From positions 1-60,257 of the forward strand of contig JAGOTR010000002.1 in the NCBI GenBank assembly GCA_018061685.1: DNA of 60,257 bases. Reading direction: 5' to 3'. Below are positions 1 through 60,257 of the stretch, in pieces (positions within the stretch are counted from its first letter, which is position 1; every line of letters starts with the position of its first letter). The translations under genes were made by a program, and so were the position numbers. This DNA comes from Candidatus Magasanikiibacteriota bacterium (lineage in GTDB: Bacteria; Patescibacteriota; Patescibacteriia; Magasanikbacterales; UBA922). The notes below the pieces were generated by a model. The model ran no database searches. It saw only the letters and a program-made list of their open reading frames with translations, and was not told the DNA's origin.

Positions 1-17
1 CGTATACTCATTCCTAT

Positions 18-91
18 GTCAGGGTAGCTCAGTTGGTAAGAGCGGAGGATTCATAACCCTCAGGTCGGGAGTTCGATTCTCCCCCTTGACA
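18..91 (+). tRNA. tRNA with CAT anticodon (elongator Met or lysidine-type Ile2)
   Basis: Hand-folded cloverleaf: acceptor GTCAGGG/CCTTGAC, D stem GCTC/GAGC, anticodon loop TTCATAA, T arm GGGAG-TTCGATT-CTCCC, discriminator A. Position 1-72 is a G-C pair, so it is not initiator-like. Confidence 0.85.
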
Positions 92-127
92 CGCGAAAAA
101 TGGCGCTAGCCATTTAGAGCGTCACGT

Positions 128-150
128 GCCCCGACCGCAGTCGGGGTTTA
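128..150 (+). terminator. Hairpin plus short T-run downstream of the tRNA
   Basis: Stem CCCCGAC (129-135) / GTCGGGG (140-146), loop CGCA, followed by TTTA. Confidence 0.45.
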
Positions 151-291
151 CGGGACAGAATGAGGGTAATTAAACGAAAGGCGCCATCTCGCGGCACAGC
201 ACCAATAAAAATAGAACCATTCGCGTAAAACGGCACATACGCCAACTCCATCAGGACTTTTACAAGTTCGTTGCACAGCATATATTTTCAT

Positions 292-325
292 AAAAAATCT
301 CTTCACCCAAATAGAGATTTTTTTT
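292..325. terminator. A-run/T-run flanked hairpin (bidirectional terminator-like) upstream of the Clp-like gene
   Basis: AAAAAATCTCT (292-302) pairs with AGAGATTTTTT (313-323), 10-nt loop. A TTTACA-N16-TATATT promoter-like site lies at 259-286, just before it. Confidence 0.4.
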
Positions 326-390
326 ATACGAAAAAAAACATATCCACACAAAAAATCGTAATAAACATGATTCAATGCTATACTTTTCTC

Positions 391-1506
391 ATGTTTGAAA
401 ATTTTTCTCAACTTGAAATTTTTTTTGCGATGATTGCCTTGCTCGTTATTGGTTTTTTGGTATCTTCGCATACAACCGTTGGAAAAATAAAACAGATATT
501 AGGATCATTTAAATTAGGAAATACGAACGGAACACCAACACTGAACACCTATACCGTTGACTTTACCCTGCTTGCCACGGCACACAAAATTGATCCGGTA
601 GTTGGGCGCGATAAAGAAATTATTCGCCTAGCACAAATTCTTTCTCGAAAAGGAAAAAACAATGCCATGCTTATTGGTGCGCCAGGGGTAGGAAAAACAG
701 CGATTGTCGAAGGGTTGGCAGCACGTATTATTTCAAAAGAAGTACCTGAAACACTCCAAGGGAAACGACTGCTTTCATTAAATGTTGCATCTCTTTTGTC
801 TGGTACAAAATATCGTGGTGAATTTGAAGAACGTGCCAAACGATTGGTAGAAGAAATTGCACGGTCAGAGCGATCGATTATTTTGTTTATTGATGAAGTC
901 CATTCTATTATTCAATCACAAGGAACCGAAGGGTCGGTAAATTTGTCTGACATGTTAAAACCCGCCCTTGCCCGCGGTGATTTGCAAATGATTGGAGCAA
1001 CGACGATTGATGAATACAAAAAATACATTCAATCCGAACCGAGTTTAGAACGTCGTTTTCAACCCATTATGGTTGAGCAGCCAAATGTGAAAGAAACACT
1101 GGCTATTTTGCAGGGCGTTAAAGATGTATATGAAAAACACCACATGGTAACCTTTACCGATGCAGCACTTGAAACAGCCGCAAAAAAAACCAATAAACTT
1201 ACCCTCCGTAGCCTTCCAGATAAAGCAATTGATGCGTTAGACGAAGCAGGGTCACTCGTTCGCGTATCGCATGTACACGAGACAATTCCTTTGGTATTAT
1301 ATGCGGCAGCAAAATTAAAACGCCCAGATATTGAAGCAACGTGGCAGAGCATTCAAACGTTAGATGCCATGCAAGCAAAAAAACGCTCAGCCACCACACA
1401 AACAAAACGAGAAGCATTAGAAAAAAAATTAGAAGAAACCGGTATGCTCATTGTGGACGCGGATGATGTGCAAACCGTGATTGATACATGGATTCAAGAC
1501 ATGTAA
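391..1506 (+). CDS. Clp/Hsp100-family AAA+ ATPase, D1 module only, with N-terminal membrane helix
   Basis: ORF 271..1506. Motifs seen: VGRDKEI, Walker A GAPGVGKT, Walker B ILFIDEVH, GATTxDEY, LERRFQP. N-terminus is one hydrophobic helix (FFAMIALLVIGFLVSS). No Clp N-domain and no second AAA module. Start is uncertain (ATG 367 or 391; TTG 271 lies in AT-rich promoter-like DNA). Confidence 0.8.
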   Translation: MFENFSQLEIFFAMIALLVIGFLVSSHTTVGKIKQILGSFKLGNTNGTPTLNTYTVDFTLLATAHKIDPVVGRDKEIIRLAQILSRKGKNNAMLIGAPGVGKTAIVEGLAARIISKEVPETLQGKRLLSLNVASLLSGTKYRGEFEERAKRLVEEIARSERSIILFIDEVHSIIQSQGTEGSVNLSDMLKPALARGDLQMIGATTIDEYKKYIQSEPSLERRFQPIMVEQPNVKETLAILQGVKDVYEKHHMVTFTDAALETAAKKTNKLTLRSLPDKAIDALDEAGSLVRVSHVHETIPLVLYAAAKLKRPDIEATWQSIQTLDAMQAKKRSATTQTKREALEKKLEETGMLIVDADDVQTVIDTWIQDM

Positions 1507-1544
1507 TTTACAATTGATACATTTTATTATTTATTTTGAGAGGT

Positions 1545-2024
1545 ATGCAGACTATGACAAAAACAACCAGTAAAACAAAAATAGCCGTGACCGTGGGAGT
1601 TTTATTAGCTGGAGGAGCAGCAGCGTTTGCCATGTTGAATGCGAATGTGGGATCTGGGTATAAAAATTTTTATGTACTCTGTCATGATGGATCTTGGATG
1701 GTAGACAATGAAATAGACGGAAACCAAGCAGCGTTCCGTGGAGGTACTGATCCAGGTTGGGGTGGTACAACCAATGGTTGTCAACCAAAATCATTTTGGG
1801 AAGAAAGTGCACAAAGCTTTTGTCAAAATAAAAGAAACCCCGAAACAGGAAAAGTTGGTATCAATACCTATAAATTAACCGAACGATGTCAACTTCCTGC
1901 AGAAAGATATGGTTACGGGTATGGGTATAGACCAGCTCCAACACCACCACCAAGTTATGGATATAACAATGCTATCAATAAATTGAAACAAGCAGTCCCT
2001 TCTTCTGCATCACAAAGAAATTAA
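1545..2024 (+). CDS. Small exported/membrane-anchored hypothetical protein (4 Cys, YGYGY tract)
   Basis: ORF 1536..2024. GAGAGG SD-like site at 1537-1542. ATG at 1545 and 1554. N-terminal hydrophobic segment IAVTVGVLLAGGAAAFAML. Confidence 0.6.
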   Translation: MQTMTKTTSKTKIAVTVGVLLAGGAAAFAMLNANVGSGYKNFYVLCHDGSWMVDNEIDGNQAAFRGGTDPGWGGTTNGCQPKSFWEESAQSFCQNKRNPETGKVGINTYKLTERCQLPAERYGYGYGYRPAPTPPPSYGYNNAINKLKQAVPSSASQRN

Positions 2025-2029
2025 TTTGC

Positions 2030-3433
2030 ATGACCGAAGATTTTGTACCGCAACAACAAAATACGAATCAAAAAAGATCCTCATGGATCTTTTTTGTGCT
2101 TCTTGTGTTGTATGGAGCACTGATTATTTCACTTCTTTATTTTTACGGCGACGCAGCATTTGGGTATGACACCGGCATTTATAGACGTATTGTGAGTGAC
2201 TATAGCACTGCCACAGATATTTCTCCCGTTCCCCCATTTGCATTTGGCTATATAGCAAATTTTTTTTCTTCACTCGGTTTTTCACTTGATGCAATTCTCT
2301 CTGGTGGATATGTAGCGATAGCACTCGCAACATTCACACTTTTGTATAGAGTCACAGAAATATATACGAGCCGACGTGTGGCACTCATAGTCAGTATATT
2401 ATTTCTGACCAGCATTGTTCAATTTGATTTTATTACGTGGTATTACTATAGAAATGTAATTGCCATGTGTTGTTTATTAGCGGCCGTGGTGTTACTTCAC
2501 AAAAAATCACATGCGCTTTCCATTCCGCTTATTCTTCTTACCTCGATTCACCCATTTACTGCCATGTTTGTGTATGTGACGTTTGGTATATATGGGGTGG
2601 TTACGAAAGAACATCGTGCGTATCTGTTTGGACATTTATTTTTAAGTGGAAGTATTGCGTGTGTACTAAATAGAGCAGAATTTGCACGCTACATAAGTAT
2701 TTTTATAGAGTATGCTGGTATAGTACGCAATGCGTCTTCTACCGTGGGGGCGGAATTGGACGGACAATTTATTACCACCAAACAATACATTATTCAAAAC
2801 ATCATGATTCTTCCCTTCGCTTTTTATGGAGTATGGAAATATGCAAAAAAATATCTCCTGTGGAGCGTACTTATTCTGATTTGCCTCTTAGGAATTGCCG
2901 CAGAATTACTGTTATATAAACGATTATTTATTCTTTTACATATCCCCGTGTTATTTTTTGCAGCCCTAGGGCTCAATGTGCTGTATGAAAAAATACAATA
3001 CGAAACATGGCGATATATTCCTGTTATATTCATGATAGGCTACTTTACATTTCCGATTATTTCACATAGCAAGTCTTTTGTGCCACGTATACATCAACAA
3101 ATGATTATAGAAATAGAACAATTTGGCGCAGCAATCCCTTCACAAAGTACTATTCTTTCTATGTCGTCCGAAGAAGCCCCATGGCTGTTGGGTTTTGCTG
3201 GCCCCCACACCATTATTGCTCCCGGTGTTTTTGATGCAAACAGGTGGAGTGAAGAAGAATGGTATACATTTTGGACAACAAAGGACCTCAATATACGACA
3301 CACGTTATTTGACCGATACGAAAAAAATAGTATCTATATTTTTTCTCCAAATACAAACAAAACACATGCATTATTTGTGAATGATCCGTCTATAACCCAA
3401 CTATCCCCTTTTGTGTGGGTATACCAAAAATAA
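2030..3433 (+). CDS. Polytopic integral membrane protein, possibly a GT-C-type glycosyltransferase
   Basis: 467-aa ORF with more than 10 hydrophobic segments and a soluble C-terminal region. No diagnostic motif recognised. Confidence 0.6.
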   Translation: MTEDFVPQQQNTNQKRSSWIFFVLLVLYGALIISLLYFYGDAAFGYDTGIYRRIVSDYSTATDISPVPPFAFGYIANFFSSLGFSLDAILSGGYVAIALATFTLLYRVTEIYTSRRVALIVSILFLTSIVQFDFITWYYYRNVIAMCCLLAAVVLLHKKSHALSIPLILLTSIHPFTAMFVYVTFGIYGVVTKEHRAYLFGHLFLSGSIACVLNRAEFARYISIFIEYAGIVRNASSTVGAELDGQFITTKQYIIQNIMILPFAFYGVWKYAKKYLLWSVLILICLLGIAAELLLYKRLFILLHIPVLFFAALGLNVLYEKIQYETWRYIPVIFMIGYFTFPIISHSKSFVPRIHQQMIIEIEQFGAAIPSQSTILSMSSEEAPWLLGFAGPHTIIAPGVFDANRWSEEEWYTFWTTKDLNIRHTLFDRYEKNSIYIFSPNTNKTHALFVNDPSITQLSPFVWVYQK

Positions 3434-3440
3434 ATTGGCA

Positions 3441-5228
3441 TTAACGTGAGGGAGGCACCCCATAATACTGCAAAGCAAAATTGGCAATATCTTTAAATAC
3501 GGGTGCTGCCGTACTATCGGCAAAGGCACGAGCAGGTTTTTCAAATTTCACAATCATAGCAAATTTTGGATTATCCATAGGGGCAAATCCAACAAACGAA
3601 TGGTTGGTATCGTCACTATATCCACCTCTTCCGGCAATTTGACCAGTTCCTGTTTTGCCAGCAACATAATACCCGTGTACCGCGGCATTTTTTGATTGTC
3701 CCTCATCAATAACACTCACGAGCATGCCACCCATAAGCGCGGCAATGCGTGGTTCCATGACCCGACGGATTTCTTTGGGCTGTGTTTTTTCTCTTCGACC
3801 ATCGGCAAATCGTATTTCTTCTATAATATACGGCTGCATAAGTACCCCTCCATTAGCAATACTTGCAAAGGCACTTATCATTTGAAGCGGCGTTACCGTA
3901 ATTCCTTGCCCAAATGATGCTGTAGCGCTATAACAATCAAACGTATTTTTTTTATTGATCGATAAGGTATCAATTGTTCCGGTAATTTCTGTATCAAGAG
4001 TGACACCTAATTTTGTACCAAACCCAAACTGTTCTATATACGAACGAACACGTTCTTTGCCTAACTGCTCTGCCACATACACCATACCCGTATTAATAGA
4101 ATTTTCCAAAATACCCGTCATGCTTTGATCCCCATACGATTTATCATTTGCATTTCGAATAGGTGTTTGGCAAACCCCTTCTTTCATACCACTATCAAAA
4201 AATACACTATTTGGCGTTACGACCCCTTCGTTTAAGGCCGCCGCCATAATAAGTGGTTTAAATACAGAGCCCGGTTCGTAGGGAGTAAAAATACTGGTGT
4301 TGTTATACACATCGGCACTTTCAACCGTGCCATACATATTGGGGTCAAAATCAGGCAAACTACACATAGCACGAATGGCACCTGTTTTGGGGTCTAAAAT
4401 AATGAGTGAGGCACTCGTTGCACCATACTCTATAAGCCCCTTTCGAAGACGTTCACAAGCGGTATACTGCAAAGTTCTATCTAATGTTGTCAAAAGATCA
4501 GCTCCGTCTTCAGCTTTATCAAATATTTTTCCAGCAAGTGGAATGGAATAGCCTTTGGCACTTCTGATACCTTCAAAAAAACCTGTTTTCCCTGCCAAGG
4601 TTTCTTGCCAATATCCTTCTATGCCATAGCGACCAATATCAACACCTTCGGCATCTTTCCCCACAAATCCAATGACTGGTGCAGCGACTGTTTTTTCTGG
4701 ATAAAATCGTTCTTGTGTGCGAACAAAGTGAATCCCTGGGAGTTTCAACGCGTCTATTTCGTCTTTTCGTGATTCATCTACTTTTTTTTCAATCGGTTCG
4801 TAGGGGTCTGTTCGTTTATTGAGCGCTACTGCCAATGCCACTTTTTTTTCATCATCATACCCAAATAATGGAGCGAGCTTCGCAGCAATATCGGCGGCAG
4901 TCGTATCACTATCTATTTCACGCGTATCGGCGTATAACAAAAAAACGTCTCTATTAATTGCAAGAGGAAATTCTTCTTTTGTGCGAGTATCTTGTATATA
5001 AATGCTCCCTCGACGAGGAAACAATTCGGCAAATAATTCATGTGACCCTTGCGCCAGAGTTTTATACGTATCGTGTTGTACAATCATTAACATGACTAAT
5101 CGGCCAGTAATAATACAGCCAACAGCAACAAAAAAAAGAGACACAATACGAAGACGTGGCGTACCAGTCCCCGATTGTTCTTTATGAAAAGTGTGTTTTT
5201 TTTTGGACCACACACGGGTTGGCGACAT
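3441..5228 (-). CDS. Class B penicillin-binding protein (PBP2/FtsI-type transpeptidase)
   Basis: N-terminal membrane anchor. Transpeptidase motifs SVFK (SxxK), SIN (SxN) and KTGT in the canonical order. Confidence 0.9.
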   Translation of the reverse strand: MSPTRVWSKKKHTFHKEQSGTGTPRLRIVSLFFVAVGCIITGRLVMLMIVQHDTYKTLAQGSHELFAELFPRRGSIYIQDTRTKEEFPLAINRDVFLLYADTREIDSDTTAADIAAKLAPLFGYDDEKKVALAVALNKRTDPYEPIEKKVDESRKDEIDALKLPGIHFVRTQERFYPEKTVAAPVIGFVGKDAEGVDIGRYGIEGYWQETLAGKTGFFEGIRSAKGYSIPLAGKIFDKAEDGADLLTTLDRTLQYTACERLRKGLIEYGATSASLIILDPKTGAIRAMCSLPDFDPNMYGTVESADVYNNTSIFTPYEPGSVFKPLIMAAALNEGVVTPNSVFFDSGMKEGVCQTPIRNANDKSYGDQSMTGILENSINTGMVYVAEQLGKERVRSYIEQFGFGTKLGVTLDTEITGTIDTLSINKKNTFDCYSATASFGQGITVTPLQMISAFASIANGGVLMQPYIIEEIRFADGRREKTQPKEIRRVMEPRIAALMGGMLVSVIDEGQSKNAAVHGYYVAGKTGTGQIAGRGGYSDDTNHSFVGFAPMDNPKFAMIVKFEKPARAFADSTAAPVFKDIANFALQYYGVPPSR

Positions 5229-5265
5229 AACAATTAACTTTTAACTATTAACAATTAACTTAGTA

Positions 5266-5372
5266 TGTCATTGCGAGGAGTCCCTCAGGACGACGAAGCA
5301 ATCTCTCATAGAGCGTATTATTTCAAAACCCTCTATGAGAGATTGCTTCGCCCTATCGGGCTCGCAATGACA
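5266..5372. repeat. Family A palindromic element (TGTCATTGCGAGG ... CTCGCAATGACA), copy 1
   Basis: 107-nt near-perfect hairpin. Outer arms and the CGACGAAGCAATCT / AGATTGCTTCG arms are shared with the copy at 52390..52505. Confidence 0.85.
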
Positions 5373-5384
5373 CACCGAGGCTAC

Positions 5385-6419
5385 TTAAATCACGCGCTGT
5401 CTCCCTGATCGGTGTTCAAATGTTTCTTTATCAATCAGATCTTCTTTATATAATTTTTCCATTGCTTTATTCATAGAAATCATGCCATATTTTGCATTAG
5501 TTTCTATCACATTTTGAAGCTGGGCAATGGTGTTTTCGCGAACTAAATTGGAAACTGCTGGTGTATTGATTAAAATTTCTCGTGCAGCAACGCGAGTCCC
5601 ATTTTTGCTTGGAATTAATTGTTGCGCAACCACGCCCCGAAGCACGGCAGCAAGCTGAATAAGAATTTGTTTTTGCTTTGGCCCATCAAACACATCGACA
5701 ATACGCTCAATGGCTTCGGCAGCACTGGAGGTATGCAGCGTAGAAAATACCAAATGCCCTGTTTCTGCAGCGGTGAGTACGGTCGCAATGGTTTCAGGGT
5801 CACGCATTTCTCCCACAAAAATAATATTTGGGTCTTGGCGAAGTACGTGTTTCAAGGCATCGGCAAATGAGTGGGTATCACTTCCCACTTCTCGCTGTGC
5901 AATCAAACTTTCTTTATCTTCAAATAAAAATTCTATCGGATCTTCAATCGTCACAATATGTGATTTTCTTGTTTTATTTATTTCTTCAATTAAACTCGCA
6001 ATGGTAGTTGATTTTCCACTCCCTGTGGGGCCAACAATTAATACTAACCCGTCGAGTAATTGAGTAAACTGTCGAATAGGTTCTTCGAGTGCAATATCGT
6101 CTAGGCTTGGAATTTCTTTTGGAATCACACGTGCAGCCAATGCCATCATTCCTTCTTGTAGGTATATGTTGATACGAAACCGATGATCATCTTGTTCATA
6201 GCTTATATCAAGTTCTAATGCTTCGGTAAATTGTTTTTTTTGTGCGGGAGAAAGTAATCCAAGTATTTGTGTTTCACATTCTTTTGACGCAAGCACGGTA
6301 TCACTCATATCTTGTAATGCCCCCGATACCCGCATCATAGGTTTTTCTCCTCCCACAATATGCACATCCGAAGCACCGGCTTCTACCGCTTCTTTCAAAT
6401 AGGCTTTGATACTTTTCAT
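5385..6419 (-). CDS. pilT: Type IV pilus retraction ATPase PilT
   Basis: 344 aa. Walker A GPTGSGKST. PilT-like N-terminus (GASDVHI...). Conserved secretion-ATPase boxes. GAGGA SD 6 nt before the ATG. Confidence 0.85.
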   Translation of the reverse strand: MKSIKAYLKEAVEAGASDVHIVGGEKPMMRVSGALQDMSDTVLASKECETQILGLLSPAQKKQFTEALELDISYEQDDHRFRINIYLQEGMMALAARVIPKEIPSLDDIALEEPIRQFTQLLDGLVLIVGPTGSGKSTTIASLIEEINKTRKSHIVTIEDPIEFLFEDKESLIAQREVGSDTHSFADALKHVLRQDPNIIFVGEMRDPETIATVLTAAETGHLVFSTLHTSSAAEAIERIVDVFDGPKQKQILIQLAAVLRGVVAQQLIPSKNGTRVAAREILINTPAVSNLVRENTIAQLQNVIETNAKYGMISMNKAMEKLYKEDLIDKETFEHRSGRQRVI

Positions 6420-6478
6420 ATATCCTCAATAGTTAGCAAATGAATACGGGTATTTTACCATAGATATGGCTTTTTGGC

Positions 6479-6506
6479 TTGATTTTTGTGTATATCATGC
6501 TATACT
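6479..6506 (+). promoter_or_regulatory. Sigma70-type promoter for folD (TTGATT-N16-TGcTATACT)
   Basis: -35 at 6479-6484, extended -10 TGC TATACT at 6498-6506. Lies inside the ORF-track N-terminal extension, which argues for the ATG at 6533. Confidence 0.55.
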
Positions 6507-6532
6507 CCGTGCATTATGGCTTTTTTGTATAT

Positions 6533-7369
6533 ATGATTCTTTCTGGAACAGCTTTGGCAAAGACAATGAATGAAACCACTTCCAAAAAGGTAGATACCTT
6601 AAAAAACAATGGTATACTTCCCAAATTGGCTGTTATTTTGGTTGGCAACGATAGTGCCAGTCGATTATACATACAAAAAAAGCAAGAAGCCGCAGAAAAA
6701 ATTGGCATTGATTTTGCTCTCTACGAATTTCCAGATACTATTTCTCAAGAAAGTTTAGAAAAAGAAATACAACATATACAAAAAACAGACAACATTTCTG
6801 GCCTTATTATTCAGCTGCCCGTACCAGAAAATTTTTACCCCACGGTGTTGAATGCTGTTGACCCTGCGTTTGATGTGGATTGTTTAACGCATACCAATTT
6901 AGGGAAATTAGTCATGAAAACCCATACCATGATGCCCCCAACTCCGGGTGCCGTTATGATACTCCTCAAAGAAACAAACATACCACTTCGTGGAAAAACC
7001 GTGGTGATTGTTGGCATGGGTATTTTGGTTGGCAAACCATTATCCATTATTCTTATGAACGAAGGCGCGACCGTGATTGTATGTAACAGTGCCACGAAAA
7101 ATTTAGCACAGTATACCAAACATGCCGATATTATTATTACCGGTGTTGGAAAAAAACATATTATTACCAAGGACATGGTAGGAACAAACCAAATTATTAT
7201 TGATGCCGGAGTGGACTTTGTGAATAATCAGATGTTTGGTGATGTTGATTTTGAAGCAATAGCCCCCGATGCGGCGTATATTACTCCAACGCCCGGTGGT
7301 GTCGGGCCACTTACGGTGGCACAACTCCTCCTCAACACAGTGATTGCGGCAGAAGAACTGAAAAAATAA
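6533..7369 (+). CDS. folD: Bifunctional methylenetetrahydrofolate dehydrogenase/cyclohydrolase FolD
   Basis: ILSGTALAK start region, KLAVILVG, IQLPVP, PGGVGPLTVA motifs. Start trimmed from 6479 to the ATG at 6533. Confidence 0.9.
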   Translation: MILSGTALAKTMNETTSKKVDTLKNNGILPKLAVILVGNDSASRLYIQKKQEAAEKIGIDFALYEFPDTISQESLEKEIQHIQKTDNISGLIIQLPVPENFYPTVLNAVDPAFDVDCLTHTNLGKLVMKTHTMMPPTPGAVMILLKETNIPLRGKTVVIVGMGILVGKPLSIILMNEGATVIVCNSATKNLAQYTKHADIIITGVGKKHIITKDMVGTNQIIIDAGVDFVNNQMFGDVDFEAIAPDAAYITPTPGGVGPLTVAQLLLNTVIAAEELKK

Positions 7370-7387
7370 AAAAATCCTCACTTCGAC

Positions 7388-7412
7388 AAGCCTGCCTGTG
7401 GGCAGGCTTTTT
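7388..7412. terminator. Convergent-gene terminator hairpin (family D, GCCTGCC...GGCAGGC)
   Basis: AAGCCTGCC-TGTG-GGCAGGCTT followed by TTT. Sits between the folD stop (7369) and the stop of the minus-strand 1016-aa CDS (7443). Confidence 0.7.
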
Positions 7413-7442
7413 CAGTGTAAACTCGGATTTTTTTCATTATGA

Positions 7443-10400
7443 CTAAGATTTCCCTTCCATGAGCAATTCTTCTATTACATCATCAATTAACGTATCTAGA
7501 AACGTTATATTTTTTTCTTCCTGTTTTATATAAGATCCAACCTCTCTTTGGAGTCGCGCTTTGACTCTTTTTTCTACTTCTCCGTAGTGCTCATCAGAAA
7601 TAATCCCTTCCGCACGAGAGGGAATACTTTTTTGCACACCCATCCATACTTCTTGAAAATTTTCTAATTGTTTCTTTGCAGACCTCTCGAGGGGTGATGC
7701 TTCTACCAATCTACGACATCGATCTTTCAAACCATTGAGTCTTCCGTCGGCACTTTCTTTGTCTCGTTTTGTCGCAATACCACGAGCACCCAAAGTGCCA
7801 CTCAAGGTAGTACTGTCTTGTATCAGTGTACTTTTTGCTTCTTTTGCTTTTGGATCGGTTCCGGCAGGCACGGCTTCAACCATGGTACGAACAAGAAGAA
7901 GTCGATCTTGTATGGTGGCAATGATACGTGTTGATTCTACAGAATCAATTGTTTCTTCCTCCACCGATTTTTTTCTTTCAACAGCAGGAGAAGACTTTGT
8001 AGGGGCAGCCAGGGTATCTTTTGATCGCGAACCACCACCAAACGATCCTTTAAACGCCGCTAATTTTTGTGCTAAATCATCCTCTGTTAACGGCTCGGGT
8101 ATAACAGGCTCTTCTGGAGGCATTTCTCTATGTTGACGAAGAGCATCACCATGAGCAGTTTGAAAAGAAGCCAAAGCACTCGCCATGATTCCACTTCCTA
8201 CAGAATCTTTTTGTCCACCAGAAACTGCTGCTTTTATTTGTGCAGCGGAAATAAGACTAGTTGGAAGTGCGTCTCCCGTCCTTATAGAAAAGTCCATCCC
8301 TTCAGAAATTTCCTCCCATGAACGGAACACTATTGGATCAGGAATATCCACATACTCTCCATGCGGACCCCTGGTAGGATCCCATAATAAATGCCTATCC
8401 TTAAGGAGAGCAATTCCATCTTTATTGGCCATATACCTTCCCATAATTTCTCCTTTACCCATGCTCACCCAAGCAACAGACCAATTTGGATCTTCTACTA
8501 AACCAAACAAATCTTGTGAAATTTTTCCAGCACTTGTAGGAAATTCTGATATAGCTCGCAACCCGGTGACAGACCTCACTTCATCCTTATAGCCATGAGA
8601 GCTGGTGCCTCCGAAGCGAAGAGCAACAAGACCAGCATCGCCAGGTAAATAGGGCCGAGTGTATGGCAGACTTCGTGTATCACCTATCAGCTGGTTACCA
8701 AACCCCTCTCCTGGTTTTCTCCCAAATTTTTTTTGTAGTTCTTCTACCGGAATATACAGCACACACCACGGTGCAGGGCTACCTGGCGCCTCCATTGCTT
8801 CTTTTAATCGAGCTGCCTCTGTTGCTTTCTCTGCTCCCATACGTATTTCTGTGGCGTTCTTCTCTGCTAAGGCAGTTTGTATTTGGGCATCGACGCCGGC
8901 AAGAAAGGCGGACATCTTTTTTTCAGCATCGATCACATCTGATAAAGAATCGCTCCCGAGATCAGGATCTTTGCCTTGATAGTGCGGTATGTGTTTTATG
9001 CCAGCACGAATGCAACGTGTTTCTACCCCTTGCATAGCCACACGATGTCTTTTAACACTTGCACCTACCACTTCACGCAACACATCATCGGTTCTTTCTT
9101 CGGCTACTCGCTTTTCTATTTGTTCATGTATCGCTGCTATATTTGTGCTTCGAATGTTTTCATAGGTCTCAAAAAATGCATCTCGCCATTGCTGTGGCTT
9201 CTCTGCATACATATCTAACTCTTCAAATGTCATCCAAGCGGGAACATTCGCCTCTTCTAATAATTTTTCTAAATAGGCTTTTCTTTGTATCAAAAGATTT
9301 GCTTGTATCTGTTCTTTAGGTTCTTCTGTATCGGAAATTGCAAATTTACTTCCACCAGAATAATCTCCCAATGCTCCTGGTCGCTCAATTTTTTTGGCTC
9401 CTGCAATAAGATATTTTTGATTGACTCGGTGCGTCGTTTCAATATTCCCCAAGACCCATCTACCACCAGGCACAGTTATGGTTTCATCATAGCTCTCAAA
9501 TCGAAAAAATGCTTCTCTTGGACTCTGTAAAGAAACAATTTCCGTCATAGCCCTATCTAACTCTTGTCTTTTTTTGCCTTTTTCACCAAACAGAAAATCC
9601 CATCTTTGTTGAGCGGATGATTCGGGTGTGGAAAGTGCTTCTTGTAAAGAATGAATAATTTTTTCTCGTTGTTCGTTTGGAAGAGATTCAAATAATTCTT
9701 TATCTTCGATTCTAGGGACAAGACTCTCGATTGGGTTTAGCGTGGCGATATGAGCAAAAAATACCGGACCGTCTTCTATTTGGACACCTTGTTGTACCAT
9801 TTCTTTTTCCACTCGAATATCTGGTGTTGATTCTTTTTTAAAATGTCGAGATGTATATACGTCTCTCCAGTGAACCGTTCTTTCCCCATACATTGGGTAC
9901 GATAAAATAATATAATCAGAACCAGGATTAGATTGACGAAGTTCTTCTGGCTTACCAAATTCATCAACATGATCATCAGAAGTATACATCGAGTGAAACC
10001 TTTCTTTTTTCTTTTTTACCTCATAGTAGGGCACATTCGCTGCTTCTAATTTTTTTTTATCAACATCTGGGGCAGAACTATATGTAAAATTCCCCCCATC
10101 CATAGGTTGTGGTTTATTCGTGGTATGTAACGTATACTCCGGAACACCCCATACTTCTTTTCCGGTAAGTTTCAATTCCCAAATAGTCTCTGTCGCACAC
10201 TCACGACATTCCACCTCAACAGCAAATTTCTTTCCAGAATGTTCATTTATTTTTTTTACAAAAATCGGTGGCGTCGTCTGCTCTGTTTGACGTGAAGACG
10301 ACAATGTCGCTTGCAAATGCGTACACATCGTACTCTCATGACAAGTCACTTTTCCTTCTACACCAAGAACACTTAAACTCCCCTGCCTTTTATTTGCGTC

Positions 10401-10493
10401 ATACTCAATAAGTGCCGCTGTTTTTGGTGGTTCAAACGTAGTAAATCGAGTTCGTTCTGTTTCAGAAACATGTCCTCTACGAGGGTCTGACAT
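7443..10493 (-). CDS. Large orphan cytoplasmic protein (1016 aa), function unknown
   Basis: Uninterrupted ORF with backbone-like composition. No signal peptide or TM segment. CxxxxxxC ... CxxC near the N-terminus. Only 24 nt downstream of the epimerase gene, so probably co-transcribed. Confidence 0.75.
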   Translation of the reverse strand: MSDPRRGHVSETERTRFTTFEPPKTAALIEYDANKRQGSLSVLGVEGKVTCHESTMCTHLQATLSSSRQTEQTTPPIFVKKINEHSGKKFAVEVECRECATETIWELKLTGKEVWGVPEYTLHTTNKPQPMDGGNFTYSSAPDVDKKKLEAANVPYYEVKKKKERFHSMYTSDDHVDEFGKPEELRQSNPGSDYIILSYPMYGERTVHWRDVYTSRHFKKESTPDIRVEKEMVQQGVQIEDGPVFFAHIATLNPIESLVPRIEDKELFESLPNEQREKIIHSLQEALSTPESSAQQRWDFLFGEKGKKRQELDRAMTEIVSLQSPREAFFRFESYDETITVPGGRWVLGNIETTHRVNQKYLIAGAKKIERPGALGDYSGGSKFAISDTEEPKEQIQANLLIQRKAYLEKLLEEANVPAWMTFEELDMYAEKPQQWRDAFFETYENIRSTNIAAIHEQIEKRVAEERTDDVLREVVGASVKRHRVAMQGVETRCIRAGIKHIPHYQGKDPDLGSDSLSDVIDAEKKMSAFLAGVDAQIQTALAEKNATEIRMGAEKATEAARLKEAMEAPGSPAPWCVLYIPVEELQKKFGRKPGEGFGNQLIGDTRSLPYTRPYLPGDAGLVALRFGGTSSHGYKDEVRSVTGLRAISEFPTSAGKISQDLFGLVEDPNWSVAWVSMGKGEIMGRYMANKDGIALLKDRHLLWDPTRGPHGEYVDIPDPIVFRSWEEISEGMDFSIRTGDALPTSLISAAQIKAAVSGGQKDSVGSGIMASALASFQTAHGDALRQHREMPPEEPVIPEPLTEDDLAQKLAAFKGSFGGGSRSKDTLAAPTKSSPAVERKKSVEEETIDSVESTRIIATIQDRLLLVRTMVEAVPAGTDPKAKEAKSTLIQDSTTLSGTLGARGIATKRDKESADGRLNGLKDRCRRLVEASPLERSAKKQLENFQEVWMGVQKSIPSRAEGIISDEHYGEVEKRVKARLQREVGSYIKQEEKNITFLDTLIDDVIEELLMEGKS

Positions 10494-10517
10494 ATAATAA
10501 AAAATAATTTTTTTTTA

Positions 10518-11429
10518 TTATACCATATCCATTTCTTTTTTGAGAGCGCCGATCCCCTCTTCCAAAGAAATAGTTGGCTCCCAGCCCAACAATTCTTTTG
10601 CTTTTGTTCTATTCGCTCCGGCATATCGTGGGTCCCCTGGTCGTTCTGGCACAAATACTTTTTCTCCACCAATAATGTCGACAATATCTAATACTGTTCT
10701 CGGATTACTATTGCCAATGTTAATGGTTTCCCCTTTTCCTACGGTGTCTTTTGTCATAGCCAATATGTTCGCTCGCACGACGTCGGACACATGAGTATAA
10801 TCTCGGTAATACATACCGTCACCACACACAGTCATAGGTTCGCCATTTTTTACTTGCTTCAAAAATCTTCCAATCACAAGTGCGTAGGCCCCATCAGGGT
10901 CAAAGTATGGACCGTATACATTAAAATAAATTAAGCTTACCGTTTGTACGCCATACAATTCGGCAAACAGTCGGCAATAATGTTCACCCGTTAATTTGTG
11001 TAAGGCGTATGGGCTAATTGGTTTTTTTATTTCACTATCTTCTTGAAGTAATTTTGCTTCATCCGATCCGTAGGTAGATGACGATGAAGAAAATACCACG
11101 CGTTTCACACCATGTTTTTTTGCGGCGAGTAATACTCTGAGTGTGCCATTCACGTTCACATCATGCGTTTCCCATGGGTATTCCACAGAAAAAGTCACGC
11201 GTGGCAATGCCGCCAAGTGAAAGATTCCGTCAATACCAACACATACTTTGTCGAGGTCAGCATCGTTACGAATATCACCCTCAACATAGGTTGCCCCTCC
11301 CTGCAAACGTTCTTCTTTTTTGCCACCTGCATAGTTATCTAACACCACCACCTCATGCCCTTCTGTAAGTAATTGCTTCACGATATTGGTGCCAATGAAT
11401 CCAGCACCGCCTGTGACGAGATATTTCAT
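10518..11429 (-). CDS. NAD-dependent nucleotide-sugar epimerase/dehydratase (extended SDR)
   Basis: TGGAGFIG Rossmann motif at the N-terminus and YxxxK (YALHK) catalytic motif. Substrate not determinable by eye. Confidence 0.85.
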   Translation of the reverse strand: MKYLVTGGAGFIGTNIVKQLLTEGHEVVVLDNYAGGKKEERLQGGATYVEGDIRNDADLDKVCVGIDGIFHLAALPRVTFSVEYPWETHDVNVNGTLRVLLAAKKHGVKRVVFSSSSSTYGSDEAKLLQEDSEIKKPISPYALHKLTGEHYCRLFAELYGVQTVSLIYFNVYGPYFDPDGAYALVIGRFLKQVKNGEPMTVCGDGMYYRDYTHVSDVVRANILAMTKDTVGKGETINIGNSNPRTVLDIVDIIGGEKVFVPERPGDPRYAGANRTKAKELLGWEPTISLEEGIGALKKEMDMV

Positions 11430-11458
11430 AGAAAAAATTAATTGAAGAAAAAATCATT

Positions 11459-12844
11459 TCATTGTTTAGCAGGTAAAAATGTACTACCAACAGCAATAAT
11501 AGCACACCCTGCTTCCTGTAATTCTGCATAGCGATGTTGCAGCATGCGTCTGCCGTCCATAATCAATGGTTTGAACGACTGCGAAAGAATGACGTCTCCG
11601 ACTCCACGAAATTGTGGCCAATCGGTTGAAATAATCACCACATCACAATTTGAAATTGCTTCATGTTCTTGTGAAACATACGCAACGTGCTCTGATTGAG
11701 GAAACAAATTGGCAAAAAATTCTTTTCCGGTTGGGTCATACACGCTGATATGGGCAACGTTTTCTTTCAACAATGTTTCAACGATATTAATGCTCGGAGA
11801 ATTACGAATGTCGTTGGTATCGCGTTTAAAGGCAACCCCCAAGAGTGCGACTCGTTTCCCTTGCCACGAAATATCCGCTTCTGTTTTGGCACGCTGCATA
11901 AATAAAGCAAGTTGTCTTTTATTTGCTGCATACGTTTCGTTTACCATAGCAGGATTTTTACCCGCTTCGGTGAGTTGGTGTGAAAGTGATCGTGCGTCTT
12001 TAATAAAACAACTACCGCCGGCATACAAACTATCATAAAATCCCCAACTACCAATCCGCTCATCGCTGGTTAAAATAGAACGAAGATTTTCATACTGAAT
12101 GCCGTCAAAGGCTTCTGCTGTTCTGCCAATAACATCAAAACACACGGCAACGCGATTGAACAAATAAAAATTTGCCAATAATTTTCCTGCGGCTGCCTCT
12201 TTTGGATTGACTTCAATATAGGTCACGTCTGGCGACGAAACGAATCGTTGATACACGTTTTTCATAATAGCAAAATCTTGTGCCGTCCACGCGCCAATCA
12301 CAATACGATTGGGTTTGAGTGAATCACGCACGGCATTGCCTTCTACCAAAAATTCTGGATTTGATACCACACCATAATTTTTTACCCCAGCAGCATTCAT
12401 AATTGCTGCCGTTTCGTCGACCATTGCAATTGGCACGGTACTTTTGTTGACAATTACTACATACTGCGATTGCGCTCCACCATTTCTTTTTGCAAGTGCG
12501 AGAGATAATTCTTTTGCCGCAGCATTGTAATAGGTTAAATTACTTTCGCCAGTTTCCCCTACTTCTGGCGTTGGTAAGCACATAAAAATGGCGTGTGCTG
12601 AATCAACAAAAGAAATGACTTCTTGGTAATCGGTGGTAAAGCGAATGCGTTCTTTATTGCGAATCAAAAGATCCCCAAGGCCTTTTTCAAACAAGCAAGA
12701 TTCAATAGTGTCTCGGTCAAACGAAGCAAGTTTTTGTATTTTATTTGGGTCAATATCGTAGACAAGCGTAGTGTGACCAGAATCAGCAGAAACGGCAGCA
12801 GAGCAAGCCCCAACGAAACCGGCGCCGATATAGAGAATGTTCAT
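11459..12844 (-). CDS. UDP-glucose/GDP-mannose dehydrogenase family nucleotide-sugar 6-dehydrogenase
   Basis: N-terminal IGAGFVG Rossmann motif, GGSCFxKD catalytic Cys motif, 461 aa. Confidence 0.85.
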   Translation of the reverse strand: MNILYIGAGFVGACSAAVSADSGHTTLVYDIDPNKIQKLASFDRDTIESCLFEKGLGDLLIRNKERIRFTTDYQEVISFVDSAHAIFMCLPTPEVGETGESNLTYYNAAAKELSLALAKRNGGAQSQYVVIVNKSTVPIAMVDETAAIMNAAGVKNYGVVSNPEFLVEGNAVRDSLKPNRIVIGAWTAQDFAIMKNVYQRFVSSPDVTYIEVNPKEAAAGKLLANFYLFNRVAVCFDVIGRTAEAFDGIQYENLRSILTSDERIGSWGFYDSLYAGGSCFIKDARSLSHQLTEAGKNPAMVNETYAANKRQLALFMQRAKTEADISWQGKRVALLGVAFKRDTNDIRNSPSINIVETLLKENVAHISVYDPTGKEFFANLFPQSEHVAYVSQEHEAISNCDVVIISTDWPQFRGVGDVILSQSFKPLIMDGRRMLQHRYAELQEAGCAIIAVGSTFLPAKQ

Positions 12845-12868
12845 ATAAGGAAAGAAAAGAATAGATTC

Positions 12869-12897
12869 ATAGTACCGTAGGCAGGGAGTTTTTTCAA
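12869..12897 (-). promoter_or_regulatory. Putative promoter of the dehydrogenase/epimerase/orphan operon (TTGAAA-N17-TACTAT)
   Basis: Read on the minus strand: -35 at 12892-12897, -10 at 12869-12874. Confidence 0.45.
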
Positions 12898-12907
12898 GCC
12901 ATACGTA

Positions 12908-12935
12908 TTGACAAAGCGAGTATTTTTGTATATAC
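12908..12935 (+). promoter_or_regulatory. Putative divergent promoter driving the first GC-rich CDS (TTGACA ... TGTATATAC)
   Basis: TTGACA at 12908-12913; TG-preceded TATATA/ATATAC at 12927-12935 (spacer 15-16). Confidence 0.4.
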
Positions 12936-12975
12936 CTGCCCTATCCCGCAACCACTGTCGAAAGGACAATATCAT

Positions 12976-13674
12976 ATGCGGACGTTCATTTCTTTCTTTC
13001 TCGCTCTGGCCTTTCCCCTCTTCTCCCTGGCAGAGGTGGAAAAAGTCACTGTGACCGAGGTGCGTCTTTTGCCCAAGGGAGGGGAAACCAACACCCTCCC
13101 CATGATCTTCATCCTGACTTGCAGCGATTGCTCAGGTCACGAAGTGGCAGAAAACGCAGTGAAGCGTGCCAGCGAACGGCTGGCCAAGGGAGTCTCCCTC
13201 CCCGACCGATTTCCGCTTCGAATCGGCTTCACCTACACCATCAATGGTGATACCTTTACCCCCACAGAAAAGGTTCACCGTGTGGTGGTCACGGTGCCGC
13301 CGCCCATGATGCCCAACCCTGACCCATGGCCATTTCGACGCCCTCACTGGGTGTCGCTCACCCTCATAGGGGTGGGAGCCGCGGGCATTACCACAGGCTT
13401 CATACTGGGCAATGAGTCGGTAAAGGCAGACAATGCTGCCTACATGTATGATCGAGGACTCGGCAGCAAAGTGGGGAACCAACTTCGCGCCGACGCCCTG
13501 AACTACGGGACAGGGGCTGGCTGGAGCCATCTTGTGGGGTGGACATTCCTCTTCACGGGCCTCGCACTGTGGCCCATGTTGGATGATCCTCCACTCATCC
13601 AAGTGGGAATACTCGATACGATTGGAAGAGAAGGTGGTGGCTTCACCTTCACGGGGAAGCACAACCTTTTCTGA
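12976..13674 (+). CDS. GC-rich secreted/membrane hypothetical protein (232 aa)
   Basis: AAAGGA SD. Signal peptide MRTFISFFLALAFPLFSLAEV. One internal hydrophobic helix. C-terminal Gly-rich strands ending in F. GC-rich codons unlike the backbone. Confidence 0.7.
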   Translation: MRTFISFFLALAFPLFSLAEVEKVTVTEVRLLPKGGETNTLPMIFILTCSDCSGHEVAENAVKRASERLAKGVSLPDRFPLRIGFTYTINGDTFTPTEKVHRVVVTVPPPMMPNPDPWPFRRPHWVSLTLIGVGAAGITTGFILGNESVKADNAAYMYDRGLGSKVGNQLRADALNYGTGAGWSHLVGWTFLFTGLALWPMLDDPPLIQVGILDTIGREGGGFTFTGKHNLF

Positions 13675-13684
13675 AAAAAAACAA

Positions 13685-13750
13685 AGGCTCCGTCCCCATG
13701 ACGGAGCCTCCCCCCAAAACATTTTTTAAACACTTCTAAAGTGTTTTTTT
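13685..13750 (+). terminator. Two tandem terminator hairpins after the 232-aa CDS
   Basis: AGGCTCCGTC/GACGGAGCCT (13685-13709), then AAACACTT/AAGTGTTT followed by a T-run (13728-13750). Confidence 0.6.
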
Positions 13751-13765
13751 ATATAGAAAGAAAAA

Positions 13766-13794
13766 TTGACAAATTATCAATATTATTGTAGTCT
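13766..13794 (+). promoter_or_regulatory. Putative promoter for the 1024-aa GC-rich CDS (TTGACA-N17-TAGTCT)
   Basis: Lies in a ~340-nt AT-rich spacer. A second extended -10-like ATGCTATACA sits at 13810-13819 inside the palindrome 13801..13825. Confidence 0.4.
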
Positions 13795-14052
13795 CACATG
13801 TTCTATTGTATGCTATACAATAGAATAAAAAGGCTAAAATTAGCAAAAAAATATATTCTCTTTTTTATAGTAATACACGATCTTTACAATAAAGATATAT
13901 TTTTGCTACTACCAAACAGGTTTGGCTTAGAAAAGAGAGATATTTTTTATGTCTTTCTTTTCTAGGCTAAACCTATGTTATTGACCATAATTCTTTGGGC
14001 AAAACATTGTTTTGGTCTAGCAATCGGGGCTCTGCCCCAAAGGAGAAACGCC

Positions 14053-17000
14053 ATGAATTTGCTCAAAGTCACGATGTTTTTTTTCTTGACATGTTTTCTC
14101 AGCTGCCTCGGGGAATTTCCCCCCGAGCCGCCCTGCAGCAGCACCAGCGAGTGCGAGTCGCGGAACCCCGGACTCACCTGCGTCAACGGAGCCTGCGTCG
14201 CCAAGGGCGATGCGGGCATTGAGCCGGGTGACACCGGCGTGGATGATGCGGAGCCCCAGGACGCAGCTCGCCAGAACGACGCTGGGCCCACCGGCGATAC
14301 GGGGCAAGCGACCGACACGGGCGGCGACGCGTCGCCCACGGATGCAATCGTCCATACGGGTGACGCAACCCCCACGGGCGATGCCACGTCGTCGACTGAG
14401 CTGTGCAACGGCTTGGACGATGACACCGATGGCACCATCGACGAAACCCCCATCGAAGCAGGGCAACCCTGCAACGAAGGGATTCCCGATGGCTGCAACG
14501 GAAGCACCGTCTGTGAAGACGGTGCAGTGCAATGCCGAGTAGAAAATGCCAACACCCCCGAGCTCTGCAACGGGGTGGATGACAACTGCAACGGCGCCAT
14601 CGACGAAGGCAACCCCGAAGGGGATGCCGCGTGTGACACCAACGTGCCCGGCATCTGCGCCGAAGGGGAAACCATCTGCGAGGATGGCGTCCTCAACTGC
14701 CTCCAGCTCAATCAAGCTGGAATGGACATCTGCGACGGCATGGACAACGACTGCAACGGCGGCGTGGACGACGACTGCGGCGAGCAGCGCTGCCAACCCG
14801 TAGGTAGCGAGCGACCCTGCTACTCGGGCCGTCAAGGCACCGAAGACGTTGGCCCTTGCCGAGGAGGCCAGCAGCGTTGTGGCAACAACAATTTGTGGGG
14901 ATCTTGCATTGGAGAGGTAACCCCTCTCCGTGCTGATGCCTGCGATGGCGTGGACAACGACTGCGATGGCAGCATGGATGAAGACTTCCGGGCAGGCGAA
15001 GAAATTTGCCTGTTGCCCGGACGAGAGGCATTGTGCCAGGTTGGTCTTCGGGCTTGTGCCGAAGGCCGATTGATTTGTGTAGAAAATCCCGCCCACACCC
15101 CCCAGCCTGAACGCTGCGACGGGGTGGACAACGACTGCGACGGCTTCGTCGATGACGCGGTACAAGCCGTGGTCGACGGGTTCTTTTGCAACGACCCGTG
15201 CGAGGACGGACAAGAGGCGCAGCCAGATTGCCGTAACGGCGAGTGGATGTGCCGATGCCCACCTCCCCTCCCAATCGACGCCGGGATTCCGGTGGAAGAT
15301 GCAGGAGTGGAAGATGCGGCTCCCCCGCCCCCTGACGCAGCAGCCTGCCAGCCTCGGCAGGAAATCTGCGACGGCATGGACAACGACTGCGATGGTCGCA
15401 CCGACGAAGGCTTTGGCAACATCGGCCAGCCCTGTTCGGCAGGCGTTGGTGCCTGCCGTAACGACGGGCAGATCGTCTGCACCGACGACGGCCTCAACAG
15501 CCGATGTTCGGCACAAGCAGGCAGCCCCACGCCCGAGGTCTGCGACGGCGTGGACAATGACTGCAACGGCATCAGTGATGATGGCGTTGAAGAATCGATG
15601 CCGTGCTCCACCGGGCAGCCCGGAATTTGCAATCCGGGTATGACCCGGTGCGGTGGAAACGTCGGGATGCAGTGCATCTCGATTGAAGAAGAGCCACTGG
15701 AAGAACAATGCGACAACCAAGACAACGACTGCGACAGCATCGTTGACGAAGGTGTCCGCAACGCGTGCGGCCAGTGTGGCCCGCCTCCAAGTGAGGTGTG
15801 CAATGGCCGTGACGACAACTGTGATGGTCGCATCGACGAGGGCGTGGTGAACGCCTGCGGCGAATGCGGGGTGCCACCAGCAGAAATTTGCGACAGTGAA
15901 GACAATGACTGTGACGGTCGGACCGACGAAAATCTCATCTGCGACAATTGCAACGCCGGAGAAGAACGCAGCTGCTACAATGCAGATGCAGAAACCGAAG
16001 GCATTGGCGTTTGCCAGGGCGGGATCCAGCGATGTTTGCTGGATCTCGAAAGAGATGAAATCCGCTGGGGAACCTGCGAAGGTATGGTCACCCCCAGCGC
16101 CGAAATCTGCGACGGCCTCGACAACAACTGTGATGGCTCTGTCGACGGCGGCAATCCGGGGGGCGGCATTGACTGCTCTACTGGCCTCGACGGCGTTTGC
16201 GCCGCGGGGAGCACGGAGTGCCGCAATGGTGCGATCGTCTGCTCGCAAATTTACCAAGGCGAAGCAGAAGTTTGTGACGGTTTTGACAACAACTGCAATG
16301 GCACCATCGACGAGGGAAACCCTGGCGGTGGACGTGCTTGCCACGTTGCAGGTCAAATGGGAGCGTGTGCAGATGGCGGCACATCATGCCGTCAGGGGGA
16401 GCTCATCTGCGTGCAGCTGACCAACCCCGAGCAAGAAACATGCAACCAAATTGATGATGACTGTGACGGTACAGTCGATGAAAATCGGGTGTGCGAGCCT
16501 TGTGAGGAAGGCTACACCCTGATTCCATACCTCAACCTTTGTGTCAAAACCACAGAGGTCACGGTAGCAGAATATGAGGCGTGTGCAAATTGTGCAGCAC
16601 CCGCCACTCAGCATGAACAAAACTCCCAGTGCAACGGTGGTGCACCTGATCGGGCAAACCACCCAATCAACTGCGTTTCTTGGACACACGCAAACGCATT
16701 CTGCCAAGAGCAAGGCGGACGCCTTGTAACATTGGCAGAGATGAACCAAATCACGTTTGGAGAACACTTGGAACGCCGCCGCCCCTGGGGAAATGAGGGT
16801 GCTGTGGATTGCAACCAAGTAATCTTCAACGAAGGCGCAGCAGCCAACACACCTGGATGCGGGGCCAACACGACAGCACCTGTGTGCAGTCGTCCGCTGG
16901 GGAATACCCCAGAGGGCATCTGCGACACTGTTGGCAACGCACGCGAATGGACAGCCGATGGCCCTTGCGGTGCACAAAATGGGCACGTTGCAACGGCGTG

Positions 17001-17127
17001 CTCTTGGGTGTCTGGGCAGGGGGAGTGTATTCGTGAAAACGAACACTCATTCCTTTGCGAGGCACAAAATCGTGCCGCTATTGTGCATGGGTTCCGCTGC
17101 GTACAGGAACCTCGGCAAATCGAATAA
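14053..17127 (+). CDS. GC-rich Cys/Asp-rich lipoprotein: 13 CxGxDNDCDG metal-binding-type repeats plus a C-terminal FGE-sulfatase/C-type-lectin-like domain
   Basis: AGGAG SD 6 nt before the ATG at 14053 (ORF-track start 13975 trimmed). Signal with lipobox-like FLSC. 13 copies of C-[DN]-G-x-D-[DN]-[DN]-C-[DN]-G-x-x-D-[ED]. C-terminus has NHPINCVSW, GGRLVTLAEM, GNAREW and HGFRC motifs. Confidence 0.85.
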   Translation: MNLLKVTMFFFLTCFLSCLGEFPPEPPCSSTSECESRNPGLTCVNGACVAKGDAGIEPGDTGVDDAEPQDAARQNDAGPTGDTGQATDTGGDASPTDAIVHTGDATPTGDATSSTELCNGLDDDTDGTIDETPIEAGQPCNEGIPDGCNGSTVCEDGAVQCRVENANTPELCNGVDDNCNGAIDEGNPEGDAACDTNVPGICAEGETICEDGVLNCLQLNQAGMDICDGMDNDCNGGVDDDCGEQRCQPVGSERPCYSGRQGTEDVGPCRGGQQRCGNNNLWGSCIGEVTPLRADACDGVDNDCDGSMDEDFRAGEEICLLPGREALCQVGLRACAEGRLICVENPAHTPQPERCDGVDNDCDGFVDDAVQAVVDGFFCNDPCEDGQEAQPDCRNGEWMCRCPPPLPIDAGIPVEDAGVEDAAPPPPDAAACQPRQEICDGMDNDCDGRTDEGFGNIGQPCSAGVGACRNDGQIVCTDDGLNSRCSAQAGSPTPEVCDGVDNDCNGISDDGVEESMPCSTGQPGICNPGMTRCGGNVGMQCISIEEEPLEEQCDNQDNDCDSIVDEGVRNACGQCGPPPSEVCNGRDDNCDGRIDEGVVNACGECGVPPAEICDSEDNDCDGRTDENLICDNCNAGEERSCYNADAETEGIGVCQGGIQRCLLDLERDEIRWGTCEGMVTPSAEICDGLDNNCDGSVDGGNPGGGIDCSTGLDGVCAAGSTECRNGAIVCSQIYQGEAEVCDGFDNNCNGTIDEGNPGGGRACHVAGQMGACADGGTSCRQGELICVQLTNPEQETCNQIDDDCDGTVDENRVCEPCEEGYTLIPYLNLCVKTTEVTVAEYEACANCAAPATQHEQNSQCNGGAPDRANHPINCVSWTHANAFCQEQGGRLVTLAEMNQITFGEHLERRRPWGNEGAVDCNQVIFNEGAAANTPGCGANTTAPVCSRPLGNTPEGICDTVGNAREWTADGPCGAQNGHVATACSWVSGQGECIRENEHSFLCEAQNRAAIVHGFRCVQEPRQIE

Positions 17128-17137
17128 CCCACCAAAC

Positions 17138-17245
17138 AGGGGTATTTCGCACGCAGGCGAAATACCCCTCCAAAATTTTGCTCGACTGCATTTCCCCAGT
17201 CGAGCCAATTCAAAAGCACTTCATATACATGAAGTGCTTTTGTAT
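17138..17245 (+). terminator. Three consecutive hairpins after the GC-rich CDS
   Basis: 17138-17169 (12-13 bp stem), 17181-17204 (8 bp), 17212-17241 (13 bp, AAAAGCACTTCAT/ATGAAGTGCTTTT) followed by T-rich sequence. Confidence 0.65.
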
Positions 17246-17304
17246 ATGAAAGCAATATCTTTGCCTTAAATAAGCAAAAAAATGGTTGCAAAAATCCAAT
17301 ATAT

Positions 17305-18495
17305 ATGGCAGTATATTCATACGAATATACTATGCCACCTACTTCCACAAAAAAAAATATTCTCCTATTGATTACCAAAGGAGAAATAGGAGGTGCCCAA
17401 ATGTCGGTCATCAATCTTGCTCGATACCTCAAACAGCAAGCCTACTCAGTGACGCTTGGATTTGGCAAAGGCGATTTTTTAATTGAAAAAGCAAACCAAG
17501 AAAATATTCCTTATTTTCATCCCAAACATCTTATACGAACACAAAATATATTAAAAAATATTTTATTTATTTTCGAAATAAAAAAATACTGTACCAATAA
17601 CAAAGTAGATATTCTCCATCTCAATAGCACCAATACACTCTTTGCGGCAATAGGTGCTTCCTTATCCAAACAAAAACCAAAAATTATTTTTACTTTTCGA
17701 GGCCTTTCGCTTCTCGATCCTTTATATACATCATCAAAAATAAAAAGAATAACGTATCGCTTATTTTTTCTTTTTTTATTACGGTTTGTTGATGAACAAG
17801 TATATGTGAGTGAAGAAAACCTCCAATTTGCAAAAAGAATAAAAATTGCAAAAAATGCCCATGTGATTGCAAATGCAGTCAATATATCAAAAAGCGATAT
17901 ACTGCCACAAGATATCGCACGAAAAAAATTGAGTGATATGCTCAATCAAGATGTACGTAACACATTTATTATTGGCTCTATCGGGCGGCTGGCATATCAA
18001 AAAAATTATGAATTTTTAATAGAGCAAATGATCGAACTACACAATCAAATACCCAATATCCGATGCATTATTATCGGCGATGGTCCACAAAAAAATAAAC
18101 TTCAAAAGCTTGTTGCATCGAAACAATTAACTCATTGTGTTTTATTTACCAATAGCCTCGTGGATGCATATCAATTCCTCTCCGCATTTGATATGTTTGT
18201 ACTTCCCTCACGATATGAAGGCATGTCGATAACACTCTTAGAAGCGATGACCGCGGGACTTCCAATACTTGCAAGTGATGTGCAAGGAAACCATGACATC
18301 GTATCTCATGCCGGAGAATTATTTGTATTTAACAATAGCACACAGTTTCAAGAAAAAACGCTCAATATTATTCAAAATAAAGCATACAGAAAAGAATTAT
18401 CTCAAAAAGCACTGATCGAATCGAAAAAATTTTCCATGGAACATACAGGTGAACAATACATTCACCTATACGAAGCACACTCACCTATCAAGTGA
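17305..18495 (+). CDS. Glycosyltransferase, GT4/group 1 family
   Basis: C-terminal EGxxxxxxEAMxxGxPxxxS motif (EGMSITLLEAMTAGLPILAS). Alternative ATG at 17332. Confidence 0.8.
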   Translation: MAVYSYEYTMPPTSTKKNILLLITKGEIGGAQMSVINLARYLKQQAYSVTLGFGKGDFLIEKANQENIPYFHPKHLIRTQNILKNILFIFEIKKYCTNNKVDILHLNSTNTLFAAIGASLSKQKPKIIFTFRGLSLLDPLYTSSKIKRITYRLFFLFLLRFVDEQVYVSEENLQFAKRIKIAKNAHVIANAVNISKSDILPQDIARKKLSDMLNQDVRNTFIIGSIGRLAYQKNYEFLIEQMIELHNQIPNIRCIIIGDGPQKNKLQKLVASKQLTHCVLFTNSLVDAYQFLSAFDMFVLPSRYEGMSITLLEAMTAGLPILASDVQGNHDIVSHAGELFVFNNSTQFQEKTLNIIQNKAYRKELSQKALIESKKFSMEHTGEQYIHLYEAHSPIK

Positions 18496-18514
18496 TCTCG
18501 TTTTTTTATACCGT

Positions 18515-19765
18515 ATGAAAAAAATATATACGTACATACGAAACCAAATCAAACAGTATCTGAAAATAGATATACACTATCTCGCAAAAAGTGGCTTTTG
18601 GTTAACCCTAAAACAACTTGTTATTTCTATAACAAGCTTTTTACTTACCATTGCACTTGCCAATGTACTCACTCCTGATGAATATGGTTTGTTTCGATAT
18701 ATACTAGCGGCAGTAAGCATATTAATTCTTACTTCATTACCTGGCATGAGTACGGCACTCCAGCAAACAGTAGCACAAGGAAACGATAAAACTATTGTTT
18801 CTATTATAAAAACACGGCTATACTGGGGAAGTATCGGGGCAATTCTATGTTTGGCATTGTCTGGATTTTATTATATTCAACAAAACATATCGATTGCGTC
18901 GATCTATCTTGCACTCACCCCAATTCTGTTGGTATTGTCACCATTTTCTTCCTTTGATGATTATTTAATTGGCAAAAAAAAGTTTCAATTATCAACAATG
19001 CTTACCACAATCGGCATTGTAGGACAAATGCTATTTCTTCTCAGTATTTTGTATGTCACACACAATATCAACGTAGTTATTTTGAGTTATTTTTTGTTTA
19101 CTGCAGCTTTTCGATTTTTTTCGTATTCATATGTAAAAAAAAGATTTACGGAAGATATAAGACAAAGTGTGTCTGATACAGAAAGTATTACCTATGGGAA
19201 GCACCTGTCAGCCATGAATATTCTTCCGACCATTGGCAAACATATTGATAAAATTATTATCTTTCACTATTTCAGTGCCGCTGAATTGGCCATATATAGT
19301 TTTGCTATCGCCCCGGTAGAATACATATCGTCTTTTTTAGTAAATATTAATACAGCACTATTACCCAAATTAACCACAAAAAAAAATACGGATATACAAA
19401 AAAACAAATACCGTCACATGATTCTTTTGGGTATCTGTATTGTCCCTATCGTTATTATCTATATGATAAGTACCCCATATATATTTCACACCATATTCCC
19501 TGGATATAGTGCGGCGATAGTTCTTTCACAAATATACGCAATTATACTATTAACATATATAAGTATTATTCCTGCCACTTTTTTAGAGGCAAAAAAACAA
19601 ATAAAAAAACTCTATTACCTTCGAACAGTGATTCCCATCATCACAATTGTGTTGTTATTTTGTTCTATTCCGTATGGTATTTTAGGAATCATTTGTGGAA
19701 AAATTATTATCCAAGTAATTCGTCTGGGATACTTGTTATATCTCACTAAACATAGCGAATCATAA
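18515..19765 (+). CDS. Wzx-like polysaccharide flippase (MOP superfamily membrane protein)
   Basis: About 12 hydrophobic segments, glycan-locus context. Start trimmed to the ATG at 18515, after the upstream TGA stop at 18493-18495. Confidence 0.65.
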   Translation: MKKIYTYIRNQIKQYLKIDIHYLAKSGFWLTLKQLVISITSFLLTIALANVLTPDEYGLFRYILAAVSILILTSLPGMSTALQQTVAQGNDKTIVSIIKTRLYWGSIGAILCLALSGFYYIQQNISIASIYLALTPILLVLSPFSSFDDYLIGKKKFQLSTMLTTIGIVGQMLFLLSILYVTHNINVVILSYFLFTAAFRFFSYSYVKKRFTEDIRQSVSDTESITYGKHLSAMNILPTIGKHIDKIIIFHYFSAAELAIYSFAIAPVEYISSFLVNINTALLPKLTTKKNTDIQKNKYRHMILLGICIVPIVIIYMISTPYIFHTIFPGYSAAIVLSQIYAIILLTYISIIPATFLEAKKQIKKLYYLRTVIPIITIVLLFCSIPYGILGIICGKIIIQVIRLGYLLYLTKHSES

Positions 19766-19786
19766 TTTGATACCCATATTTTCTGT

Positions 19787-20890
19787 ATGTATATATCCAA
19801 ACACACAATAAAACAAGTACTAAAAAAAATATATATATTACATATCACGACATCACTGGTCAGAGCAATGAAACACATACGGTCACAAAATATTCTTCCG
19901 TTTTGTGCAAAATATACTTTTTTGAGTAAACTCTATTATGTATTTTTTGGTGAATTTAATCGAGAACAACAAGCGGTACTCAATGGAATACTGAAGCATA
20001 CGAACACCGAAAGCGGGATAAATCAATATACACTTGTACGCAACATTCATAGAATTGAAAAAGGAATTGCCATGCCAGATAGACGCCCTGTGTTTGCGAC
20101 AACATATCTCAAAGAAACGATTGCATCATACGAAATAACACTCAAGCAATATACACACACAAATGAGTCCATACACACAGAACAACTTCTTTGGGCATAC
20201 GATGTACTAAGTCATTATTTTAGTATTGTTGACACATCTGATCCTATTATTGATGGGTGTAAAAATATTTTTTATAGTCTTCCGCAGATTGTAAAAAATG
20301 AATCATCTCAAAAAAAACTTCCGTATAAAAGAAAAGACAATTTATGTAATACGGTACAATTTCAAGACTTACAAAATCTTGCAAAACAACGCCGTTCAAT
20401 CCGATGGTTTTTACAAAAGCCAGTTGAAAGAGAAAAAATTGACCAGGCATTGTCTATTGCAGAACTATCCCCGAGTGATTGCAATAGATCACCTATTTCA
20501 TTTCTTATTATTGATGATCCGGTACTGGTAAAAAAAATTGCAACCATTCCACTTGGCACACCGGGGTTTGCCGAAAATATACCGGTGATAGTGGTGGTCA
20601 TAGGAAATTTAGATTCTTACCCCTCGGAACGAGACCGTCATAATATATATATTAATACAGGTCTTCAAAGTATGGCCTTTATGTATGCACTTGAAACCCT
20701 CGGATTATCGACGTGTCCGCTGAATTGGCCGGATATTGAAGAAAAAGAAAGAGAGTTGCAACTCATTCTCAAATTAGCGCCCTGGAAACGCCCTACCCTC
20801 CTTATGGCCTTGGGCTATGCTGATCCGGAAGGCGCAGTACTTTACTCTGCCAAACGAGGCATTGCACAAGCAAGGACATATAATATTTAG
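19787..20890 (+). CDS. Nitroreductase-family protein with an ~170-aa N-terminal extension
   Basis: RRSIRWF...IDQALSIAELSPSDCN nitroreductase signature in the C-terminal half. Confidence 0.7.
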   Translation: MYISKHTIKQVLKKIYILHITTSLVRAMKHIRSQNILPFCAKYTFLSKLYYVFFGEFNREQQAVLNGILKHTNTESGINQYTLVRNIHRIEKGIAMPDRRPVFATTYLKETIASYEITLKQYTHTNESIHTEQLLWAYDVLSHYFSIVDTSDPIIDGCKNIFYSLPQIVKNESSQKKLPYKRKDNLCNTVQFQDLQNLAKQRRSIRWFLQKPVEREKIDQALSIAELSPSDCNRSPISFLIIDDPVLVKKIATIPLGTPGFAENIPVIVVVIGNLDSYPSERDRHNIYINTGLQSMAFMYALETLGLSTCPLNWPDIEEKERELQLILKLAPWKRPTLLMALGYADPEGAVLYSAKRGIAQARTYNI

Positions 20891-20903
20891 TTATTTTTTG
20901 TAT

Positions 20904-22040
20904 ATGGTGATAGAAATAAAAGGTGCTGAATTTGTCAATAAAGGTTCAGAATTAATGATTCTTTCTATTGTAAAAGAAATAGAGAAAAGAAATATACCAG
21001 CCAAAATAGTGATGGAACCCACGAGAGACTACGAAAAAAAAGCTCGGCTTGGTATATATCACAAAATTTCCAAAAGAAAATTTGGTATTCAATGGGGGGG
21101 GTGGATGGGAGGGACGATCCCCCGAGTCCTTCGACAATCCTATGGTCTTATAGCACAAAAAGAAGTAACAGCTATTTTTGACGCATCAGGTTTTGCCTAT
21201 GGCGATCAATGGGGAGAAAAAAATATCAAAGATATGGCTCGGTATGCAAGCCAGTGCCGTACACAACATAAAAAAGTTATCATACTTCCACAAGCATGTG
21301 GGCCATTTGAAAAAGAAAACGTAAAAAAATATGTACCAAAATTAGTCGCCAATGTTGATTTATTCTTTTGTCGTGATAGGGAGTCATACAACTACATCAC
21401 CAGCATTGTTGGTAAAAAAACACATATTCATATATTTCCAGATTTTACTGTATTGCTTGAAGGGACTCCTCCTCCACCAACATTAGAAATAGAAAAAAAG
21501 ATTGGTATTATTCCCAACGTAAAAATGATATCAGAAACAGACAAAAAAACTGCAGAAACATACAAAAAATTTTTAATTGCAGTCGTTGCTTATTTAAATA
21601 AAATAAACCAGCCATACTTTTTATTGGCACATCAAAAAAAATCTGATACAGCCTTTATACGAGAACTCTTTCCCACTATTTCTTCCGAACACATTATTCA
21701 TCACGATGATCCTCAAGTAATAAAAGGAATTATTGGTAATGCCAAAGGCATTATTAGCTCACGCTATCATGCCAGTATCAGTGCGCTTTCATCGGGTGTT
21801 CCCACTCTTGGCACAAGCTGGAGTCATAAATATGAAGAATTGTTCCGTGCCTACAATGCCACAGAATATCTTCTTAACATGAAACAATATACTCTTACAC
21901 AAGTCGAAGCGTCACTCAACATGTTGATACACGACGATAAATCTCGAGCCATGCAACACGTGTTACGTACGCAAGCAGCCGTGCATAAAAAAGAAGCAAA
22001 AATAATGTGGGACAGAGTGTTTGAGACAATCATGAAATAA
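20904..22040 (+). CDS. Polysaccharide pyruvyl transferase family protein
   Basis: SSRYHASISALSSGVPTLGTSWSHKYEELF region typical of the family. Start trimmed to the ATG at 20904. Confidence 0.7.
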   Translation: MVIEIKGAEFVNKGSELMILSIVKEIEKRNIPAKIVMEPTRDYEKKARLGIYHKISKRKFGIQWGGWMGGTIPRVLRQSYGLIAQKEVTAIFDASGFAYGDQWGEKNIKDMARYASQCRTQHKKVIILPQACGPFEKENVKKYVPKLVANVDLFFCRDRESYNYITSIVGKKTHIHIFPDFTVLLEGTPPPPTLEIEKKIGIIPNVKMISETDKKTAETYKKFLIAVVAYLNKINQPYFLLAHQKKSDTAFIRELFPTISSEHIIHHDDPQVIKGIIGNAKGIISSRYHASISALSSGVPTLGTSWSHKYEELFRAYNATEYLLNMKQYTLTQVEASLNMLIHDDKSRAMQHVLRTQAAVHKKEAKIMWDRVFETIMK

Positions 22041-22048
22041 AAATGTAT

Positions 22049-23944
22049 TCACGAAGCATCCTCAATCATCCATTTTTCATACCACATTTGAAATACCAAA
22101 ATAATCCACAGTTGTTCAACATTTTTACTTGTTACTTCATTTCGTAATTGTTGAATAAACGAAAGTGAAAATATATTTTGTTTTTCAATAAATGTATCTG
22201 AAAGATATTTTTCACGTAATTCATCTCCCCAAGAAGATCTAAGCCAATGATAAAGCGGTGGAACAAACCCACTTTTTTTTCTTTCAAATAAAGATGGTGA
22301 TACATAGTCGCCCAAGATATTTTTGAGAAGTTGCTTCGTTCCGACTTGTTTTTTTATTTTTGGATATGGTATCTGTGAAACGAATTGAAGAATTGATTCA
22401 TCCAAAAAAGGCTCGCGAGCTTCCACACCGTGTGCCATACTCATTCTATCACTTTTGACTAAAATATCATTAGGTAAGTATTGCTGTATATCCCATAGTT
22501 GCATTTGTTGAATAGAATTTTTTTCAGAAACAACAAATATATCGGATAACACATTATGATCAGAAGGATCAAGTAGCAACTGATTGATTTCTTTTGTATG
22601 AAAAAAAGTAGTACTTGCTAAAAACATATCCTTGAGTGTTCGGTGTCCGCTTATACGTTTCAACTTATATATTTTTCTTTCAATATTACTATAGGCACTT
22701 ATACTCGTGCGTTTGATACACTGTCTATATACGTTGGCCACAAAGGAGATCGGGAACAAAGTCAAAAGCCGAACACCCCATCGATTGATACGAGAATGAA
22801 GCAAAGCATCGATAGCTTGATATTTGGTATATCCAGCAAATAACTCATCTCCCCCATCACCCGATAAAGCAACCTTCACATACTGCCTAGTATATTTTGC
22901 TAATAAATACGTAGGAATAGCTGAGGGGTCAGCAAAAGGCTCGTCAAAAAAATTGGGTAATTGTTTAATAACACCATATACATCACTATCTGTAACATAC
23001 AACTCATGATGATCTGTTTGAAGTGCATTGGCTATTTTTTTTGCATACGGAGCTTCATCGTATTCACGTTCTGAAAAACCGATGGTAAATGTTTGCAATT
23101 TTTGTTTTTGATCACGCGCTAACACGGCCGTAACAAGTGACGAATCTATTCCGCCACTAAGAAAAACACCTATATCAACATCAGCTACCGTTCTATATTG
23201 AAAAGACCTTTTCAGAAGAGTATGTAACGATTCTATTGATGTATTTGATGTTTGTTTTATTGAAATATTTGGCCGCCAATATGGCTGTATATTAAGGGCA
23301 CCATCTTCACTCACGGTCAAATATGTTCCAGGTTCAAGCTTTAAAATATGTCTATATATAGAAAATTGACCAGGAGTATAGCCTAGCTGCAAATATAGTT
23401 GAAGTGCTTCACGGTCTAATTCTTTAGCATACATTCCAGACGCTAATATGGCTTTTATCTCTGAAGCAAACAAAAATAATTTATTTGCATGATAATAATA
23501 CAGTGGTTTCACACCAAAACGATCGCGAACTAAAATCATCTCTTTTTTTTCATGATCCCAAATAGCATAGGCAAACATACCAATGCACTTTTGAAAACTC
23601 TCTTTTCCCCACTCGGCATAGGCATGCAAAACAACTTCAGTATCAGTATCATTCAAAAAAATATGACCCAAATTTTGTAATTGTTTTTTTAATTCTCGAT
23701 AGTTATATACTTCGCCATTAAACGTAATTGTGTATGTTTTATTGTTGTGCAAAATGGTCATGGGTTGACTTCCTCGCGATGAAACATCAATAATAGATAA
23801 CCGTGTATGGCCAAATGCCACGTGACTGTGTGTATCAACAAAAAAATCAGCCCCATCAGGCCCCCGATGCCTCAGTGCGTGTACCATGGGTTCAAGTATC
23901 TCTTTTGTTAATTGAGGTGATATACCACCAATAATGCCACACAT
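22049..23944 (-). CDS. asnB: Asparagine synthase (glutamine-hydrolysing) family amidotransferase
   Basis: MCGI N-terminal nucleophile, SGGxDSS PP-loop (LSGGIDSS), 631 aa. Common in glycan loci. Confidence 0.85.
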   Translation of the reverse strand: MCGIIGGISPQLTKEILEPMVHALRHRGPDGADFFVDTHSHVAFGHTRLSIIDVSSRGSQPMTILHNNKTYTITFNGEVYNYRELKKQLQNLGHIFLNDTDTEVVLHAYAEWGKESFQKCIGMFAYAIWDHEKKEMILVRDRFGVKPLYYYHANKLFLFASEIKAILASGMYAKELDREALQLYLQLGYTPGQFSIYRHILKLEPGTYLTVSEDGALNIQPYWRPNISIKQTSNTSIESLHTLLKRSFQYRTVADVDIGVFLSGGIDSSLVTAVLARDQKQKLQTFTIGFSEREYDEAPYAKKIANALQTDHHELYVTDSDVYGVIKQLPNFFDEPFADPSAIPTYLLAKYTRQYVKVALSGDGGDELFAGYTKYQAIDALLHSRINRWGVRLLTLFPISFVANVYRQCIKRTSISAYSNIERKIYKLKRISGHRTLKDMFLASTTFFHTKEINQLLLDPSDHNVLSDIFVVSEKNSIQQMQLWDIQQYLPNDILVKSDRMSMAHGVEAREPFLDESILQFVSQIPYPKIKKQVGTKQLLKNILGDYVSPSLFERKKSGFVPPLYHWLRSSWGDELREKYLSDTFIEKQNIFSLSFIQQLRNEVTSKNVEQLWIILVFQMWYEKWMIEDAS

Positions 23945-23950
23945 ATGAAA

Positions 23951-25024
23951 TTATTGTAAAAAGGTTAATATAGCTTGTACACGAGTATCCCAAGTATATT
24001 GACGAACATCGGTTAATGCTTGCTGTGATTTTTGAGCTGCCACAATAGAATTTTGACAAATAGTACGTATATGAAAAATACCTTCTGCAATATCATTTGG
24101 ATCAAATAAATATGCATTTCTTTCATTCAATACTTCAATAATTGACCCAATACGTGATGCCACAATAGGCACACCACTCACCATATATTCAAACATTTTT
24201 AATGGCGATGTGTACAGAGAATATTCCAAAGAAGCTGCAGTATTAGGTAACAAGAGGACATCAGCAGCTTTAATAAAACTCATTACCTCAGCATGTGTAT
24301 GCTCACCTAAAAAAGAAATATTCTGCGGCATAGTTATCGCATCATACATGCCTTCGTGATGAAATAAAAAAAATCTATACTCAGGGAGTGCACGCGCGAA
24401 TGCAATAACAACGTCCACTCCTTTTCCCTTTTGACCACTTCCACTGTATATAATTATTTTTTGATCTGGATTTGAAATATCAAAATATTTTTTTCTTATT
24501 TTTTCTTTTTCTTCTACACCACCTATCCATTTTGGGTCAATTCCGTTATGTGCGGCAACAATATGTGTATTTGGTATATGATACCGCGATATAAATAATT
24601 GTTTTAATGCATCACAATTGGTAACAATACGACTCTTTTTTCTTAAAAAAAAGAGGCACATATTTCCTAATACAGTTGTCATATGTTTATGGGCTTCATA
24701 CACCGTACGGTAGCCCAAAAAGCCATACACCAAAACAACACCAATATCTCGACTATATATCACATCTGGCTTAAATCTTTTTACACACCCGAATGATAAT
24801 ACCAGCAAGGCAACATACTGAAAAATACGAGGCAACCAAAGAGGGATTGAAAGAAATTTTGACGGATATGGAGTGTTCAGCGTACATATATGTGTCCTAT
24901 GTGCGGATACTAAAAGAAAATCTTTTTTTAATCTATGATAAAAAGCATTGCACATATGTTGTACCTGTAAACTTTGTGCCCCCTTATTTCCAACTCGAAC
25001 AGTAGTAAGATACAATACTTTCAT
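23951..25024 (-). CDS. Glycosyltransferase, group 1
   Basis: GT-B C-terminal half with a PLKMFEYMVSGVPIVAS-type motif. Confidence 0.7.
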   Translation of the reverse strand: MKVLYLTTVRVGNKGAQSLQVQHMCNAFYHRLKKDFLLVSAHRTHICTLNTPYPSKFLSIPLWLPRIFQYVALLVLSFGCVKRFKPDVIYSRDIGVVLVYGFLGYRTVYEAHKHMTTVLGNMCLFFLRKKSRIVTNCDALKQLFISRYHIPNTHIVAAHNGIDPKWIGGVEEKEKIRKKYFDISNPDQKIIIYSGSGQKGKGVDVVIAFARALPEYRFFLFHHEGMYDAITMPQNISFLGEHTHAEVMSFIKAADVLLLPNTAASLEYSLYTSPLKMFEYMVSGVPIVASRIGSIIEVLNERNAYLFDPNDIAEGIFHIRTICQNSIVAAQKSQQALTDVRQYTWDTRVQAILTFLQ

Positions 25025-25032
25025 ATAATTAT

Positions 25033-25671
25033 TCAGTCATTTTTTTTTGCGACACACAATATATGCCCTCCTAATCCTCGAAAAATTTTCGCCGGCATCA
25101 TCTTTTTTGAAAGACGCGTATTGAGATCAATAATTTCAAATCCAGCCAAACCAAGGCTAGCACGAAGAGATGCCGGCGTAAAAAAAACAAGATGTGTTGG
25201 GTCACCCAAATCTTCATACCGCTTGAATGCATATCGAATAATTCTATATAAACTATATGCATTGGGGACATCCAAAATAAATACACCATCATCTTTTAAT
25301 ACTCGCTTTACCTCTTGTAAAGAAATTCCCGTATTCGGGAGATGTTCTAATACTTCTCCCATATAAACGGTATCAAAAAAATTATCTTCATACGGCAAAC
25401 CATGCTCTATATTCCCCTGTTTTTGATGTGTATACAGATGCTCATGCTCCACGGGTGCAGGAAATAGATCAAATCCATACACCGTACTCTCTTCACCTGT
25501 ATATTCTACAAAATGTAAATGGAAGGAATCAGATTTACCCTCACCAAAAACACCGCCAACATTCCCAATATCAAGAATGTTTCCTTTTTTATACATCTTT
25601 TGAAGATAGGAAAATCTATCAGTAAACATCTGTGAAGAAAAATCTTCTTTTGTTATCCGAATATTACTCAT
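25033..25671 (-). CDS. Class I SAM-dependent methyltransferase
   Basis: ILDIGNVGG motif I, VLEHL motif. Start trimmed to the ATG at 25671, after the upstream stop at 25682. Confidence 0.7.
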   Translation of the reverse strand: MSNIRITKEDFSSQMFTDRFSYLQKMYKKGNILDIGNVGGVFGEGKSDSFHLHFVEYTGEESTVYGFDLFPAPVEHEHLYTHQKQGNIEHGLPYEDNFFDTVYMGEVLEHLPNTGISLQEVKRVLKDDGVFILDVPNAYSLYRIIRYAFKRYEDLGDPTHLVFFTPASLRASLGLAGFEIIDLNTRLSKKMMPAKIFRGLGGHILCVAKKND

Positions 25672-25681
25672 ACGTACAAAA

Positions 25682-26824
25682 TTATAAACAATTATTATAC
25701 TCGGCAACAACCTTTTTTGCATAATTTTGCCAGGTATAGGCTTCTGCAGTCCGTCGTGCCGCCACACCAAACTCTTTTACTTTTTCGGGATGCCTGTAAA
25801 AAAACAATATTTTTTCTTTTATCATTTTTACGTTTTGAACATCAATAATATACCCATCATGAGCATTGGTAACAATACTCCCTGCATTGGGAGTGGTAAT
25901 CACAGGAAGCCCACAAGCCAGTGCCTCGTATACTGATTTTGCAGATCCTTCAAGAAGCGAAGGAAATACATATATATCATGATACGGTAATACATCAACA
26001 ATGTCTACAAACCCATGTATATATATATGATCTTGTTCTGCATTATGAACAAACGGGAGCATTTCTCTATATACACGTCCATATACGTGCAGTTCTGCAT
26101 TATCCAAATTTAATTGTCTCCAAGCATCAATTAAATAAGGAATTCCCTTTCGCATGTTGATAGCACCTACAAAAACAACCTTAAATAGTTGATTATTTTT
26201 TTTCTCAATCGGTCTAAATATATCGATATCAACGCCAAACGGAATAACTGTTACATTTTTTTTGTCTATCCCAATAGATATCAAAGAATGTTCGACAAAC
26301 TGTGACGGGGCAATAAATGTATGTATATAAGAAAATGATTCTTTTATATATGAAGGAATACTGACAGAAGAAATTTTTTTTCCACAGTAATCCTGTTTCA
26401 ATGAAACATGAAGTGCCATAGGCACATCTTGTATAATCTGAATATGAGGATGGGTTGTAGCGATAAACGCATACACATGCGGCAAAAAATCCCATGAATG
26501 AATAATCTGAACATCAGAAAGATTTATTTTTTTTAATTTTTTAATAAGAAAAAATTCAAAGAGTCTATTTTTTATTCTCTCAGTTCGTAACCGTGAATGA
26601 ATCAGCATAGGCAGAGCACTCAATATCCTCATAATCACTCGCCCAAAGGGAACTACTCGTACAACAAAAAAAGGATACACGTCCGAATCATAATCTCGAC
26701 AAAATACAGTATACGTATACCCCCTCTGTTCTACTTCTTGAACAATTGGCCAAACGCGTGATCCAATAGTATGCCTAACACCCACGTCTGAATTAGCAAT
26801 AAAAATAATATGTGAGTATTTCAT
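25682..26824 (-). CDS. Glycosyltransferase, group 1
   Basis: EGSAKSVYEALACGLPVITT motif. 4-nt overlap with the upstream gene. Confidence 0.8.
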   Translation of the reverse strand: MKYSHIIFIANSDVGVRHTIGSRVWPIVQEVEQRGYTYTVFCRDYDSDVYPFFVVRVVPFGRVIMRILSALPMLIHSRLRTERIKNRLFEFFLIKKLKKINLSDVQIIHSWDFLPHVYAFIATTHPHIQIIQDVPMALHVSLKQDYCGKKISSVSIPSYIKESFSYIHTFIAPSQFVEHSLISIGIDKKNVTVIPFGVDIDIFRPIEKKNNQLFKVVFVGAINMRKGIPYLIDAWRQLNLDNAELHVYGRVYREMLPFVHNAEQDHIYIHGFVDIVDVLPYHDIYVFPSLLEGSAKSVYEALACGLPVITTPNAGSIVTNAHDGYIIDVQNVKMIKEKILFFYRHPEKVKEFGVAARRTAEAYTWQNYAKKVVAEYNNCL

Positions 26825-28020
26825 AAATCAGAATCTACAGTAAAGCAATCTTGTATTTTTTTAAACATAAAATCTACTTGTGTTTCAATGGTACACGCTT
26901 CTGCCATTATATATCCATTTTGAATACACGTGAGACGCAGTGTATCGTCTTTTATATATCGAAGAGCCGCATCATATATGGCCTCAGGACTTTTTGGCTG
27001 AACTAATAATCCATTGTGTTCATGTATTACAACAGAAGACACTCCACCCACATCAGAAGCAATGACAGGAACACCAAATGCCATAGCTTCTAGGGTCACT
27101 TTTCCTTGAATGTCATATAGTGTTGGAAAAATAAATATATCTGCTTTCTTATAAGATTCAAATAAAGCATCACCAAAAGGAATCCACCCAGCAAAGTGCA
27201 CAAAATCATTCAATGCATATTGATTTACCAACGTTCGGACATTTTCTTCACTTGACTTACCCCATCCCCCACCAACAATAGTAAGCCGGGCGTCTATGGA
27301 CGTATCTCTCATTTTTTTTACAGCCTCAATTAAATAGATAATACCTTTTCTTTCATCCAACACACCAACATACAATATATGTACTTGCGGATGAGTACAA
27401 GCATCCATACGTCTCACAATAATATCTTTATTAAAGCTGGCAGATATCACAGAATAATGCCCTGGATACGCACCATACAATACTTTTCCAGAATAAAATA
27501 CAAGAGCCCCGCGTAAGAGCCACATCATTCCTCTATCAAGAAACGGTTGTACTATGCTGACTAGTATATTTTTTAAAAAAATAGTATTCCGCACACGAAA
27601 CTCTCCACCCAGATATGCCGTCACGCGCAAAAAATATCGAACGGACATTTTTTTTAATATATATGCAGCCAAAATTCCCACAAAAGATCCGGGAACATAG
27701 GCTAAAAAAATAGCATCATCCTTGTGTGTATCAATAATTTCTTTGATTCTTTTTTTATACAAAAAAAACGAAAGAAAAAAATCTTTTTTTGACACATGTA
27801 TTCCTTTTCGTAAGGGTCGAAAATGGATGTACTCATGAATAATTTTTTCACTTGGCTCAATCACGATTGGAGTAGCTATACAAGGGGCATAAATAATTAA
27901 CTCATCAAATTCTTTTGCCAATTCTACCATTTGATTAAAATAACCACTATAGCCGAACTGGAGATAGGAAGAACCATCTGACTCATAATATGGTATGTCA
28001 TAAAAAACCACGAGCTTCAT
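26821..28020 (-). CDS. Glycosyltransferase, group 1
   Basis: GKVTLEAMAFGVPVIASDVGG motif. ATGA-type 4-nt overlaps on both sides. Confidence 0.8.
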   Translation of the reverse strand: MKLVVFYDIPYYESDGSSYLQFGYSGYFNQMVELAKEFDELIIYAPCIATPIVIEPSEKIIHEYIHFRPLRKGIHVSKKDFFLSFFLYKKRIKEIIDTHKDDAIFLAYVPGSFVGILAAYILKKMSVRYFLRVTAYLGGEFRVRNTIFLKNILVSIVQPFLDRGMMWLLRGALVFYSGKVLYGAYPGHYSVISASFNKDIIVRRMDACTHPQVHILYVGVLDERKGIIYLIEAVKKMRDTSIDARLTIVGGGWGKSSEENVRTLVNQYALNDFVHFAGWIPFGDALFESYKKADIFIFPTLYDIQGKVTLEAMAFGVPVIASDVGGVSSVVIHEHNGLLVQPKSPEAIYDAALRYIKDDTLRLTCIQNGYIMAEACTIETQVDFMFKKIQDCFTVDSDL

Positions 28021-29060
28021 ATACGACGTAAATAACGAAATAATTTTTTATACCCAACAAACAACGGAACAACTACTTTTTCTATCATACGAAGATATCC
28101 AGGTTCAAGAATATACTGTGGTATAGAAATCTCTTTCCCCCATTTTCTTTTAAAAGAATACGTATTATCACCATACACGTCTGCACGCATATTTTTAAAT
28201 GCACCAAACAAATCAAATATATATCCATGCTCCACACACCAATCAATAAGTGCTTTACAGTTAGCATAACCAGCATGATTACGAACCCCTTCATTGCTCG
28301 TTGCACCATGCAAATGAATACAAATTCCAGCATCCTTAACAACAAAATATCCACTTACTATTTGACCCTCTTTATTTTGAATAGTGACCAACATGCCTAG
28401 GCCTGAATGAATCAAAGAAGAATAAAAAGTAAAATAATATTCACGTTCTGCATTTCCTTCGTGAACAGTTTTTCTTTTTCTACTTTCAACAAAACAAGCT
28501 GAAAAATAGGTATCAAATAATTCACGATTGAATGTCGTATTAACCGTATATTTTTTTTCTATTTTTTGTAACACTTGTCGGGTTGTTTTCCCCAAACGGT
28601 CAGCATTCTCTACAATATGGGTCACGAATGGTACAATAATTGCATGTTTTTTTATAAGTAAGTCGGTAGATACTGTTTGAAATATATCACGTGGATGTGT
28701 GCGAAACACAATCCGTGTCCGCCAATTTGATGAGGTTTGAATAAATAATTCAAGCAAATCAATATAGGACTCATGGCTCTGCATTTGAATTGGGAGTGAA
28801 ACCACAAGACGTTTCAAAATAAAAATATTTTTCATTTCAAATGGCACATACCCAATAAGTGATTGTCCACGCCAAAACAAAGCCATATGAAATGAAGCAC
28901 CATTTTTTTTCACAAAATCAGCATACGCACATAAAAAATCAGGATGAAGTGTTGGATATTTTGCATCTTGCATATCATAAATATGGCGCAAAGAATGCAC
29001 AAGTTTAGTAGTTACATCATGAATCGTACATCGTATTGTCGTGGATATCTCGACCGACAT
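28017..29060 (-). CDS. FemAB-like/GNAT-fold acyl- or aminoacyl-transferase (putative)
   Basis: 347 aa. The C-terminal half resembles FemAB-type acetyltransferase-fold proteins (HLHGATS..., NHAGYA...). Assignment is tentative. Confidence 0.5.
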   Translation of the reverse strand: MSVEISTTIRCTIHDVTTKLVHSLRHIYDMQDAKYPTLHPDFLCAYADFVKKNGASFHMALFWRGQSLIGYVPFEMKNIFILKRLVVSLPIQMQSHESYIDLLELFIQTSSNWRTRIVFRTHPRDIFQTVSTDLLIKKHAIIVPFVTHIVENADRLGKTTRQVLQKIEKKYTVNTTFNRELFDTYFSACFVESRKRKTVHEGNAEREYYFTFYSSLIHSGLGMLVTIQNKEGQIVSGYFVVKDAGICIHLHGATSNEGVRNHAGYANCKALIDWCVEHGYIFDLFGAFKNMRADVYGDNTYSFKRKWGKEISIPQYILEPGYLRMIEKVVVPLFVGYKKLFRYLRRI

Positions 29061-29067
29061 AAAAATA

Positions 29068-30057
29068 TTATTGTTTCAAAACATTTTCCAAATCAGCATC
29101 CATCATAATCTGCACTAAATCATGAAATTTTACTTTTGGTTCCCAGCCCAATTGTTTTTTTGCCTTACTGGCATCCCCCACCAATTCATCTACTTCAGCA
29201 GGACGTAAAAAACGTTCATCAAATCCAATATATTTTTTTGAATTTTTAATTCCCACATAGTCAAATGCAGCCTCAACAAACTCTTGTACTGAATGCGTTT
29301 CACCTGTTGCAATCACGTAATCGTCTGGTGTTTTTTGCTGCAACATAAGCCACATGGCTTCTACATATTCTTTTGCATACCCCCAGTCACGTTTTGCATC
29401 CAAATTTCCAAGCACAATACTATCGCGAAGTCCTGCTTTTATTTCGGCTACGCCTTTTGTGATTTTTCGTGTCACAAAGTTTTCACCTCTTCGAGGGGAC
29501 TCATGGTTAAATAAAATACCGGAGCAGGCAAACATGCCATAACTTTCACGATAATTAATCGTTTGAAAATGTGAATATACTTTGGCACAGGCGTATGGAC
29601 TCCGTGGATAAAATGGCGTTGTTTCACTTTGTGGCACCTGTTGTACTTTTCCATACATTTCACTACTTGATGCTTGATAAAATTTTGTTTTAAATTTGGC
29701 ATCACGGAGTACTTCAAGCAATCGAATAGTACCCAGCGCATCGGTGTCGACAGTGTAGACCGGCATATCAAAACTAATGCGTACATGGCTTTGTGCGGCC
29801 AAGTTATACACTTCATCTGGTTCAATACTGTTTAATAATCGCGCTAAATTAGTTCCATCGGTCATGTCACCATAATGCAAAAATAATCGACTCTTTTTCG
29901 ATTCTTCGGCTTCATGAATATGATCAATGCGAGAACGAAATAAGGTACTGTTTCTTCGAACAATACCGTGCACGTCATAGCCCTTATCTAATAAAAACTC
30001 TGCCAAGTATGATCCATCTTGTCCGGTAATACCGGTAATAAATGCTTTTTTTCTCAT
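29068..30057 (-). CDS. gmd: GDP-mannose 4,6-dehydratase
   Basis: [32 protein letters not shown]-terminus and an overall Gmd-like sequence of 329 aa. Confidence 0.9.
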
Positions 30058-30066
30058 AGGTCAGAT

Positions 30067-31242
30067 TCAATTAAAAAGTGGTGTAATATGAATATTATTT
30101 TCTTTTGCATATGTAGCCCAATTGAGTTCTTTTTCTACACAGGCTCTCGCAGCATGCCGCATATGGGGCAAAAGTTCACCGTCTTTCAATATCTTTTCAA
30201 CAATATCGGCCATACGTATGGGATCGTTGTTGGCAGTGACCACACCATTATCATAATCCCTAATAAAATCGTGTGCGGCTCCTGTATCGTATGTTACCAC
30301 AGGAGTCCCCGACGCTAAGGCTTCTACATTGGCAATGCCAAATCCCTCATATTTTGATGTGAGTAAAAAGAGGTCAGAACATGCATAGAGCACTCTCATA
30401 TCTTCGTCAGACACAAAACCATTAAATACCACCGCATCATCTAGCGCTAACTCATGTATCAATCCCTTTAATTCCGCAAAATATGTTTCATTGCCCCGAT
30501 CTACTTTTCCATTTATCATGAGTCGAACTGAAATTCCACGATCTTTCACAATACGAACAACCCGAATCATATCTTCAATATTTTTTCTCGTGCTAATGCG
30601 AGATGTTGTTACCAACAAATATTCTTTCCCATAGAGAAGCTCTTGTTTTTTTTGTGCATTAAAATATTTCGGCGAAAAAAATATATGATCCGTCCCCTGC
30701 TTAATAACTTCGACTGATATATCTTTTTTAGATACTGTGTGGATAAAGCGTTTATTGTCTTGACTGATGGTAAGAACCAGTGCCGCAGCGCGATATACCA
30801 TACCACATATGGTATTGACGAGTGAAGGATTTTCTTTTTCTGAACTAATGTCTGCACCCGTACCAAAATGATACTCAGAAACGATAAGTTTTTTCTGGAG
30901 TATATAACGAAAAAATAATGCAGAGAGAGATAAATGAAATGCATAATGAACATGTAATACTCGCCATCCACGAAAAGAAAATTTTTGAACGTATATCCAA
31001 AAAAAGAGTACTTGCAATACAGCTATTTTTACCAATTTATTTGTATAATTTTTACCTATTCTATACACATGGATACCATCAATCATTTCATATGAAGGAG
31101 CGTGATCCGTATTGATAGTGACAAGTGCGACTTCATACCCATGATCTCGAACTAACCGACTATAGAGTTCATAGACAGTCCGTTCTGCACCACCCATGTG
31201 GGGGTAAAAAATTGGAGTAAAGGCTAGTATTTTTTTTTTCAT
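30067..31242 (-). CDS. Glycosyltransferase, group 1
   Basis: EGFGIANVEALASGTPVV motif. Confidence 0.8.
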   Translation of the reverse strand: MKKKILAFTPIFYPHMGGAERTVYELYSRLVRDHGYEVALVTINTDHAPSYEMIDGIHVYRIGKNYTNKLVKIAVLQVLFFWIYVQKFSFRGWRVLHVHYAFHLSLSALFFRYILQKKLIVSEYHFGTGADISSEKENPSLVNTICGMVYRAAALVLTISQDNKRFIHTVSKKDISVEVIKQGTDHIFFSPKYFNAQKKQELLYGKEYLLVTTSRISTRKNIEDMIRVVRIVKDRGISVRLMINGKVDRGNETYFAELKGLIHELALDDAVVFNGFVSDEDMRVLYACSDLFLLTSKYEGFGIANVEALASGTPVVTYDTGAAHDFIRDYDNGVVTANNDPIRMADIVEKILKDGELLPHMRHAARACVEKELNWATYAKENNIHITPLFN

Positions 31243-31251
31243 AAAGAGACG

Positions 31252-32340
31252 TTATACCATCAATGACCGAAATACCGTACAAATATGTTCTAAATCTTTT
31301 TCTTCTAACCCCACATAGGTAGGTAAGCTCATTCCCGTTTTAAACAACTCTTGTGCATTTGGATACTGTTCCGATCGATACGTTTCAGATAAATACGGCA
31401 TACTATTCATGGGTGGAAATAAACGACGCGTATCAATCCCCTCTTGCTTCAAGCCTTGCATAATTGTTTCAACAGACACATGATGTGGAAGTCGAAAAGA
31501 ATAAAACCAATTCACATGCGATGTATTTGGTACTTCTTTTTGAGGAAAAACAAATTCACCGAGTGCGTGTTGATAGACATCTTCAACATGCTTTCTTTGT
31601 GCAATAAACTCATCAATTTGTTCCAATTGTGCCACACCCAAAGCAGCTTGAAGATTAGTCATTCTATAATTATATCCAATTACTTCATGATCAAAATGAG
31701 AGCCTTGGAGTCTCCCATGGTTTTTATAGGTAATCATTTTTTCGAGCACCTCTTTGTGTCTTGTTGATATTGCCCCACCTTCGCCCGTGGTAATAATTTT
31801 ATTTCCAAAAAAACTATACGTACCAACATCTCCAACTGTTCCCAATTTTTTGCCACTTGCTGTGGCACCCAAACTTTCAGCATTATCTTCTATCAAAAAA
31901 ATCTGGTGACGGTCGGCAATGCTTTTTACGGCTTCAATAGCACATGAGTAGCCATATAAATGCACAGCAATAATTGCTTTTGTTTTAGTTGTAATTTTTT
32001 CTTCAATTTTTTTAGGATCAATGCCCCATGACTCAAGTTCAATATCCACAAATACAGGTGTTGCACCCACATACAAAATAGCGTTCATTGTTGCAATAAA
32101 CGAGGTGGCAGGAATAATAACCTCGTCACCTGGGCGAATACCAAGCCCAAGTAATGCCAAATGCAATGCAGTGGTACCGTTTGACGTAGTTGTCACATAC
32201 GGTACATCAAGGTACTCTGACAAGCCTTGTTCAAATCGACCAATAAATGCCCCAGCCGAAGATACCCAGCCACTTTCAACGGCCTCGATAACATAATCTT
32301 TTTCTTTTTGTCCAATATGGGGTTGTGCAACGGGAATCAT
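31252..32340 (-). CDS. DegT/DnrJ/EryC1-family PLP sugar aminotransferase (perosamine-synthase-like)
   Basis: Family-typical N-terminus (PHIGQKEKDYVIEAVESGWVS), a SFxxxK PLP-lysine region (SFFGNKIITTGEGG), 362 aa. gmd lies two genes away. Confidence 0.85.
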   Translation of the reverse strand: MIPVAQPHIGQKEKDYVIEAVESGWVSSAGAFIGRFEQGLSEYLDVPYVTTTSNGTTALHLALLGLGIRPGDEVIIPATSFIATMNAILYVGATPVFVDIELESWGIDPKKIEEKITTKTKAIIAVHLYGYSCAIEAVKSIADRHQIFLIEDNAESLGATASGKKLGTVGDVGTYSFFGNKIITTGEGGAISTRHKEVLEKMITYKNHGRLQGSHFDHEVIGYNYRMTNLQAALGVAQLEQIDEFIAQRKHVEDVYQHALGEFVFPQKEVPNTSHVNWFYSFRLPHHVSVETIMQGLKQEGIDTRRLFPPMNSMPYLSETYRSEQYPNAQELFKTGMSLPTYVGLEEKDLEHICTVFRSLMV

Positions 32341-32359
32341 ATAACAAAATTAAAATATA

Positions 32360-33202
32360 TTATTGTGCGATGACATAGTAGCCAGGTATTTGCCAAAGAC
32401 TCTTCTTTTCTAGAATATCAGCCGCTAACCCTTCTTCACTATAGGGATTATGATCTTGAATGGGAATAATTTCTATCAAGGTAAACCCAACATGCTTCAA
32501 TAGTTTTTGTATGCCACGTTTACTATAAAAAAATACAGGGAACTCCGTCTTCATATTCTCTTTTTTTTCTATCAATGATCCCCTTTCTGAAATTAAAATT
32601 GTTTCTGAAATGAAAGGAAACCAATACCTCAAACATCGAACAACAAATATTCCCACGCGTATGTGAATTCTTGAAATGAGACGGATACCATCATAAACCA
32701 TAATAAGGATAGCGTACTTCCAAAAAAATTTATTATGAATACTAAAGAGAACATTACCATCTTGTTTCATCACTCGCAGTGCTTCTTCGAGAGATTTTTT
32801 TCTTTGTTCAGTCCCAGGAATGCATTCAAGGGTATTATAGGGAAAAAGAACAGCATCAAATGTGCTATTGGAAAAAGGAATATTGGTAGCAGAAGCACAG
32901 AGAAATGTTGTATTTTGAATACCATTTTTTTCTTGTATACGCTGCGCTTCCTTAATAGACTCGTCAGAGACATCAATCCCCGTGACATTTGATACCTGGC
33001 GACAGAGAACAAAGGATACACGCCCGACATAGCACCCTATATCAAGAATAGTATGATTTGAAGAAAGATATTTTTCAAATATTTTTTTTTCACAAATACA
33101 CAACCCTTTCCCCTCATACGAAAGAAACTGCTTTTGCTGATTATAGTAAGCGAGTACTTCACTGTTTTCTTCTGTTCGATTGATCTTTCGTGGGAAACTC
33201 AT
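32360..33202 (-). CDS. Class I SAM-dependent methyltransferase
   Basis: ILDIGCYVG motif I. Methyltransf_11-like spacing. Confidence 0.7.
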   Translation of the reverse strand: MSFPRKINRTEENSEVLAYYNQQKQFLSYEGKGLCICEKKIFEKYLSSNHTILDIGCYVGRVSFVLCRQVSNVTGIDVSDESIKEAQRIQEKNGIQNTTFLCASATNIPFSNSTFDAVLFPYNTLECIPGTEQRKKSLEEALRVMKQDGNVLFSIHNKFFWKYAILIMVYDGIRLISRIHIRVGIFVVRCLRYWFPFISETILISERGSLIEKKENMKTEFPVFFYSKRGIQKLLKHVGFTLIEIIPIQDHNPYSEEGLAADILEKKSLWQIPGYYVIAQ

Positions 33203-33230
33203 ACAATCAAAACCTACCTAAAAAATTCAA

Positions 33231-35267
33231 TTAATTTTTTGAATTCGTTTCTTTCACGGGATTCAAAATAATTTCCACTATTTGTCTCCCTGATTCAGAA
33301 AACACCACCCCTTCTGTACGTGCCTGTTGAATAGTCTGCACAGCTTGTTCATGCAATCCCGCATCTTCATACAACAACGCAAGCCGCCACCACCCTTCAG
33401 AGATAACAGGATCAAATTCAATGGTTGTTTTATACAACTCTTCTGCTTTTTGCATATCGCCCATTTGCATATACACGGTTGCTAACTGATAATAGAGTTG
33501 TTGTCTTTTTGGTGACAATTCTATTGCCTGTTCTAACAATGTTTTTGCTTCCAACACATACGCAGGATCAAGTGTTAATTGTGCACCCACTTGCGCCATC
33601 CCTGCTCGCTGTAAATGAACTCGAATATCAAATGGGTGAATACTCAAATTTTTTTCGAGCTCCGTATAGGCAAGAAGAAATAATTCTTTTGCCTCAGATT
33701 CTCTCCCCGCATCAACATACCCTTGTATTGATTCTCGAATTGTTTTTGCAACATCATTTCGAACATCATCAATATGTGGGGTTGGAATTGCTCCAGTTTT
33801 TTCATATGCCGCAATAGCCCCCGTTCCTCTTGTGATCGCATAAATAGTTTCAAGAGCGACCATATTGGCACGTGCAGGATTGATATTGGTAATAAAGACA
33901 ACAATCACCACACACACACTCACAAATACCATATATCCCCATGAAAGATTTTTTCCTTTTGGGATGACACTTTTTGACTGAGCCGCAAGACTAGCAATCA
34001 TGGCCAAAAAGAAAAAGAAATATAGATAGGATGTCGGATTTTCAAATACAAAAATGTTGTGAACAAAATGTGCAATTAAAAATGCCGTTCCAATATTTCT
34101 TACATGCATATCAATACTCCCTCGCGAATACGATTGAAACAATACAATAATTGCACCCAAAAACAACCCCATGTACGCCAACAATCCAAATGCTCCTCCT
34201 GTTGAAAGCGTATTCATGACCACACTGTGGGCATTATCAAACCATGTTTCACCCCAGCCATGTCGCAAAAATTCTGGATTATACAACGTATTAAATCCAT
34301 AAAAATAATTATTTGGCCCGATGCCAAAAAACGGAGCGCCTTTCCAAATATCGATGGCAACTTTCCACGCCATAACACGAGTATTTGATTCGAGTGATTC
34401 AACCGTTATTTCAGTCAAACGTCCAATCGCAGGAAGTTCACGAACAAACGGTGTCTGTCGAAATACAAAAAATAACGCAACACACAGCACACCCGTTGCC
34501 AAAAGTCCCATACATGCCATGCGTATTTTTCTATAGTCTGGCAAAGATTTTAAAGAAAAAATATAGAGTAATGCGAGCACCCCAATACCAGCAACTAAAC
34601 CCAAAAACGTACCCCGTGTTCCGCCCCAAAACACGCCCCCAAAACCTAACAGTGCCCCCACAATGGCATACCATCTCCAAAACGAAGTCGTTTCTTTAAA
34701 CGACAGCATGAGACCAACAAAAAACAAAAACATGCCGTAGGCACTATAATAAATAGCATTCCCAAGCGTACTACTCACACGATTTGCTCCTCCGTTGAGT
34801 AATAAATTTGGATTACTATAGGATTGCAAAAATCCAATAAACATAACAATGCCCCCAGCAAACAAAAACCACCGGAGCAACACTTTCCACTCATCAAACG
34901 TACGAATCACAAGCGAAGCAACAAGATAATACATGCCATAATGCACTATGGTAAATAACCCCAGCATGCGTTCATGATTGTCCCAAAAACTTCTATACCA
35001 ATCAATTCCTACAAAGGTAGACACAGCTTGAGTCACCAAAAAAAGTAACACAGCTCCATGAATAAGTGACCGTTTTGGTGTATACGCGTGTTTATCAATT
35101 GCAAATAAAAGAAAAAACAATCCCAAAAGAATAATACTTAAAATACGAAAAGCTATTATTTTTGGGACAATAAATGGAAAAATAAACTGCGCGGGAAGCA
35201 CCAATAATGGAACAAAAAATGTAGCAATAATAATCCATTTTGCGGCCAAGACTAACCGATTATTCAT
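33231..35267 (-). CDS. O-antigen ligase/polymerase-like membrane protein with C-terminal TPR repeats
   Basis: More than 10 TM segments, an NAHS...TGG loop motif of the Wzy_C/O-antigen ligase family, and a C-terminal ~200 aa with TPR-like repeats. Confidence 0.75.
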   Translation of the reverse strand: MNNRLVLAAKWIIIATFFVPLLVLPAQFIFPFIVPKIIAFRILSIILLGLFFLLFAIDKHAYTPKRSLIHGAVLLFLVTQAVSTFVGIDWYRSFWDNHERMLGLFTIVHYGMYYLVASLVIRTFDEWKVLLRWFLFAGGIVMFIGFLQSYSNPNLLLNGGANRVSSTLGNAIYYSAYGMFLFFVGLMLSFKETTSFWRWYAIVGALLGFGGVFWGGTRGTFLGLVAGIGVLALLYIFSLKSLPDYRKIRMACMGLLATGVLCVALFFVFRQTPFVRELPAIGRLTEITVESLESNTRVMAWKVAIDIWKGAPFFGIGPNNYFYGFNTLYNPEFLRHGWGETWFDNAHSVVMNTLSTGGAFGLLAYMGLFLGAIIVLFQSYSRGSIDMHVRNIGTAFLIAHFVHNIFVFENPTSYLYFFFFLAMIASLAAQSKSVIPKGKNLSWGYMVFVSVCVVIVVFITNINPARANMVALETIYAITRGTGAIAAYEKTGAIPTPHIDDVRNDVAKTIRESIQGYVDAGRESEAKELFLLAYTELEKNLSIHPFDIRVHLQRAGMAQVGAQLTLDPAYVLEAKTLLEQAIELSPKRQQLYYQLATVYMQMGDMQKAEELYKTTIEFDPVISEGWWRLALLYEDAGLHEQAVQTIQQARTEGVVFSESGRQIVEIILNPVKETNSKN

Positions 35268-35293
35268 ACAAACAAATGAAAGAAAATCAAAAT

Positions 35294-35935
35294 TTATTGA
35301 GTTACATCTTCTTTGGGAGTGGTTGACGGTAGCATATCAGTAGTACTGAACGCCGTATCGTCTATATTCATAAGTGAGAATATTTTTTGAACCTCTTTCC
35401 ACAATTCTTTATGTTCTTTTTTTACATATACTTGTATACGAAAATTATGATAATCTGTAAACCGAATGATCATATTTTCTTCATCATATACTTCTTGCAC
35501 CGCATTTTTTCCCAAAAAAACAATTGGTGAAGATTGAATTGGCTGTGATTTATTTATCATATCACTTCGCAAATACCCACCTTCTGGAAACAAGTATATG
35601 TGATACATATCCCCCTTGCTTATTGCCAATGTCTGTTTTTTTTGCCCGGACACTAGCAGAGAATCATCTCCGTCGAACGGCGAAAAAGTGCGAGCAACCA
35701 ACAAATTGGTAGGAATACGAAATGTATACGCAAAATCAGGGTGTGTAAACACACTCCATGAACTGGTATCAACTTCTGCTAATTGTTCATCAGTAAAAGT
35801 AGGAATACGTTTGTTCAATGTGTCTTGTCCAGACTGTTTTTTTTGAAACAAAAATGCCAACCCAATAATAACCAAAAAAATAATACCAATGACAAATCCT
35901 ATTTTTTTGGCTTTACTTTGTGGTGTACTTAACAT
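35294..35935 (-). CDS. Membrane-anchored hypothetical protein (213 aa)
   Basis: ORF 35294..36202 trimmed to the ATG at 35935, because its 5' part overlaps the upstream CDS and terminator. Single N-terminal TM helix. Confidence 0.6.
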   Translation of the reverse strand: MLSTPQSKAKKIGFVIGIIFLVIIGLAFLFQKKQSGQDTLNKRIPTFTDEQLAEVDTSSWSVFTHPDFAYTFRIPTNLLVARTFSPFDGDDSLLVSGQKKQTLAISKGDMYHIYLFPEGGYLRSDMINKSQPIQSSPIVFLGKNAVQEVYDEENMIIRFTDYHNFRIQVYVKKEHKELWKEVQKIFSLMNIDDTAFSTTDMLPSTTPKEDVTQ

Positions 35936-35983
35936 AAAAAAATTCTTAAAAACAAGAAGAATAGGTATAAAGAGTATATCACC

Positions 35984-36021
35984 CTTTAAAAAAAAACAAA
36001 ACCCCCTAAAGAGGGGGTTTT
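35984..36021 (-). terminator. Intrinsic terminator of the S-layer-like gene
   Basis: On the minus strand: AAAACCCCCTCTTTAGGGGGTTTT followed by a long T-run (plus-strand A-run 35984-35996). Confidence 0.8.
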
Positions 36022-36056
36022 GCGTTTCTCTTACAAAGAGAGTTCTGTCAAAGCGA

Positions 36057-39000
36057 TTAGGCTCTTGAGAATCCTTTGAAGTAGAGATCACCACGGAAGA
36101 TAATATCAGCGTGAGAGAATGAACCGGTACCGGCCACCCCAAACTCGATATTCGTGACAGTACCATCATCGAGGTACATTTGGATACTTTCTCCAGATGC
36201 ATCGAATTGGCTTAAGTCAACGAGTACTTCCAAAGTAACACTTTGTCCTGCTGGAATGGTCAATGAGTTTGCACTAAAGTCAAATGTGGCTGAAGTACTT
36301 GAACTTGATTGACTGACAGTATCAAGTGTTTCTCCGGTGTTTACATTCTTCAAGATGAAGTTCTTTGAAGTTGAAGTTCCTTGAACATTTGTGTTGAAGA
36401 ACACTTTCAACTGATTACTATCAGCAGAGAAGAAGGTAAGGTCTTGGTCACCAACAGCAGTCACAACCATGCGACCAACAGCGGTACTACCAGCACCAAT
36501 GTTTCCACTGTTTGTGTTGTCCCATCCGGCTGGAACCGTAACAACTGGGTATACCCCATATACGGTGGTACTTGGACCACGAACGGTATGGGTATTATCA
36601 ACAGCTGCACCAGATGCTTTACCGGTGGTATCAATGTCACCAGCAGCAGCAATGGTTGGGCGAACGTACATACCGTCTGTTACGGTAGTTCCGTCAACGT
36701 CAGCCATAGTACCTTTTATGGTAACAACGATATCATCATTTGCTGGGACGAGTTGCTGGTTGTCAACCAAGAAAATTTCGGCTGTCCCACCACCAGCAAC
36801 ACTACCTAATAAGGTATTTCCAACGTAGAACCAATAGGTTTCAACAGCTAAGTCACTACCTACGTCAGTAATCTTGAATGAATCAAGATCAAGAATTTCT
36901 ACATTGTTTGCAGCAAGGTTAAATTCTGCAAGCACCACACCTGATTGTTGGCTATATGCCAATTTTGGTGTGGTAGATGGGTAACTTGCTTCAACAGCAA
37001 CCGTTAAGGTTCCATTTGCAGCAACAGTAAATACTTGACCAGCTCCAGTTGGAGTAGCACTTGCAGTAGCACCACTGTTAAAGCCAGTACCAGATACATC
37101 ACCTGCATCGGTATCAAAACTCACAGCAAAGGTGTCTCCAGCAGTTGCGCCAGAAGCTAAGTCACCGATAACGGCAACACGAACTTCACCATTCTTTGGC
37201 ACACGAATTTGTGATGTCAAAGTAAATGAGAGAGTTTCGTCACCAGCAGCAGAATCAACGAATTGTTGTGTATCTGAAACGCGAGTTTCAAATGCATCAC
37301 CACGTGCTGAAGAAGCAGCGGTCAAGTCTGCCCAAATCTCGAAGTTATCAAGACGGTTAGCATCGTCTCCTGCGTCACCTAAAGTGGCTTCAAGAACGAT
37401 GGTTTCAACCATAACATCTTCACCTGAATTGTTAGCGCGCAAAGCACCCGTCATCCAGATAAGATCTTGTACACCAGGAGCAACACTTCGTGCAGCTGGA
37501 GTAGTCAAGGTAACAGCAGTCAACGTAGCAGCATTCACAACCAAGGTGTTTCCTTGTACTGAGAATGAACCAGTTGGGGTAACACTGTCACCAGTATTAA
37601 ATCCTTTTGCTGTTACAGCAGCAGCTTCATAGATAGCTGATAATACAGCATCGTTTGAAGATACAGCATCAGAGATGGTTGCTTCAAAGAAGTAATCATG
37701 TTGTCCAAGTGGAACAGTGAATGAATCAGAGAATGCTGCTGTTTCAGCACCTGCTGATGCAGCATCACTACCATTCAATGGTCCGGCAACGATGTTACCT
37801 TCGGCATCTTTCAATACCATGTTGGTTACTTCTGAACGAAACATTGTGGTCAAAGTACTACTTACAGTTACAGCTGTAACCAAAATAGGTTCACCTTTTG
37901 CTTCAAAACGGAAAGCAGCTAAACGGACGTCATCTCCAGAAGAGATGTTTCCTGCAGCTGGGGTAGCAGCTGAACGAGTGATGATAAGTGATCCACTGTT
38001 AATGGTTTGGTCACTTGATCCTTTACCATTCCAAGAGTTTGACACAGTTGGGGTAAGGTAGAAACCAAGTTTTTGACCACGAACAGCCATGAGTACGTCA
38101 CTTGATCCTTCAACCAAGTCAACGTTCATGGTTAATCCTGCGCCACTCACTACGTCGGTTCGCACAACAAAGCGTTGTGTTTTTCCTTCAGGAACGATGA
38201 TGTTGAGTCCACTAAAGTGAACTTTTCCTTCAGCGTTGAATGAAGCTTGACCAAGAGAAACTCCTTTAGAAGCATCCCACAATTCAACATTGTTGTAGTC
38301 TGATACAGATGCTGTACCAGCTTCTTTGAAGGTCAAAGATTCAATGAGAATGTCTTCAGTAGCACCAGCAGTTACTTTGAATTTGTTCAAAATAACATCG
38401 GTGTCTCCTGAATCTGGTGTTGCGTCTGAAGTTGTTCCATCTTGTGCAACAACAGCAGTTCCAACGGTCGCACCAATAATGCCAAAGGCACTACTTGTGA
38501 ATGGGAAAGAACCACTAATAGTTGCGTTTGAAGCGGTAACTACGTCAGCACCACTCTTCAAAGAAAATTGGATACTGTTTCCAGTTGTTGATCCAGAAGC
38601 TGGAACTCCAACACGGAGGTATACAGTTTTCACACTGTTAGCAGGAACTTCGAGAGGTTGTGGGAAGGTAAATACAGCAGTATCGTTTGCGTTTAACGCA
38701 GAAACGGTGTTGCCATATACCAATCCAGCAGCATCTACGATTTTCATGTTTTCAACATCAGTACTGTTTGAAAGTCCAACTTGAGTCAAAGTAAGTTTGG
38801 TTACTTTAACGGTTGATGGACCAGCTTGTAAGTTCAATGCGAGCATGTTAGCGTTAGCACCTTTTGCAAGATTTCCTGCAACAGGTGTATCACCACTCAA
38901 ACTCACGCGAAGTGAACCTTCACTTACTGGGGTTCCTGGTTGTCCTGGAGCTGGAGAACCTGCGCCACCTGCACCTTGTGTAGGATCAGCATACAAAGTT

Positions 39001-39710
39001 CCTTCAGTTACAGTACCAGCGCCCATAGAAACACGGTTGAACACAGCTTGAGAAATCACGCGAACGTCTGTCTTTGCAACGCCACCAAGGGTGACAGCAG
39101 CAACAGAAGCAGCTTGACTTGCTTCAACCATGTGAGCTTGTCCGTCTTTAATTACGTAGATGTTTTCACTACCTTCTACACGAACCAATTGTCCGTTGTG
39201 TGGGATAGCTTCAGTGATTTCAGCACCACGTCCTACGTAGTTTGGCCAGTATACATCTGGGATGTCTCGAACGAGAGAAGCCCAAGCAGCACCATAGAGG
39301 GCGCGAGCAACTTCTTCACTTCCGATTTTTGAAATTCTGTTGTTTGGTTCAACAACGTACACACTTGGAGAAATTTCTACTTTCACCAAACGTGATCCAG
39401 GGCGGTAGTTAACTCCGTATGGAGCAACACTTGGTGCTGGATAGCTGTCAACACAAGTATTTGAGATTTCAACTACACCAGAGAAATCTTTGTACCATGT
39501 TTTGTATACTTCACCAGTTGGGAAGTACATACGTTCCATGTTGCTGTTCAACAAGTACACAGCACTGTTGCCAGGTACTTTAAACAAGTCACCTGGTTCC
39601 AATGTAGGACAGGTAGCTGCTTGTGCAACCATAGGGACGAGGGCAGTAACGCCAACACTCCAAAGGATTGTCACGAGAACAACAGACCATGTAAACGCTT
39701 TTTTACTCAT
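36057..39710 (-). CDS. Large secreted surface (S-layer-like) protein with beta-rich repeats
   Basis: Signal peptide MSKKAFTWSVVLVTILWSVGVTALVPMVAQA. Three N-terminal LVxVxGSxxVYVI-type repeats. More than 1000 aa of T/S/V/A/G-rich sequence. Strong terminator. Alternative starts at ATG 39728 (AGGTGA SD at 39740-39745) and GTG 39743. Confidence 0.8.
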   Translation of the reverse strand: MSKKAFTWSVVLVTILWSVGVTALVPMVAQAATCPTLEPGDLFKVPGNSAVYLLNSNMERMYFPTGEVYKTWYKDFSGVVEISNTCVDSYPAPSVAPYGVNYRPGSRLVKVEISPSVYVVEPNNRISKIGSEEVARALYGAAWASLVRDIPDVYWPNYVGRGAEITEAIPHNGQLVRVEGSENIYVIKDGQAHMVEASQAASVAAVTLGGVAKTDVRVISQAVFNRVSMGAGTVTEGTLYADPTQGAGGAGSPAPGQPGTPVSEGSLRVSLSGDTPVAGNLAKGANANMLALNLQAGPSTVKVTKLTLTQVGLSNSTDVENMKIVDAAGLVYGNTVSALNANDTAVFTFPQPLEVPANSVKTVYLRVGVPASGSTTGNSIQFSLKSGADVVTASNATISGSFPFTSSAFGIIGATVGTAVVAQDGTTSDATPDSGDTDVILNKFKVTAGATEDILIESLTFKEAGTASVSDYNNVELWDASKGVSLGQASFNAEGKVHFSGLNIIVPEGKTQRFVVRTDVVSGAGLTMNVDLVEGSSDVLMAVRGQKLGFYLTPTVSNSWNGKGSSDQTINSGSLIITRSAATPAAGNISSGDDVRLAAFRFEAKGEPILVTAVTVSSTLTTMFRSEVTNMVLKDAEGNIVAGPLNGSDAASAGAETAAFSDSFTVPLGQHDYFFEATISDAVSSNDAVLSAIYEAAAVTAKGFNTGDSVTPTGSFSVQGNTLVVNAATLTAVTLTTPAARSVAPGVQDLIWMTGALRANNSGEDVMVETIVLEATLGDAGDDANRLDNFEIWADLTAASSARGDAFETRVSDTQQFVDSAAGDETLSFTLTSQIRVPKNGEVRVAVIGDLASGATAGDTFAVSFDTDAGDVSGTGFNSGATASATPTGAGQVFTVAANGTLTVAVEASYPSTTPKLAYSQQSGVVLAEFNLAANNVEILDLDSFKITDVGSDLAVETYWFYVGNTLLGSVAGGGTAEIFLVDNQQLVPANDDIVVTIKGTMADVDGTTVTDGMYVRPTIAAAGDIDTTGKASGAAVDNTHTVRGPSTTVYGVYPVVTVPAGWDNTNSGNIGAGSTAVGRMVVTAVGDQDLTFFSADSNQLKVFFNTNVQGTSTSKNFILKNVNTGETLDTVSQSSSSTSATFDFSANSLTIPAGQSVTLEVLVDLSQFDASGESIQMYLDDGTVTNIEFGVAGTGSFSHADIIFRGDLYFKGFSRA

Positions 39711-40065
39711 TCTTAATACGTCTGTCATAATAAATAATATCACCTATACGAGAGCGTCGATGAATATTGTTTCGTAAGAAACGCACATGATCTCCGCATA
39801 AGTTTGTGAAACAAAAGATTCAATCTTCCGATATAATCGGAATCGACCTTGTATGACTGAATCGTACCTCCAAGAAAATATCTTGGAGGGTGTTTCCTTT
39901 TTTCTGTATTACTACAGATACAAGGAAACGTCCCCTGCATTTTTCTGTTTTACGGAAAAACGCCATACCGTATGGCACTAGCCTCACATATATATCTATA
40001 TGTGAAAGCCATGCCATACAGTACCAGGGAGTCTGCTTATTTGTAAATACACGACTCTTGTACCA
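39711..40065 (-). promoter_or_regulatory. Long structured 5' region of the S-layer-like gene
   Basis: ~355 nt non-coding with several hairpins (CCTCCAAGA...TCTTGGAGG, GTTTCCTT...AAGGAAAC, CCATACCGTATGG, CACATATATATCTATATGTG). No convincing promoter hexamers found by eye. Confidence 0.4.
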
Positions 40066-40123
40066 CTTATAGGTACATTGTTTCTCTCAAGCTATTGATA
40101 AAGAGAATCAATGTACCTATAAG
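40066..40123 (-). terminator. 15-bp stem hairpin immediately after the anti-sigma-like gene
   Basis: CTTATAGGTACATTG (40066-40080) pairs with CAATGTACCTATAAG (40109-40123). Large 28-nt loop and no clear U-run. Confidence 0.4.
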
Positions 40124-40125
40124 GA

Positions 40126-41367
40126 TTAATTATTTACGTCAATACTACTTGTTTGTATGGTTGTACTGCTATTGGTACTTGGTGTTTTTATAGGATCAAC
40201 AATTAAATCTTTTGTTGACTGAATCGTTTTTGCTACATCCACCAATACATTTTGTGTTTCTGTTGTTAATGTATTGAGTATTTTTGCCTTTTCAATAGCA
40301 CCTTCCACATTGTTTCCCTCTAACAAGTTTTTCACCTCTTGTACAAAGACATCTCCTTTTTGAATTGATTCACCTACCTGTTGGACAGTTTTTTCTAAAG
40401 AAACAGTAGGCGTAGAGGTTGTAGTAAGAGAGACCGATCCAACAGTGCTACTTACCGGAATGGGCAATACTAGTGTAGAAGAACCCGTGAGTGCAATAGT
40501 CGTGGTTCCAAGCAATGCATTACTTGCAGCAGTTTCAACTTCTAATTTGACACCGGTTGCAATTACTTTGACATCTTCGGCATCAGAAAGTATTTCGCCA
40601 ATTTTCTTTTCTACTATTTGTTTTACTTCTTCTGTTTTTTCAGTAGTTACCAAGGCTTGAATTGCCTCAATTCCTGCATCATGAACAGCTTTCTTCGCAT
40701 TATTTACTTCTGTTTTTTTTTCGTCAGAAACAGCAATGGTTTTTAAATTATTTGAAATATCGGTTGTTTTTTCGGTAATTTGTTTGGCTACATTTGCCAA
40801 ATTTTCTGGATTATTTTCTTTAATATCTTGTAAATTTTTCCCAGCAGACACAATGGATTCTGTTAATCTATCTGCAGTTTTTTCTACATATTCTGATTCG
40901 GGTGCCATTTCTTTTAATTCTTCTGAACGTCTTGTTGCGAAAGCAAGGTTTAATTCTGCTTCAGACGTTGTGTTTCCCGTAGCGGCAGCCACGATTACTT
41001 GTGTTTTTTCTGTGGCTAATTTTACGCCATATCGAATAGCGTCTGTTGGAAGACTGGCAGAAGAGGCACTCACGGTCACAAGCCAACCACCCATAGCCAT
41101 ACTCACACTGAACACAACGACCAATAAAGAACGAAACGCTCCCGCAAACTTTTTTGGAATAAAAAGTGTATGAACAATATGAACAATATCACCTATCCCC
41201 TGCTTTTCTGCATATTCTTTTGAAACCGTTCCCTCAATTTGAGCAAACAATTGCTTTTTATTTTGAGCAACCCAATCAGCGCGAGGGCAAAGGCTTTCGT
41301 GCTTTTTTAATGTATTGAGTTGTGTTTTATACACACGGGTCATAACAAATCTATATTTTTTTTTCAT
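40126..41367 (-). CDS. Membrane protein downstream of the ECF sigma factor (putative anti-sigma factor)
   Basis: 17-nt overlap with the sigma gene. Short cytoplasmic N-terminus, one TM helix (LLVVVFSVSMAMGGWLVTV), long helical extracytoplasmic domain. Confidence 0.6.
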   Translation of the reverse strand: MKKKYRFVMTRVYKTQLNTLKKHESLCPRADWVAQNKKQLFAQIEGTVSKEYAEKQGIGDIVHIVHTLFIPKKFAGAFRSLLVVVFSVSMAMGGWLVTVSASSASLPTDAIRYGVKLATEKTQVIVAAATGNTTSEAELNLAFATRRSEELKEMAPESEYVEKTADRLTESIVSAGKNLQDIKENNPENLANVAKQITEKTTDISNNLKTIAVSDEKKTEVNNAKKAVHDAGIEAIQALVTTEKTEEVKQIVEKKIGEILSDAEDVKVIATGVKLEVETAASNALLGTTTIALTGSSTLVLPIPVSSTVGSVSLTTTSTPTVSLEKTVQQVGESIQKGDVFVQEVKNLLEGNNVEGAIEKAKILNTLTTETQNVLVDVAKTIQSTKDLIVDPIKTPSTNSSTTIQTSSIDVNN

Positions 41368-41926
41368 GAATTTCTTGTAACTTTTTTATCGCTCGATGCA
41401 ACAACACTCGGACATTGGTACTACTCTTCCCAACAATACTCGCAATTTCTTTTACAGACAATTCATCAATATATCTTAGGAGTATTATTTCTTGATAATC
41501 TTGTTTGAGCGATTCAAGTGATTTTAACAATGCGGTAATATCTTGCGTAACTTCTTTTTTTTCTTTTTCACGCCCATCATCGCTTGCAAGCTCTAATACT
41601 TGATCAAGCGAATATGTTGGTTTTTTTGCTCGTTGGCGATAAAAATCTACGACAACATTTCTCGCAACAGAGTAAAATAATCCACTCACACTTGTTACTT
41701 CTTTTCCTTTTTCATCTAATAAGTAATTCCAAACTTTTAAAAAAACATCGCTCGTCAAATCTTCTGCCTCTTCTCTATTATTTACCTTAAATAGAATGAA
41801 TCGGTATATTTTTTCAATATACAAATCATAGAGCTTTCCATAGGCTTCTGGGTCTTTTTTGGAAAGAATGGTGTAAAGAATGTGCTTTTCTTTGAGTGTA
41901 TTGTGAAGGGTTTTTATACCTTTCAT
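41351..41926 (-). CDS. ECF-type RNA polymerase sigma-70 family factor
   Basis: Region 2 (YRFILFKVNNREEAEDLTSDVFLKVW) and region 4 HTH (LSVKEIASIVGKSSTNVRVLLHRAIKKL). Start trimmed to the ATG at 41926. Confidence 0.85.
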   Translation of the reverse strand: MKGIKTLHNTLKEKHILYTILSKKDPEAYGKLYDLYIEKIYRFILFKVNNREEAEDLTSDVFLKVWNYLLDEKGKEVTSVSGLFYSVARNVVVDFYRQRAKKPTYSLDQVLELASDDGREKEKKEVTQDITALLKSLESLKQDYQEIILLRYIDELSVKEIASIVGKSSTNVRVLLHRAIKKLQEIHEKKI

Positions 41927-41973
41927 AATAGAAGACGCAATAGAAGATAAAATGTTACACTGGCGTTGACTGT

Positions 41974-42017
41974 TAACTTGTACCAATTAACAGTTAACTG
42001 TTAATTGGTACAAGTTA
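41974..42017. repeat. Perfect 44-bp palindrome (family C, TTAAC-rich)
   Basis: TAACTTGTACCAATTAACAGTT / AACTGTTAATTGGTACAAGTTA. Lies between the putative sigma promoter and the sigma start codon. Confidence 0.9.
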
Positions 42018-42072
42018 CTAGTTAACGAAAACCTTAAAATGTGCTCAATTAAGGCAAAAATATACAGGTAGG

Positions 42073-42101
42073 AGTATAGCATAGGAATGGGAAAAGATCA
42101 A
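42073..42101 (-). promoter_or_regulatory. Putative promoter of the sigma/anti-sigma operon (TTGATC-N17-TGcTATACT)
   Basis: Minus strand reads TTGATCTTTTCCCATTCCTATGCTATACT. Confidence 0.5.
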
Positions 42102-42120
42102 TTGGGGAATATCCAAAAAT

Positions 42121-42258
42121 ATGCAGATTTACGGATACTGTTGACTATTGGATAAATAGATTATTTGTATTAAAAAATACCAATAATTTATATCACCCAA
42201 TAATCCAATCACCAAAACCATCCGTAAATCTGCATTATCCGCATATCTGCATACTCCC
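42121..42258. repeat. Family B palindromic MITE-like element (ATGCAGATTTACGGAT ... ATCCGTAAATCTGCAT), copy 1
   Basis: 16-nt terminal inverted repeats at 42121-42136 and 42220-42235. The 39 nt at 42220-42258 are identical, in reverse complement, to 49103-49141. Confidence 0.85.
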
Positions 42259-42266
42259 AAAACAGA

Positions 42267-42355
42267 CTATACAAAATTGTATACACTACCCTATACAAAC
42301 TTGACATATTACCCTAAGTCTGCTAGTATCTTTTTGTATAAACTACTCTATACAA
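42267..42355 (+). promoter_or_regulatory. Promoter (TTGACA-N17-TGcTAGTAT) flanked by five (C)TATACAA half-sites
   Basis: -35 at 42301-42306, -10 at 42324-42329. TATACAA-type half-sites at 42267, 42277 (inverted), 42291, 42334 (inverted) and 42348. Confidence 0.55.
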
Positions 42356-42357
42356 AT

Positions 42358-42834
42358 ATGGCAATAATACCACCTATCGATACCCAAAAGATCGATACGG
42401 CTGTTTCTAGAGAAAATGAACCAAAAAAAGAGATTATTCGAGTGTCTATTTCAGAAGCGGCTCGACTTTTTGGCGTGAGTCAGCAAACCATTCGACGTGC
42501 TATTAAAATGCAAGAAATTGTATATGTGGTGGTAGGTGGCCGATATAAAATCAATTTTGAAAGCCTTGTGCAGTGGTCACAAGCAAAAACAACAGTTCGC
42601 AATAAATCAAATGAAAATGGCATTGGGCAGTATGTGGATAAATGGAAAATACGAAACACCCTGTATTCACCCAGCAAACGAAGTGTGGCGAAAGCAGAAG
42701 ATGCTAGCCAACACACAGATACCAAACAAAATCCCCCACCGAGTGGTTCACCGGTCTCAAACCCATTTGCACCCAAACCTCCCCAACAACCAGAAGCAAC
42801 CGAACCAAAAGAAGTGAAGCCTCTGTTTATTTAA
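42358..42834 (+). CDS. Excisionase/MerR-like helix-turn-helix DNA-binding protein with a Pro-rich tail
   Basis: VSISEAARLFGVSQQTIRRAIK HTH. Start trimmed to the ATG at 42358, downstream of the promoter. Confidence 0.7.
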   Translation: MAIIPPIDTQKIDTAVSRENEPKKEIIRVSISEAARLFGVSQQTIRRAIKMQEIVYVVVGGRYKINFESLVQWSQAKTTVRNKSNENGIGQYVDKWKIRNTLYSPSKRSVAKAEDASQHTDTKQNPPPSGSPVSNPFAPKPPQQPEATEPKEVKPLFI

Positions 42835-42933
42835 AACCTTAATTCTCACTTTTTAATTCTCAATCCTTACTTCTTTATTTATTTTTTCAAAGAAGTAAGG
42901 ATTGAGAATTAAGGTGAAGAATTAAGGTTTTTT
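42833..42933. repeat. ~100-bp imperfect palindrome acting as a terminator after the HTH gene
   Basis: AAAACCTTAATTCTCAC...CTTACTTCTTT pairs with AAAGAAGTAAG...GAATTAAGGTTTT, followed by a T-run. Confidence 0.7.
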
Positions 42934-42973
42934 TATAGACGAAACCCAATAAAAAAAGTATACTACCCATACT

Positions 42974-44824
42974 ATGAAATTCGTCGAAACGCATCTTACC
43001 AAACATCACTTATTCCATGCACCACACCGGTGGTTTTTAGCATTTTTAATTTCGCCACTTCATGCGGCAGAAATGCATTATAAAAATAAATATCACCTCA
43101 CATTTCGACATGCAAAAAAACTATTTTTCTTCGACATGATGCTTTTGGCATCTATTATTTTTTTAAGTATTAGTTCATACGCATGGTATACATATGACCC
43201 AACAGTCAGAGACCTCGTGTTTGTGTCTATTACATCGCCTCAAGACCGAATAGAAAGTGGTGAGTATACCAGCCATACTATTACGGCCCAAAATAATAGT
43301 GATGTTACCCTCACAAACCCGGTTATGACCCTCCGCCTGCCAAACGGGTTTGTTACCGACAAAGTAGAAAGTGAATTAGGTGCATATACTGGCGAAAATA
43401 CTCTTACATTTCCAAATATTCACCCAGGTGGTGTTGTATCGTTCACCATATTTGGATGGTTTTATGATGTACCAGATACGCATAACAGTATTGGAGCAGT
43501 CTTTTCTTACACACAACTTGGACGCGAACAACAAGAGATAGTTGCCCGAGAATCGCATACGATTCTTCGTGGATCAACCCTTACCACCGACATTAGCGTG
43601 TCTGAATCAATACTTGGCTTTGGAAAAAGTCCATTCCAAATAATCCTCACGAATACGGGTGAACAAACACTCAAAGATATTTCTTTACCACTTCCAAAAG
43701 ACACGTCTTTTCGTATGGACGGAGAAAAAACGGATACAGGTACACTGAAAGCCGATATATGGAGCATTACAGAATTAGCCCCAAAAGAAACTGCCGAACT
43801 CTCGGGAACAATTACCTCAAAATTAACTCAAACCATTCCCCTATATACCCTTTCACTCACCCCAGAAATTGGCGTGAATGGCACCCGAATCCAACAAAAA
43901 ACCGTAGAAAAAAATATTCAGGTTGCCCACCCACAAGCAAACATCACCAGTCTTTGGGAAAATCAAGTAACAACAGCACTCCCAGGCACCACACAAACGC
44001 TGATTGTTGATATTACCAATACGGGTGATACTCCCCTTTCAAACATAACCCTTGTCTTGCCTATCCCAAAAGACACTGTCGATACAGCAACACTTGCCAA
44101 AAATAATAAAGGAACCTATACCAAAGACACACTCCGGATTGATTCGAATCATCATGCGAGTTTCAAAACACTCGCCCCAGGCCAACACGCAACAATTGAT
44201 ATTCTTATTCCCATCCGTTCGGCTCCACAAGGAACAGACATAACACTTTCACTTACCCCCCAAATACAAGCCACAGTACCAAGTGTTCCGAACGCCCTGT
44301 TTCAAACTCAAGCTGAACAAAGCCCAGCCCTGACCATTGGAACACATATGAGAATCAATGCAACAGCACGCTATTACACCGACGAAGGTGACCAACTCGG
44401 CCGAGGCCCTCTTCCACCCGTTGTGGGAAAAGAAACAAAATATATGGCTATTATCGAGGTACACAATACATCAAGCGAAGTCACTGATGTACAAGTACAA
44501 GCGACACTCCCAGCACATGTAGTGTGGACAACCCGAACGAGTGTGAGTTATGGAAGAGATGTAGTATATACCCCAGAAACACGAGGTATTCTGTGGCAAG
44601 CCCCCAGCATTCCTCCACACACCAGCGTGGGGCTATATATGGAGCTGTCACTCACCCCACAACAATCACAAATCGGTACTACCCCAGTTCTTCTTCAAAA
44701 CATTCGTTTGTCGGCAAAAGACCCTCGAATAGGAGAAACTCTACAAAAAACACATGCACCTATTGATGCATCACTCCCTAACGACGCTCAAGCGAAACAA
44801 CAAGGAGTTGTGGTTACTCCGTAA
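42974..44824 (+). CDS. Membrane-anchored surface protein with DUF11/CARDB-like repeats
   Basis: TM helix LFFFDMMLLASIIFLSISSYAWY. Repeated xxITNTG(D/E)xxLxNIxL motifs. Confidence 0.7.
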   Translation: MKFVETHLTKHHLFHAPHRWFLAFLISPLHAAEMHYKNKYHLTFRHAKKLFFFDMMLLASIIFLSISSYAWYTYDPTVRDLVFVSITSPQDRIESGEYTSHTITAQNNSDVTLTNPVMTLRLPNGFVTDKVESELGAYTGENTLTFPNIHPGGVVSFTIFGWFYDVPDTHNSIGAVFSYTQLGREQQEIVARESHTILRGSTLTTDISVSESILGFGKSPFQIILTNTGEQTLKDISLPLPKDTSFRMDGEKTDTGTLKADIWSITELAPKETAELSGTITSKLTQTIPLYTLSLTPEIGVNGTRIQQKTVEKNIQVAHPQANITSLWENQVTTALPGTTQTLIVDITNTGDTPLSNITLVLPIPKDTVDTATLAKNNKGTYTKDTLRIDSNHHASFKTLAPGQHATIDILIPIRSAPQGTDITLSLTPQIQATVPSVPNALFQTQAEQSPALTIGTHMRINATARYYTDEGDQLGRGPLPPVVGKETKYMAIIEVHNTSSEVTDVQVQATLPAHVVWTTRTSVSYGRDVVYTPETRGILWQAPSIPPHTSVGLYMELSLTPQQSQIGTTPVLLQNIRLSAKDPRIGETLQKTHAPIDASLPNDAQAKQQGVVVTP

Positions 44825-44840
44825 TACTTTTCTCTCAATA

Positions 44841-44866
44841 AAAAAGCACTCATATGAGTGCTTTTT
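44841..44866. terminator. Bidirectional terminator (perfect 13-bp arms)
   Basis: AAAAAGCACTCAT/ATGAGTGCTTTTT between convergent CDSs. Confidence 0.8.
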
Positions 44867-44949
44867 TAATTCAGAATTCCGCATCAATAGGGTTGGTTTA
44901 CCCTGAGTGAGCGCCTGCCGCCAGGCAGGGAGCGAATCGAAGGGAAGGG

Positions 44950-46113
44950 TTATCTCGTGGCAAAAATATATTCATTTTTCTTTGCTTGTTCTTCTGTGTA
45001 CACGTGAACTAAACTCGCAACAATCTTATTCCATTCGTATTCTTTTTCAATAGTGTGCTTATGTTCTTCACCAACGGTAGCCAATATGCGGACATCAGTC
45101 TCAATAAGATCACTCATTTTTTTAGCCAAGTCATCAATCGAGCCAGCAGTAAATTGATACGCAGTATCTGTAATCAAGTCACGATGTTCCAAAATATCAG
45201 AAACCAATACAGGCAATCCATAACTCATGGCTTCTAACACCACAATAGGTAACCCTTCGTTATCAGATGGGTGAACGGCAAATCGAGCATGACTATAGAG
45301 TTGATGTAACGTTTCTCCTGACTGAAATCCCATAAACACCACATCTGGCATATCTTCGGCCTGTGCATGTAGTGCCTCAACATACGTATCGGTGTAGTAT
45401 CCATCACCCACAATCACTAATTTCATTCCAGCCAAAAGCTTTGGATTTTTTTCTTGTATACGCTTCCATGCGTCAATCAAATAATGTGCCCCTTTATGAG
45501 GAATCAATCGACTCACCATAAGGACATACTTTTGTGGAGTCAAACTCCATGCACGAATACGATTGGTTTCCGCTGTTTTTGGACGAAGTGCAACCGCATT
45601 CGGAATATACTCTGCATGTGCATCATACACGTCCCTTGCGTATTGTTGAATGGTGCGAGATACGGCAATTGTTTTATGTGCAAATTGACATGCAGTCCAT
45701 TCACCAAATCGTAACATGAGGCGTGCAATACCATTCCACTTTTGATGTTTTCTATCAATTGAGTGAAACGTGGTGATAATACGAATATGTGACGCAAATA
45801 CACGAGGAATCCATGACAAGAGTGACGGACCAACACCGTGGTAATGAATAATGTCTACTTGTGATCGAATGGCATGAATGGTGGCAAACAATGTATGCAC
45901 AATCGCATCCAAATGCTTAGTATGAATGGTTGGGACATACTGAATATGTACACCCTCAATATCGGTCACCATATCCTGTGCATACCATTTTCTTGCATAC
46001 ACAGTCACCTGTACACCATGCTGAACCAAGCGTCTTGATAATCCATCAACATGCTGTTCCACCCCACCATGGATAGCGGGCATTCCTTTTTGTCCAATCA
46101 TGGCAATATGCAT
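44950..46113 (-). CDS. Glycosyltransferase, GT4/group 1
   Basis: MHIAMIGQKGMPAIHGGVEQHV N-terminus, EGLPIVVLEAMSYGLPVLVSD motif. Start trimmed (ATG 46113 or 46128) because 46145-46173 is a promoter. Confidence 0.8.
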   Translation of the reverse strand: MHIAMIGQKGMPAIHGGVEQHVDGLSRRLVQHGVQVTVYARKWYAQDMVTDIEGVHIQYVPTIHTKHLDAIVHTLFATIHAIRSQVDIIHYHGVGPSLLSWIPRVFASHIRIITTFHSIDRKHQKWNGIARLMLRFGEWTACQFAHKTIAVSRTIQQYARDVYDAHAEYIPNAVALRPKTAETNRIRAWSLTPQKYVLMVSRLIPHKGAHYLIDAWKRIQEKNPKLLAGMKLVIVGDGYYTDTYVEALHAQAEDMPDVVFMGFQSGETLHQLYSHARFAVHPSDNEGLPIVVLEAMSYGLPVLVSDILEHRDLITDTAYQFTAGSIDDLAKKMSDLIETDVRILATVGEEHKHTIEKEYEWNKIVASLVHVYTEEQAKKNEYIFATR

Positions 46114-46144
46114 ACGGTAGTAGGCCATATATAAATAACGGCTC

Positions 46145-46173
46145 AGTATAGCATATTTTACCACTCTTGTCAA
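46145..46173 (-). promoter_or_regulatory. Strong sigma70-type promoter (TTGACA-N17-TGcTATACT)
   Basis: Minus strand reads TTGACAAGAGTGGTAAAATATGCTATACT. 24 of 29 positions match the promoter at 58745..58774 (my hand alignment). Confidence 0.6.
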
Positions 46174-46212
46174 GGCTTTTTAGTAACAAAAAATGGCTTA
46201 AATTAGCAAAAT

Positions 46213-46312
46213 TTAACAATTAACGATTAACAATTAACTAGTAACTTTTTAAATTAAATCGTTCACCAAAGGATCATCAAGTTAATTGTTACTAGTTAGT
46301 AGTTAATTGTTA
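46213..46312. repeat. Family C TTAACAATTAAC-rich imperfect palindrome
   Basis: AACAATTAACTAGTAAC (46229-46245) pairs with GTTACTAGTTAGTAGTTAATTGTT (46288-46311). Related strings occur at 5231-5262 and 41974-42017. Confidence 0.7.
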
Positions 46313-48379
46313 TTAGATTCCCTCACTCAACCCCACAATATCGTCTTTTCCATCAAAATCAACGTCTGTGACCTCTACATGAATCCCAGGGGTACCTAGT
46401 GCGCTGTAGGCTAAAAATTGAGGAAATACTTCTTGTCCCATAAGTGTCATGGTTTTAATCCATGGTTTTGCCCCCGATGCGGGGGAAACAACAATTTCAT
46501 CTTCACCATTTCCATCGACGTCCCCAGCGGCGATACTCACCCCACCTCGAAATGATGTATCAAACGCATACCATTCGGTAAGTTGTTTGAGTGATAAATC
46601 AAATATGCGTACCAATGAAGACCCCCCAGTATCACTACTCACGATAAGACGAGGAATGTCGCCCTGACCAAACCGTCCAACCGCAACATGATACCCATGT
46701 GCATGCAGTGGCCCGAGGGGCTTCCAATCTGTTTTAATCACATCGCCATTGAGTTGATATATTTTAATTGGTAAATTACTCCCACTGCCTGGGGCAACAA
46801 TCACTTCTTTCCACGTATCATTATCTAAATCGGCAATAGTTATATTCAATTCTCCGCGATAATTTGCGGTATACGGATACACACGAAAAAAGGGTTGTGT
46901 GTCGTCTCGCCATGCTTGTATTTTGCCACCTGACACCACAAGCAAATCATCTTTTTTATCAAAATTTAAATCCGTATGAATAATGGTATCTTTTCCTTTA
47001 TACGCATCTTCAAACACAAAAAAACCGTTTCGCACTCTGTCACCATTTGGACGAAAAAATCGGGCAAAAGCACCATTGGTAAACATGGTATTTTGGAGGG
47101 TTGAAAACGTTTTCAGTAATATACGACCATCTTTTGGCGCCAGTGATACTTCGGACACGATAGAACCATTATTCACACTCGTATCTTGAGTACCACGCAA
47201 TGATTCATAATCACCCCCTAATGAAACAAGAGTACTTTTATCAGAACTATTGACGACAGCAATACCGTTTTCAAATTGACGTTGCCACACATCGGGTTTG
47301 TACGTCGTGTTTCCTTGCAAAGATACGGCACTCGTGATTGGATCACCAAGATGAGCGTTGTATTCGTCGTACCACCAGAGTTGCCCATGGTTAGTGTCAC
47401 CAAAATCGTAAGAAAAATATCCATCTTCTAAAAGAGTACTCCCAAGTGCAAACCGCATCCGTTGATAGTTTGACTGTGCGTGTGCTCCATTATCTGTATT
47501 ACTATTAACAATCTGTATTTGTGGCTGATGAGGTGTATTTTGATTATAGGCATAGGTATCCATAAACCGTTGCCAATTTTCTTCGGAAAAATTTTCAAGC
47601 ATTTTTCCATTTACCTGATCTCGATATGCACGGCTATCACCATTGGCGACAATAATAAATCTATTTCGTGTGAGTTGTCGTGTTTTACTGTACAAGGCTT
47701 CAGTCCCCGCTTGCCAAGACGCTTGTAAATTTTTTTCTTTTACGCCATCTCTATTTAAATCAGCATTCTCGCCGGCAAAATACCGAACATCATCCCATGC
47801 GTTATCATAAAATACCCCATCCCAAAGGCCTGTTCCTAAAATATCTTGAGCAACAAATTCTGCCATCACGTCGGAGAATTGTTTATTATTCACCCGTGGA
47901 GAGTCAATACTCACATTCAAAATATAGGTTCCTGGCCAAAATGTTGTTTTATTGCCTGTTGTATCATACACATACCATTCAGGAAAAATTTTTGCTCCTA
48001 ATTTTCTTCGTAACGCACTATCGGAGCTACCTGGGTTTTGCACAATTTCTTGCGGCGTAATATACGCTAAAAGGGTGATGTTTGGGTTCCACTCACGCAT
48101 TCTTCGTAAAAGAGTCGCACTTCTTTCTTGCACTTCCATATCTAACACCACCACATCCCACTTAGCGAGTTCTCGGGCTTGCACTTCACTGAGTGACCAG
48201 TGCAAAAAATAATTAGCCGTCTTTGGGAAGACGTGATTGGTAGGAGGTGCGGCAAAAACTATGGGAGAATAAAAGACTGAGACTAAGATTGAGAATATGA
48301 GTGATAGACAAAAAAACTTCGTGCGTGTCACGAGGGGGTATTTTTTGAAAATGATTTTTTGTTTGTTTTTATTCATCAT
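46313..48379 (-). CDS. Secreted protein: N-terminal TIM-barrel glycoside-hydrolase-like domain plus C-terminal FG-GAP/VCBS repeats
   Basis: Signal/TM at the N-terminus. WDVVVLDME...WDGVFYDNAW region resembles GH114/GHL-type domains. C-terminal DxDxDG-like repeats (DLDNDTWKEVIV, DVDGNGEDEIVV, DVDFDGKDDIVG). Confidence 0.6.
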   Translation of the reverse strand: MMNKNKQKIIFKKYPLVTRTKFFCLSLIFSILVSVFYSPIVFAAPPTNHVFPKTANYFLHWSLSEVQARELAKWDVVVLDMEVQERSATLLRRMREWNPNITLLAYITPQEIVQNPGSSDSALRRKLGAKIFPEWYVYDTTGNKTTFWPGTYILNVSIDSPRVNNKQFSDVMAEFVAQDILGTGLWDGVFYDNAWDDVRYFAGENADLNRDGVKEKNLQASWQAGTEALYSKTRQLTRNRFIIVANGDSRAYRDQVNGKMLENFSEENWQRFMDTYAYNQNTPHQPQIQIVNSNTDNGAHAQSNYQRMRFALGSTLLEDGYFSYDFGDTNHGQLWWYDEYNAHLGDPITSAVSLQGNTTYKPDVWQRQFENGIAVVNSSDKSTLVSLGGDYESLRGTQDTSVNNGSIVSEVSLAPKDGRILLKTFSTLQNTMFTNGAFARFFRPNGDRVRNGFFVFEDAYKGKDTIIHTDLNFDKKDDLLVVSGGKIQAWRDDTQPFFRVYPYTANYRGELNITIADLDNDTWKEVIVAPGSGSNLPIKIYQLNGDVIKTDWKPLGPLHAHGYHVAVGRFGQGDIPRLIVSSDTGGSSLVRIFDLSLKQLTEWYAFDTSFRGGVSIAAGDVDGNGEDEIVVSPASGAKPWIKTMTLMGQEVFPQFLAYSALGTPGIHVEVTDVDFDGKDDIVGLSEGI

Positions 48380-48400
48380 ATACTTATCTTGTCACTCCAA

Positions 48401-48423
48401 GCCTGCCTGTCCGGTAGGCAGGC
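48401..48423. repeat. Family D hairpin (GCCTGCCT-GTCCGGT-AGGCAGGC)
   Basis: Shares TCACT(T)C..AAGCCTGCCTGT with the 7381-7409 copy. A third related string lies at 44905-44935. Confidence 0.6.
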
Positions 48424-48471
48424 GAAAGGAGGCATCAGCCGACTGACAAAAAAAATCTTATTCTTCAGTCC

Positions 48472-49098
48472 TCACCAAACAACAACAAAATCAAGTGTAA
48501 AACCAAATAATTTATTCTGATAGATATAAAAATTCTCTATTCCCGCTTTTTTCAGGGCCAGCTCTAATTCTTTTTTTGACAACAATGACATGTACGAACC
48601 AGTTGCCCATTCTTTTTTTATCAATCGTAAAAAGGCATCAAATACTGATTTGGGGAAAAAATGAAGAAGAGGAACTCGTGTATGCACTTCGATTGGGAAC
48701 AATTTGTTTGGAGTTGTGATATACGCATGGCGAGACGTTCTTTTTATTTCTCGCAAAAAATCAATTTGTTTTTGAAAATTTCCCACATGTTCAATCACGG
48801 CATTTGACCAACAGACATCAAAATATGTATCGGAAAATGGAAATATATTTCCATCATATTGGATAGCCTTTACCTGCGGGTATTTTTTTTGGAAGTCTTT
48901 TGGGTCATCAATGCCGAGTGCTGTAATTTGTTTTGGATACGGATAATTTTTTTCTAAAAAATTATCAGTATCACTGTACTCTACCGCATTAAAACCTACA
49001 TCCAAAATGCGCCATTCTGGAGTAATAGGAAACACATCAACAAATCGTTGCCATTTTCTTTTTCTATTCCACGAGGAAATTTTGTATGCGAGTGACAT
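48472..49098 (-). CDS. Class I SAM-dependent methyltransferase
   Basis: ILDVGFN motif I and FDVCWSNAVIEHV (Methyltransf_11-like). Confidence 0.7.
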   Translation of the reverse strand: MSLAYKISSWNRKRKWQRFVDVFPITPEWRILDVGFNAVEYSDTDNFLEKNYPYPKQITALGIDDPKDFQKKYPQVKAIQYDGNIFPFSDTYFDVCWSNAVIEHVGNFQKQIDFLREIKRTSRHAYITTPNKLFPIEVHTRVPLLHFFPKSVFDAFLRLIKKEWATGSYMSLLSKKELELALKKAGIENFYIYQNKLFGFTLDFVVVW

Positions 49099-49102
49099 AT
49101 TG

Positions 49103-49240
49103 GGGAGTATGCAGATATGCGGATAATGCAGATTTACGGATGTGGTTGATTATTAGATCAATCGATTATTAGTATTAAAATACGAATAATCTATTTATTC
49201 AATAATCTAATCATCAAAACTATCCGCATATCTGCATATT
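49103..49240. repeat. Family B palindromic element, copy 2 (inverted relative to copy 1)
   Basis: 49103-49141 is the exact reverse complement of 42220-42258. The right arm ATCCGCATATCTGCAT (49222-49237) pairs with 49109-49124. Overlaps the last codons and the stop of the upstream GT gene. Confidence 0.85.
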
Positions 49241-50452
49241 ATTATATGATTCTTCAATTCTACGAATATGCGTTTCTACATCATTGTTCACTTCGACTTG
49301 TTTTCTGAGTGTACTACTCATTTTTTTTCTTATTTGTAATGGTGCATAATACCATGTTTCTATCGCCTGTGCAAGGCTTTTTGCGTCGTTTGGCTTGACT
49401 AATAATTCTTTTGGTAATAATTCTGGAATACCCCCAATACGCGACCCTATAACAATTTTTCCTAATGCTTTTGGTTCTAAAATACTTAATGGGTAATTTT
49501 CATACCAAAGAGATGGTACCACAAAAAGACGGGCCTCCTCGAGTAACTTTTGTAAGGACTCCCCTGTTTGAAAACCGGTACAACGGACATTAGATATTTT
49601 TTCCGTATGAATGCGTTTCGTAATCCCTAATAACTCAGGCCCCGTCCCCACTATTTTATACGAAATATCGGGTGTTTTTTTTGCTGCATCTAATAGTACA
49701 TGAAGTCCCTTTTCTTCAGAGAGTCTTCCCACATAGGCCACGAACCCTCCGTCTTTTTTGGTGGGTGGAGTAACGTGAGTGGTATCGATTGGGTGTGGAA
49801 TATGAATAAACCTATTTTTATTCCACCCATGTTTCACACAGATATCGAGAATAAATTGACTTGGCGCAATAAATTGATCGACATATCGTTCATAATATTT
49901 CATGATTTTGTGATGAAATATCATTTCAGCACGAACAACACGGCTTTGGATGCGACTATCTTTCATGCATTTATTTTTCACGCAGGTGCCATACCAGCCC
50001 ACAGCATCCTCTTCATGAATTTCCCCATGATGAAACATGGTGTAATTGGGAGAAATAAGTTTGTAATCATGGAGCGTCATGATAATGGGTATGTTTCTTT
50101 TTTTTATCACAGGCAAAATAGACGGTGAAATATGATGATAAATATTGTGCAAATGCACCACATCGACCTGGTGTTCAGAGAGTAAGCGTTCCATATTCCG
50201 CTTGGCTTCAAGCGAATATAACATACGTCCAACGGATTGAATTTTTTTTCTGAACGACACTTTTTGCGGATCACTAATATCCATTTCTGAAACAAAATAC
50301 GGGCTATACGGGCTTGGGAGGGCACTAGGGTGATGCATGGAAAACGGAATTACGGTATGCCCTTTTTTTTGTAATTCTTCCGACAAAAACAAGGCATAGT
50401 TCGATGCGCCATCTCGATGCCAAAAATATTTATGCGCTTGTACAATATTCAT
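49220..50452 (-). CDS. Glycosyltransferase, GT4/group 1
   Basis: GT-B fold motifs (YENYPLSILEPKALGKIVIGSRIGGIPE). Start at ATG 50452 (or GTG 50458). C-terminal NNMQICG and the stop are encoded by the family B repeat. Confidence 0.8.
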   Translation of the reverse strand: MNIVQAHKYFWHRDGASNYALFLSEELQKKGHTVIPFSMHHPSALPSPYSPYFVSEMDISDPQKVSFRKKIQSVGRMLYSLEAKRNMERLLSEHQVDVVHLHNIYHHISPSILPVIKKRNIPIIMTLHDYKLISPNYTMFHHGEIHEEDAVGWYGTCVKNKCMKDSRIQSRVVRAEMIFHHKIMKYYERYVDQFIAPSQFILDICVKHGWNKNRFIHIPHPIDTTHVTPPTKKDGGFVAYVGRLSEEKGLHVLLDAAKKTPDISYKIVGTGPELLGITKRIHTEKISNVRCTGFQTGESLQKLLEEARLFVVPSLWYENYPLSILEPKALGKIVIGSRIGGIPELLPKELLVKPNDAKSLAQAIETWYYAPLQIRKKMSSTLRKQVEVNNDVETHIRRIEESYNNMQICG

Positions 50453-50464
50453 ACACACGGTATT

Positions 50465-50492
50465 TTGTTAGACCAAAGAAAACTGATATACT
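50465..50492 (+). promoter_or_regulatory. Putative promoter (TTGTTA-N16-TGaTATACT)
   Basis: -35 at 50465-50470, extended -10 at 50484-50492. Upstream of the ATG at 50538. Confidence 0.5.
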
Positions 50493-50537
50493 TGCCTATA
50501 GTATAAATCAAATTTGCATTTGTTGCTAGAATCAACT

Positions 50538-51923
50538 ATGTCTGTACATAAACCACTCATCACATTTCTTTCAATTATTACGATTGGGGTTATACTCAAC
50601 CCTTTTTTTGGTATTGATGTACTCTTGATTGGCATAGCACTCTTGGTCGTAGGGCATGTGTTTTTGCAAGAAAAATTACTGTTTGCCTTTTTGATTGCTC
50701 GGCCCATTTTGGATATTTGGCGAGATGTGCATGTAGTACAGTTGCAGAATATTGACATTAATATGAATGCGGCACTGACGGGGTTATTTTTAGTATGGGC
50801 CGTGTATATGTTGCTCCAACACGCACAAAGCCTCAAAGAAATACCTGGCAGTATCTTGGGGAGCCTTGTGGCACTGTGTATGGCGGTAAGCTTTTTTTGG
50901 AGTGTCTCCCCTGTTTCAACACTTATAGAAACCATGAAATTTGTTTCTGTGTTTGTGTGTTTTTTGCTTGGGTTTGTAAGTATACAAAAGAAAAAATTTA
51001 CGTTTCAAGAATTAGCCATAGCCACACTTGCGGCGGCTGTTATTCCCCTGTTACTTGGCCTCTTCCAGGTATTTTTTCAAGCGGGTATTACGACGTTTGA
51101 TATTCGTGGTCGTATTTTTGGTACATTTGCCCACCCAAATATTTTTGCCTTTTTCATTCTTTCTCTCATCATGATTTATTTTCATTATGCGAGTGTGAAA
51201 AAAGAAGCGTTGTTTGTTGAACACCCAACGCTCACATACGTTGGTTATGGGGTACTTTTTTTTCTGCTCTTACAAACGTATACGCGAGCGGCGTGGGTGG
51301 GGTGTGTAGTATTTTTGCTTATTATGGGGGCACTCCAATTCCGACGGCTCCTCGGGTTTGTGTTGGTAGGCGGCATGGCGGGATATGTATTACTCTTCCC
51401 TATCAATGCATTTATTGAATATATAACGGATTATTCTCTTGAGAGTATTCAAGTAGTATCACGCATTACCTCTCGAAATGAAGATGCTGATTCGCTGTTA
51501 TGGCGTCAAGAATTATTTCAAGAAACCATTCCCCTCATTACTGCACGACCGTTGCTTGGATATGGCTATGGCACGTTTCCGCTGGTGTGGGAAAATTCAC
51601 GCAATGCCACCCACTTGTTTGATGATAGTGCAGAAGCGCATAATGACTATTTGAGGCTTGGGTTAGAAATTGGATTAGTGGGATTAGGACTCTATATACT
51701 ATTTTTGCTTTTCTTGTTTTCTCGTGTGATGCACATTATTTGGCATAAACAAAAAGAAAAAAATGATGTGTTATTTTTGGCGGCGTGGATTGGGGTGTTT
51801 CTGGTTATAAGTATTTCAGATAATATGCTGCATCATACGCCAATTATGTGGCTCACATGGAGTTGGTGGGGGGCATTATTTGCATCGAAATATGAGTATC
51901 TTCCGAAGGGGTTTTTGGGCTAG
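50538..51923 (+). CDS. O-antigen ligase/polymerase family membrane protein
   Basis: More than 10 TM segments and an AEAHNDYLRLGLEIGLVG loop motif. Start trimmed to the ATG at 50538. Confidence 0.75.
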   Translation: MSVHKPLITFLSIITIGVILNPFFGIDVLLIGIALLVVGHVFLQEKLLFAFLIARPILDIWRDVHVVQLQNIDINMNAALTGLFLVWAVYMLLQHAQSLKEIPGSILGSLVALCMAVSFFWSVSPVSTLIETMKFVSVFVCFLLGFVSIQKKKFTFQELAIATLAAAVIPLLLGLFQVFFQAGITTFDIRGRIFGTFAHPNIFAFFILSLIMIYFHYASVKKEALFVEHPTLTYVGYGVLFFLLLQTYTRAAWVGCVVFLLIMGALQFRRLLGFVLVGGMAGYVLLFPINAFIEYITDYSLESIQVVSRITSRNEDADSLLWRQELFQETIPLITARPLLGYGYGTFPLVWENSRNATHLFDDSAEAHNDYLRLGLEIGLVGLGLYILFLLFLFSRVMHIIWHKQKEKNDVLFLAAWIGVFLVISISDNMLHHTPIMWLTWSWWGALFASKYEYLPKGFLG

Positions 51924-51944
51924 AATTAGCTCTATTTTCTGTTC

Positions 51945-51973
51945 TTGACGAAATAATTTTGCTATCATATACT
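51945..51973 (+). promoter_or_regulatory. Promoter TTGACG-N17-TATACT for small coiled-coil gene 1
   Basis: -35 at 51945-51950, -10 at 51968-51973. Same hexamers and spacing as 52511..52539. Confidence 0.55.
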
Positions 51974-52025
51974 AGCAAAACGCTAGTGTTTTTTTTATTT
52001 ACGTGCCACACTTTATTGGCACATA

Positions 52026-52382
52026 ATGACAATACATATGGAGGGAACCACTACCGTAAAAGGAGCAGAGGACGTTTTGGATAAAGAAGAAAATCAGAAT
52101 ATAGATGAAAAAAATCTCATGCTTACCAAGGAAGAATTTAACAAATACGGAGCAACTCAAAATGATGTAAAATTATTAGACGTAAAAGTTTCCAATGATA
52201 TGGAAATGTGGAAAAATAGGTTAGATTTAAAAATAGAAGAGTTAACGATGCAAATAAAAAAACATAATATAGTTCTTGAATCAATGAATAATAGAGACCC
52301 TCAACACATACACACTATGTTAACCTCAATAGAGGTACTAAAAAGTCGTGTAAGTATATTGGAGATACGGATAAAGTGGTAA
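52026..52382 (+). CDS. Small coiled-coil hypothetical protein (118 aa)
   Basis: Heptad-rich. GATQNDVKLLDVKVSNDM aligns with LATTTDLQVLDHKVDYLK of the next gene. Both end in V-x-[IL]LE-x-R-[IK]-type tails. Confidence 0.6.
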   Translation: MTIHMEGTTTVKGAEDVLDKEENQNIDEKNLMLTKEEFNKYGATQNDVKLLDVKVSNDMEMWKNRLDLKIEELTMQIKKHNIVLESMNNRDPQHIHTMLTSIEVLKSRVSILEIRIKW

Positions 52383-52389
52383 CACCAAA

Positions 52390-52505
52390 TGTCATTGCGA
52401 GGAACGACCCGAGGGAGTGACGAAGCAATCTTTAATAGATGGTTTTACCATAATACTATCTATTAAAGATTGCTTCGTCGCCCTGAAGGGCTTCTCGCAA
52501 TGACA
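52390..52505. repeat. Family A palindromic element, copy 2
   Basis: 116-nt hairpin with the same outer arms as 5266..5372 but a different, still self-complementary core. Confidence 0.85.
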
Positions 52506-52510
52506 TACGC

Positions 52511-52539
52511 TTGACGAGAAAATGGCAGGTAATTATACT
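52511..52539 (+). promoter_or_regulatory. Promoter TTGACG-N17-TATACT for small coiled-coil gene 2
   Basis: -35 at 52511-52516, -10 at 52534-52539. Confidence 0.55.
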
Positions 52540-52572
52540 ACCCGTTGCTCTACATCATGAGCGATTTTATTT

Positions 52573-52959
52573 ATGCCAACACATTTGGCAATAATTCTTA
52601 CATCTATGGAGGAGACAAACATAAAGGGGATGTTGGAGGATATGTTGGGCATTTTGCAGCATATCAAAGATACCGGGGCATCGAAAGAGGATATTAAAGA
52701 TATGGCGACAAAAAATGATATCGTTGGCATGGCAACAAAAGAGGATATCAAAAACTTGGCAACGACAACTGATTTACAAGTATTAGATCATAAAGTCGAT
52801 TATCTCAAATATAAAATAGATACGATAGAAATAAAATTAGATAAACAAGGCAAAGCATTGGAAAAAATTGCAAAGACGAATCAACAAGATAATACTGCTT
52901 TGGGGAAAGATGTCATGCTGTTGAAAAAGAAAGTGTTGGTACTGGAAAACAGAAAATAA
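52573..52959 (+). CDS. Small coiled-coil hypothetical protein with (A)TKxDI repeats (128 aa)
   Basis: SKEDIKDMATKNDIVGMATKEDIKNLATTTDL repeats followed by heptads. Paralog of 52026..52382. The start could be an internal ATG (52606). Confidence 0.6.
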   Translation: MPTHLAIILTSMEETNIKGMLEDMLGILQHIKDTGASKEDIKDMATKNDIVGMATKEDIKNLATTTDLQVLDHKVDYLKYKIDTIEIKLDKQGKALEKIAKTNQQDNTALGKDVMLLKKKVLVLENRK

Positions 52960-52980
52960 AAATATATGTAAAAACAAAAA

Positions 52981-53006
52981 ACCCACTTTAAAAAGTGGGT
53001 TTTTTG
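52981..53006 (+). terminator. Intrinsic terminator
   Basis: ACCCACTT-TAAA-AAGTGGGT followed by TTTTTG. Confidence 0.8.
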
Positions 53007-53113
53007 TATTATTCTTTTCACAAGTAACTTATGGAGAGAATGATGGGGGGGCTCGGTGTTTTCTTGGGAAAAAACTTGTCCGAGCCCTAGGTTGAAAGAA
53101 CAGAGTTGGTGAA

Positions 53114-53150
53114 GGTCTCCCTGCGAGCTTTTGATGGCCGCAGGGAGACC
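53114..53150. other. 12-bp GC-rich hairpin downstream of the 772-aa CDS
   Basis: GGTCTCCCTGCG / CGCAGGGAGACC with a 13-nt loop. No U-run in the minus-strand orientation. Confidence 0.35.
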
Positions 53151-53220
53151 CGATTTTTAGAAGCTCATGTTGAGCCCTGTCTCACCTTGGCTTCAGGGGG
53201 TGAGGAGGGGTGGCTGGCGC

Positions 53221-55539
53221 CTAGAGCGGAAGCGGGCTTCCGTCCGGGCGCAGGCCGTCACAGTTGTTGTCGAACTCGGTGCCGCCGGCACCATCGAGGA
53301 GCCAATCCGTGGCCCCAGGATAGTTACCAGCGCCGCCGCCGACGCTGTCGTCGCAGTCTCCGATGAGGAGCTGCGCACACTGGAGGTTGACGGAGCCGAG
53401 ACAGGTCATGCCTCCGGCGAGCTGAGCTGCGTCCAAGTCGCAGACACAGTCCCCGTCGTCGTCCCACCGGTCGGGATTGCCGTTGCCCTGGGGGCCAGCA
53501 TTGGCACCGGACTGATTGACGCCCGTGCGACCGTTCATGTCGGTGGCGTCGATACAGGTACCGGCGCGGCAGGCCTGGCCACCAGCGCAGTCGGCGTCGA
53601 CGACGCACTGCACAACCTCGCACTCGGCCGCATTCGCAGCACAGGTGGGGTCCGCGCAGTCGGTGAGCCCGTCGCCATCGTTGTCGATGTCGTCGTTGCA
53701 CTGGTCACCGTCGTTGCCTTCGGTGTCGCAGGCGTTGCCCACGCTGTCGTTGTCGTTGTCGGCCTGGTTGGGGTTGGCGGTGTTCACACAGTTGTCACAC
53801 ACGTTGCCCACGCCGTCGCCATCGGCGTCCGCCTGATCCGCATTGGAAATGCGGGGGCAGTTGTCGTTGGCGTCGAGGATGCCATCGCCGTCGGTGTCGA
53901 GCTGCGGGCCATAGCCAGGGGCATAGGCCAAGCACCCCCGATTGGGAGCGCAGGCCACGGGACCGTTGGCCGGACCGCAGATGTCCACGGCAGGATCGAT
54001 GTCGATCAAGCCGTAGTCCGACTCGCCGAGGCGCACGCACCGGACGTAGATCAGGTGCGCACCGGCAAACCGAGCCGGCAGGCCGTACTCGACGGGAGGA
54101 TTGTTGATGTTGCCGCAGGTGCCCTTCTCTTCGAGGGCGCCTTCGTTCTCATTCTCATTGAAGGTGCAGAACATGAACTGGGGGTTGCCCCCCTCGTCAC
54201 AGACCGCGGGCACTCCATCGATGTCGATGAGCGTGCCAGCCGGCATCTGCTCGGGCTCACCGCAGGCGGCGAACTCGGGGTCGCAGAAGCCAACCCAGCA
54301 GGGGCCGACGGCGGCGGGACAGGTCATGTTCAGGTCTTCGGCCGGGGCGCAAGCGCCCTCGCCGTTGCACGCGTCTTCCACGGTGCAGGGATCGTCGTCA
54401 TCGCAGACGACACCGGCGGCCAGGTCGCCGGCAGAGGTGCACATGCCCGTCTCGGGGTTGCACACCTCATTGCCATTGCAGATCTCGCCATCGTCCTGGC
54501 AGACGACGGCGGTGCCTTCGCACTCGCCCTGGTCACACCGATCGGTGTGGGTACAGGCGTTGGCGTCGTTGCACACGGCACCGTTCATGGGCTCGGCCGG
54601 CTGCATGCAGCCGAACTCATCGTCGCACCGCGGGGCGGCGGTGCAGGGGTTGGCGTCGGCCTCGCACACGACCGCCGCGTACTGGCAGGTGCCATCGACG
54701 CAGCTGTCGGTGGTGCAGGCGCTGCCATCGCTGGGGCAGTCGGCGTTGACCTGGCAGTCGAGAACCTCGCGGCAGACCGCGAACTGGGAAGGGGTTTCGG
54801 CCCCCTCAAAATCCAGCTCGCACTGCTGCCGCAGGCCACGGGCAGACAGCCCACACTCGTTGGCGAACGGCACAAGCAAAGCCTGGCCGTCGTCAGCGAT
54901 GAAGAGACCGACGCCGAAGCGGTCGGTGTAGGGAACGTAGATCGCGTCCCCCTCTTCATCGAACATGAACTCGCCGGTCTCGGGGTTGCGGGCGTGAACC
55001 GACACGTTGTAGTCAACGCCCGTGAGGGCGTCGACACCACACCACATCAGCGCGTAGGGGCCCCAAGGCCCGAAGGCCGTGTGCCCGTTGATGTGGGGAT
55101 CCAGCACGGTCTGGGCCTGCTGCAGAGCAGCGAGACCCACACCGACATACACCTGCCCTCCCTCGACGGGGGTGGCCGTGTTGTAGTTGCCGCTGTACCG
55201 CTCGACCAGCACCTGGAACTCGGGCACCTCGACCATGGGGGTGAGGGGCTCGTTGAGGGACTCGACACAGCTGCCCTCGTGGGTCAGCTGCACCTGGTCG
55301 ATCATGCCGCAGTACTGGGTGGGCCCGTTCTTGTTCACGAGGAACATCTCGGGGCCGCTGACATACACCATGACGTTGGTGTCGACGCGCAGCTTGTTCT
55401 GGGTGGCGTTGCCACCCACCGGGCTCTGCGTGCCCGGGTTGGGGTTGGAGTTGCCCTCGGGCTGCCCGTACTGGCAACCGGTGAGGGCGATGAGGGAGAG
55501 GGCGGTGACCAAACCGCCAAAGGTCAGGGTGCGGTGCAT
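53221..55539 (-). CDS. GC-rich lipoprotein with Cys-rich repeats and thrombospondin type-3 (Ca-binding) repeats
   Basis: AAGGAG SD. Signal plus lipobox LIALTGC. Repeated CxxDxxxCTxDxCxxGxC units. DTDGDGILDANDNCPRISNADQADADGDGVGNVCDNC... TSP3-type repeats near the C-terminus. Confidence 0.85.
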   Translation of the reverse strand: MHRTLTFGGLVTALSLIALTGCQYGQPEGNSNPNPGTQSPVGGNATQNKLRVDTNVMVYVSGPEMFLVNKNGPTQYCGMIDQVQLTHEGSCVESLNEPLTPMVEVPEFQVLVERYSGNYNTATPVEGGQVYVGVGLAALQQAQTVLDPHINGHTAFGPWGPYALMWCGVDALTGVDYNVSVHARNPETGEFMFDEEGDAIYVPYTDRFGVGLFIADDGQALLVPFANECGLSARGLRQQCELDFEGAETPSQFAVCREVLDCQVNADCPSDGSACTTDSCVDGTCQYAAVVCEADANPCTAAPRCDDEFGCMQPAEPMNGAVCNDANACTHTDRCDQGECEGTAVVCQDDGEICNGNEVCNPETGMCTSAGDLAAGVVCDDDDPCTVEDACNGEGACAPAEDLNMTCPAAVGPCWVGFCDPEFAACGEPEQMPAGTLIDIDGVPAVCDEGGNPQFMFCTFNENENEGALEEKGTCGNINNPPVEYGLPARFAGAHLIYVRCVRLGESDYGLIDIDPAVDICGPANGPVACAPNRGCLAYAPGYGPQLDTDGDGILDANDNCPRISNADQADADGDGVGNVCDNCVNTANPNQADNDNDSVGNACDTEGNDGDQCNDDIDNDGDGLTDCADPTCAANAAECEVVQCVVDADCAGGQACRAGTCIDATDMNGRTGVNQSGANAGPQGNGNPDRWDDDGDCVCDLDAAQLAGGMTCLGSVNLQCAQLLIGDCDDSVGGGAGNYPGATDWLLDGAGGTEFDNNCDGLRPDGSPLPL

Positions 55540-55814
55540 ATTTACTCCTTATGCGTCCGCGGTTGATACAAAAGTCCTTCCCCGCTTGCAGCAGGGATAT
55601 CGGTCTACTTGGAAAGTAGCTCTCGATTCCCCCTGGCTGATGGGGGTAAGGACTTGGCTTCACTTCTTCCAGCCAGATGTACTGAGTACAAGTGTACTCC
55701 ACACACATGGCTGGAAGAGAGGTGAAACAATTTTTTTTACAAATAAATTGTAAAGATCTTTTTTAAAGGGATTAATCTCCACCAAGAAAATTTTTTGATG
55801 AAGATATGCTCCTC

Positions 55815-55879
55815 TCCCTCGTCGTTTCGTATGAATGCGTTCGCCTTGTGAGCAAATGCGTTCAATGAACGACGAGGGA
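55815..55879 (-). terminator. 12-bp stem hairpin after the 232-aa lipoprotein CDS
   Basis: TCCCTCGTCGTT / AACGACGAGGGA with a 41-nt loop containing a direct repeat of AATGCGTTC. Confidence 0.35.
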
Positions 55880-55895
55880 AGTAGTTGTTGGTTGT

Positions 55896-56594
55896 TCAGT
55901 CGGCGGGATCGAAACCCCGCCATTGCCTGGTCGTGGGATCCAGGCATCCCATACCGGCCTCGGCCCGACACACGAGCGCACCCTGCGACGCAAGGCCGCA
56001 GACGTGCTCGGGCAAGAGGTGCCACTGGCGGTCCTCGCGGCACTGTGCAATGGCGAGGATCCCCTCTGCGCCAAACTGGACGCAGGTGTAGGACCCGACA
56101 TCATCGCACACCCCGGTGACAGGGATGGGCGCACACTCCTCGGCCCCGGGGGGCAGAAAGGTGGTCACCCCGTCGCAGTGGCACTCGCCGTCTCGCCAGA
56201 CTTCGCCCTCGCCGCAGCGGGGGTTGTTCTGGCAGGCACCATCCACGCACCGGTCGGTGGTGGACGGGTCGTCGTCCATGCACTCCGCATTGCGGGTGCA
56301 TTCGGGGGGCGTGGCGTCGGGCAGGGAGGCGTCGACATCGCTGTCGGGCGCCTCCATGTCGGGGGTGGGGGGCGTCGCGTCGGGCTCGGCGTCGGGCAGG
56401 GCGGCGTCCTCACTGGGAGGAGCCGCATCGACCGCGGCATCGGGCTCGGTGGCGTCGGGCGCGGGGATGGTGCCATCGACATGGACGTGCGCCTGGGCGC
56501 AGACGTCCACGCCATCGCGAACGCAATCGTCCTTCCACTGGCACCCGAAAGTGCCGCCGACCACCACCAGAAGCCCGCAAATGAGGGTCTTCAT
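55896..56594 (-). CDS. GC-rich Cys-rich lipoprotein (232 aa)
   Basis: AGGAGG SD 8 nt upstream of the ATG at 56594. Signal plus lipobox GGTFGC. Pro/Asp/Ala-rich linker. Cys-rich C-terminal half. Confidence 0.8.
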   Translation of the reverse strand: MKTLICGLLVVVGGTFGCQWKDDCVRDGVDVCAQAHVHVDGTIPAPDATEPDAAVDAAPPSEDAALPDAEPDATPPTPDMEAPDSDVDASLPDATPPECTRNAECMDDDPSTTDRCVDGACQNNPRCGEGEVWRDGECHCDGVTTFLPPGAEECAPIPVTGVCDDVGSYTCVQFGAEGILAIAQCREDRQWHLLPEHVCGLASQGALVCRAEAGMGCLDPTTRQWRGFDPAD

Positions 56595-56844
56595 GTATCT
56601 ATCCTCCTGCAGCCAAATTGAGGGCTGCACTCGTGGGTCCGCGGCACGCGCGGAACTGTTACATTTCTTAGATGACCGATAAATGTTTCATTTTAACAAT
56701 GAACTACTTATCGGTCACCTAGAAAGAAGGAAAAAATTGAACAACTTAGTTTATAAAGAACTCGGCACATATATGCCAATCGGGAAAGTTAGCAAAGTAC
56801 GAGACCCTGCAACTTTCTTGATTGATATACATGTATAAACAAAG

Positions 56845-56872
56845 ATACTACCACATTTTTACTATTTGTAAA
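56845..56872 (-). promoter_or_regulatory. Putative promoter inside the AT-rich spacer of island II (TTTACA-N16-TGgTAGTAT)
   Basis: Minus strand reads TTTACAAATAGTAAAAATGTGGTAGTAT. About 245 nt upstream of the ATG at 56594. Confidence 0.45.
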
Positions 56873-57022
56873 TAACCTTTGTCACTATGCACTTAACGAA
56901 TTAAATGCACACTGATTGGGTGCCGAGTATGGGGTGACTCGGCCGCACAACCTGCCCTGGGGAAGGGAGGTTCAATATCCATGAGGTAACAATTTTTTTG
57001 CGGCCGGAGTGGCCGGGGGGTG

Positions 57023-57868
57023 CTAGAAGCGCCCACCCAGCCCGAGCCCCCCTTGCAGGGGCTCAAACTCACCGGCCGCCTTCTTGTTGGCGGCAACGAA
57101 CGGGAAGCCGACCCGCAGGGCGGCGTGGAGGCCGGGCGAACCCAGCTCCAGCGCACCCTGGGGCAAAAGCTCCACATGCTCCCCGGCCGTGTTGATCACG
57201 ACCGATCCAGCCACGCCACCCCGAAAGAATTCACCGCCGCTCATGAGCTGAGCGGTGAACCCGAACAGAAAGGCGTTGCTGGGATCACCTTCGCCACCAA
57301 CCAGAACGCCGAGAGAGCCGAAGCCCCCAAGAGCGTTCCAGCTGGCACCAGCCTCGAGCGTGCCAAAGGCGGTCGCGTCGAGATCGGCGCCGGCGAGGAA
57401 GGTGGTGTGAAGCATGAGCTTCCCGGCCTCGAGGTCGTCGAGGCGCTCGGTGGCGGTGGCCTGGAAATTCTCGAGGTCGTTGAGGCGATCCTCGATGGCC
57501 TTGATGGCCTCTTCGTTACGGGCGATGCGGGCGGTGAGCGCGAGCTCGACCGCCCCGAGGCTGCTCGACCAGTCGGTCTTGGCACTCGTGATGAGCGCCT
57601 CGACCTGATCCTTGGAAAGGAGCCCCCCCAACCCTTCGCCGAAGCGATTGATCAGGAGGTCGGTCAGGGCACTCTGACGCGCCGCCGAACTCTTCAGCCC
57701 GGCGAGATGGGTGTTGAGGGTGGCGATCACGCCCTCGAGACGAGAATTCTCGTCCTCGAGGGCGGTAATGTTACTGTCCCGCAGACGGTCGGTGACCGCT
57801 GCGGGGGCGGGGGTGAACCCTCCGAGGAGGGCGAGGGTCACGAGGACCCCCATAAAAAAGGTCTTCAT
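57023..57868 (-). CDS. GC-rich secreted protein: coiled-coil N-half, Gly-rich beta-strand C-half ending ...GLGLGGRF
   Basis: AGGAG SD. Signal peptide MKTFFMGVLVTLALLGGFTPAPAA. Heptad-like region, then alternating hydrophobic/Gly segments and a C-terminal Phe. Confidence 0.8.
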   Translation of the reverse strand: MKTFFMGVLVTLALLGGFTPAPAAVTDRLRDSNITALEDENSRLEGVIATLNTHLAGLKSSAARQSALTDLLINRFGEGLGGLLSKDQVEALITSAKTDWSSSLGAVELALTARIARNEEAIKAIEDRLNDLENFQATATERLDDLEAGKLMLHTTFLAGADLDATAFGTLEAGASWNALGGFGSLGVLVGGEGDPSNAFLFGFTAQLMSGGEFFRGGVAGSVVINTAGEHVELLPQGALELGSPGLHAALRVGFPFVAANKKAAGEFEPLQGGLGLGGRF

Positions 57869-57892
57869 GTCTCTACTCCTGGTACTGAGGGT

Positions 57893-58465
57893 TTACTTGC
57901 ACTCGACCTCGGCCGCCGCAGCGGCCTGGGCCTCCAACATCTCCACGGCCAGGCCGCAGAGGACGGCGCCACGCCCCATGGGAGCGCAGCATGCTTCGCG
58001 ATCGGCGGCCGAGAAGCTACCGATCAGGCACTCTTCCGGCCGCTTGGCCGCGGGGGGCAGGGCGATGATGCCCATGCCCTTGGCCTTGGCGGCCTCGGTC
58101 TGCTTCCGAGCGACGAGCAAAGCTCGCACGCTCTTCTTGCAGTTCGAGGCCTCCTGCCCCTTGGCGGCCGCCTCGCAGCACTCGTCTCGCATTTTCAGCG
58201 AAAACGGGTACCCATCGAACTCCACGGCGCAAACCGCAGTGCTCTTGGGCGCCTCGGGAAGACCGCATGCGATCAGACCCTTGATGGACTCGTCCACCCG
58301 GGCCATGATCAACTTGCAGTCTCCCTTCAGCTTGGCATCGGCGGCCGGGTCAGAAATGACCGCGACACACCGAGCCTGCTGCTCGGCCGTGGGGAGCGGG
58401 AGGGCGGGGCTCTGGGCGTTCGCGACGCCGCAGAGCAGGCACAGGATCATGGCGATGCTACGCAT
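57893..58465 (-). CDS. GC-rich secreted Cys-rich protein (190 aa)
   Basis: GAAAGGA SD. Signal peptide MRSIAMILCLLCGVANA. About a dozen Cys residues in the mature region. Confidence 0.75.
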   Translation of the reverse strand: MRSIAMILCLLCGVANAQSPALPLPTAEQQARCVAVISDPAADAKLKGDCKLIMARVDESIKGLIACGLPEAPKSTAVCAVEFDGYPFSLKMRDECCEAAAKGQEASNCKKSVRALLVARKQTEAAKAKGMGIIALPPAAKRPEECLIGSFSAADREACCAPMGRGAVLCGLAVEMLEAQAAAAAEVECK

Positions 58466-58744
58466 GATCGTTTTCCTTTCTGCAGGTTTTCTAGGCCTGC
58501 TTTTCTTCAGTTAATGGTGGAGCGCCCGGGCGCCCACGTGTAAAGGGCGACACGCGCCCGGACTCTTGTCTCATACAATTGAGAAATACCGCTTCTCAAC
58601 TCTAGTGAGACAAGAGTCCTAAATTATTATATTAATAGAATTTATCCGGCGTAGCCTTCAGGCGAAGCCGGACCTCATGGATTGTAATGATCAGGTGTAT
58701 CTTGCCCCTAGAGAGACAGAGCTTCTAGTTTCAAAATAACGCAA

Positions 58745-58774
58745 TACTATAGCATATTTTTGCCCCTTTGTCAA
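58745..58774 (-). promoter_or_regulatory. Strong sigma70-type promoter reading into island II (TTGACA-N17-TGcTATAGT)
   Basis: Minus strand reads TTGACAAAGGGGCAAAAATATGCTATAGT. About 275 nt upstream of the ATG at 58465. Confidence 0.6.
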
Positions 58775-58828
58775 TGTATTGGACAAAATATATTATTTTT
58801 TGGCTTAAATTAGCCATTTTAAATAAAT

Positions 58829-58866
58829 AAAAAAATCCTCCGAATCAATCGGAGGATTTTTTTTGT
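58829..58866 (-). terminator. Intrinsic (bidirectional) terminator after the partial orphan CDS
   Basis: AAAAATCCTCCGA-ATCAA-TCGGAGGATTTTT flanked by A- and T-runs. Confidence 0.8.
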
Positions 58867-58874
58867 ATACGCTT

Positions 58875-60257
58875 CTATCTTCCAGCAACTTTCCCATTAT
58901 TTTTCCACCCTTCTATTTTTTGCAATAAATCTGCTTTCATAAGGGTAGAGCCATCTGTGTCTGCTGCATTATAGCCAACATCAAACGCCTGCACAGCCGT
59001 ATCTATTTGATATTTCAACTCAGGGGTAATAGTCACACCTGGTAAAAAGTAACTATAATCCCCTTTTGTCGCTGCTTCGACAAAAGCAATTGCTGTGCCG
59101 CTTGTTCTTTTTATATTTTCATATATCGCCGCTTGTTCTGGTGAAACACCCGTATCAACAGATACTTTTTCTACACCAGCACTTGCTTGCTTCGGAGGTT
59201 CTTGTGGCAAAACTTCTACAGGTTCTGGTCGAGGTGGTAGCTCAATAGGTGTATCTTCAACAGGACTACTCGTACCTCCACTGAGTACCCGCCCAACAAT
59301 TTCTTTAATTTCAGCTGTGTTATTACCTGGCTTGGCAAATGCTGTATCTAATTCTGATAATGCATTGATATTATCTTTTGTAACAATGGCAGAGGCTACA
59401 CCAGAAGGTGTTTCAAATCGCACAGTATCATTGGCACCAAGGCGATATTTCAATCCGTTATATTCTACAAATCCCCCATCACTCTCACGCAGTAATCCAC
59501 GGAGTGCATCAATCCGTTGTGAAGAAGATAGTTCTGTATTGTAAAAATTCTTAAACGTCGTACTCGTTTTTTGCATCTCTGCATCCATTTGTGCACGCAT
59601 ATCGTATGGCTTTTCAATTTTTTCTTCAGCCGTTTCAGTACTATCATACATCGATCTCGATACCAGCCCCGCCTCACTTCTATCAACAGGCGATTGAAGT
59701 TCCCCATTTGAAATGGCAACATTGCCACCCTTCTCCCGCACAAAATACTGTCCATCCTTTTCAAAGTAGCCATACCGTTCAAGCGACTCCACGTCCCCTC
59801 GACTAAAACCATGCTTGTCAAACAACCAATCAAATGTTGATTGCGTTACCGTACCAGGCATGGCGCCAATACTTTTTGCAAATGGTTCACTATTTGGTAC
59901 ATCAATCCATTTTTCGCCCGCCTCATCCCAACGGCGAAACAATACTGTCCCATCGTCGAGCTTGCGAGAAATATAACTCCCGTCTACAACACCACGAGCA
60001 GGCACATTCCACATGTCGCCATCAATATTTGCTTGTTTGAATCCACTCGGAGGTACTTCTCCCGGAAATTTCATTTCAGGTGTTTTTTCTGGCACAACCG
60101 GAGTAACAGGAGCAAATGATTTTGCACCATGCTCGAGAACAAACATGTCATCGGCTTTAATGCCCACGGTGCCATCAGGCTTCATGTATGGTTTGTATTC
60201 AATAGTGTGTGTTTTGCCACTACTATCAGTCACTTGATACAGCGGTGTTTTGTCAAA
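58875..60257 (-). CDS. Orphan protein, 5'-partial (frame stays open to the window edge)
   Basis: The ORF track starts at GTG 60233, but the frame is open through 60257 (FDKTPLYQ...). No signal peptide in the visible part. Pro-rich linker PIELPPRPEPVEVLPQEPP. Confidence 0.7.
   Translation of the reverse strand, partial: FDKTPLYQVTDSSGKTHTIEYKPYMKPDGTVGIKADDMFVLEHGAKSFAPVTPVVPEKTPEMKFPGEVPPSGFKQANIDGDMWNVPARGVVDGSYISRKLDDGTVLFRRWDEAGEKWIDVPNSEPFAKSIGAMPGTVTQSTFDWLFDKHGFSRGDVESLERYGYFEKDGQYFVREKGGNVAISNGELQSPVDRSEAGLVSRSMYDSTETAEEKIEKPYDMRAQMDAEMQKTSTTFKNFYNTELSSSQRIDALRGLLRESDGGFVEYNGLKYRLGANDTVRFETPSGVASAIVTKDNINALSELDTAFAKPGNNTAEIKEIVGRVLSGGTSSPVEDTPIELPPRPEPVEVLPQEPPKQASAGVEKVSVDTGVSPEQAAIYENIKRTSGTAIAFVEAATKGDYSYFLPGVTITPELKYQIDTAVQAFDVGYNAADTDGSTLMKADLLQKIEGWKNNGKVAGR

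Follow-up and report, generated by a model that had tools for sequence, protein, structure and literature searches.

Two GC-rich genes for exported proteins, probably acquired horizontally, at the edge of a surface-glycan locus in a low-GC genome labelled as Patescibacteria

Giant cysteine-rich secreted proteins of the Myxococcota related to MopE (PF11617) carry tandem CxGxDNDCDGxxDE motifs behind secreted or lipoprotein N-termini. In the metagenomic proteins P0108/L023, P0093/L024 and P0084, PF11617 repeats are followed by an FGE-sulfatase domain (PF03781), a fold family that includes FGE and SUMF2 (PDB 1y1e, 2aft, 1y4j). Diversity-generating retroelements, common in CPR, act on variable proteins with FGE-type or C-type-lectin-fold variable regions. 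Genomic islands have also been described in Patescibacteria, where foreign genes stand out by their composition from ultra-small, low-GC genomes; these islands are larger and carry prophages or restriction-modification cargo (PMC12455944).

In contrast to those islands, the locus studied here (island I) consists of GC-rich units of one gene each, has spacers of host type and lacks mobility genes. It lies within a window, i.e. the whole stretch of DNA analyzed (60,257 nt), from a host with a genome of 38% GC that is labelled Candidatus Magasanikbacteria (Patescibacteria/CPR) in the submitter's MAG annotation at NCBI. Its features are listed in Table 1. The gene 2 product resembles the Myxococcota proteins in its motifs and N-terminus but is shorter (13 motifs), ends in an FGE fold and belongs to a low-GC host, whereas those lineages are typically GC-rich. 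It shares the repeat-then-PF03781 order with the metagenomic proteins at 31–34% identity, while neighbourhoods of the L023/L024 type are uniformly GC-rich (65–71% GC, GC3 0.70–0.91; L023, 71% GC and GC3 0.90; L024, 65% GC) and show no step at gene borders. We consider it likely that gene 1 and gene 2 are envelope genes that were acquired by horizontal transfer, have been ameliorated in part and are driven by signals of host type.

Table 1. Features of island I and of island II in window coordinates.
Feature	Position	Strand	Basis or remarks
Resident UDP-glucose dehydrogenase/epimerase operon genes	11459-12844, 10518-11429	-	Pfam
Promoter-like TTGAAA-N17-TACTAT	12869-12897	-	Consensus scan; predicted; 5' of the dehydrogenase/epimerase operon
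Gene 1 upstream region	12908-12975	+	TTGACA at 12908, AT-rich -10 area, leader, AAAGGA SD
Gene 1	12976-13674	+	232-aa orphan protein; translation, hydropathy, composition
GC-rich 10-bp hairpin directly 3' of gene 1	13685-13709	+	-18.9 kcal/mol, z -7.6
AT-rich hairpin then T-run, terminator-like for gene 1	13728-13746	+	-5.4 kcal/mol, z -2.9
Gene 2 promoter-like area	13766-13825	+	TTGACA 13766; CTCACA-N17-TACAAT 13793-13821; predicted
Perfect 11+11 palindrome TTCTATTGTAT-gc-ATACAATAGAA	13799-13825	+	-12.2 kcal/mol, z -5.5; over -10 hexamer
26-bp hairpin, 78 nt 5' of gene 2 start codon	13918-13974	+	-37 kcal/mol, z -9.3
Gene 2	14053-17127	+	1024-aa secreted lipoprotein-like protein; Pfam, translation
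MopE motifs of gene 2 (13 CxGxDNDCDGxxDE)	14404-16482	+	PF11617, E 2.3e-53
Strain recombination breakpoint, inside 12th MopE motif	16265-16315	+	Allele comparison
FGE-sulfatase-fold domain of gene 2, aa 831-1017	about 16543-17103	+	PF03781, E 1.3e-17
First hairpin 3' of gene 2	17138-17169	+	-22.7 kcal/mol, z -7.0
Second hairpin 3' of gene 2	17180-17205	+	-15.1 kcal/mol, z -7.3
Third hairpin 3' of gene 2, then T-run	17211-17242	+	-18.6 kcal/mol, z -6.3
Island II genes	53221-55539, 55896-56630, 57023-57868, 57893-58465	-	GC3 0.81-0.85

The GC content of the coding sequences was 0.569 for gene 1 and 0.597 for gene 2, in agreement with the first-pass annotation, which had put it at about 58%. GC3 reached 0.65 and 0.64, corresponding to z values of 9.0 and 8.7 against 35 backbone genes (0.301 ± 0.039, range 0.23–0.40). 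GC1, GC2 and the amino-acid content were likewise foreign to the backbone, the first two being raised, and the high GC3 denotes an effect at the codon level beyond that of the amino acids. The signal peptides (first 20 codons) were already high in GC3, and the switches in composition coincided with the start and stop codons of ORFs that are intact and have SD sites. The flanks, previously described as AT-rich, had a GC content of 0.39 (12845-12975), 0.32 (13675-14052, with 150-nt windows down to 0.21) and 0.39 (17128-17304), all three within the range of backbone intergenic regions (0.24–0.48). The GC3 and codon analysis that had been proposed earlier also revealed RSCU values anticorrelated with the backbone (r = -0.17 and -0.18 for gene 1 and gene 2) and correlated with the GC-rich MopE+FGE contigs (r = +0.42 to +0.69), which is best explained by a foreign origin.

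Sharp steps of this kind could be produced in assembly or binning, if a low-GC contig picked up GC-rich fragments from a different organism. A third assembly of this region (GCA_020047435.1, L001) indeed continues past window position 14218 with 105 nt of unrelated GC-rich DNA and stops there, which shows that chimeric joins occur at such GC-rich k-mers. For island I itself, an artefact is extremely improbable and close to refuted. A Logan contig (L003; 28 kb, of which 17.5 kb were retrieved) was 100% identical over the whole island and both its sides, a second one reproduced the island II path at 100% identity, and JGI contigs followed the window path as well, one with 4 SNPs; the JGI contig L002 covered the gene 1 junctions at 100% identity. 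The three assemblies that match at 100% possibly go back to one sample or to closely related ones. Two other samples yielded diverged alleles with unchanged junctions between AT-rich flank and GC-rich CDS. In one (L005), the flanks were identical to the window, including 100% identity over positions 12919-12975, while the gene 1 CDS was merely 83% identical; in the other (L006), the spacer was 89% identical, the GC3 of the gene was 0.67 and the downstream genes had a GC content of 0.35–0.39. These contigs and alleles, together with the position of the switches at start and stop codons, indicate that the junctions are genuine.

Both genes are real and intact and show purifying selection (dN/dS about 0.2), with values of 0.23 for gene 1 against the allele P0002 and of 0.19 for the N-terminal 737 codons of gene 2, so that ordinary, though neat, horizontal transfer from a GC-rich donor is the most likely explanation. 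The alleles were nearly equal in GC3 (0.64/0.67 for gene 2, 0.65/0.68 for gene 1) at dS 0.25–0.75, a situation that fits decay from a richer ancestor but also active maintenance. The latter would make them native genes of the lineage, with no recent acquisition, whose GC-rich codons would be preserved, for instance, through GC-biased gene conversion at a hot spot of recombination or through selection acting on the mRNA or translation of exported, cysteine-rich proteins. Recombination at the locus (dS along gene 2, which contains a breakpoint, ranges between 0.07 and 0.44), the identical flanks around the diverged gene 1 CDS, the fact that all six GC-rich genes of the window, in islands I and II, encode exported proteins and the lack of an outside homologue of gene 1 all agree with a native origin. 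This origin is nevertheless quite improbable, as the GC3 shift is very large (+0.35 to +0.55) and begins exactly at the start codons, GC1, GC2 and amino acids are affected too, and the domain families occur, among the named matches, mostly in GC-rich genomes of Myxococcota type. Named gene 2 matches were mostly Myxococcota, Polyangiaceae, Sandaracinus or Bradymonadia, with no Patescibacteria name among the others. Neutral decay was not rejected either: given an equilibrium GC4 of 0.36 in the host, a two-state decay model fitted the data with an ancestral GC4 of 0.75–0.80.

Under horizontal transfer, one or more GC-rich donors would have contributed the genes, most likely one of Myxococcota type for gene 2 and possibly an unsampled one for gene 1. 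Now residing in a low-GC genome, at the edge of the surface-glycan locus, the genes would be kept by purifying selection while their composition drifted part-way to that of the host. Beyond one orthologue, gene 2 matched MopE proteins through its repeats, and the search found no close donor: the Myxococcota MopE-related proteins are the top matches outside the lineage, yet just 30–40% identical (about 35%). Two exhaustive searches of about 15 billion proteins returned a single relative of gene 1 and no homologue outside the lineage, and Pfam, NCBIfam, PADLOC and PHROG gave no family match. No island-free relative was found in the collections scanned, so that the insertion at a divergent promoter put forward in the first-pass annotation is a hypothesis.

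The two genes are adjacent and alike in GC3 and codon usage (r 0.68), and they border a variable glycan locus, a kind of place where integration and recombination are common. They could accordingly have arrived together as cargo on a mobile element or phage that has since decayed and lost its genes for mobility. We regard this as quite unlikely, given that no integrase, transposase, phage family match or tRNA junction was found around island I, and that flanking direct repeats were at chance level, with none convincing. Viral contigs contained no relatives except distant MopE-repeat proteins, and a host-type spacer of 378 nt separates the genes. The mosaic of GC-rich CDSs and lower-GC spacers recurs in island II, as noted in the first-pass annotation, which had considered one origin or one acquisition process probable for both islands. 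One origin is not supported, since the islands have no homologous gene or spacer in common and differ sharply in GC3 (0.65 vs 0.83), and they do not represent one event; the GC-rich composition, a foreign origin, an envelope role and genuine junctions were supported. At most, the two islands share a donor type and a cargo class (secreted, cysteine-rich, Myxococcota-type domains).

Gene 1 and gene 2 would form separate transcription units, in which the GC-rich part covers the CDS, start and stop codons included, and a short GC-rich hairpin behind it, whereas the promoter-like sites, SDs, long leader hairpins and putative AT-rich terminators lie within host-type intergenic DNA. The TTGACA (12908 and 13766) and TTGAAA-N17-TACTAT motifs and the SD-like sites (AAAGGA before the gene 1 ATG, AAGGAG before that of gene 2) are present. 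Promoter-like sites numbered 4 in the region versus 2.7 ± 1.7 in shuffles, i.e. not above chance, so that the island I promoters are predictions. The five hairpins claimed earlier, two downstream of gene 1 and three downstream of gene 2, are all present and fold far better than shuffles. The one directly downstream of gene 1 is unchanged (100% identity) in the second allele, with its T-run on the minus-strand side; downstream of gene 2 the other allele likewise has three hairpins, which keep the order but differ in the sequences of their stems. The spacer, of host-type composition, is a plausible regulatory region with its promoter-like site, a perfect palindrome that looks like an operator and the 26-bp hairpin, which is conserved in the orthologous L006 spacer and for which Rfam gave only generic hairpin matches below threshold. 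Similar long hairpins are found in many backbone intergenic regions, indicating host-type rather than island-specific features. An in-frame ATG also exists upstream of gene 2 at 13975, but the start at 14053 is favoured by its SD and by a 1-nt deletion in the L006 orthologue, which leads to a stop after the upstream ATG.

Besides its signal peptide (aa 1–19), the gene 1 product has a small domain of mixed alpha/beta type, a linker rich in Pro, a membrane helix (aa 125–146) and a second, weaker hydrophobic stretch (aa about 183–202, from hydropathy), and would be exported as a small, membrane-anchored protein. The signal peptide of the gene 2 product contains a lipobox-like LSC (Cys18), a candidate lipidation site that follows L-S in both alleles, and precedes an acidic low-complexity linker; 98 residues (9.6%) are cysteines. 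These N-termini fit the secreted products and cell-envelope role proposed earlier. Once exported, the MopE motifs may build a disulfide- or metal-stabilised stalk presenting the distal FGE/C-type-lectin-like domain.

As judged from the apparent lack of a catalytic CxxxxC pair (by eye) and a low-confidence model, this domain is most likely a ligand-binding, adhesin-like head rather than an enzyme. An active formylglycine-generating or related oxidase, working on envelope or glycan-associated substrates, would be in line with the PF03781 match, the PDB matches to FGE and the NCBI protein name (SUMF1/EgtB/PvdO family). Such an activity is unlikely, because SUMF2, a paralogue without catalytic activity, is the top PDB match, alignments with catalytic FGE end short of the catalytic loop, and neither allele has a visible CxxxxC pair among its 60 C-terminal residues. 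Moreover, at about 190 aa the domain is shorter than FGE and SUMF2, is carried on an exported repeat stalk unlike them, and has no sulfatase gene in the window; it is probably non-catalytic.

The exchange of this domain between strains, typical for binding heads, argues in the same direction. DNA identity between the strains is 91% upstream of the breakpoint. Downstream of it, the C-terminal domain shows a protein identity of about 33%, and the glycan genes next to it bear no relation to each other. Recombination within the MopE repeats swaps the head along with the adjacent glycan genes. With a C-terminal FGE-type domain in a CPR-labelled surface protein and variation concentrated there, gene 2 is reminiscent of the variable proteins of diversity-generating retroelements. 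No reverse transcriptase or template repeat was found within the 60-kb window, and the variation corresponds to replacement of a whole domain (about 290 aa, 33% identity), as opposed to the adenine-specific changes in a short variable region of the retroelement type.

The window is a complete contig of 60,257 nt, and its low-GC backbone (38-40% GC) is interrupted by two neighbouring genes of clearly different composition. Gene 1 has a GC content of 0.57 and a GC3 of 0.65, and gene 2 a GC content of 0.60 and a GC3 of 0.64, which places both about 9 SD (z about 9) off the backbone GC3 (0.301 ± 0.039, maximum 0.40, 35 genes). Their RSCU is anticorrelated with that of the backbone, and both genes show the deviation from host composition by which genomic islands are recognized. 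The GC rise begins at the start codons and stops shortly past the stop codons. Signal peptides fused from the host were ruled out, since GC3 is already raised over codons 1-20, where they are encoded. The three non-coding stretches have GC values of 0.39, 0.32 and 0.39, all within the backbone intergenic range of 0.24-0.48. The GC, GC3 and spacer values thus bear out the mosaic of GC-rich coding sequences and AT-rich flanks described in the first-pass annotation, and island I is real: two genes with clean borders and a foreign composition, both coding for exported proteins.

Features of island I and of the spacer between its two genes
Feature	Position	Strand	Description
Gene 1	12976-13674	+	232 aa; signal peptide, small mixed domain, proline-rich linker, membrane helix (aa 125-146), second weaker hydrophobic stretch
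Spacer, 378 nt			GC-rich hairpin and AT-rich terminator-like hairpin past gene 1; promoter-like hexamers
Perfect 11+11 palindrome	13799-13825		TTCTATTGTAT-gc-ATACAATAGAA; overlaps a predicted -10 hexamer ahead of gene 2
26-bp hairpin	13918-13974		-37 kcal/mol; conserved in the spacer of L006
Gene 2	14053-17127	+	1024 aa; signal peptide, acidic low-complexity linker, MopE motifs, FGE-fold C-terminus, in that order

The exact island I proteins are also present on other assemblies, among them contigs identical to the window. A 28-kb Logan contig (SRR11088391) shows 100% identity to positions 5343-22844 (17.5 kb retrieved) with the entire island I inside, and a JGI contig (sample 3300043411) covers 11779-13820; the identical Logan and JGI datasets may be related to the source sample of the MAG. 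The path through island II, a second GC-rich gene group, is likewise found on a 100% identical Logan contig and on a JGI contig with 4 SNPs. Diverged alleles from two other samples give the stronger support for the junctions. Contig L005 (ENA ERZ2272710) carries a gene 1 allele with 83% DNA and 75% protein identity to the window, while the 58-nt region upstream of it and a 27-nt terminator hairpin are identical. Contig L006 (Logan SRR25018354) carries a gene 2 allele with a GC3 of 0.67. In front of this allele lie 218 nt of the AT-rich spacer at 89% identity, and the glycan genes behind it are low in GC (0.35-0.39). At the level of contig comparison, the physical junctions of island I, as they had been proposed, are therefore found both in identical contigs and beside diverged alleles, and there is next to no likelihood that island I is an assembly chimera. 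On contig L001 (GCA_020047435.1, JAHZTN010062946.1), 105 nt of unrelated GC-rich DNA (3328-3432) follow the equivalent of window position 14218; this end is a chimeric tip of that metagenome assembly, not of the window.

The gene 1 product had no family match in Pfam, NCBIfam, PADLOC or PHROG. When 5.8 billion clusters were searched by word index and 1.84 billion representatives exhaustively with phmmer, its sole relative was the L005 allele. Three further phmmer matches were discarded as spurious, being tandem-repeat proteins. The AlphaFold model, built from a two-sequence alignment, was unusable (pLDDT 32). Gene 1 is, on the evidence of its substitution pattern, a real gene despite its orphan status, because the comparison with the L005 allele gives a dN/dS of 0.23 over 230 codons (dS 0.75). 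The two coding sequences differ at 39% of four-fold sites between identical flanks, which points to recombination or to strong balancing of old alleles.

Gene 2 encodes a protein with 98 cysteines overall, in which a regular expression recovered 13 copies of the motif CxGxDNDCDGxxDE. It belongs to the MopE family PF11617 (E 2.3e-53, 178.5 bits, Pfam cut-off 27), and residues 831-1017 belong to the FGE-sulfatase family PF03781 (E 1.3e-17, 64.8 bits, cut-off 23.3), with PDB sequence matches to the formylglycine-generating enzyme (FGE) and its non-catalytic paralogue SUMF2 (9e-9 to 1e-6). In human FGE, a catalytic copper-binding cysteine pair lies in a CxxxxC motif near the C-terminus. Neither gene 2 allele shows this motif within its final 60 residues, and the catalytic loop lies beyond the point where alignments to catalytic FGE end. 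For these two reasons a non-catalytic binding head is favoured for this predicted domain over an enzyme; despite the family match, an enzymatic role seems rather unlikely. The model of the C-terminal domain is too poor to judge catalytic cysteines (pLDDT 45), and Foldseek searches with it recovered only FGE, at a TM of about 0.3. By pattern inspection only, the gene 2 product is a candidate lipoprotein with a lipobox-like signal peptide ending in L-S-C: the window has MNLLKVTMFFFLTCFLS-C, the other allele ...TPLLS-C, and Cys18 is shared by both. A start at 14053 is preferred over one at 13975, because a Shine-Dalgarno sequence precedes the former and a stop follows the upstream ATG in L006. 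Neither that upstream ATG nor an 11-codon uORF at 13949 is conserved in L006, and both were discarded for this reason. In PHROG the only match of gene 2 was to the FGE-like part of a family that carries the label kinase, and PADLOC matched neither island I gene to a defence family.

The window and L006 share 91% DNA identity between the spacer and position 16313, beyond which the similarity breaks down. The breakpoint (16265-16315) lies within the 12th MopE motif, and the segment made up of the last two motifs and the FGE-fold domain shows about 33% identity, no more than the 33% shared by the window's FGE-fold domain with that of the metagenomic protein P0224. The glycan genes downstream are unrelated as well. 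The glycan locus of L006 (3414-13272) encodes methyltransferases, CMP-sugar-type nucleotidyltransferases, a GFO/IDH oxidoreductase and an acetyltransferase; since its gene content is entirely different from that of the window, the locus beside island I is a replaceable cassette. Downstream of either gene 2 allele lie three hairpins that agree in order and differ in their stems, an argument for a related genome with the same locus as the source of the swapped segment, which then did not come straight from a foreign donor. The breakpoint illustrates how repeat stalks let head domains swap along with replacement of the glycan locus. A diversity-generating retroelement was rejected: no ORF of at least 150 aa contains an RT domain, no template repeat was found, and the 3' region of gene 2 (16300-17200) has no second copy within the window.

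All proteins of the contig bear the NCBI name 'Candidatus Magasanikbacteria bacterium' (locus tags KBD15_), and genes for PilT, PBP2, FolD and an ECF sigma factor lie in the backbone along with a long surface-glycan locus. Gene 2 has a single orthologue (P0004, 76% identical). The other 3875 matches are MopE proteins of 30-40% identity, most listed ones without an organism name; those named are mostly Myxococcota, Polyangiaceae, Sandaracinus, Bradymonadia or 'Deltaproteobacteria' (about 35% identity), and beyond P0004 no gene 2 match bears a Patescibacteria name. The MopE+FGE architecture also occurs on uniformly GC-rich contigs (L023, 71% GC and GC3 0.90; L024, 65% GC), and island I codon usage correlates positively with that of these contigs. 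Upstream of the MopE+FGE gene of L023 (3611-3919), intergenic GC falls to 46%; lower-GC promoter regions therefore exist in GC-rich donors too, the window spacer being lower still (21-32%). The searches gave no close donor of island I, and for gene 1 no homologue at all beyond the lineage, so that the donor can be described only as probably 'GC-rich, Myxococcota-like'. A search for island-free relatives, aimed at the putative insertion at a divergent promoter that the first-pass annotation suggested, turned up none: with the neighbouring UDP-glucose dehydrogenase as query, the best match among GTDB species representatives had 66% identity and lay on a truncated contig, and the best in JGI metagenomes had 39%.

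Horizontal acquisition from such donors is the best explanation of island I. The genes would have been acquired and retained, then partially ameliorated, with a later strain-level exchange of the gene 2 head domain. Selection on gene 2 is indicated by a dN/dS of 0.19 (dS 0.25) over its first 737 codons between the window and L006. GC3 is similar in both alleles of each gene, which might be read as active maintenance of GC. In a comparison of two alleles per gene, a two-state decay model toward the host four-fold-site GC of 0.36 fits and puts the ancestral GC4 of gene 1 at 0.80 and that of gene 2 at 0.75. An older, partly ameliorated acquisition is thus not rejected and maintenance is not required; the latter seems distinctly unlikely. 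No integrase, transposase, tRNA junction or flanking direct repeat was found in or next to island I, so that it is not a classical mobile island, such signatures not being required for horizontal transfer. Likewise, no phage or defence family of the PADLOC and PHROG libraries was matched in or beside it, and close viral relatives were not detected, viral contigs carrying only distant MopE proteins. Horizontal transfer and genomic islands have been documented in Patescibacteria (PMC12455944). Literature searches on the sample accessions and on horizontal transfer in Magasanikbacteria returned nothing.

The spacers contain TTGACA at 12908 and 13766, SD-like AAAGGA and AAGGAG ahead of the ATGs, and a minus-strand TTGAAA-N17-TACTAT at 12897-12869, and all five hairpins noted before fold (z-scores -2.9 to -7.6). 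Promoter-like sites at island I are no more numerous than in shuffles, so that promoter function stays a prediction. TTGACA is rare in the whole window (30 observed for 49.7 ± 7.2 in shuffles) and several copies lie upstream of genes, as expected if a functional -35 element is avoided elsewhere. The palindrome upstream of gene 2, known from the window only as L006 ends short of this region, looks like an operator candidate. Rfam returned no family for the island I spacers, only sub-threshold generic hairpin (miRNA-model) matches. Many backbone intergenic regions contain hairpins with 22-32 bp arms, two of which make a small repeat family, and the island I spacer therefore looks like ordinary host-type intergenic DNA. 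These two hairpins (5294-5350 and 52419-52479) share the arm CGAAGCAATCT.T.ATAGA (4 matches, 0 expected by chance) and are a small repeated hairpin element of the low-GC backbone. Further long hairpins or palindromes with 22-32 nt arms lie at 39966-40123, 41964-42027, 42853-42912, 55665-55718 and 56669-56721. Long intergenic hairpins, found both in the backbone and in island II spacers, appear to be a genome-wide habit and are candidate mRNA stabilisers, terminators or small mobile repeats.

Island II (53221-58465) comprises four minus-strand genes with a GC3 of 0.81-0.85; the plus-strand ORFs previously read there are antisense artefacts. All four products have a signal peptide, and two carry a lipobox-like motif before a cysteine. 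The 772-aa protein contains thrombospondin type 3 repeats and 'slime-mold' cysteine repeats, and its named matches are Myxococcota or 'Deltaproteobacteria' MAGs. A separate lower-GC spacer precedes each of the four genes, and one of these spacers carries TTGACA-N17-TATAGT (58774-58746, minus strand). The mosaic of island I recurs here. A single origin of both islands, also suggested by the first-pass annotation, did not hold as one event: they have no homologous protein or spacer, their shared spacer motifs are not significant, and GC3 differs by about 0.2. To judge from these comparisons, the islands would have the kind of cargo and the kind of donor in common, not the acquisition event.

All six GC-rich genes of the window encode predicted exported proteins, which suggests that the surface of this lineage may be partly borrowed. 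A more speculative reading, to which we give a low probability, is that a GC-rich partner was the repeated source from which an episymbiont of the Magasanikbacteria type captured genes for Myxococcota-style surface proteins, exported and rich in cysteine, with products serving attachment or camouflage and the strain-specific head and glycan swap setting partner specificity. If the cargo were indeed partner-derived, the sequence of the islets would by itself hint at the host of this CPR lineage. The Myxococcota-like donor signal could guide host or partner prediction for an uncultured Patescibacteria lineage. As it stands, island I is a well-documented case of probable horizontal transfer into a small low-GC genome, of modest wider value, in which intact, selected coding sequences lie among expression signals of host type.

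The contig also seems rich in native surface proteins, as suggested by two backbone proteins of 1016 and 1228 aa with essentially no family match (7443-10493 and 36057-39743, minus strand), a DUF11/CARDB protein (42974-44824) and an FG-GAP/GHL15 protein (46313-48379). Just upstream of island II, two small low-GC ORFs (52026-52382 and 52573-52959) encode coiled-coil-like products that match no family.

Follow-up and report, generated by a model that had tools for sequence, protein, structure and literature searches.

The 60,257-nt stretch of DNA analysed here (the window) is the complete contig of a MAG of Candidatus Magasanikbacteria, a small AT-rich CPR bacterium, and it contains a group of GC-rich genes in an AT-rich setting, referred to as island II. 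On balance, and at slightly better than even chances, island II appears from its sequence to be a long-standing hypervariable cell-surface locus, in which exchangeable GC-rich coding cassettes would occupy conserved AT-rich expression slots. Very different versions were found in the same slots of related strains, which argues for a long-lived swappable locus and not for a fresh foreign insertion. The interpretation given in an initial annotation, namely unameliorated foreign genes wired one by one into native regulatory DNA, was partly supported.

Four coding sequences had been placed on the minus strand at 53221-55539 (g1), 55896-56594 (g2), 57023-57868 (g3) and 57893-58465 (g4), and these coordinates were correct. 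The G+C content of these genes is 0.66-0.70 and their GC3 0.81-0.85, in contrast to 0.31-0.44 and 0.23-0.40 in the backbone genes (n=38). The spacers between the GC-rich genes have a GC content of 29-35%; in 100-nt bins their G+C is 0.29 at 55700-55799, 0.32-0.35 at 56700-56899 and 0.31-0.41 at 58600-58899. The codon table confirmed the switch in codon usage described earlier, with frequencies in island II versus the backbone of 0.72 vs 0.25 for GAC, 0.80 vs 0.20 for TGC, 0.50 vs 0.16 for GGC and 0.00 vs 0.27 for TTA. Confinement of the GC-rich signal to the coding sequences is not strict, as GC-rich hairpins extend the signal by about 70-125 nt on the upstream side and 85-180 nt on the downstream side; one such hairpin lies in the 3′ tail of g1 (53114-53151, minus strand). 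The locus is closed by a bidirectional AT-rich intrinsic terminator (52974-53007).

Sharp composition steps would also be produced by an assembly chimera or bin contamination, in which GC-rich reads of another organism are joined to CPR contigs. However, at least six alternations track gene borders, and junction-crossing contigs were recovered from three further sequencing runs/samples: Logan SRR11088391 (7856 nt, 100% identical to the window), JGI 3300043411 (4508 nt, 4 mismatches) and Logan SRR35185575 (1151 nt, 1 mismatch). Since the same mosaic is present, at 99.9-100% identity, in these assemblies, a chimera can be dismissed with near certainty; the mosaic additionally occurs in named Rifle Magasanikbacteria genomes, and leader conservation extends to every locus.

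The sequence shows the signal peptides, LTGC and TFGC lipoboxes and AGGAG-type SD sites as first described, whereas the label "diderm-style" is not needed, as lipoboxes are found in monoderms too. The largest product, g1, is a 772-aa lipoprotein (lipobox LTGC, 57 Cys; GC3 0.85) with Dicty_CTDC-like Cys repeats and thrombospondin type-3 repeats (TSP_3 33 bits, cut-off 25), and g2 is a 232-aa lipoprotein (lipobox TFGC, 18 Cys; GC3 0.83) encoded by a cassette gene. The cassette gene g4 (GC3 0.85) encodes a 190-aa secreted helical protein with 14 Cys, whose AlphaFold2 model (pLDDT 84.5) had no fold match in the PDB. In the same cassette, g3 starts 24 nt past g4 and encodes a 281-aa secreted coiled-coil protein (GC3 0.81), the C-terminal half of which is Gly-rich, ends in ...GGRF and was poorly modelled. 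Both g1 and g2 would be secreted or lipid-anchored, disulfide-rich proteins with Ca-binding repeats, g4 and g3 would form a two-gene module of a helical, Cys-rich protein and a coiled coil with Gly-rich tail, and all products together may constitute a variable surface coat or adhesin set.

Upstream of g4 lies an AT-rich backbone gene (58875-60233, minus strand; GC3 0.30) that is cut by the contig end and whose homologue flanks the cluster in relatives. Its intrinsic terminator (58829-58863, minus strand; 15-bp stem followed by a T-run) would insulate slot A, the first of the slots, whose order of elements, as read from sequence, is an insulating terminator, a consensus sigma-70 promoter, a leader of 230-310 nt with a short motif, a near-perfect hairpin of 53-66 nt, a GC-rich hairpin and the SD. 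The minus-strand elements of slot A are the promoter TTGACA-N17-(TGc)TATAGT (58746-58774; 11/12 matches, TG upstream), the 9-nt leader motif TCATTACAA (58682-58690), a long hairpin (58560-58619; -37.2 kcal/mol, z = -6.8, sense strand more stable) and a GC-rich hairpin just 5′ of the SD (58521-58559). The promoter module TTGACAAA-N6-AAAATATG-N-TATAGTAT was also found at the sibling loci L005, L011, L035 and L046, and an equivalent GGGCGC...GCGCCC hairpin in the leaders of L005, L006, L007 and L011. Slot B, also on the minus strand, contains the promoter TTTACA-N16-(TGg)TAGTAT at 56872-56845 (feature 56845-56874; 9/12 matches, TG upstream) and a long hairpin (56669-56721; -27.9 kcal/mol, z = -9.5). 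The AT-rich promoters reported initially were accordingly found for slots A and B, but that of the third spacer (slot C) is weak, with TTTACA at about 55754 and 8/12 matches; here the motif variant TCTTTACAA (55748-55756, minus strand) is followed by no good -10 element, and the long hairpin is located at 55665-55718 (minus strand; -34.2 kcal/mol, z = -6.1).

The putative slot motif is TCATTACAA or a variant with one or two mismatches. Of 8 independent leaders from different loci, 6 contain the exact 9-mer (expected count 0.023), a number reached in none of 20000 shuffles. Slots B and C of the window lack the exact motif and have variants only, that of slot B, TATTTACAA (56866-56874), overlapping the promoter and coinciding with its -35 hexamer. 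Of the seven relaxed-motif matches in the 60-kb window, five fall within leaders, among them those of an AT-rich 1228-aa surface gene and of island I, a second locus built in this way on the plus strand (12976-17127; GC3 0.63-0.65). Island I encodes a secreted protein of 232 aa and a protein of 1024 aa (14053-17127) that carries nine MopE repeats and a terminal FGE-sulfatase domain (Pfam); within its AT-rich leader (13675-14052) lie TCTTTACAA (13881) and a hairpin (13918-13974; z = -10.9). For the leader hairpins of the window, island I included, z values range from -6 to -10.9, and the sense strand forms the more stable structure. Judged by these features, the spacers form a conserved and dedicated leader module, beyond the generic native promoters assumed at first, and the description of compositionally foreign coding sequences, with each transcription unit in resident-type AT-rich regulatory DNA, was upheld.

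Gene-sized units that each carry a long imperfect hairpin, and whose contents vary between lineages, are also reminiscent of integron-like site-specific cassette capture with the hairpins as recombination sites. This is very improbable, given that no tyrosine recombinase is encoded in the 60 kb, that no attC-type RYYYAAC...GTTRRRY pairs occur (0 observed), that the hairpins lie 5′ of the genes within predicted transcribed leaders and follow the slot rather than the cassette in their conservation, that similar hairpins precede AT-rich backbone genes, and that every unit has its own promoter. As noted initially, integrase and transposase genes are missing among the 44 window genes, as are flanking direct repeats, and the sole tRNA of the window is at 18-92; reverse transcriptase genes were likewise not found among these 44 genes, and a search for phage relatives gave none.

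Sibling loci were compared on contigs that are mostly short (0.5-10.6 kb), with synteny on one flank only. At L005, a homologue of the flank gene (903 aa; 26% identity over 238 aa, E = 1e-17) is followed by a g4-like gene (36-37%), a g3-like gene (26-29%) and genes for a collagen/TSP3 and then a MopE/TSP3 lipoprotein; GC3 is 0.77-0.82 in the cassettes vs 0.33 in the flank gene, and the spacers are AT-rich. The same cluster and the same mosaic were found at L006, L007 and L011/L012. Between relatives, identity is 87-100% for the flank and the AT-rich leaders, but only 33-50% at the amino acid level for the GC-rich coding blocks. L011 and L005 both include the flank gene and are therefore an allelic pair; their nucleotide identity is 93-100% in the flank and 87-98% in the leader, as opposed to amino acid identities of 42-43% for g4 and 33-34% for g3. 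L007, which could be a paralogous locus, has a leader with 88-100% nucleotide identity to L005 that falls to 45-60% near the g4 start codon and rises again about 45 nt past the g3 stop. The gene-by-gene wiring proposed earlier was borne out in that sibling coding blocks differ and regulatory DNA is kept. Four-fold sites at conserved residues are only 27-56% identical between alleles, compared with 93% in the adjoining flank gene, and despite this saturation allele GC3 across loci is 0.77-0.96, with the maximum in L006.

These comparisons also bear on a single recent horizontal acquisition, in which four unameliorated foreign genes were spliced behind native promoters. The extreme GC3 contrast, the donor-type codon table and homologues of the g1 repeats in Deltaproteobacteria/Myxococcota MAGs (30-50% identity over 8-48% of g1 length) would fit such an event, yet it is very improbable: relatives possess the orthologous locus with products 26-37% identical to those of the window, their alleles are saturated at synonymous sites and equally GC-rich, the leader architecture is kept across all lineages, and mobility genes were not found. 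Moreover, in place of the empty site considered in the initial annotation, relatives showed only occupied slots with other alleles. Taken as "recent", the term "unameliorated" was consequently not sustained.

The collapse of divergence near the coding sequence borders, next to non-coding DNA of 88-100% identity, could alternatively reflect targeted diversification, with hypermutation or a DGR-like process with GC-biased errors driving both the divergence and the GC content of the coding blocks. A-ending codons account for only 3% in island II genes, and the terminal FGE-sulfatase domain of the island I protein is C-type-lectin-like, a fold used by DGR targets. Nevertheless, this explanation is very improbable, as the window has neither a reverse transcriptase nor a template/variable repeat pair and DGRs target stretches of about 100 nt rather than entire operons. 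The cassettes are near-invariant across three samples, their CDSs showing 1 difference in about 2.1 kb (a non-synonymous one in g2, in the JGI and Logan variants) against 3 in 1.2 kb of the flank; there is no ongoing hypermutation in the window cassettes.

The combination of saturated synonymous sites with a GC3 of about 0.8-0.96 implies that high GC is stationary in the cassette pool of this hypervariable locus and is not an unameliorated remnant. A possible but less probable account is continual re-import from unsampled high-GC bacteria, perhaps the hosts of an epibiont, at a rate outpacing amelioration, with the allele divergence having arisen in the donors. It does not need an unknown evolutionary force, and to our knowledge there is no mechanism that would keep individual bacterial genes at a GC3 of 0.8-0.96 when their genome has a GC3 of 0.3. 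The domains of g1 and island I (Dicty_CTDC, TSP_3, MopE, FGE-sulfatase) have relatives in contigs of 67-71% GC; those with g1-type repeat proteins are uniformly of this composition, Myxococcota-like and, unlike the mosaic loci, GC-rich also between genes (intergenic G+C 0.54-0.75), and the repeat domains are ultimately derived from high-GC Myxococcota-like bacteria. GC3 varies between loci, from 0.63 in island I to about 0.8 in island II and up to 0.96 in L006, and the low value of 0.63-0.65 for island I, which belongs to the same genome, is more readily explained by different ages or donors than by a uniform in-situ force. In another Magasanikbacteria genome (L046), a GC-rich ORF adjoins the tmRNA, a classic island integration site. 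Furthermore, no g2 homologue is encoded at the L005 locus, where the collagen/TSP3 protein is not its counterpart; slot contents are thus sometimes non-homologous between lineages, which requires gene capture beyond allelic exchange.

The Myxococcota-type affinity claimed initially was upheld for the Cys-rich and TSP3 repeats. For g3 and g4, however, about 15 billion proteins included no relative from a high-GC setting, and wherever the context was informative it was a mosaic with AT-rich leaders. An exhaustive HMMER search of 1.84 billion representatives yielded seven true clusters for the g4 family, every informative context being this cluster, and g3 is equally rare, its sole homologues occupying the same position in L005, L006, L007 and L011. 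Members of the g3 or g4 family at an intermediate stage of amelioration were not seen. A C-ending codon signature (CTC>CTG, CCC>CCG, GCC>GCG) is common to the GC-rich genes of several CPR loci but missing from the three high-GC contigs examined. Donors also lack the AT-rich leaders, so that a precise exchange at the CDS borders would call for either homology within the coding sequence or some unknown means of capture. Whether GC-rich cassettes are maintained within the lineage or continually re-imported is the interesting question raised by this locus, and we lean slightly towards a CDS-limited constraint keeping up cassette GC within the CPR gene pool.

For the favoured swappable surface locus, strains would exchange whole cassettes and retain the flank and leaders, presumably via recombination inside the conserved slot DNA. 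The slot features were read from sequence, and from these we infer an effect on expression, which may be strong, stabilised or anti-terminated. In this respect the slot would resemble S-layer genes, with their strong promoters and structured 5′-UTRs, or ops/JUMPstart leaders.

The window is a complete contig of an NCBI metagenome-assembled genome (MAG) record (locus tags KBD15_..., proteins MBP97607xx), and its AT-rich backbone encodes PBP2, FolD, a type IV pilus-type ATPase, many glycosyltransferases, two Wzy-like proteins, an ECF-type sigma factor and several large AT-rich surface proteins. The four GC-rich minus-strand genes of island II, designated g1 (53221-55539), g2 (55896-56594), g3 (57023-57868) and g4 (57893-58465), were present as open reading frames (ORFs) at exactly the coordinates of the initial annotation. 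A G+C content of 0.66-0.70 and a third-codon-position G+C (GC3) of 0.81-0.85 were determined for g1-g4, versus a GC3 of 0.23-0.40 for 38 backbone genes. The codon switch between island II and backbone was reproduced as well (GAC 0.72 versus 0.25, TGC 0.80 versus 0.20, AAG 0.96 versus 0.13), and third-position A accounts for only 3% of island II codons. The spacers are AT-rich, with a G+C content in 100-nt bins of 0.29 at 55700-55799, 0.32-0.35 at 56700-56899 and 0.31-0.41 at 58600-58899. The proposed restriction of the GC-rich signal to the coding sequences is not strict, as the signal continues in GC-rich hairpins for approximately 70-125 nt upstream and 85-180 nt downstream.

The predicted signal peptides and two lipoboxes are visible in the translations of g1-g4. 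The lipobox-like ends read ...IALTGC in g1 and ...GGTFGC in g2, the latter being non-canonical (F at -2) with respect to the pattern [LVI][ASTVI][GAS]C, and the Cys content of g1, g2 and g4 is 7.3-7.7%. Long ORFs are also found antisense to the GC-rich genes on the plus strand (53167-55566, 799 aa; 57020-58543, 507 aa; 55923-56621, 232 aa); they are an expected by-product of the high GC3, and their annotation as genes is not warranted. As already proposed, no integrase or transposase was identified by Pfam scans of the 44 window genes, and a reverse transcriptase (RT) domain, as required for a diversity-generating retroelement (DGR), was likewise absent, as was any repeat of the 3′ end of the second GC-rich locus, island I (12976-17127), in the window. 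The sole tRNA of the window is located at 18-92, no direct repeats flanking island II were found, and neither tmRNA adjacency nor attC sites were detected there. In the window as a whole, no attC-core pairs (RYYYAAC...GTTRRRY), no recombinase and no repeated cassette copies were found, a cassette being a GC-rich coding block behind an AT-rich promoter and leader region.

In order to check the junctions for a chimeric origin, contigs from other assemblies were compared with the window. A Logan contig of SRR11088391 is 100% identical to 52402-60257, a JGI contig (3300043411) spans 55576-60083 with 4 mismatches and a Logan contig of SRR35185575 spans 55620-56770 with 1 mismatch. The GC mosaic of the window is thus not an artefact. 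The differences among the assemblies comprise three synonymous changes in the AT-rich flank gene (58875-60233) and one non-synonymous change in g2, and therefore the cassettes are not hypermutating on this time scale.

Every informative context of a g4 relative showed the same gene cluster with the same GC mosaic. On the 10.6-kb contig L005 (JGI 3300043411), an AT-rich 903-aa gene (GC3 0.33), the C-terminal part of which is homologous to the window flank gene (26% over 238 aa, E = 1e-17), is followed by a g4-like gene (36-37% identity, GC3 0.81), after 26 nt by a g3-like gene (26-29% identity, GC3 0.77), a spacer with 27% GC, a gene for a collagen/TSP3 lipoprotein (GC3 0.79), a spacer with 31-35% GC, a gene for a MopE/TSP3 lipoprotein (GC3 0.82) and a further AT-rich spacer. 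Contigs from other runs (L006, L007 and L011/L012) carry the arrangement g4-g3-lipoprotein with a GC3 of 0.78-0.96 and AT-rich leaders. Since the same cluster occurs in every informative context, the locus is older than the divergence of lineages with proteins only 26-37% identical to those of the window, and in every one of these lineages it is GC-rich. The search for an empty site in sibling genomes, suggested by the initial annotation, led to the opposite result, as the site is occupied in L005 and L011 beside the homologous flank gene; a search of GTDB genomes via the Wzy-like neighbour gene yielded no relative. The flank gene is cut by the contig end (58875-60257), and its L005 homologue comprises at least 903 aa with predicted membrane segments and no Pfam domain. 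Kept beside the cassette locus, the flank gene may be part of the same apparatus.

The pattern of conservation across the locus is inverted. Between L011 and L005 the nucleotide identity is 93-100% at the 3′ end of the flank gene and 87-98% in the leader, and the encoded proteins share 42-43% (g4) and 33-34% (g3) of their amino acids. In a global alignment of L007 and L005, an identity of 88-100% over the 440-nt leader drops to 45-60% from close to the g4 start codon through g4 and g3, returns to 82-96% approximately 45 nt past the g3 stop codon and falls again at the next start codon. At conserved residues, four-fold degenerate sites of the alleles are 27-56% identical, where approximately 41% is expected from composition alone, and are thus saturated, whereas those of the adjacent flank gene are 93% identical. 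Fast amino-acid evolution therefore does not account for the differences; the coding blocks represent old lineages and were exchanged with respect to the backbone. Given that the saturated alleles all have a high GC3 (0.77-0.96 across the seven allele lineages), the divergence process has high GC as its stationary composition. The initial view of unameliorated foreign coding sequences wired gene by gene into native DNA hence stands as far as foreign-type coding blocks in resident regulatory DNA are concerned, but not as a recent island: island II is an old, recombining, hypervariable locus. Two candidate causes are considered for the persistent GC richness of the cassettes, namely maintenance in a CPR pool and continual import. 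Maintenance is favoured by the finding that no partly ameliorated family members were seen; import is favoured by the non-homologous slot contents of different lineages, and horizontal gene transfer (HGT) requires no unknown force.

The resident part of the locus consists of slots A, B and C, the AT-rich promoter and leader regions 5′ of g4-g3, g2 and g1, respectively. Resident-type promoters had been proposed for all three spacers, and promoter-like sites were found in two of them, both on the minus strand: slot A contains TTGACA-N17-TATAGT with TG (58774-58746, 11/12 matches) and slot B TTTACA-N16-TAGTAT with TG (56872-56845), but the third spacer has a weak match only. Ten leaders were compared (slots A, B and C of the window, three of L005 and two each of L006 and L007), and all ten have the same order of elements: a small hairpin, a motif, 17-62 nt, a long near-perfect hairpin, one or more GC-rich hairpins, the SD sequence and ATG. 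In slot B the distance from motif to hairpin is 146 nt, with an extra hairpin. The exact 9-mer TCATTACAA was found on the sense strand of six of the eight independent leaders (expected 0.023), and none of 20,000 shuffles reached six; slots B and C carry TATTTACAA and TCTTTACAA, respectively. The relaxed motif T[CA][AT]TTACAA has 7 matches in the window, 5 of them in leaders, i.e. in the three slots of island II, in the island I leader (13881) and in the leader of an AT-rich gene for a 1228-aa surface protein (40049). A role of TCATTACAA as a -35 element was discarded for slot A and for the leaders of L005 and L006, which have no -10 element at 16-18 nt and strong promoters upstream; in slot B and in the leader of the 1228-aa protein gene (36057-39743) it may have this role.

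The long hairpins have folding energies of -28 to -37 kcal/mol with z-scores of -6.1 to -10.9 and lie 100-180 nt downstream of the predicted transcription start sites. Folding is more favourable for the sense strand of the downstream gene than for its complement, in agreement with G-U pairing in an RNA. Their sequences are wholly different between lineages, while position and shape are kept. Stable hairpins occur in all leaders, and two tandem consensus promoters in L005, L007 and L011. In searches against Rfam, the whole window gave nothing at gathering score except the tRNA at 18-92, and the region 52900-58900 gave sub-threshold terminator-like matches only, with no leader fitting a curated covariance model. 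Similar hairpins, some of them in palindromic repeat families, are common in the intergenic DNA of the backbone, which is the strongest argument for the slot DNA being resident. The island II spacers are not members of these families, and copies of a mobile promoter element or MITE were rejected as their origin, since blastn of all spacers against the window returned terminator palindromes only. Biased gene conversion as the cause of the high GC is unlikely because the leaders within the recombining region still have 29-35% GC.

The palindromic intergenic repeats of the backbone form three families with 75-91% identity between copies (5263-5375/52389-52508, 42100-42261/49099-49259 and 5229-5261/46213-46311), some being nested hairpins of approximately 115 nt. 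In appearance they resemble MITE- or REP-like elements of the CPR genome.

The promoter module of slot A, TTGACAAA-N6-AAAATATG-N-TATAGTAT with 24 specified bases, is conserved in L005 and L011. Among GTDB species representatives 52 exact matches were found (L014-L065), of which 6 are from Magasanikbacteria and 6 from other Patescibacteria. Several of the matches are not followed by an ORF, and the module may be a promoter of stable-RNA or other highly expressed CPR genes. In two Rifle genomes it precedes unrelated GC-rich ORFs without signal peptides, at 894-2424 of L035 (Magasanikbacteria RIFOXYC2_FULL_40_16, GC3 0.84) and at 7139-8000 of L046 (RIFCSPHIGHO2_02_FULL_47_14, GC3 0.95). GC-rich genes behind this promoter thus seem to be a wider Magasanikbacteria trait. 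The latter ORF is located directly after a tmRNA, which is a point in favour of import. Translational selection for high expression, as a further possible cause of the high GC, is unlikely, since the preferred codons include AAG, CAG and GAG (0.83-0.96) and the GC3 of further genes under this promoter (L033, L059) is ordinary.

The homologues of g1-g4 bear on both candidate causes. The product of g1 matches TSP_3 (PF02412) in 2 stretches with 33 bits (Pfam gathering cut-off 25) and also carries Dicty_CTDC-like Cys repeats. The best g1 matches are from Deltaproteobacteria/Myxococcota MAGs, with 30-50% identity over just 8-48% of the length. Three contigs encoding g1-type proteins are uniformly GC-rich (67-71% GC, GC3 0.83-0.92, intergenic G+C 0.54-0.75), so the AT-rich spacers are not a donor trait. 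Import is in agreement with the use, by g1 and island I, of domain families that are typical of high-GC bacteria. Maintenance is favoured by codon usage, because CPR GC-rich genes, including unrelated ones, share the preferences CTC>CTG, CCC>CCG and GCC>GCG, which the three high-GC contigs lack, and by the confinement of g3 and g4 to such loci. For g3, a word-indexed search of 5.8 billion clusters and a profile search returned only g3 itself and the L006 copy. For g4, an exhaustive HMMER search of 1.84 billion representatives gave nine matches, two of which (P0134 and P0139) were rejected as repeat artefacts, and the family comprises 7 clusters. The full g4 alignment was too divergent as a query against genomes and metagenomes; a closer pair retrieved nothing from JGI metagenome or viral contigs, and no relatives were found among viral contigs and phage genomes. 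Two further candidates were discarded: P0050 (773 aa) as a g1 allele, since its home contig has uniformly 71% GC, and P0010 (1051 aa), which matches the island I protein in the FGE-sulfatase domain alone (22% identity), as its orthologue.

The secreted g4 product (190 aa, 14 Cys) is modelled with confidence as a disulfide-rich helical bundle (pLDDT 84.5), for which Foldseek gave no fold match in the PDB (best E = 1.3), and the g3 model (pLDDT 47) is unusable. The secreted proteins encoded by g3, by 12976-13674 and by the g3 homologues of L005 and L006 have a C-terminal half that is Gly-rich and probably beta-rich, with an aromatic amino acid at its end (...GGRF, ...HNLF, ...VGRW, ...NYMF). This end recalls the C-terminal signal of outer-membrane beta-barrel proteins, and the terminal F or W hints at a possible C-terminal beta-barrel in g3, which would be surprising in a CPR cell presumed to be monoderm.

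Island I is built in the same way as island II and comprises two GC-rich genes for secreted proteins. The product of the second gene has a length of 1024 aa and contains 98 Cys, 9 MopE repeats and an FGE-sulfatase domain. In the AT-rich leader of island I, a TTGACA promoter is accompanied by TCTTTACAA at 13881 and by a hairpin of 57 nt at 13918-13974 (z = -10.9). The GC3 of the island I genes is intermediate (0.63-0.65), a point that speaks for import. The AT-rich gene for the 1228-aa Fn3-like surface protein (36057-39743) has a leader (39744-40125) of the same style as those of the GC-rich genes, with hairpins at 39892-39929, 39966-40023 and 40066-40123 and TATTTACAA at 40049. Adjacent to it, in the region 40126-42834, the ECF-type sigma factor gene (41351-41986) with an overlapping neighbour of 413 aa lies beside a divergent gene for an HTH_17 protein (42277-42834) and large surface-protein genes; the sigma factor and its HTH_17 neighbour are possible regulators of a surface regulon.

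Slot anatomy, cassette replacement, stationary GC and the absence of mobility genes, attC-like sites and DGR parts from the window are established for this locus. As a mechanism, recombination inside the conserved slot and flank DNA would swap the cassettes, and the slot would provide strong transcription together with a structured leader that, by analogy with S-layer genes and ops/JUMPstart, stabilises, processes or anti-terminates the mRNA. The products may form a variable surface coat or adhesin set. A more far-reaching reading is offered tentatively, our judgement leaning against it: single genes of an AT-rich CPR genome would be held at a GC3 of 0.8-0.96 over times sufficient for the saturation of synonymous sites, either by a force confined to coding sequences (mRNA or codon selection, a special expression class) or by a dedicated slot mechanism capturing high-GC genes behind a promoter and leader with a new RNA motif. 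If true, either cause would represent a new mode of bacterial genome compartmentalisation, tied to the variable surface of an epibiont. Surprising features are the gene-confined, stationary GC3 contrast and the conserved leader module, both of which are directly testable. Within this uncultured group, the locus provides conserved slots, a candidate RNA motif in the leaders and the orphan secreted families g3 and g4, which are probably central to the variable surface of Magasanikbacteria-type CPR cells toward hosts or phages. With respect to binning, the removal of GC-rich segments from CPR MAGs as contamination should be avoided.

In searches of the literature on CPR GC-rich genes, HGT and surface proteins and on Magasanikbacteria, no description of this phenomenon was found. 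Sharp-bordered atypical GC is usually read as recent HGT, whereas here the composition is stationary across saturated alleles. Genomic islands and integron arrays share with island II the atypical composition, the surface-protein cargo and the gene-sized units, but are characterized by an integrase, tRNA or tmRNA adjacency, direct repeats or attC, and island II has other alleles at the orthologous site. A recently acquired island would also be expected to be missing from this site in relatives and to lose its deviating composition with age, neither of which applies to island II. Integron cassettes, moreover, are promoterless ORFs with a 3′ attC and IntI, whereas each island II unit has its own promoter.

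S-layer genes (e.g. Lactobacillus slpA) have very strong, sometimes tandem promoters and a long 5′ UTR with a stable stem-loop that stabilises the mRNA for an abundant surface protein (PMC10221546). Tandem promoters (L005, L007, L011) and stable leader hairpins are common to the island II leaders, whose function is predicted; the S-layer stem-loop, however, is located at the 5′ end and the island II hairpins further downstream. The likeness concerns expression signals only and does not extend to the formation of an S-layer by the products. In the leader-dependent antitermination of horizontally acquired operons by RfaH/ops (JUMPstart) and LoaP, several surface or secondary-metabolite operons of atypical composition have a short conserved element in their transcribed leader, which may be accompanied by a hairpin. 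The likeness of the TCATTACAA leaders to these systems is pure analogy, with no sequence similarity to ops (GGCGGTAG), and no NusG paralogue is encoded in the window.

O-antigen and capsule clusters of Enterobacteria, which have the conserved leader element JUMPstart/ops, resemble island II in their conserved flanks and highly divergent central genes (e.g. Salmonella rfb) and in an atypical composition common to all alleles. They encode a surface structure under diversifying selection; the island II products are putative surface proteins, with signal peptides and lipobox-like ends visible in their sequences. Salmonella O-antigen clusters have 28-37% GC across serogroups versus 51-52% for the genome, the cause of which is debated, and for the divergent wzx and wzy genes in-situ divergence was regarded as 'highly unlikely' (PMC3715488). 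Island II differs in that the deviation is upwards (GC3 0.8-0.96 in a genome with a GC3 of 0.3), in that secreted proteins and not sugar-pathway enzymes are encoded, in its CPR host, and in the own conserved promoter and leader of each gene or gene pair, as a result of which the composition alternates gene by gene. In Borrelia vls, surface lipoprotein cassettes likewise exceed the genome G+C (mean 49.1% versus approximately 28.6%) in all species despite divergence. There, one expression site is combined with an array of promoterless silent cassettes, a GC skew of approximately 0.52 and G-runs on the coding strand, whereas island II has its own promoters, no silent copies in 60 kb and a skew near zero. 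The closest analogues of island II are thus surface loci that are hypervariable and in which every allele retains a composition foreign to the genome, and island II raises in mirror image the question why O-antigen clusters and vls do so.

Follow-up and report, generated by a model that had tools for sequence, protein, structure and literature searches.

A gene for a predicted stalked beta-barrel protein lies in a GC-rich cassette

The window analysed here is a 60,257-nt stretch of contig JAGOTR010000002.1 from a Candidatus Magasanikiibacteriota assembly. On its minus strand lies an intact open reading frame of 281 codons encoding a 281-aa protein (Table 1). The first-pass annotation had described a signal peptide followed, beyond a heptad-rich region of about 150 residues, by a glycine-rich C-terminus ending in phenylalanine, and the ends of this layout were confirmed: the N-terminus (MKTFFMGVLVTLALLGGFTPAPA, followed by AV across the predicted cleavage site) is the sole hydrophobic segment, no transmembrane helix was found elsewhere in the 281-aa protein besides the signal peptide, and the chain closes on GGRF. 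As for the region in between, its helical character held up, with single-sequence AlphaFold2 (AF2) predicting helices at residues 23–79 and 86–161 (pLDDT 70–87) and hence helix over most of residues 23–161, whereas the heptad signal proved modest (LIVMAF residues at a/d positions at a frequency of 0.58 in the best register versus 0.40 overall). Searches of this stalk against Pfam, PHROGs and NCBIfam yielded coiled-coil noise only. The roughly 130 residues that follow (~152–281) contain 20% glycine and 12–14% charged residues, and end in GLGLGGRF.

The stop codon of the upstream gene lies 24 nt from the ATG of the target gene. A sigma-70-like promoter candidate, matching the consensus at 11 of 12 positions, is located in an AT-rich spacer upstream of this two-gene operon; across the region, consensus matching alone returned nine such sites compared to 1.8 expected. 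The upstream partner encodes a 190-aa secreted protein without a match in Pfam or NCBIfam. Two lipoprotein genes are located downstream, the larger of which gave sub-threshold matches to the MtsC cell-cohesion and Myxo_Cys_RPT models in addition to its thrombospondin type-3 (TSP3) repeats.

Table 1 Features of the target gene and its cassette (positions in the window)
Feature	Position	Strand	Remarks
Target gene, 281 codons	57023-57868	(-)	Intact ORF
Signal peptide, residues 1-24	57797..57868	(-)	Predicted cleavage after APA
Predicted coiled-coil/helical stalk, residues ~25-150, break at GEGLGG (80-85)	57419..57796	(-)	AlphaFold2
Predicted C-terminal 8-stranded transmembrane-type beta-barrel, residues ~151-281	57026..57418	(-)	AF2 and Foldseek
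Stop codon of target gene	57023-57025	(-)	
Shine-Dalgarno sequence AGGAG	57876-57880	(-)	7 nt ahead of ATG at 57868
Upstream operon partner, 190-aa secreted Cys-rich protein, signal peptide	57893..58465	(-)	GC3 0.85
Stop codon of upstream partner	57893-57895	(-)	
Sigma-70-like promoter TTGACA-17-TATAGT, TG extension	58746..58774	(-)	Consensus match only
Cys-rich acidic lipoprotein, lipobox MKTLICGLLVVVGGTFGC	55896..56594	(-)	Own AT-rich upstream spacer
Promoter-like site upstream of the acidic lipoprotein gene	56718-56690		
Inverted repeat upstream of the acidic lipoprotein gene	56669-56721		
772-aa lipoprotein, Cys-rich modules and thrombospondin type-3 (Ca-binding) repeats	53221..55539	(-)	PF02412 at 4.8e-8

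Structure prediction points to an eight-stranded barrel of outer-membrane type

When modelled from the single sequence, residues 150–281 received pLDDT values below 40. We therefore rely on an AF2 model of the C-terminal 140 residues built from an alignment of four sequences, namely the window protein and three relatives. This model folds as an eight-strand up-and-down meander with a mean pLDDT of 86.6 and a pTM of 0.76; four of the five AF2 models scored 80 or more, and the remaining one 56.2. A Foldseek search of the PDB returned as its best match a designed eight-strand transmembrane barrel (6X9Z; E 3e-5, TM 0.64/0.73), followed, in this order, by other designed transmembrane barrels, NspA, PorB, OmpX, PagL, the OmpA transmembrane domain and PagP. 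Every informative match was a transmembrane barrel, and no soluble eight-strand barrel appeared among the leading PDB hits. Against solved structures of small eight-stranded outer-membrane proteins (OMPs), TMq ranged from 0.48 to 0.60, while among predicted viral structures the best matches were phage OMP_b-brl/Opacity-like and Lom/Ail-like proteins, at TMq 0.69–0.72.

Further properties of the model conform to this class. Connections on the side of the termini span 2–3 residues and those on the far side 4–10, which is the rule for OMPs. The two strand faces differ, one consisting of L11/A9/G9/F6/V6 and the other of glycine together with polar and charged residues. A simple statistic for the alternation of hydrophobic residues noted in the first-pass annotation rises only slightly above shuffled sequences in the window protein (z 1.5, a value equalled in 44 of 500 shuffles); two homologues score higher, at z 2.0 and 2.8. 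The dyad pattern by itself is unconvincing, and it is the structure prediction that carries the claim of a barrel. At that level, the suggestion of an OMP-like C-terminus is supported, in that the predicted eight-stranded barrel matches outer-membrane proteins; we regard the fold as a good prediction, derived from one AF2 model on a four-sequence alignment.

At the sequence level, searches of Pfam, NCBIfam and the PDB revealed no link to OMP families. The target protein and all six barrel domains of its family remained without a Pfam match up to E = 10, and a scan of the genome with PF13505 returned nothing at the target locus. The C-terminal aromatic residue is kept in six of six family members (GRF, GRF, GRW, LRF, TPF and LFF). 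An antepenultimate glycine occurs in about three to four of the six, including the window protein, so the ending does not amount to a canonical beta-signal.

The stalk-barrel family is small, divergent and patchily distributed

A HMMER pass over 1.84 billion representative proteins recovered just three relatives (27–29% identity, 288–299 aa), each with a signal peptide, a helical region and a Gly-rich C-terminus, ending in GRF, GRW and LRF, respectively; no homologue from any diderm was detected among these 1.84 billion proteins. Two further members emerged when 401 genomes of the class were searched with a profile. One, of 315 aa and with the C-terminal end LRMEITPF, is encoded in a 99% complete genome of the same family that is closed in a single 984-kb contig (G308). 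The other, of 510 aa, carries an additional Cys-rich N-domain, terminates in EIILFF and belongs to a 98% complete genome of the same class (G449). Word-indexed homologue searches, run with the single protein and with two alignments, retrieved only the query itself or single members, and neither the G308 and G449 proteins against public genome contigs nor alignment A4 against metagenome contigs produced a match.

All six known members derive from CPR genomes or unassigned metagenome contigs. At 27–30% identity, every one of them has kept the signal peptide, the stalk, the barrel and the terminal F/W. In the class search, a full-length profile gave 14 coiled-coil false positives, which a profile of the barrel only removed. 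With the latter, and counting the source assembly (G000), matches were obtained in 3/401 genomes of the class, 2/401 of the phylum and 1/31 of the closest relatives. Overall, the family is present in 3 of the ~830 Patescibacteria genomes searched, and within the window's own family in 2 of ~22. The target gene is a rare, patchy accessory gene, and the stalk-barrel proteins constitute a previously unnamed family in which a known fold is predicted in an unexpected cell type.

Gene order is conserved across the cassettes

The three metagenomic homologues share the gene order of the window, with a small Cys-rich secreted protein followed 24–35 nt further on by the stalk-barrel gene and then by one or two lipoproteins containing collagen, thrombospondin type-3 or MopE-like Cys-rich repeats. 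TSP3 lipoproteins lie downstream of the barrel gene at loci L003, L006 and G308, and a MopE-like one at G449; in total, synteny with Cys-rich/TSP3 lipoproteins is retained at L003, L006, L008, G308 and G449. The cassettes of G308 and G449 both reside in the neighbourhood of smpB, infC and rplT.

The L006 locus is a 10.6-kb contig from an independent assembly. Its upstream partner is 36% identical to the 190-aa protein of the window and is itself preceded by a low-GC gene homologous to 58875-60233 of the window (26% over 238 aa); downstream follows a low-GC membrane protein, to which homologues from three genomes of the window's family are 46–49% identical. The upstream partners at G308 and L003 bear no similarity to the 190-aa protein, and a 506-aa neighbour in G308 is unrelated to the g452/g903 family. 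We also considered a fusion ('Rosetta stone') relationship between the Cys-rich N-domain of the G449 homologue and the 190-aa partner, and discarded it upon finding no similarity by BLAST.

A GC mosaic recurs in independent assemblies

The target gene has a GC3 of 0.81 in a genome with a GC3 of ~0.3. More broadly, the four coding sequences (CDSs) of the window cassette have GC3 values of 0.81–0.85, compared with 0.25–0.34 for the backbone, and are separated by spacers of 40–45% GC, which carry the promoter-like sites. Similar mosaics are found elsewhere. At L006, cassette CDSs with a GC3 of 0.77–0.82 alternate with spacers of 38–49% GC and are flanked by genes of GC3 0.33–0.50; the corresponding values at L003 are 0.91–0.97 for CDSs and 46–51% for spacers. 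The G449 cassette (GC3 0.78–0.81) is set in a backbone or flank of about 0.5, and that of G308 (0.40–0.52) in one of 0.19–0.26. The recurrence of the same mosaic in independent assemblies argues against an assembly chimera, and it means that high GC cannot simply be taken as a sign of recent arrival. No tRNA gene, integrase, or direct or flanking repeat was found flanking the island.

The source lineage is supported as single-membraned

The source assembly comprises 851 kb in 63 contigs (89.5% complete, 0.03% contaminated). Searches for Omp85/BamA, LptD, LpxC and TolC-type OEP found none of these in G000, G308 or G449, and the same was true of OMP_b-brl, OmpA_C, TamB and SLH; the diderm controls were positive in both cases. 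The notion of an otherwise monoderm genome, lacking the BAM and LPT machineries and other outer-membrane markers, hence withstood scrutiny. One weak OMP_b-brl match on contig C51 of G000 was dismissed as spurious, being sub-threshold and falling midway along an acidic surface protein of 1770 aa.

Loss of ribosomal protein L30 is a hallmark of the CPR. This protein (PF00327) is absent from G000, G308 and G449, and 13 of 14 controls have it. The genomes sampled from the phylum all measure 0.7–1.4 Mb. Given the lack of both outer-membrane markers and L30, the proposal that the lineage had been guessed wrongly can be rejected, the small genomes of the source and of its phylum relatives pointing in the same direction. 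CPR members described to date are monoderm (PMC8871954, PMC13278184), and an assignment of the source to the CPR/Patescibacteria, with a single membrane, is supported.

The target protein has no paralogue and is the only OMP-like protein in its genome. The first-pass annotation had placed a second small GC-rich protein (12976..13674) alongside it. That protein does end in phenylalanine (KHNLF), but it combines a signal peptide with a central hydrophobic helix (residues 126–144, mean KD 1.85) and does not belong in an OMP-like group.

A self-inserting anchor as a candidate function

How might a barrel function in such a cell? We propose, with confidence about evenly divided for and against, that the protein is a BAM-independent, self-inserting barrel anchor of a stalked surface adhesion complex, seated in the cell's own membrane or in that of a host. 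With no hydrophobic helix to hold it back, the polypeptide would be free to pass through Sec. The barrel might then fold and insert into a lipid bilayer unaided, much as small OMP barrels do in vitro. Since the number of strands is even, both termini and the stalk would remain on the side of insertion, and the barrel could serve as the membrane anchor of a tethering or adhesion complex that includes the neighbouring Ca-binding lipoproteins. The target bilayer could be the outer face of the producer's own membrane, giving an outward fibril, or the surface membrane of a partner or host cell, giving a hook.

Native PE/PG or LPS surfaces lend themselves poorly to unassisted OMP insertion, and we know of no precedent for a beta-barrel anchor in a cytoplasmic membrane. 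On the other hand, OMPs fold spontaneously in reconstituted bilayers without other proteins or a source of energy (PMC7383365), and the class of designed barrels to which 6X9Z belongs has been described as spontaneously inserting (10.1101/2020.10.22.346965).

The proposal matters in view of the fact that barrels and Omp85/BamA together are taken to mark cells with two membranes, and serve to read the envelope type off a genome. Were a conserved family of OMP-type barrels indeed restricted to single-membrane CPR bacteria without BAM, this link would be broken: either barrels work in vivo with no insertase to help them, or an epibiont delivers them to a membrane that is not its own. It would also provide a molecular handle on the attachment of CPR bacteria to partner cells.

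Alternative explanations

The first-pass annotation had raised the possibility of a recent import that cannot be assembled as in the donor. Under this explanation the gene would have come from a GC-rich diderm, and its product, useless or misassembled, would be heading for decay. The GC3 contrast between island and backbone would allow a fairly recent arrival in the source genome, and the myxobacteria-like repeats of the neighbours as well as the patchy distribution fit such a history. A donor, however, is not apparent among the 1.84 billion proteins, in which no diderm homologue was detected. The intact cassette recurs in the closed CPR genome G308 from the window's own family, in a CPR genome of a different family and on an independent contig with CPR-type flanks. 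Its members have diverged to 27–36% identity and have preserved barrel and terminal aromatic, the AT-rich spacers harbour resident-type promoters, and the island shows none of the tRNA, integrase or flanking-repeat signs of integration. With a conserved cassette shared with other BAM-less CPR genomes at 27–30% identity and homologues detected nowhere else among the 1.84 billion proteins, this account is disfavoured and appears very unlikely. Still more improbable, to a degree that we give it little credence, is an unrecognised outer layer, be it a toga-like sheath of barrels with little lipid or an outer membrane that has escaped notice, to which the protein would be an OmpM/Omp-alpha-like tether. 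In its succession of coiled coil and C-terminal barrel, the protein does mirror SlpA/OmpM of the diderm Terrabacteria, the clade to which the CPR is assigned (PMC10160955). But Omp85, SLH, OmpA_C, TamB, LptD and LpxC are all missing from the genomes, the target is the only OMP-like protein encoded, and a gene carried by 2 of ~22 genomes of a family is not a core envelope component.

A further alternative dispenses with the membrane. Adhesins commonly consist of a coiled-coil stalk and a C-terminal globular head, and the C-terminus might be a beta domain that is soluble or oligomerises, for instance heading a trimeric fibre or forming a barrel that binds a ligand or lipid, with AF2 and Foldseek misled by the Gly/Ala/Leu-rich composition. 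The shallow alignment, the one AF2 model out of five that scored only 56.2, the failure to match OMP families by sequence and the weak dyad statistic would all be accommodated. We nevertheless judge it unlikely, as the top PDB hits are free of soluble eight-stranded barrels, charged residues are confined to 12–14%, L/A/F/V/G make up nearly all of one strand face, turns are short and loops longer in keeping with the OMP rule, and the C-terminal aromatic is conserved. The first-pass annotation had also suggested targeting to the membrane of another cell; along this line, the last alternative is a narrower, host-directed version of the anchor, in which the Omp85-independent barrel acts as a 'grappling hook' that inserts into the surface membrane of a host, with stalk and lipoproteins bridging the two cells. 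CPR bacteria are largely episymbionts. A barrel is the sole kind of anchor that could leave via Sec untrapped, there being no transmembrane helix, and insert later; the cell that makes it offers no outer membrane for it to enter; the neighbours bear adhesion-type repeats (TSP3, collagen and the MtsC-like cell-cohesion match); and a patchy accessory distribution fits host-specific adaptation. Against it, an outer leaflet of LPS strongly resists proteins inserting from the exterior, and the cassette encodes no secretion or delivery device, which leaves this version rather doubtful. If correct, it would be the first case of an episymbiont anchoring itself by a beta-barrel 'harpoon', and BAM-independent insertion in vivo would have a natural example.

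Comparison with known barrel proteins

Whichever membrane a self-inserting anchor would enter, its closest structural counterparts are the small OMP barrels of clan MBB (PF13505), comprising OmpX/Ail/Lom, NspA, Opa, OmpA-TM, PagP and PagL, with which the target shares the predicted eight-strand fold. Both have short turns on the side of the termini, a lumen face rich in glycine and an aromatic residue at the C-terminus, and the G-x-G-x-R-F ending of the target may be likened to that of OmpX, GVGYRF. Unlike these proteins, the target has a preceding 125-aa coiled coil, a barrel of merely 130 aa with very short loops, and a genome that lacks BAM and outer-membrane markers; no sequence similarity between the two could be detected, and the PF13505 HMM does not recognise the target as a member.

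Stalked barrels are known from two other settings. In trimeric autotransporter adhesins (TAAs) of the YadA type, the barrel has 12 strands, four from each chain, with the stalk running through it, and assembly is BAM-dependent. The target is similar in placing a coiled-coil stalk on a C-terminal barrel anchor, and its neighbours are likewise of adhesion type, but a complete eight-strand barrel is predicted per chain, and Pfam detected neither a YadA-anchor (PF03895) nor a head domain in it. In diderm Terrabacteria, SlpA/OmpM (SLH, coiled coil and C-terminal barrel) and the Omp-alpha/Omp-beta pair of Thermotoga act as outer-membrane tethers (PMC10160955). With SlpA/OmpM the target has in common the succession of signal peptide, long coiled coil and C-terminal beta-barrel. 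It differs from them in having no SLH domain, either in the protein or in the three genomes, in the predicted eight strands in place of a large porin, in being accessory and rare as opposed to core, and in belonging to a cell with no outer membrane to tether.

The designed eight-stranded barrels (6X9Z) resemble the target in their minimal loops, glycine-rich strands and length of 120–130 aa. They are synthetic and stalk-less and fold by themselves without chaperones, and by analogy their likeness to the target suggests that unassisted folding of such a barrel would be feasible.

A lasting GC mosaic in the cassette

Third-position GC content (GC3) was far higher in the cassette coding sequences (0.77-0.97) than in backbone genes (0.2-0.5), both in the window and in the homologous cassettes of two metagenome contigs (L003 and L006) and of G449, a genome from another family of the class. 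The spacers between coding sequences, in which sigma-70-like promoters are sited, had a GC content of only 38-51% (window, L006 and L003). Since the same alternation of high-GC3 coding sequence and lower-GC spacer was found again in distant copies sharing 27-36% amino acid identity, the mosaic is an enduring trait of the cassette rather than merely a sign of recently acquired, un-ameliorated DNA.

Outside the cassette, four further ORFs of the window's genome assembly (G000; median GC3 0.34) were clearly GC3-rich. All four begin with a lipoprotein-type signal peptide and three are rich in cysteine (5.6-10.3% Cys). Genome-wide, GC-rich coding therefore seems to be linked with exported, often Cys-rich, lipoproteins.

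Features of the cassette, its surroundings and related loci
Feature	Location	Remarks
GC3-rich cassette copies	window 53221-58465; L006:3190-9504; L003:3-5769; L024 (G449):7636-10853
Cassette loci in relatives	L023 (G308:C1:100001-120000); L024 (G449:C3:82001-102000)
Other GC3-rich ORFs	G000 C36:61873-62907; C59:2365-2904; C60:12414-13187; C49:3222-3575	GC3 0.61-0.73
Small coiled-coil ORF with tandem units	window 52677-52773	directly outside island; three 27-nt (9-aa) tandem units, GMATKEDIKN-like
Strong bidirectional terminator hairpin	window 52974-53007	after small coiled-coil ORF
Inverted repeat	window 55665-55718	26-nt arms almost abutting; AT-rich spacer upstream of lipoprotein gene
Inverted repeat	window 56669-56721	24-nt arms almost abutting; AT-rich spacer upstream of lipoprotein gene
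Inverted repeat	window 58560-58619	perfect 14-nt pair, 32 nt apart; leader of two-gene operon
Large low-GC protein	window 58875-60257	no known family; extends past contig end
Stalk-barrel family member	L024 (G449:C3) 9321-10853 (-)	510 aa
GC-rich protein	window 12976-13674	232 aa; C-terminal Phe

Boundaries, neighbour and chromosomal position

The terminator hairpin coincides with the low-GC/high-GC boundary of the island. Three long inverted repeats in the cassette spacers and leader, the second of which overlaps a promoter-like -10 element, could serve as operators or leader structures. The C-terminal 240 aa of the large low-GC protein share 26% identity with a 903-aa protein at the same cassette-adjacent position in L006; it is a conserved cassette neighbour. 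In G308 (a closed genome of the same family) and G449, the cassette is located within about 10 kb of three genes, smpB, infC and rplT, and of a group of conserved membrane proteins. This setting, shared by two families of the class, hints at an old common chromosomal position despite the patchy presence of the cassette.

A family variant and a rejected barrel candidate

The G449 stalk-barrel protein carries an additional Cys-rich N-terminal domain of 230 aa ahead of the coiled coil and predicted barrel. This domain matched 'acidic double-disulfide repeat' below the threshold, and similarity to the window's separate 190-aa partner was not found.

The first-pass annotation had also pointed to a second protein resembling an outer-membrane protein (OMP), on account of its final residue. 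The terminal Phe is indeed present, but the sequence combines a signal peptide, a central hydrophobic helix (residues 126-144) and a Trp-rich segment; the product is a helical membrane protein and not OMP-like.
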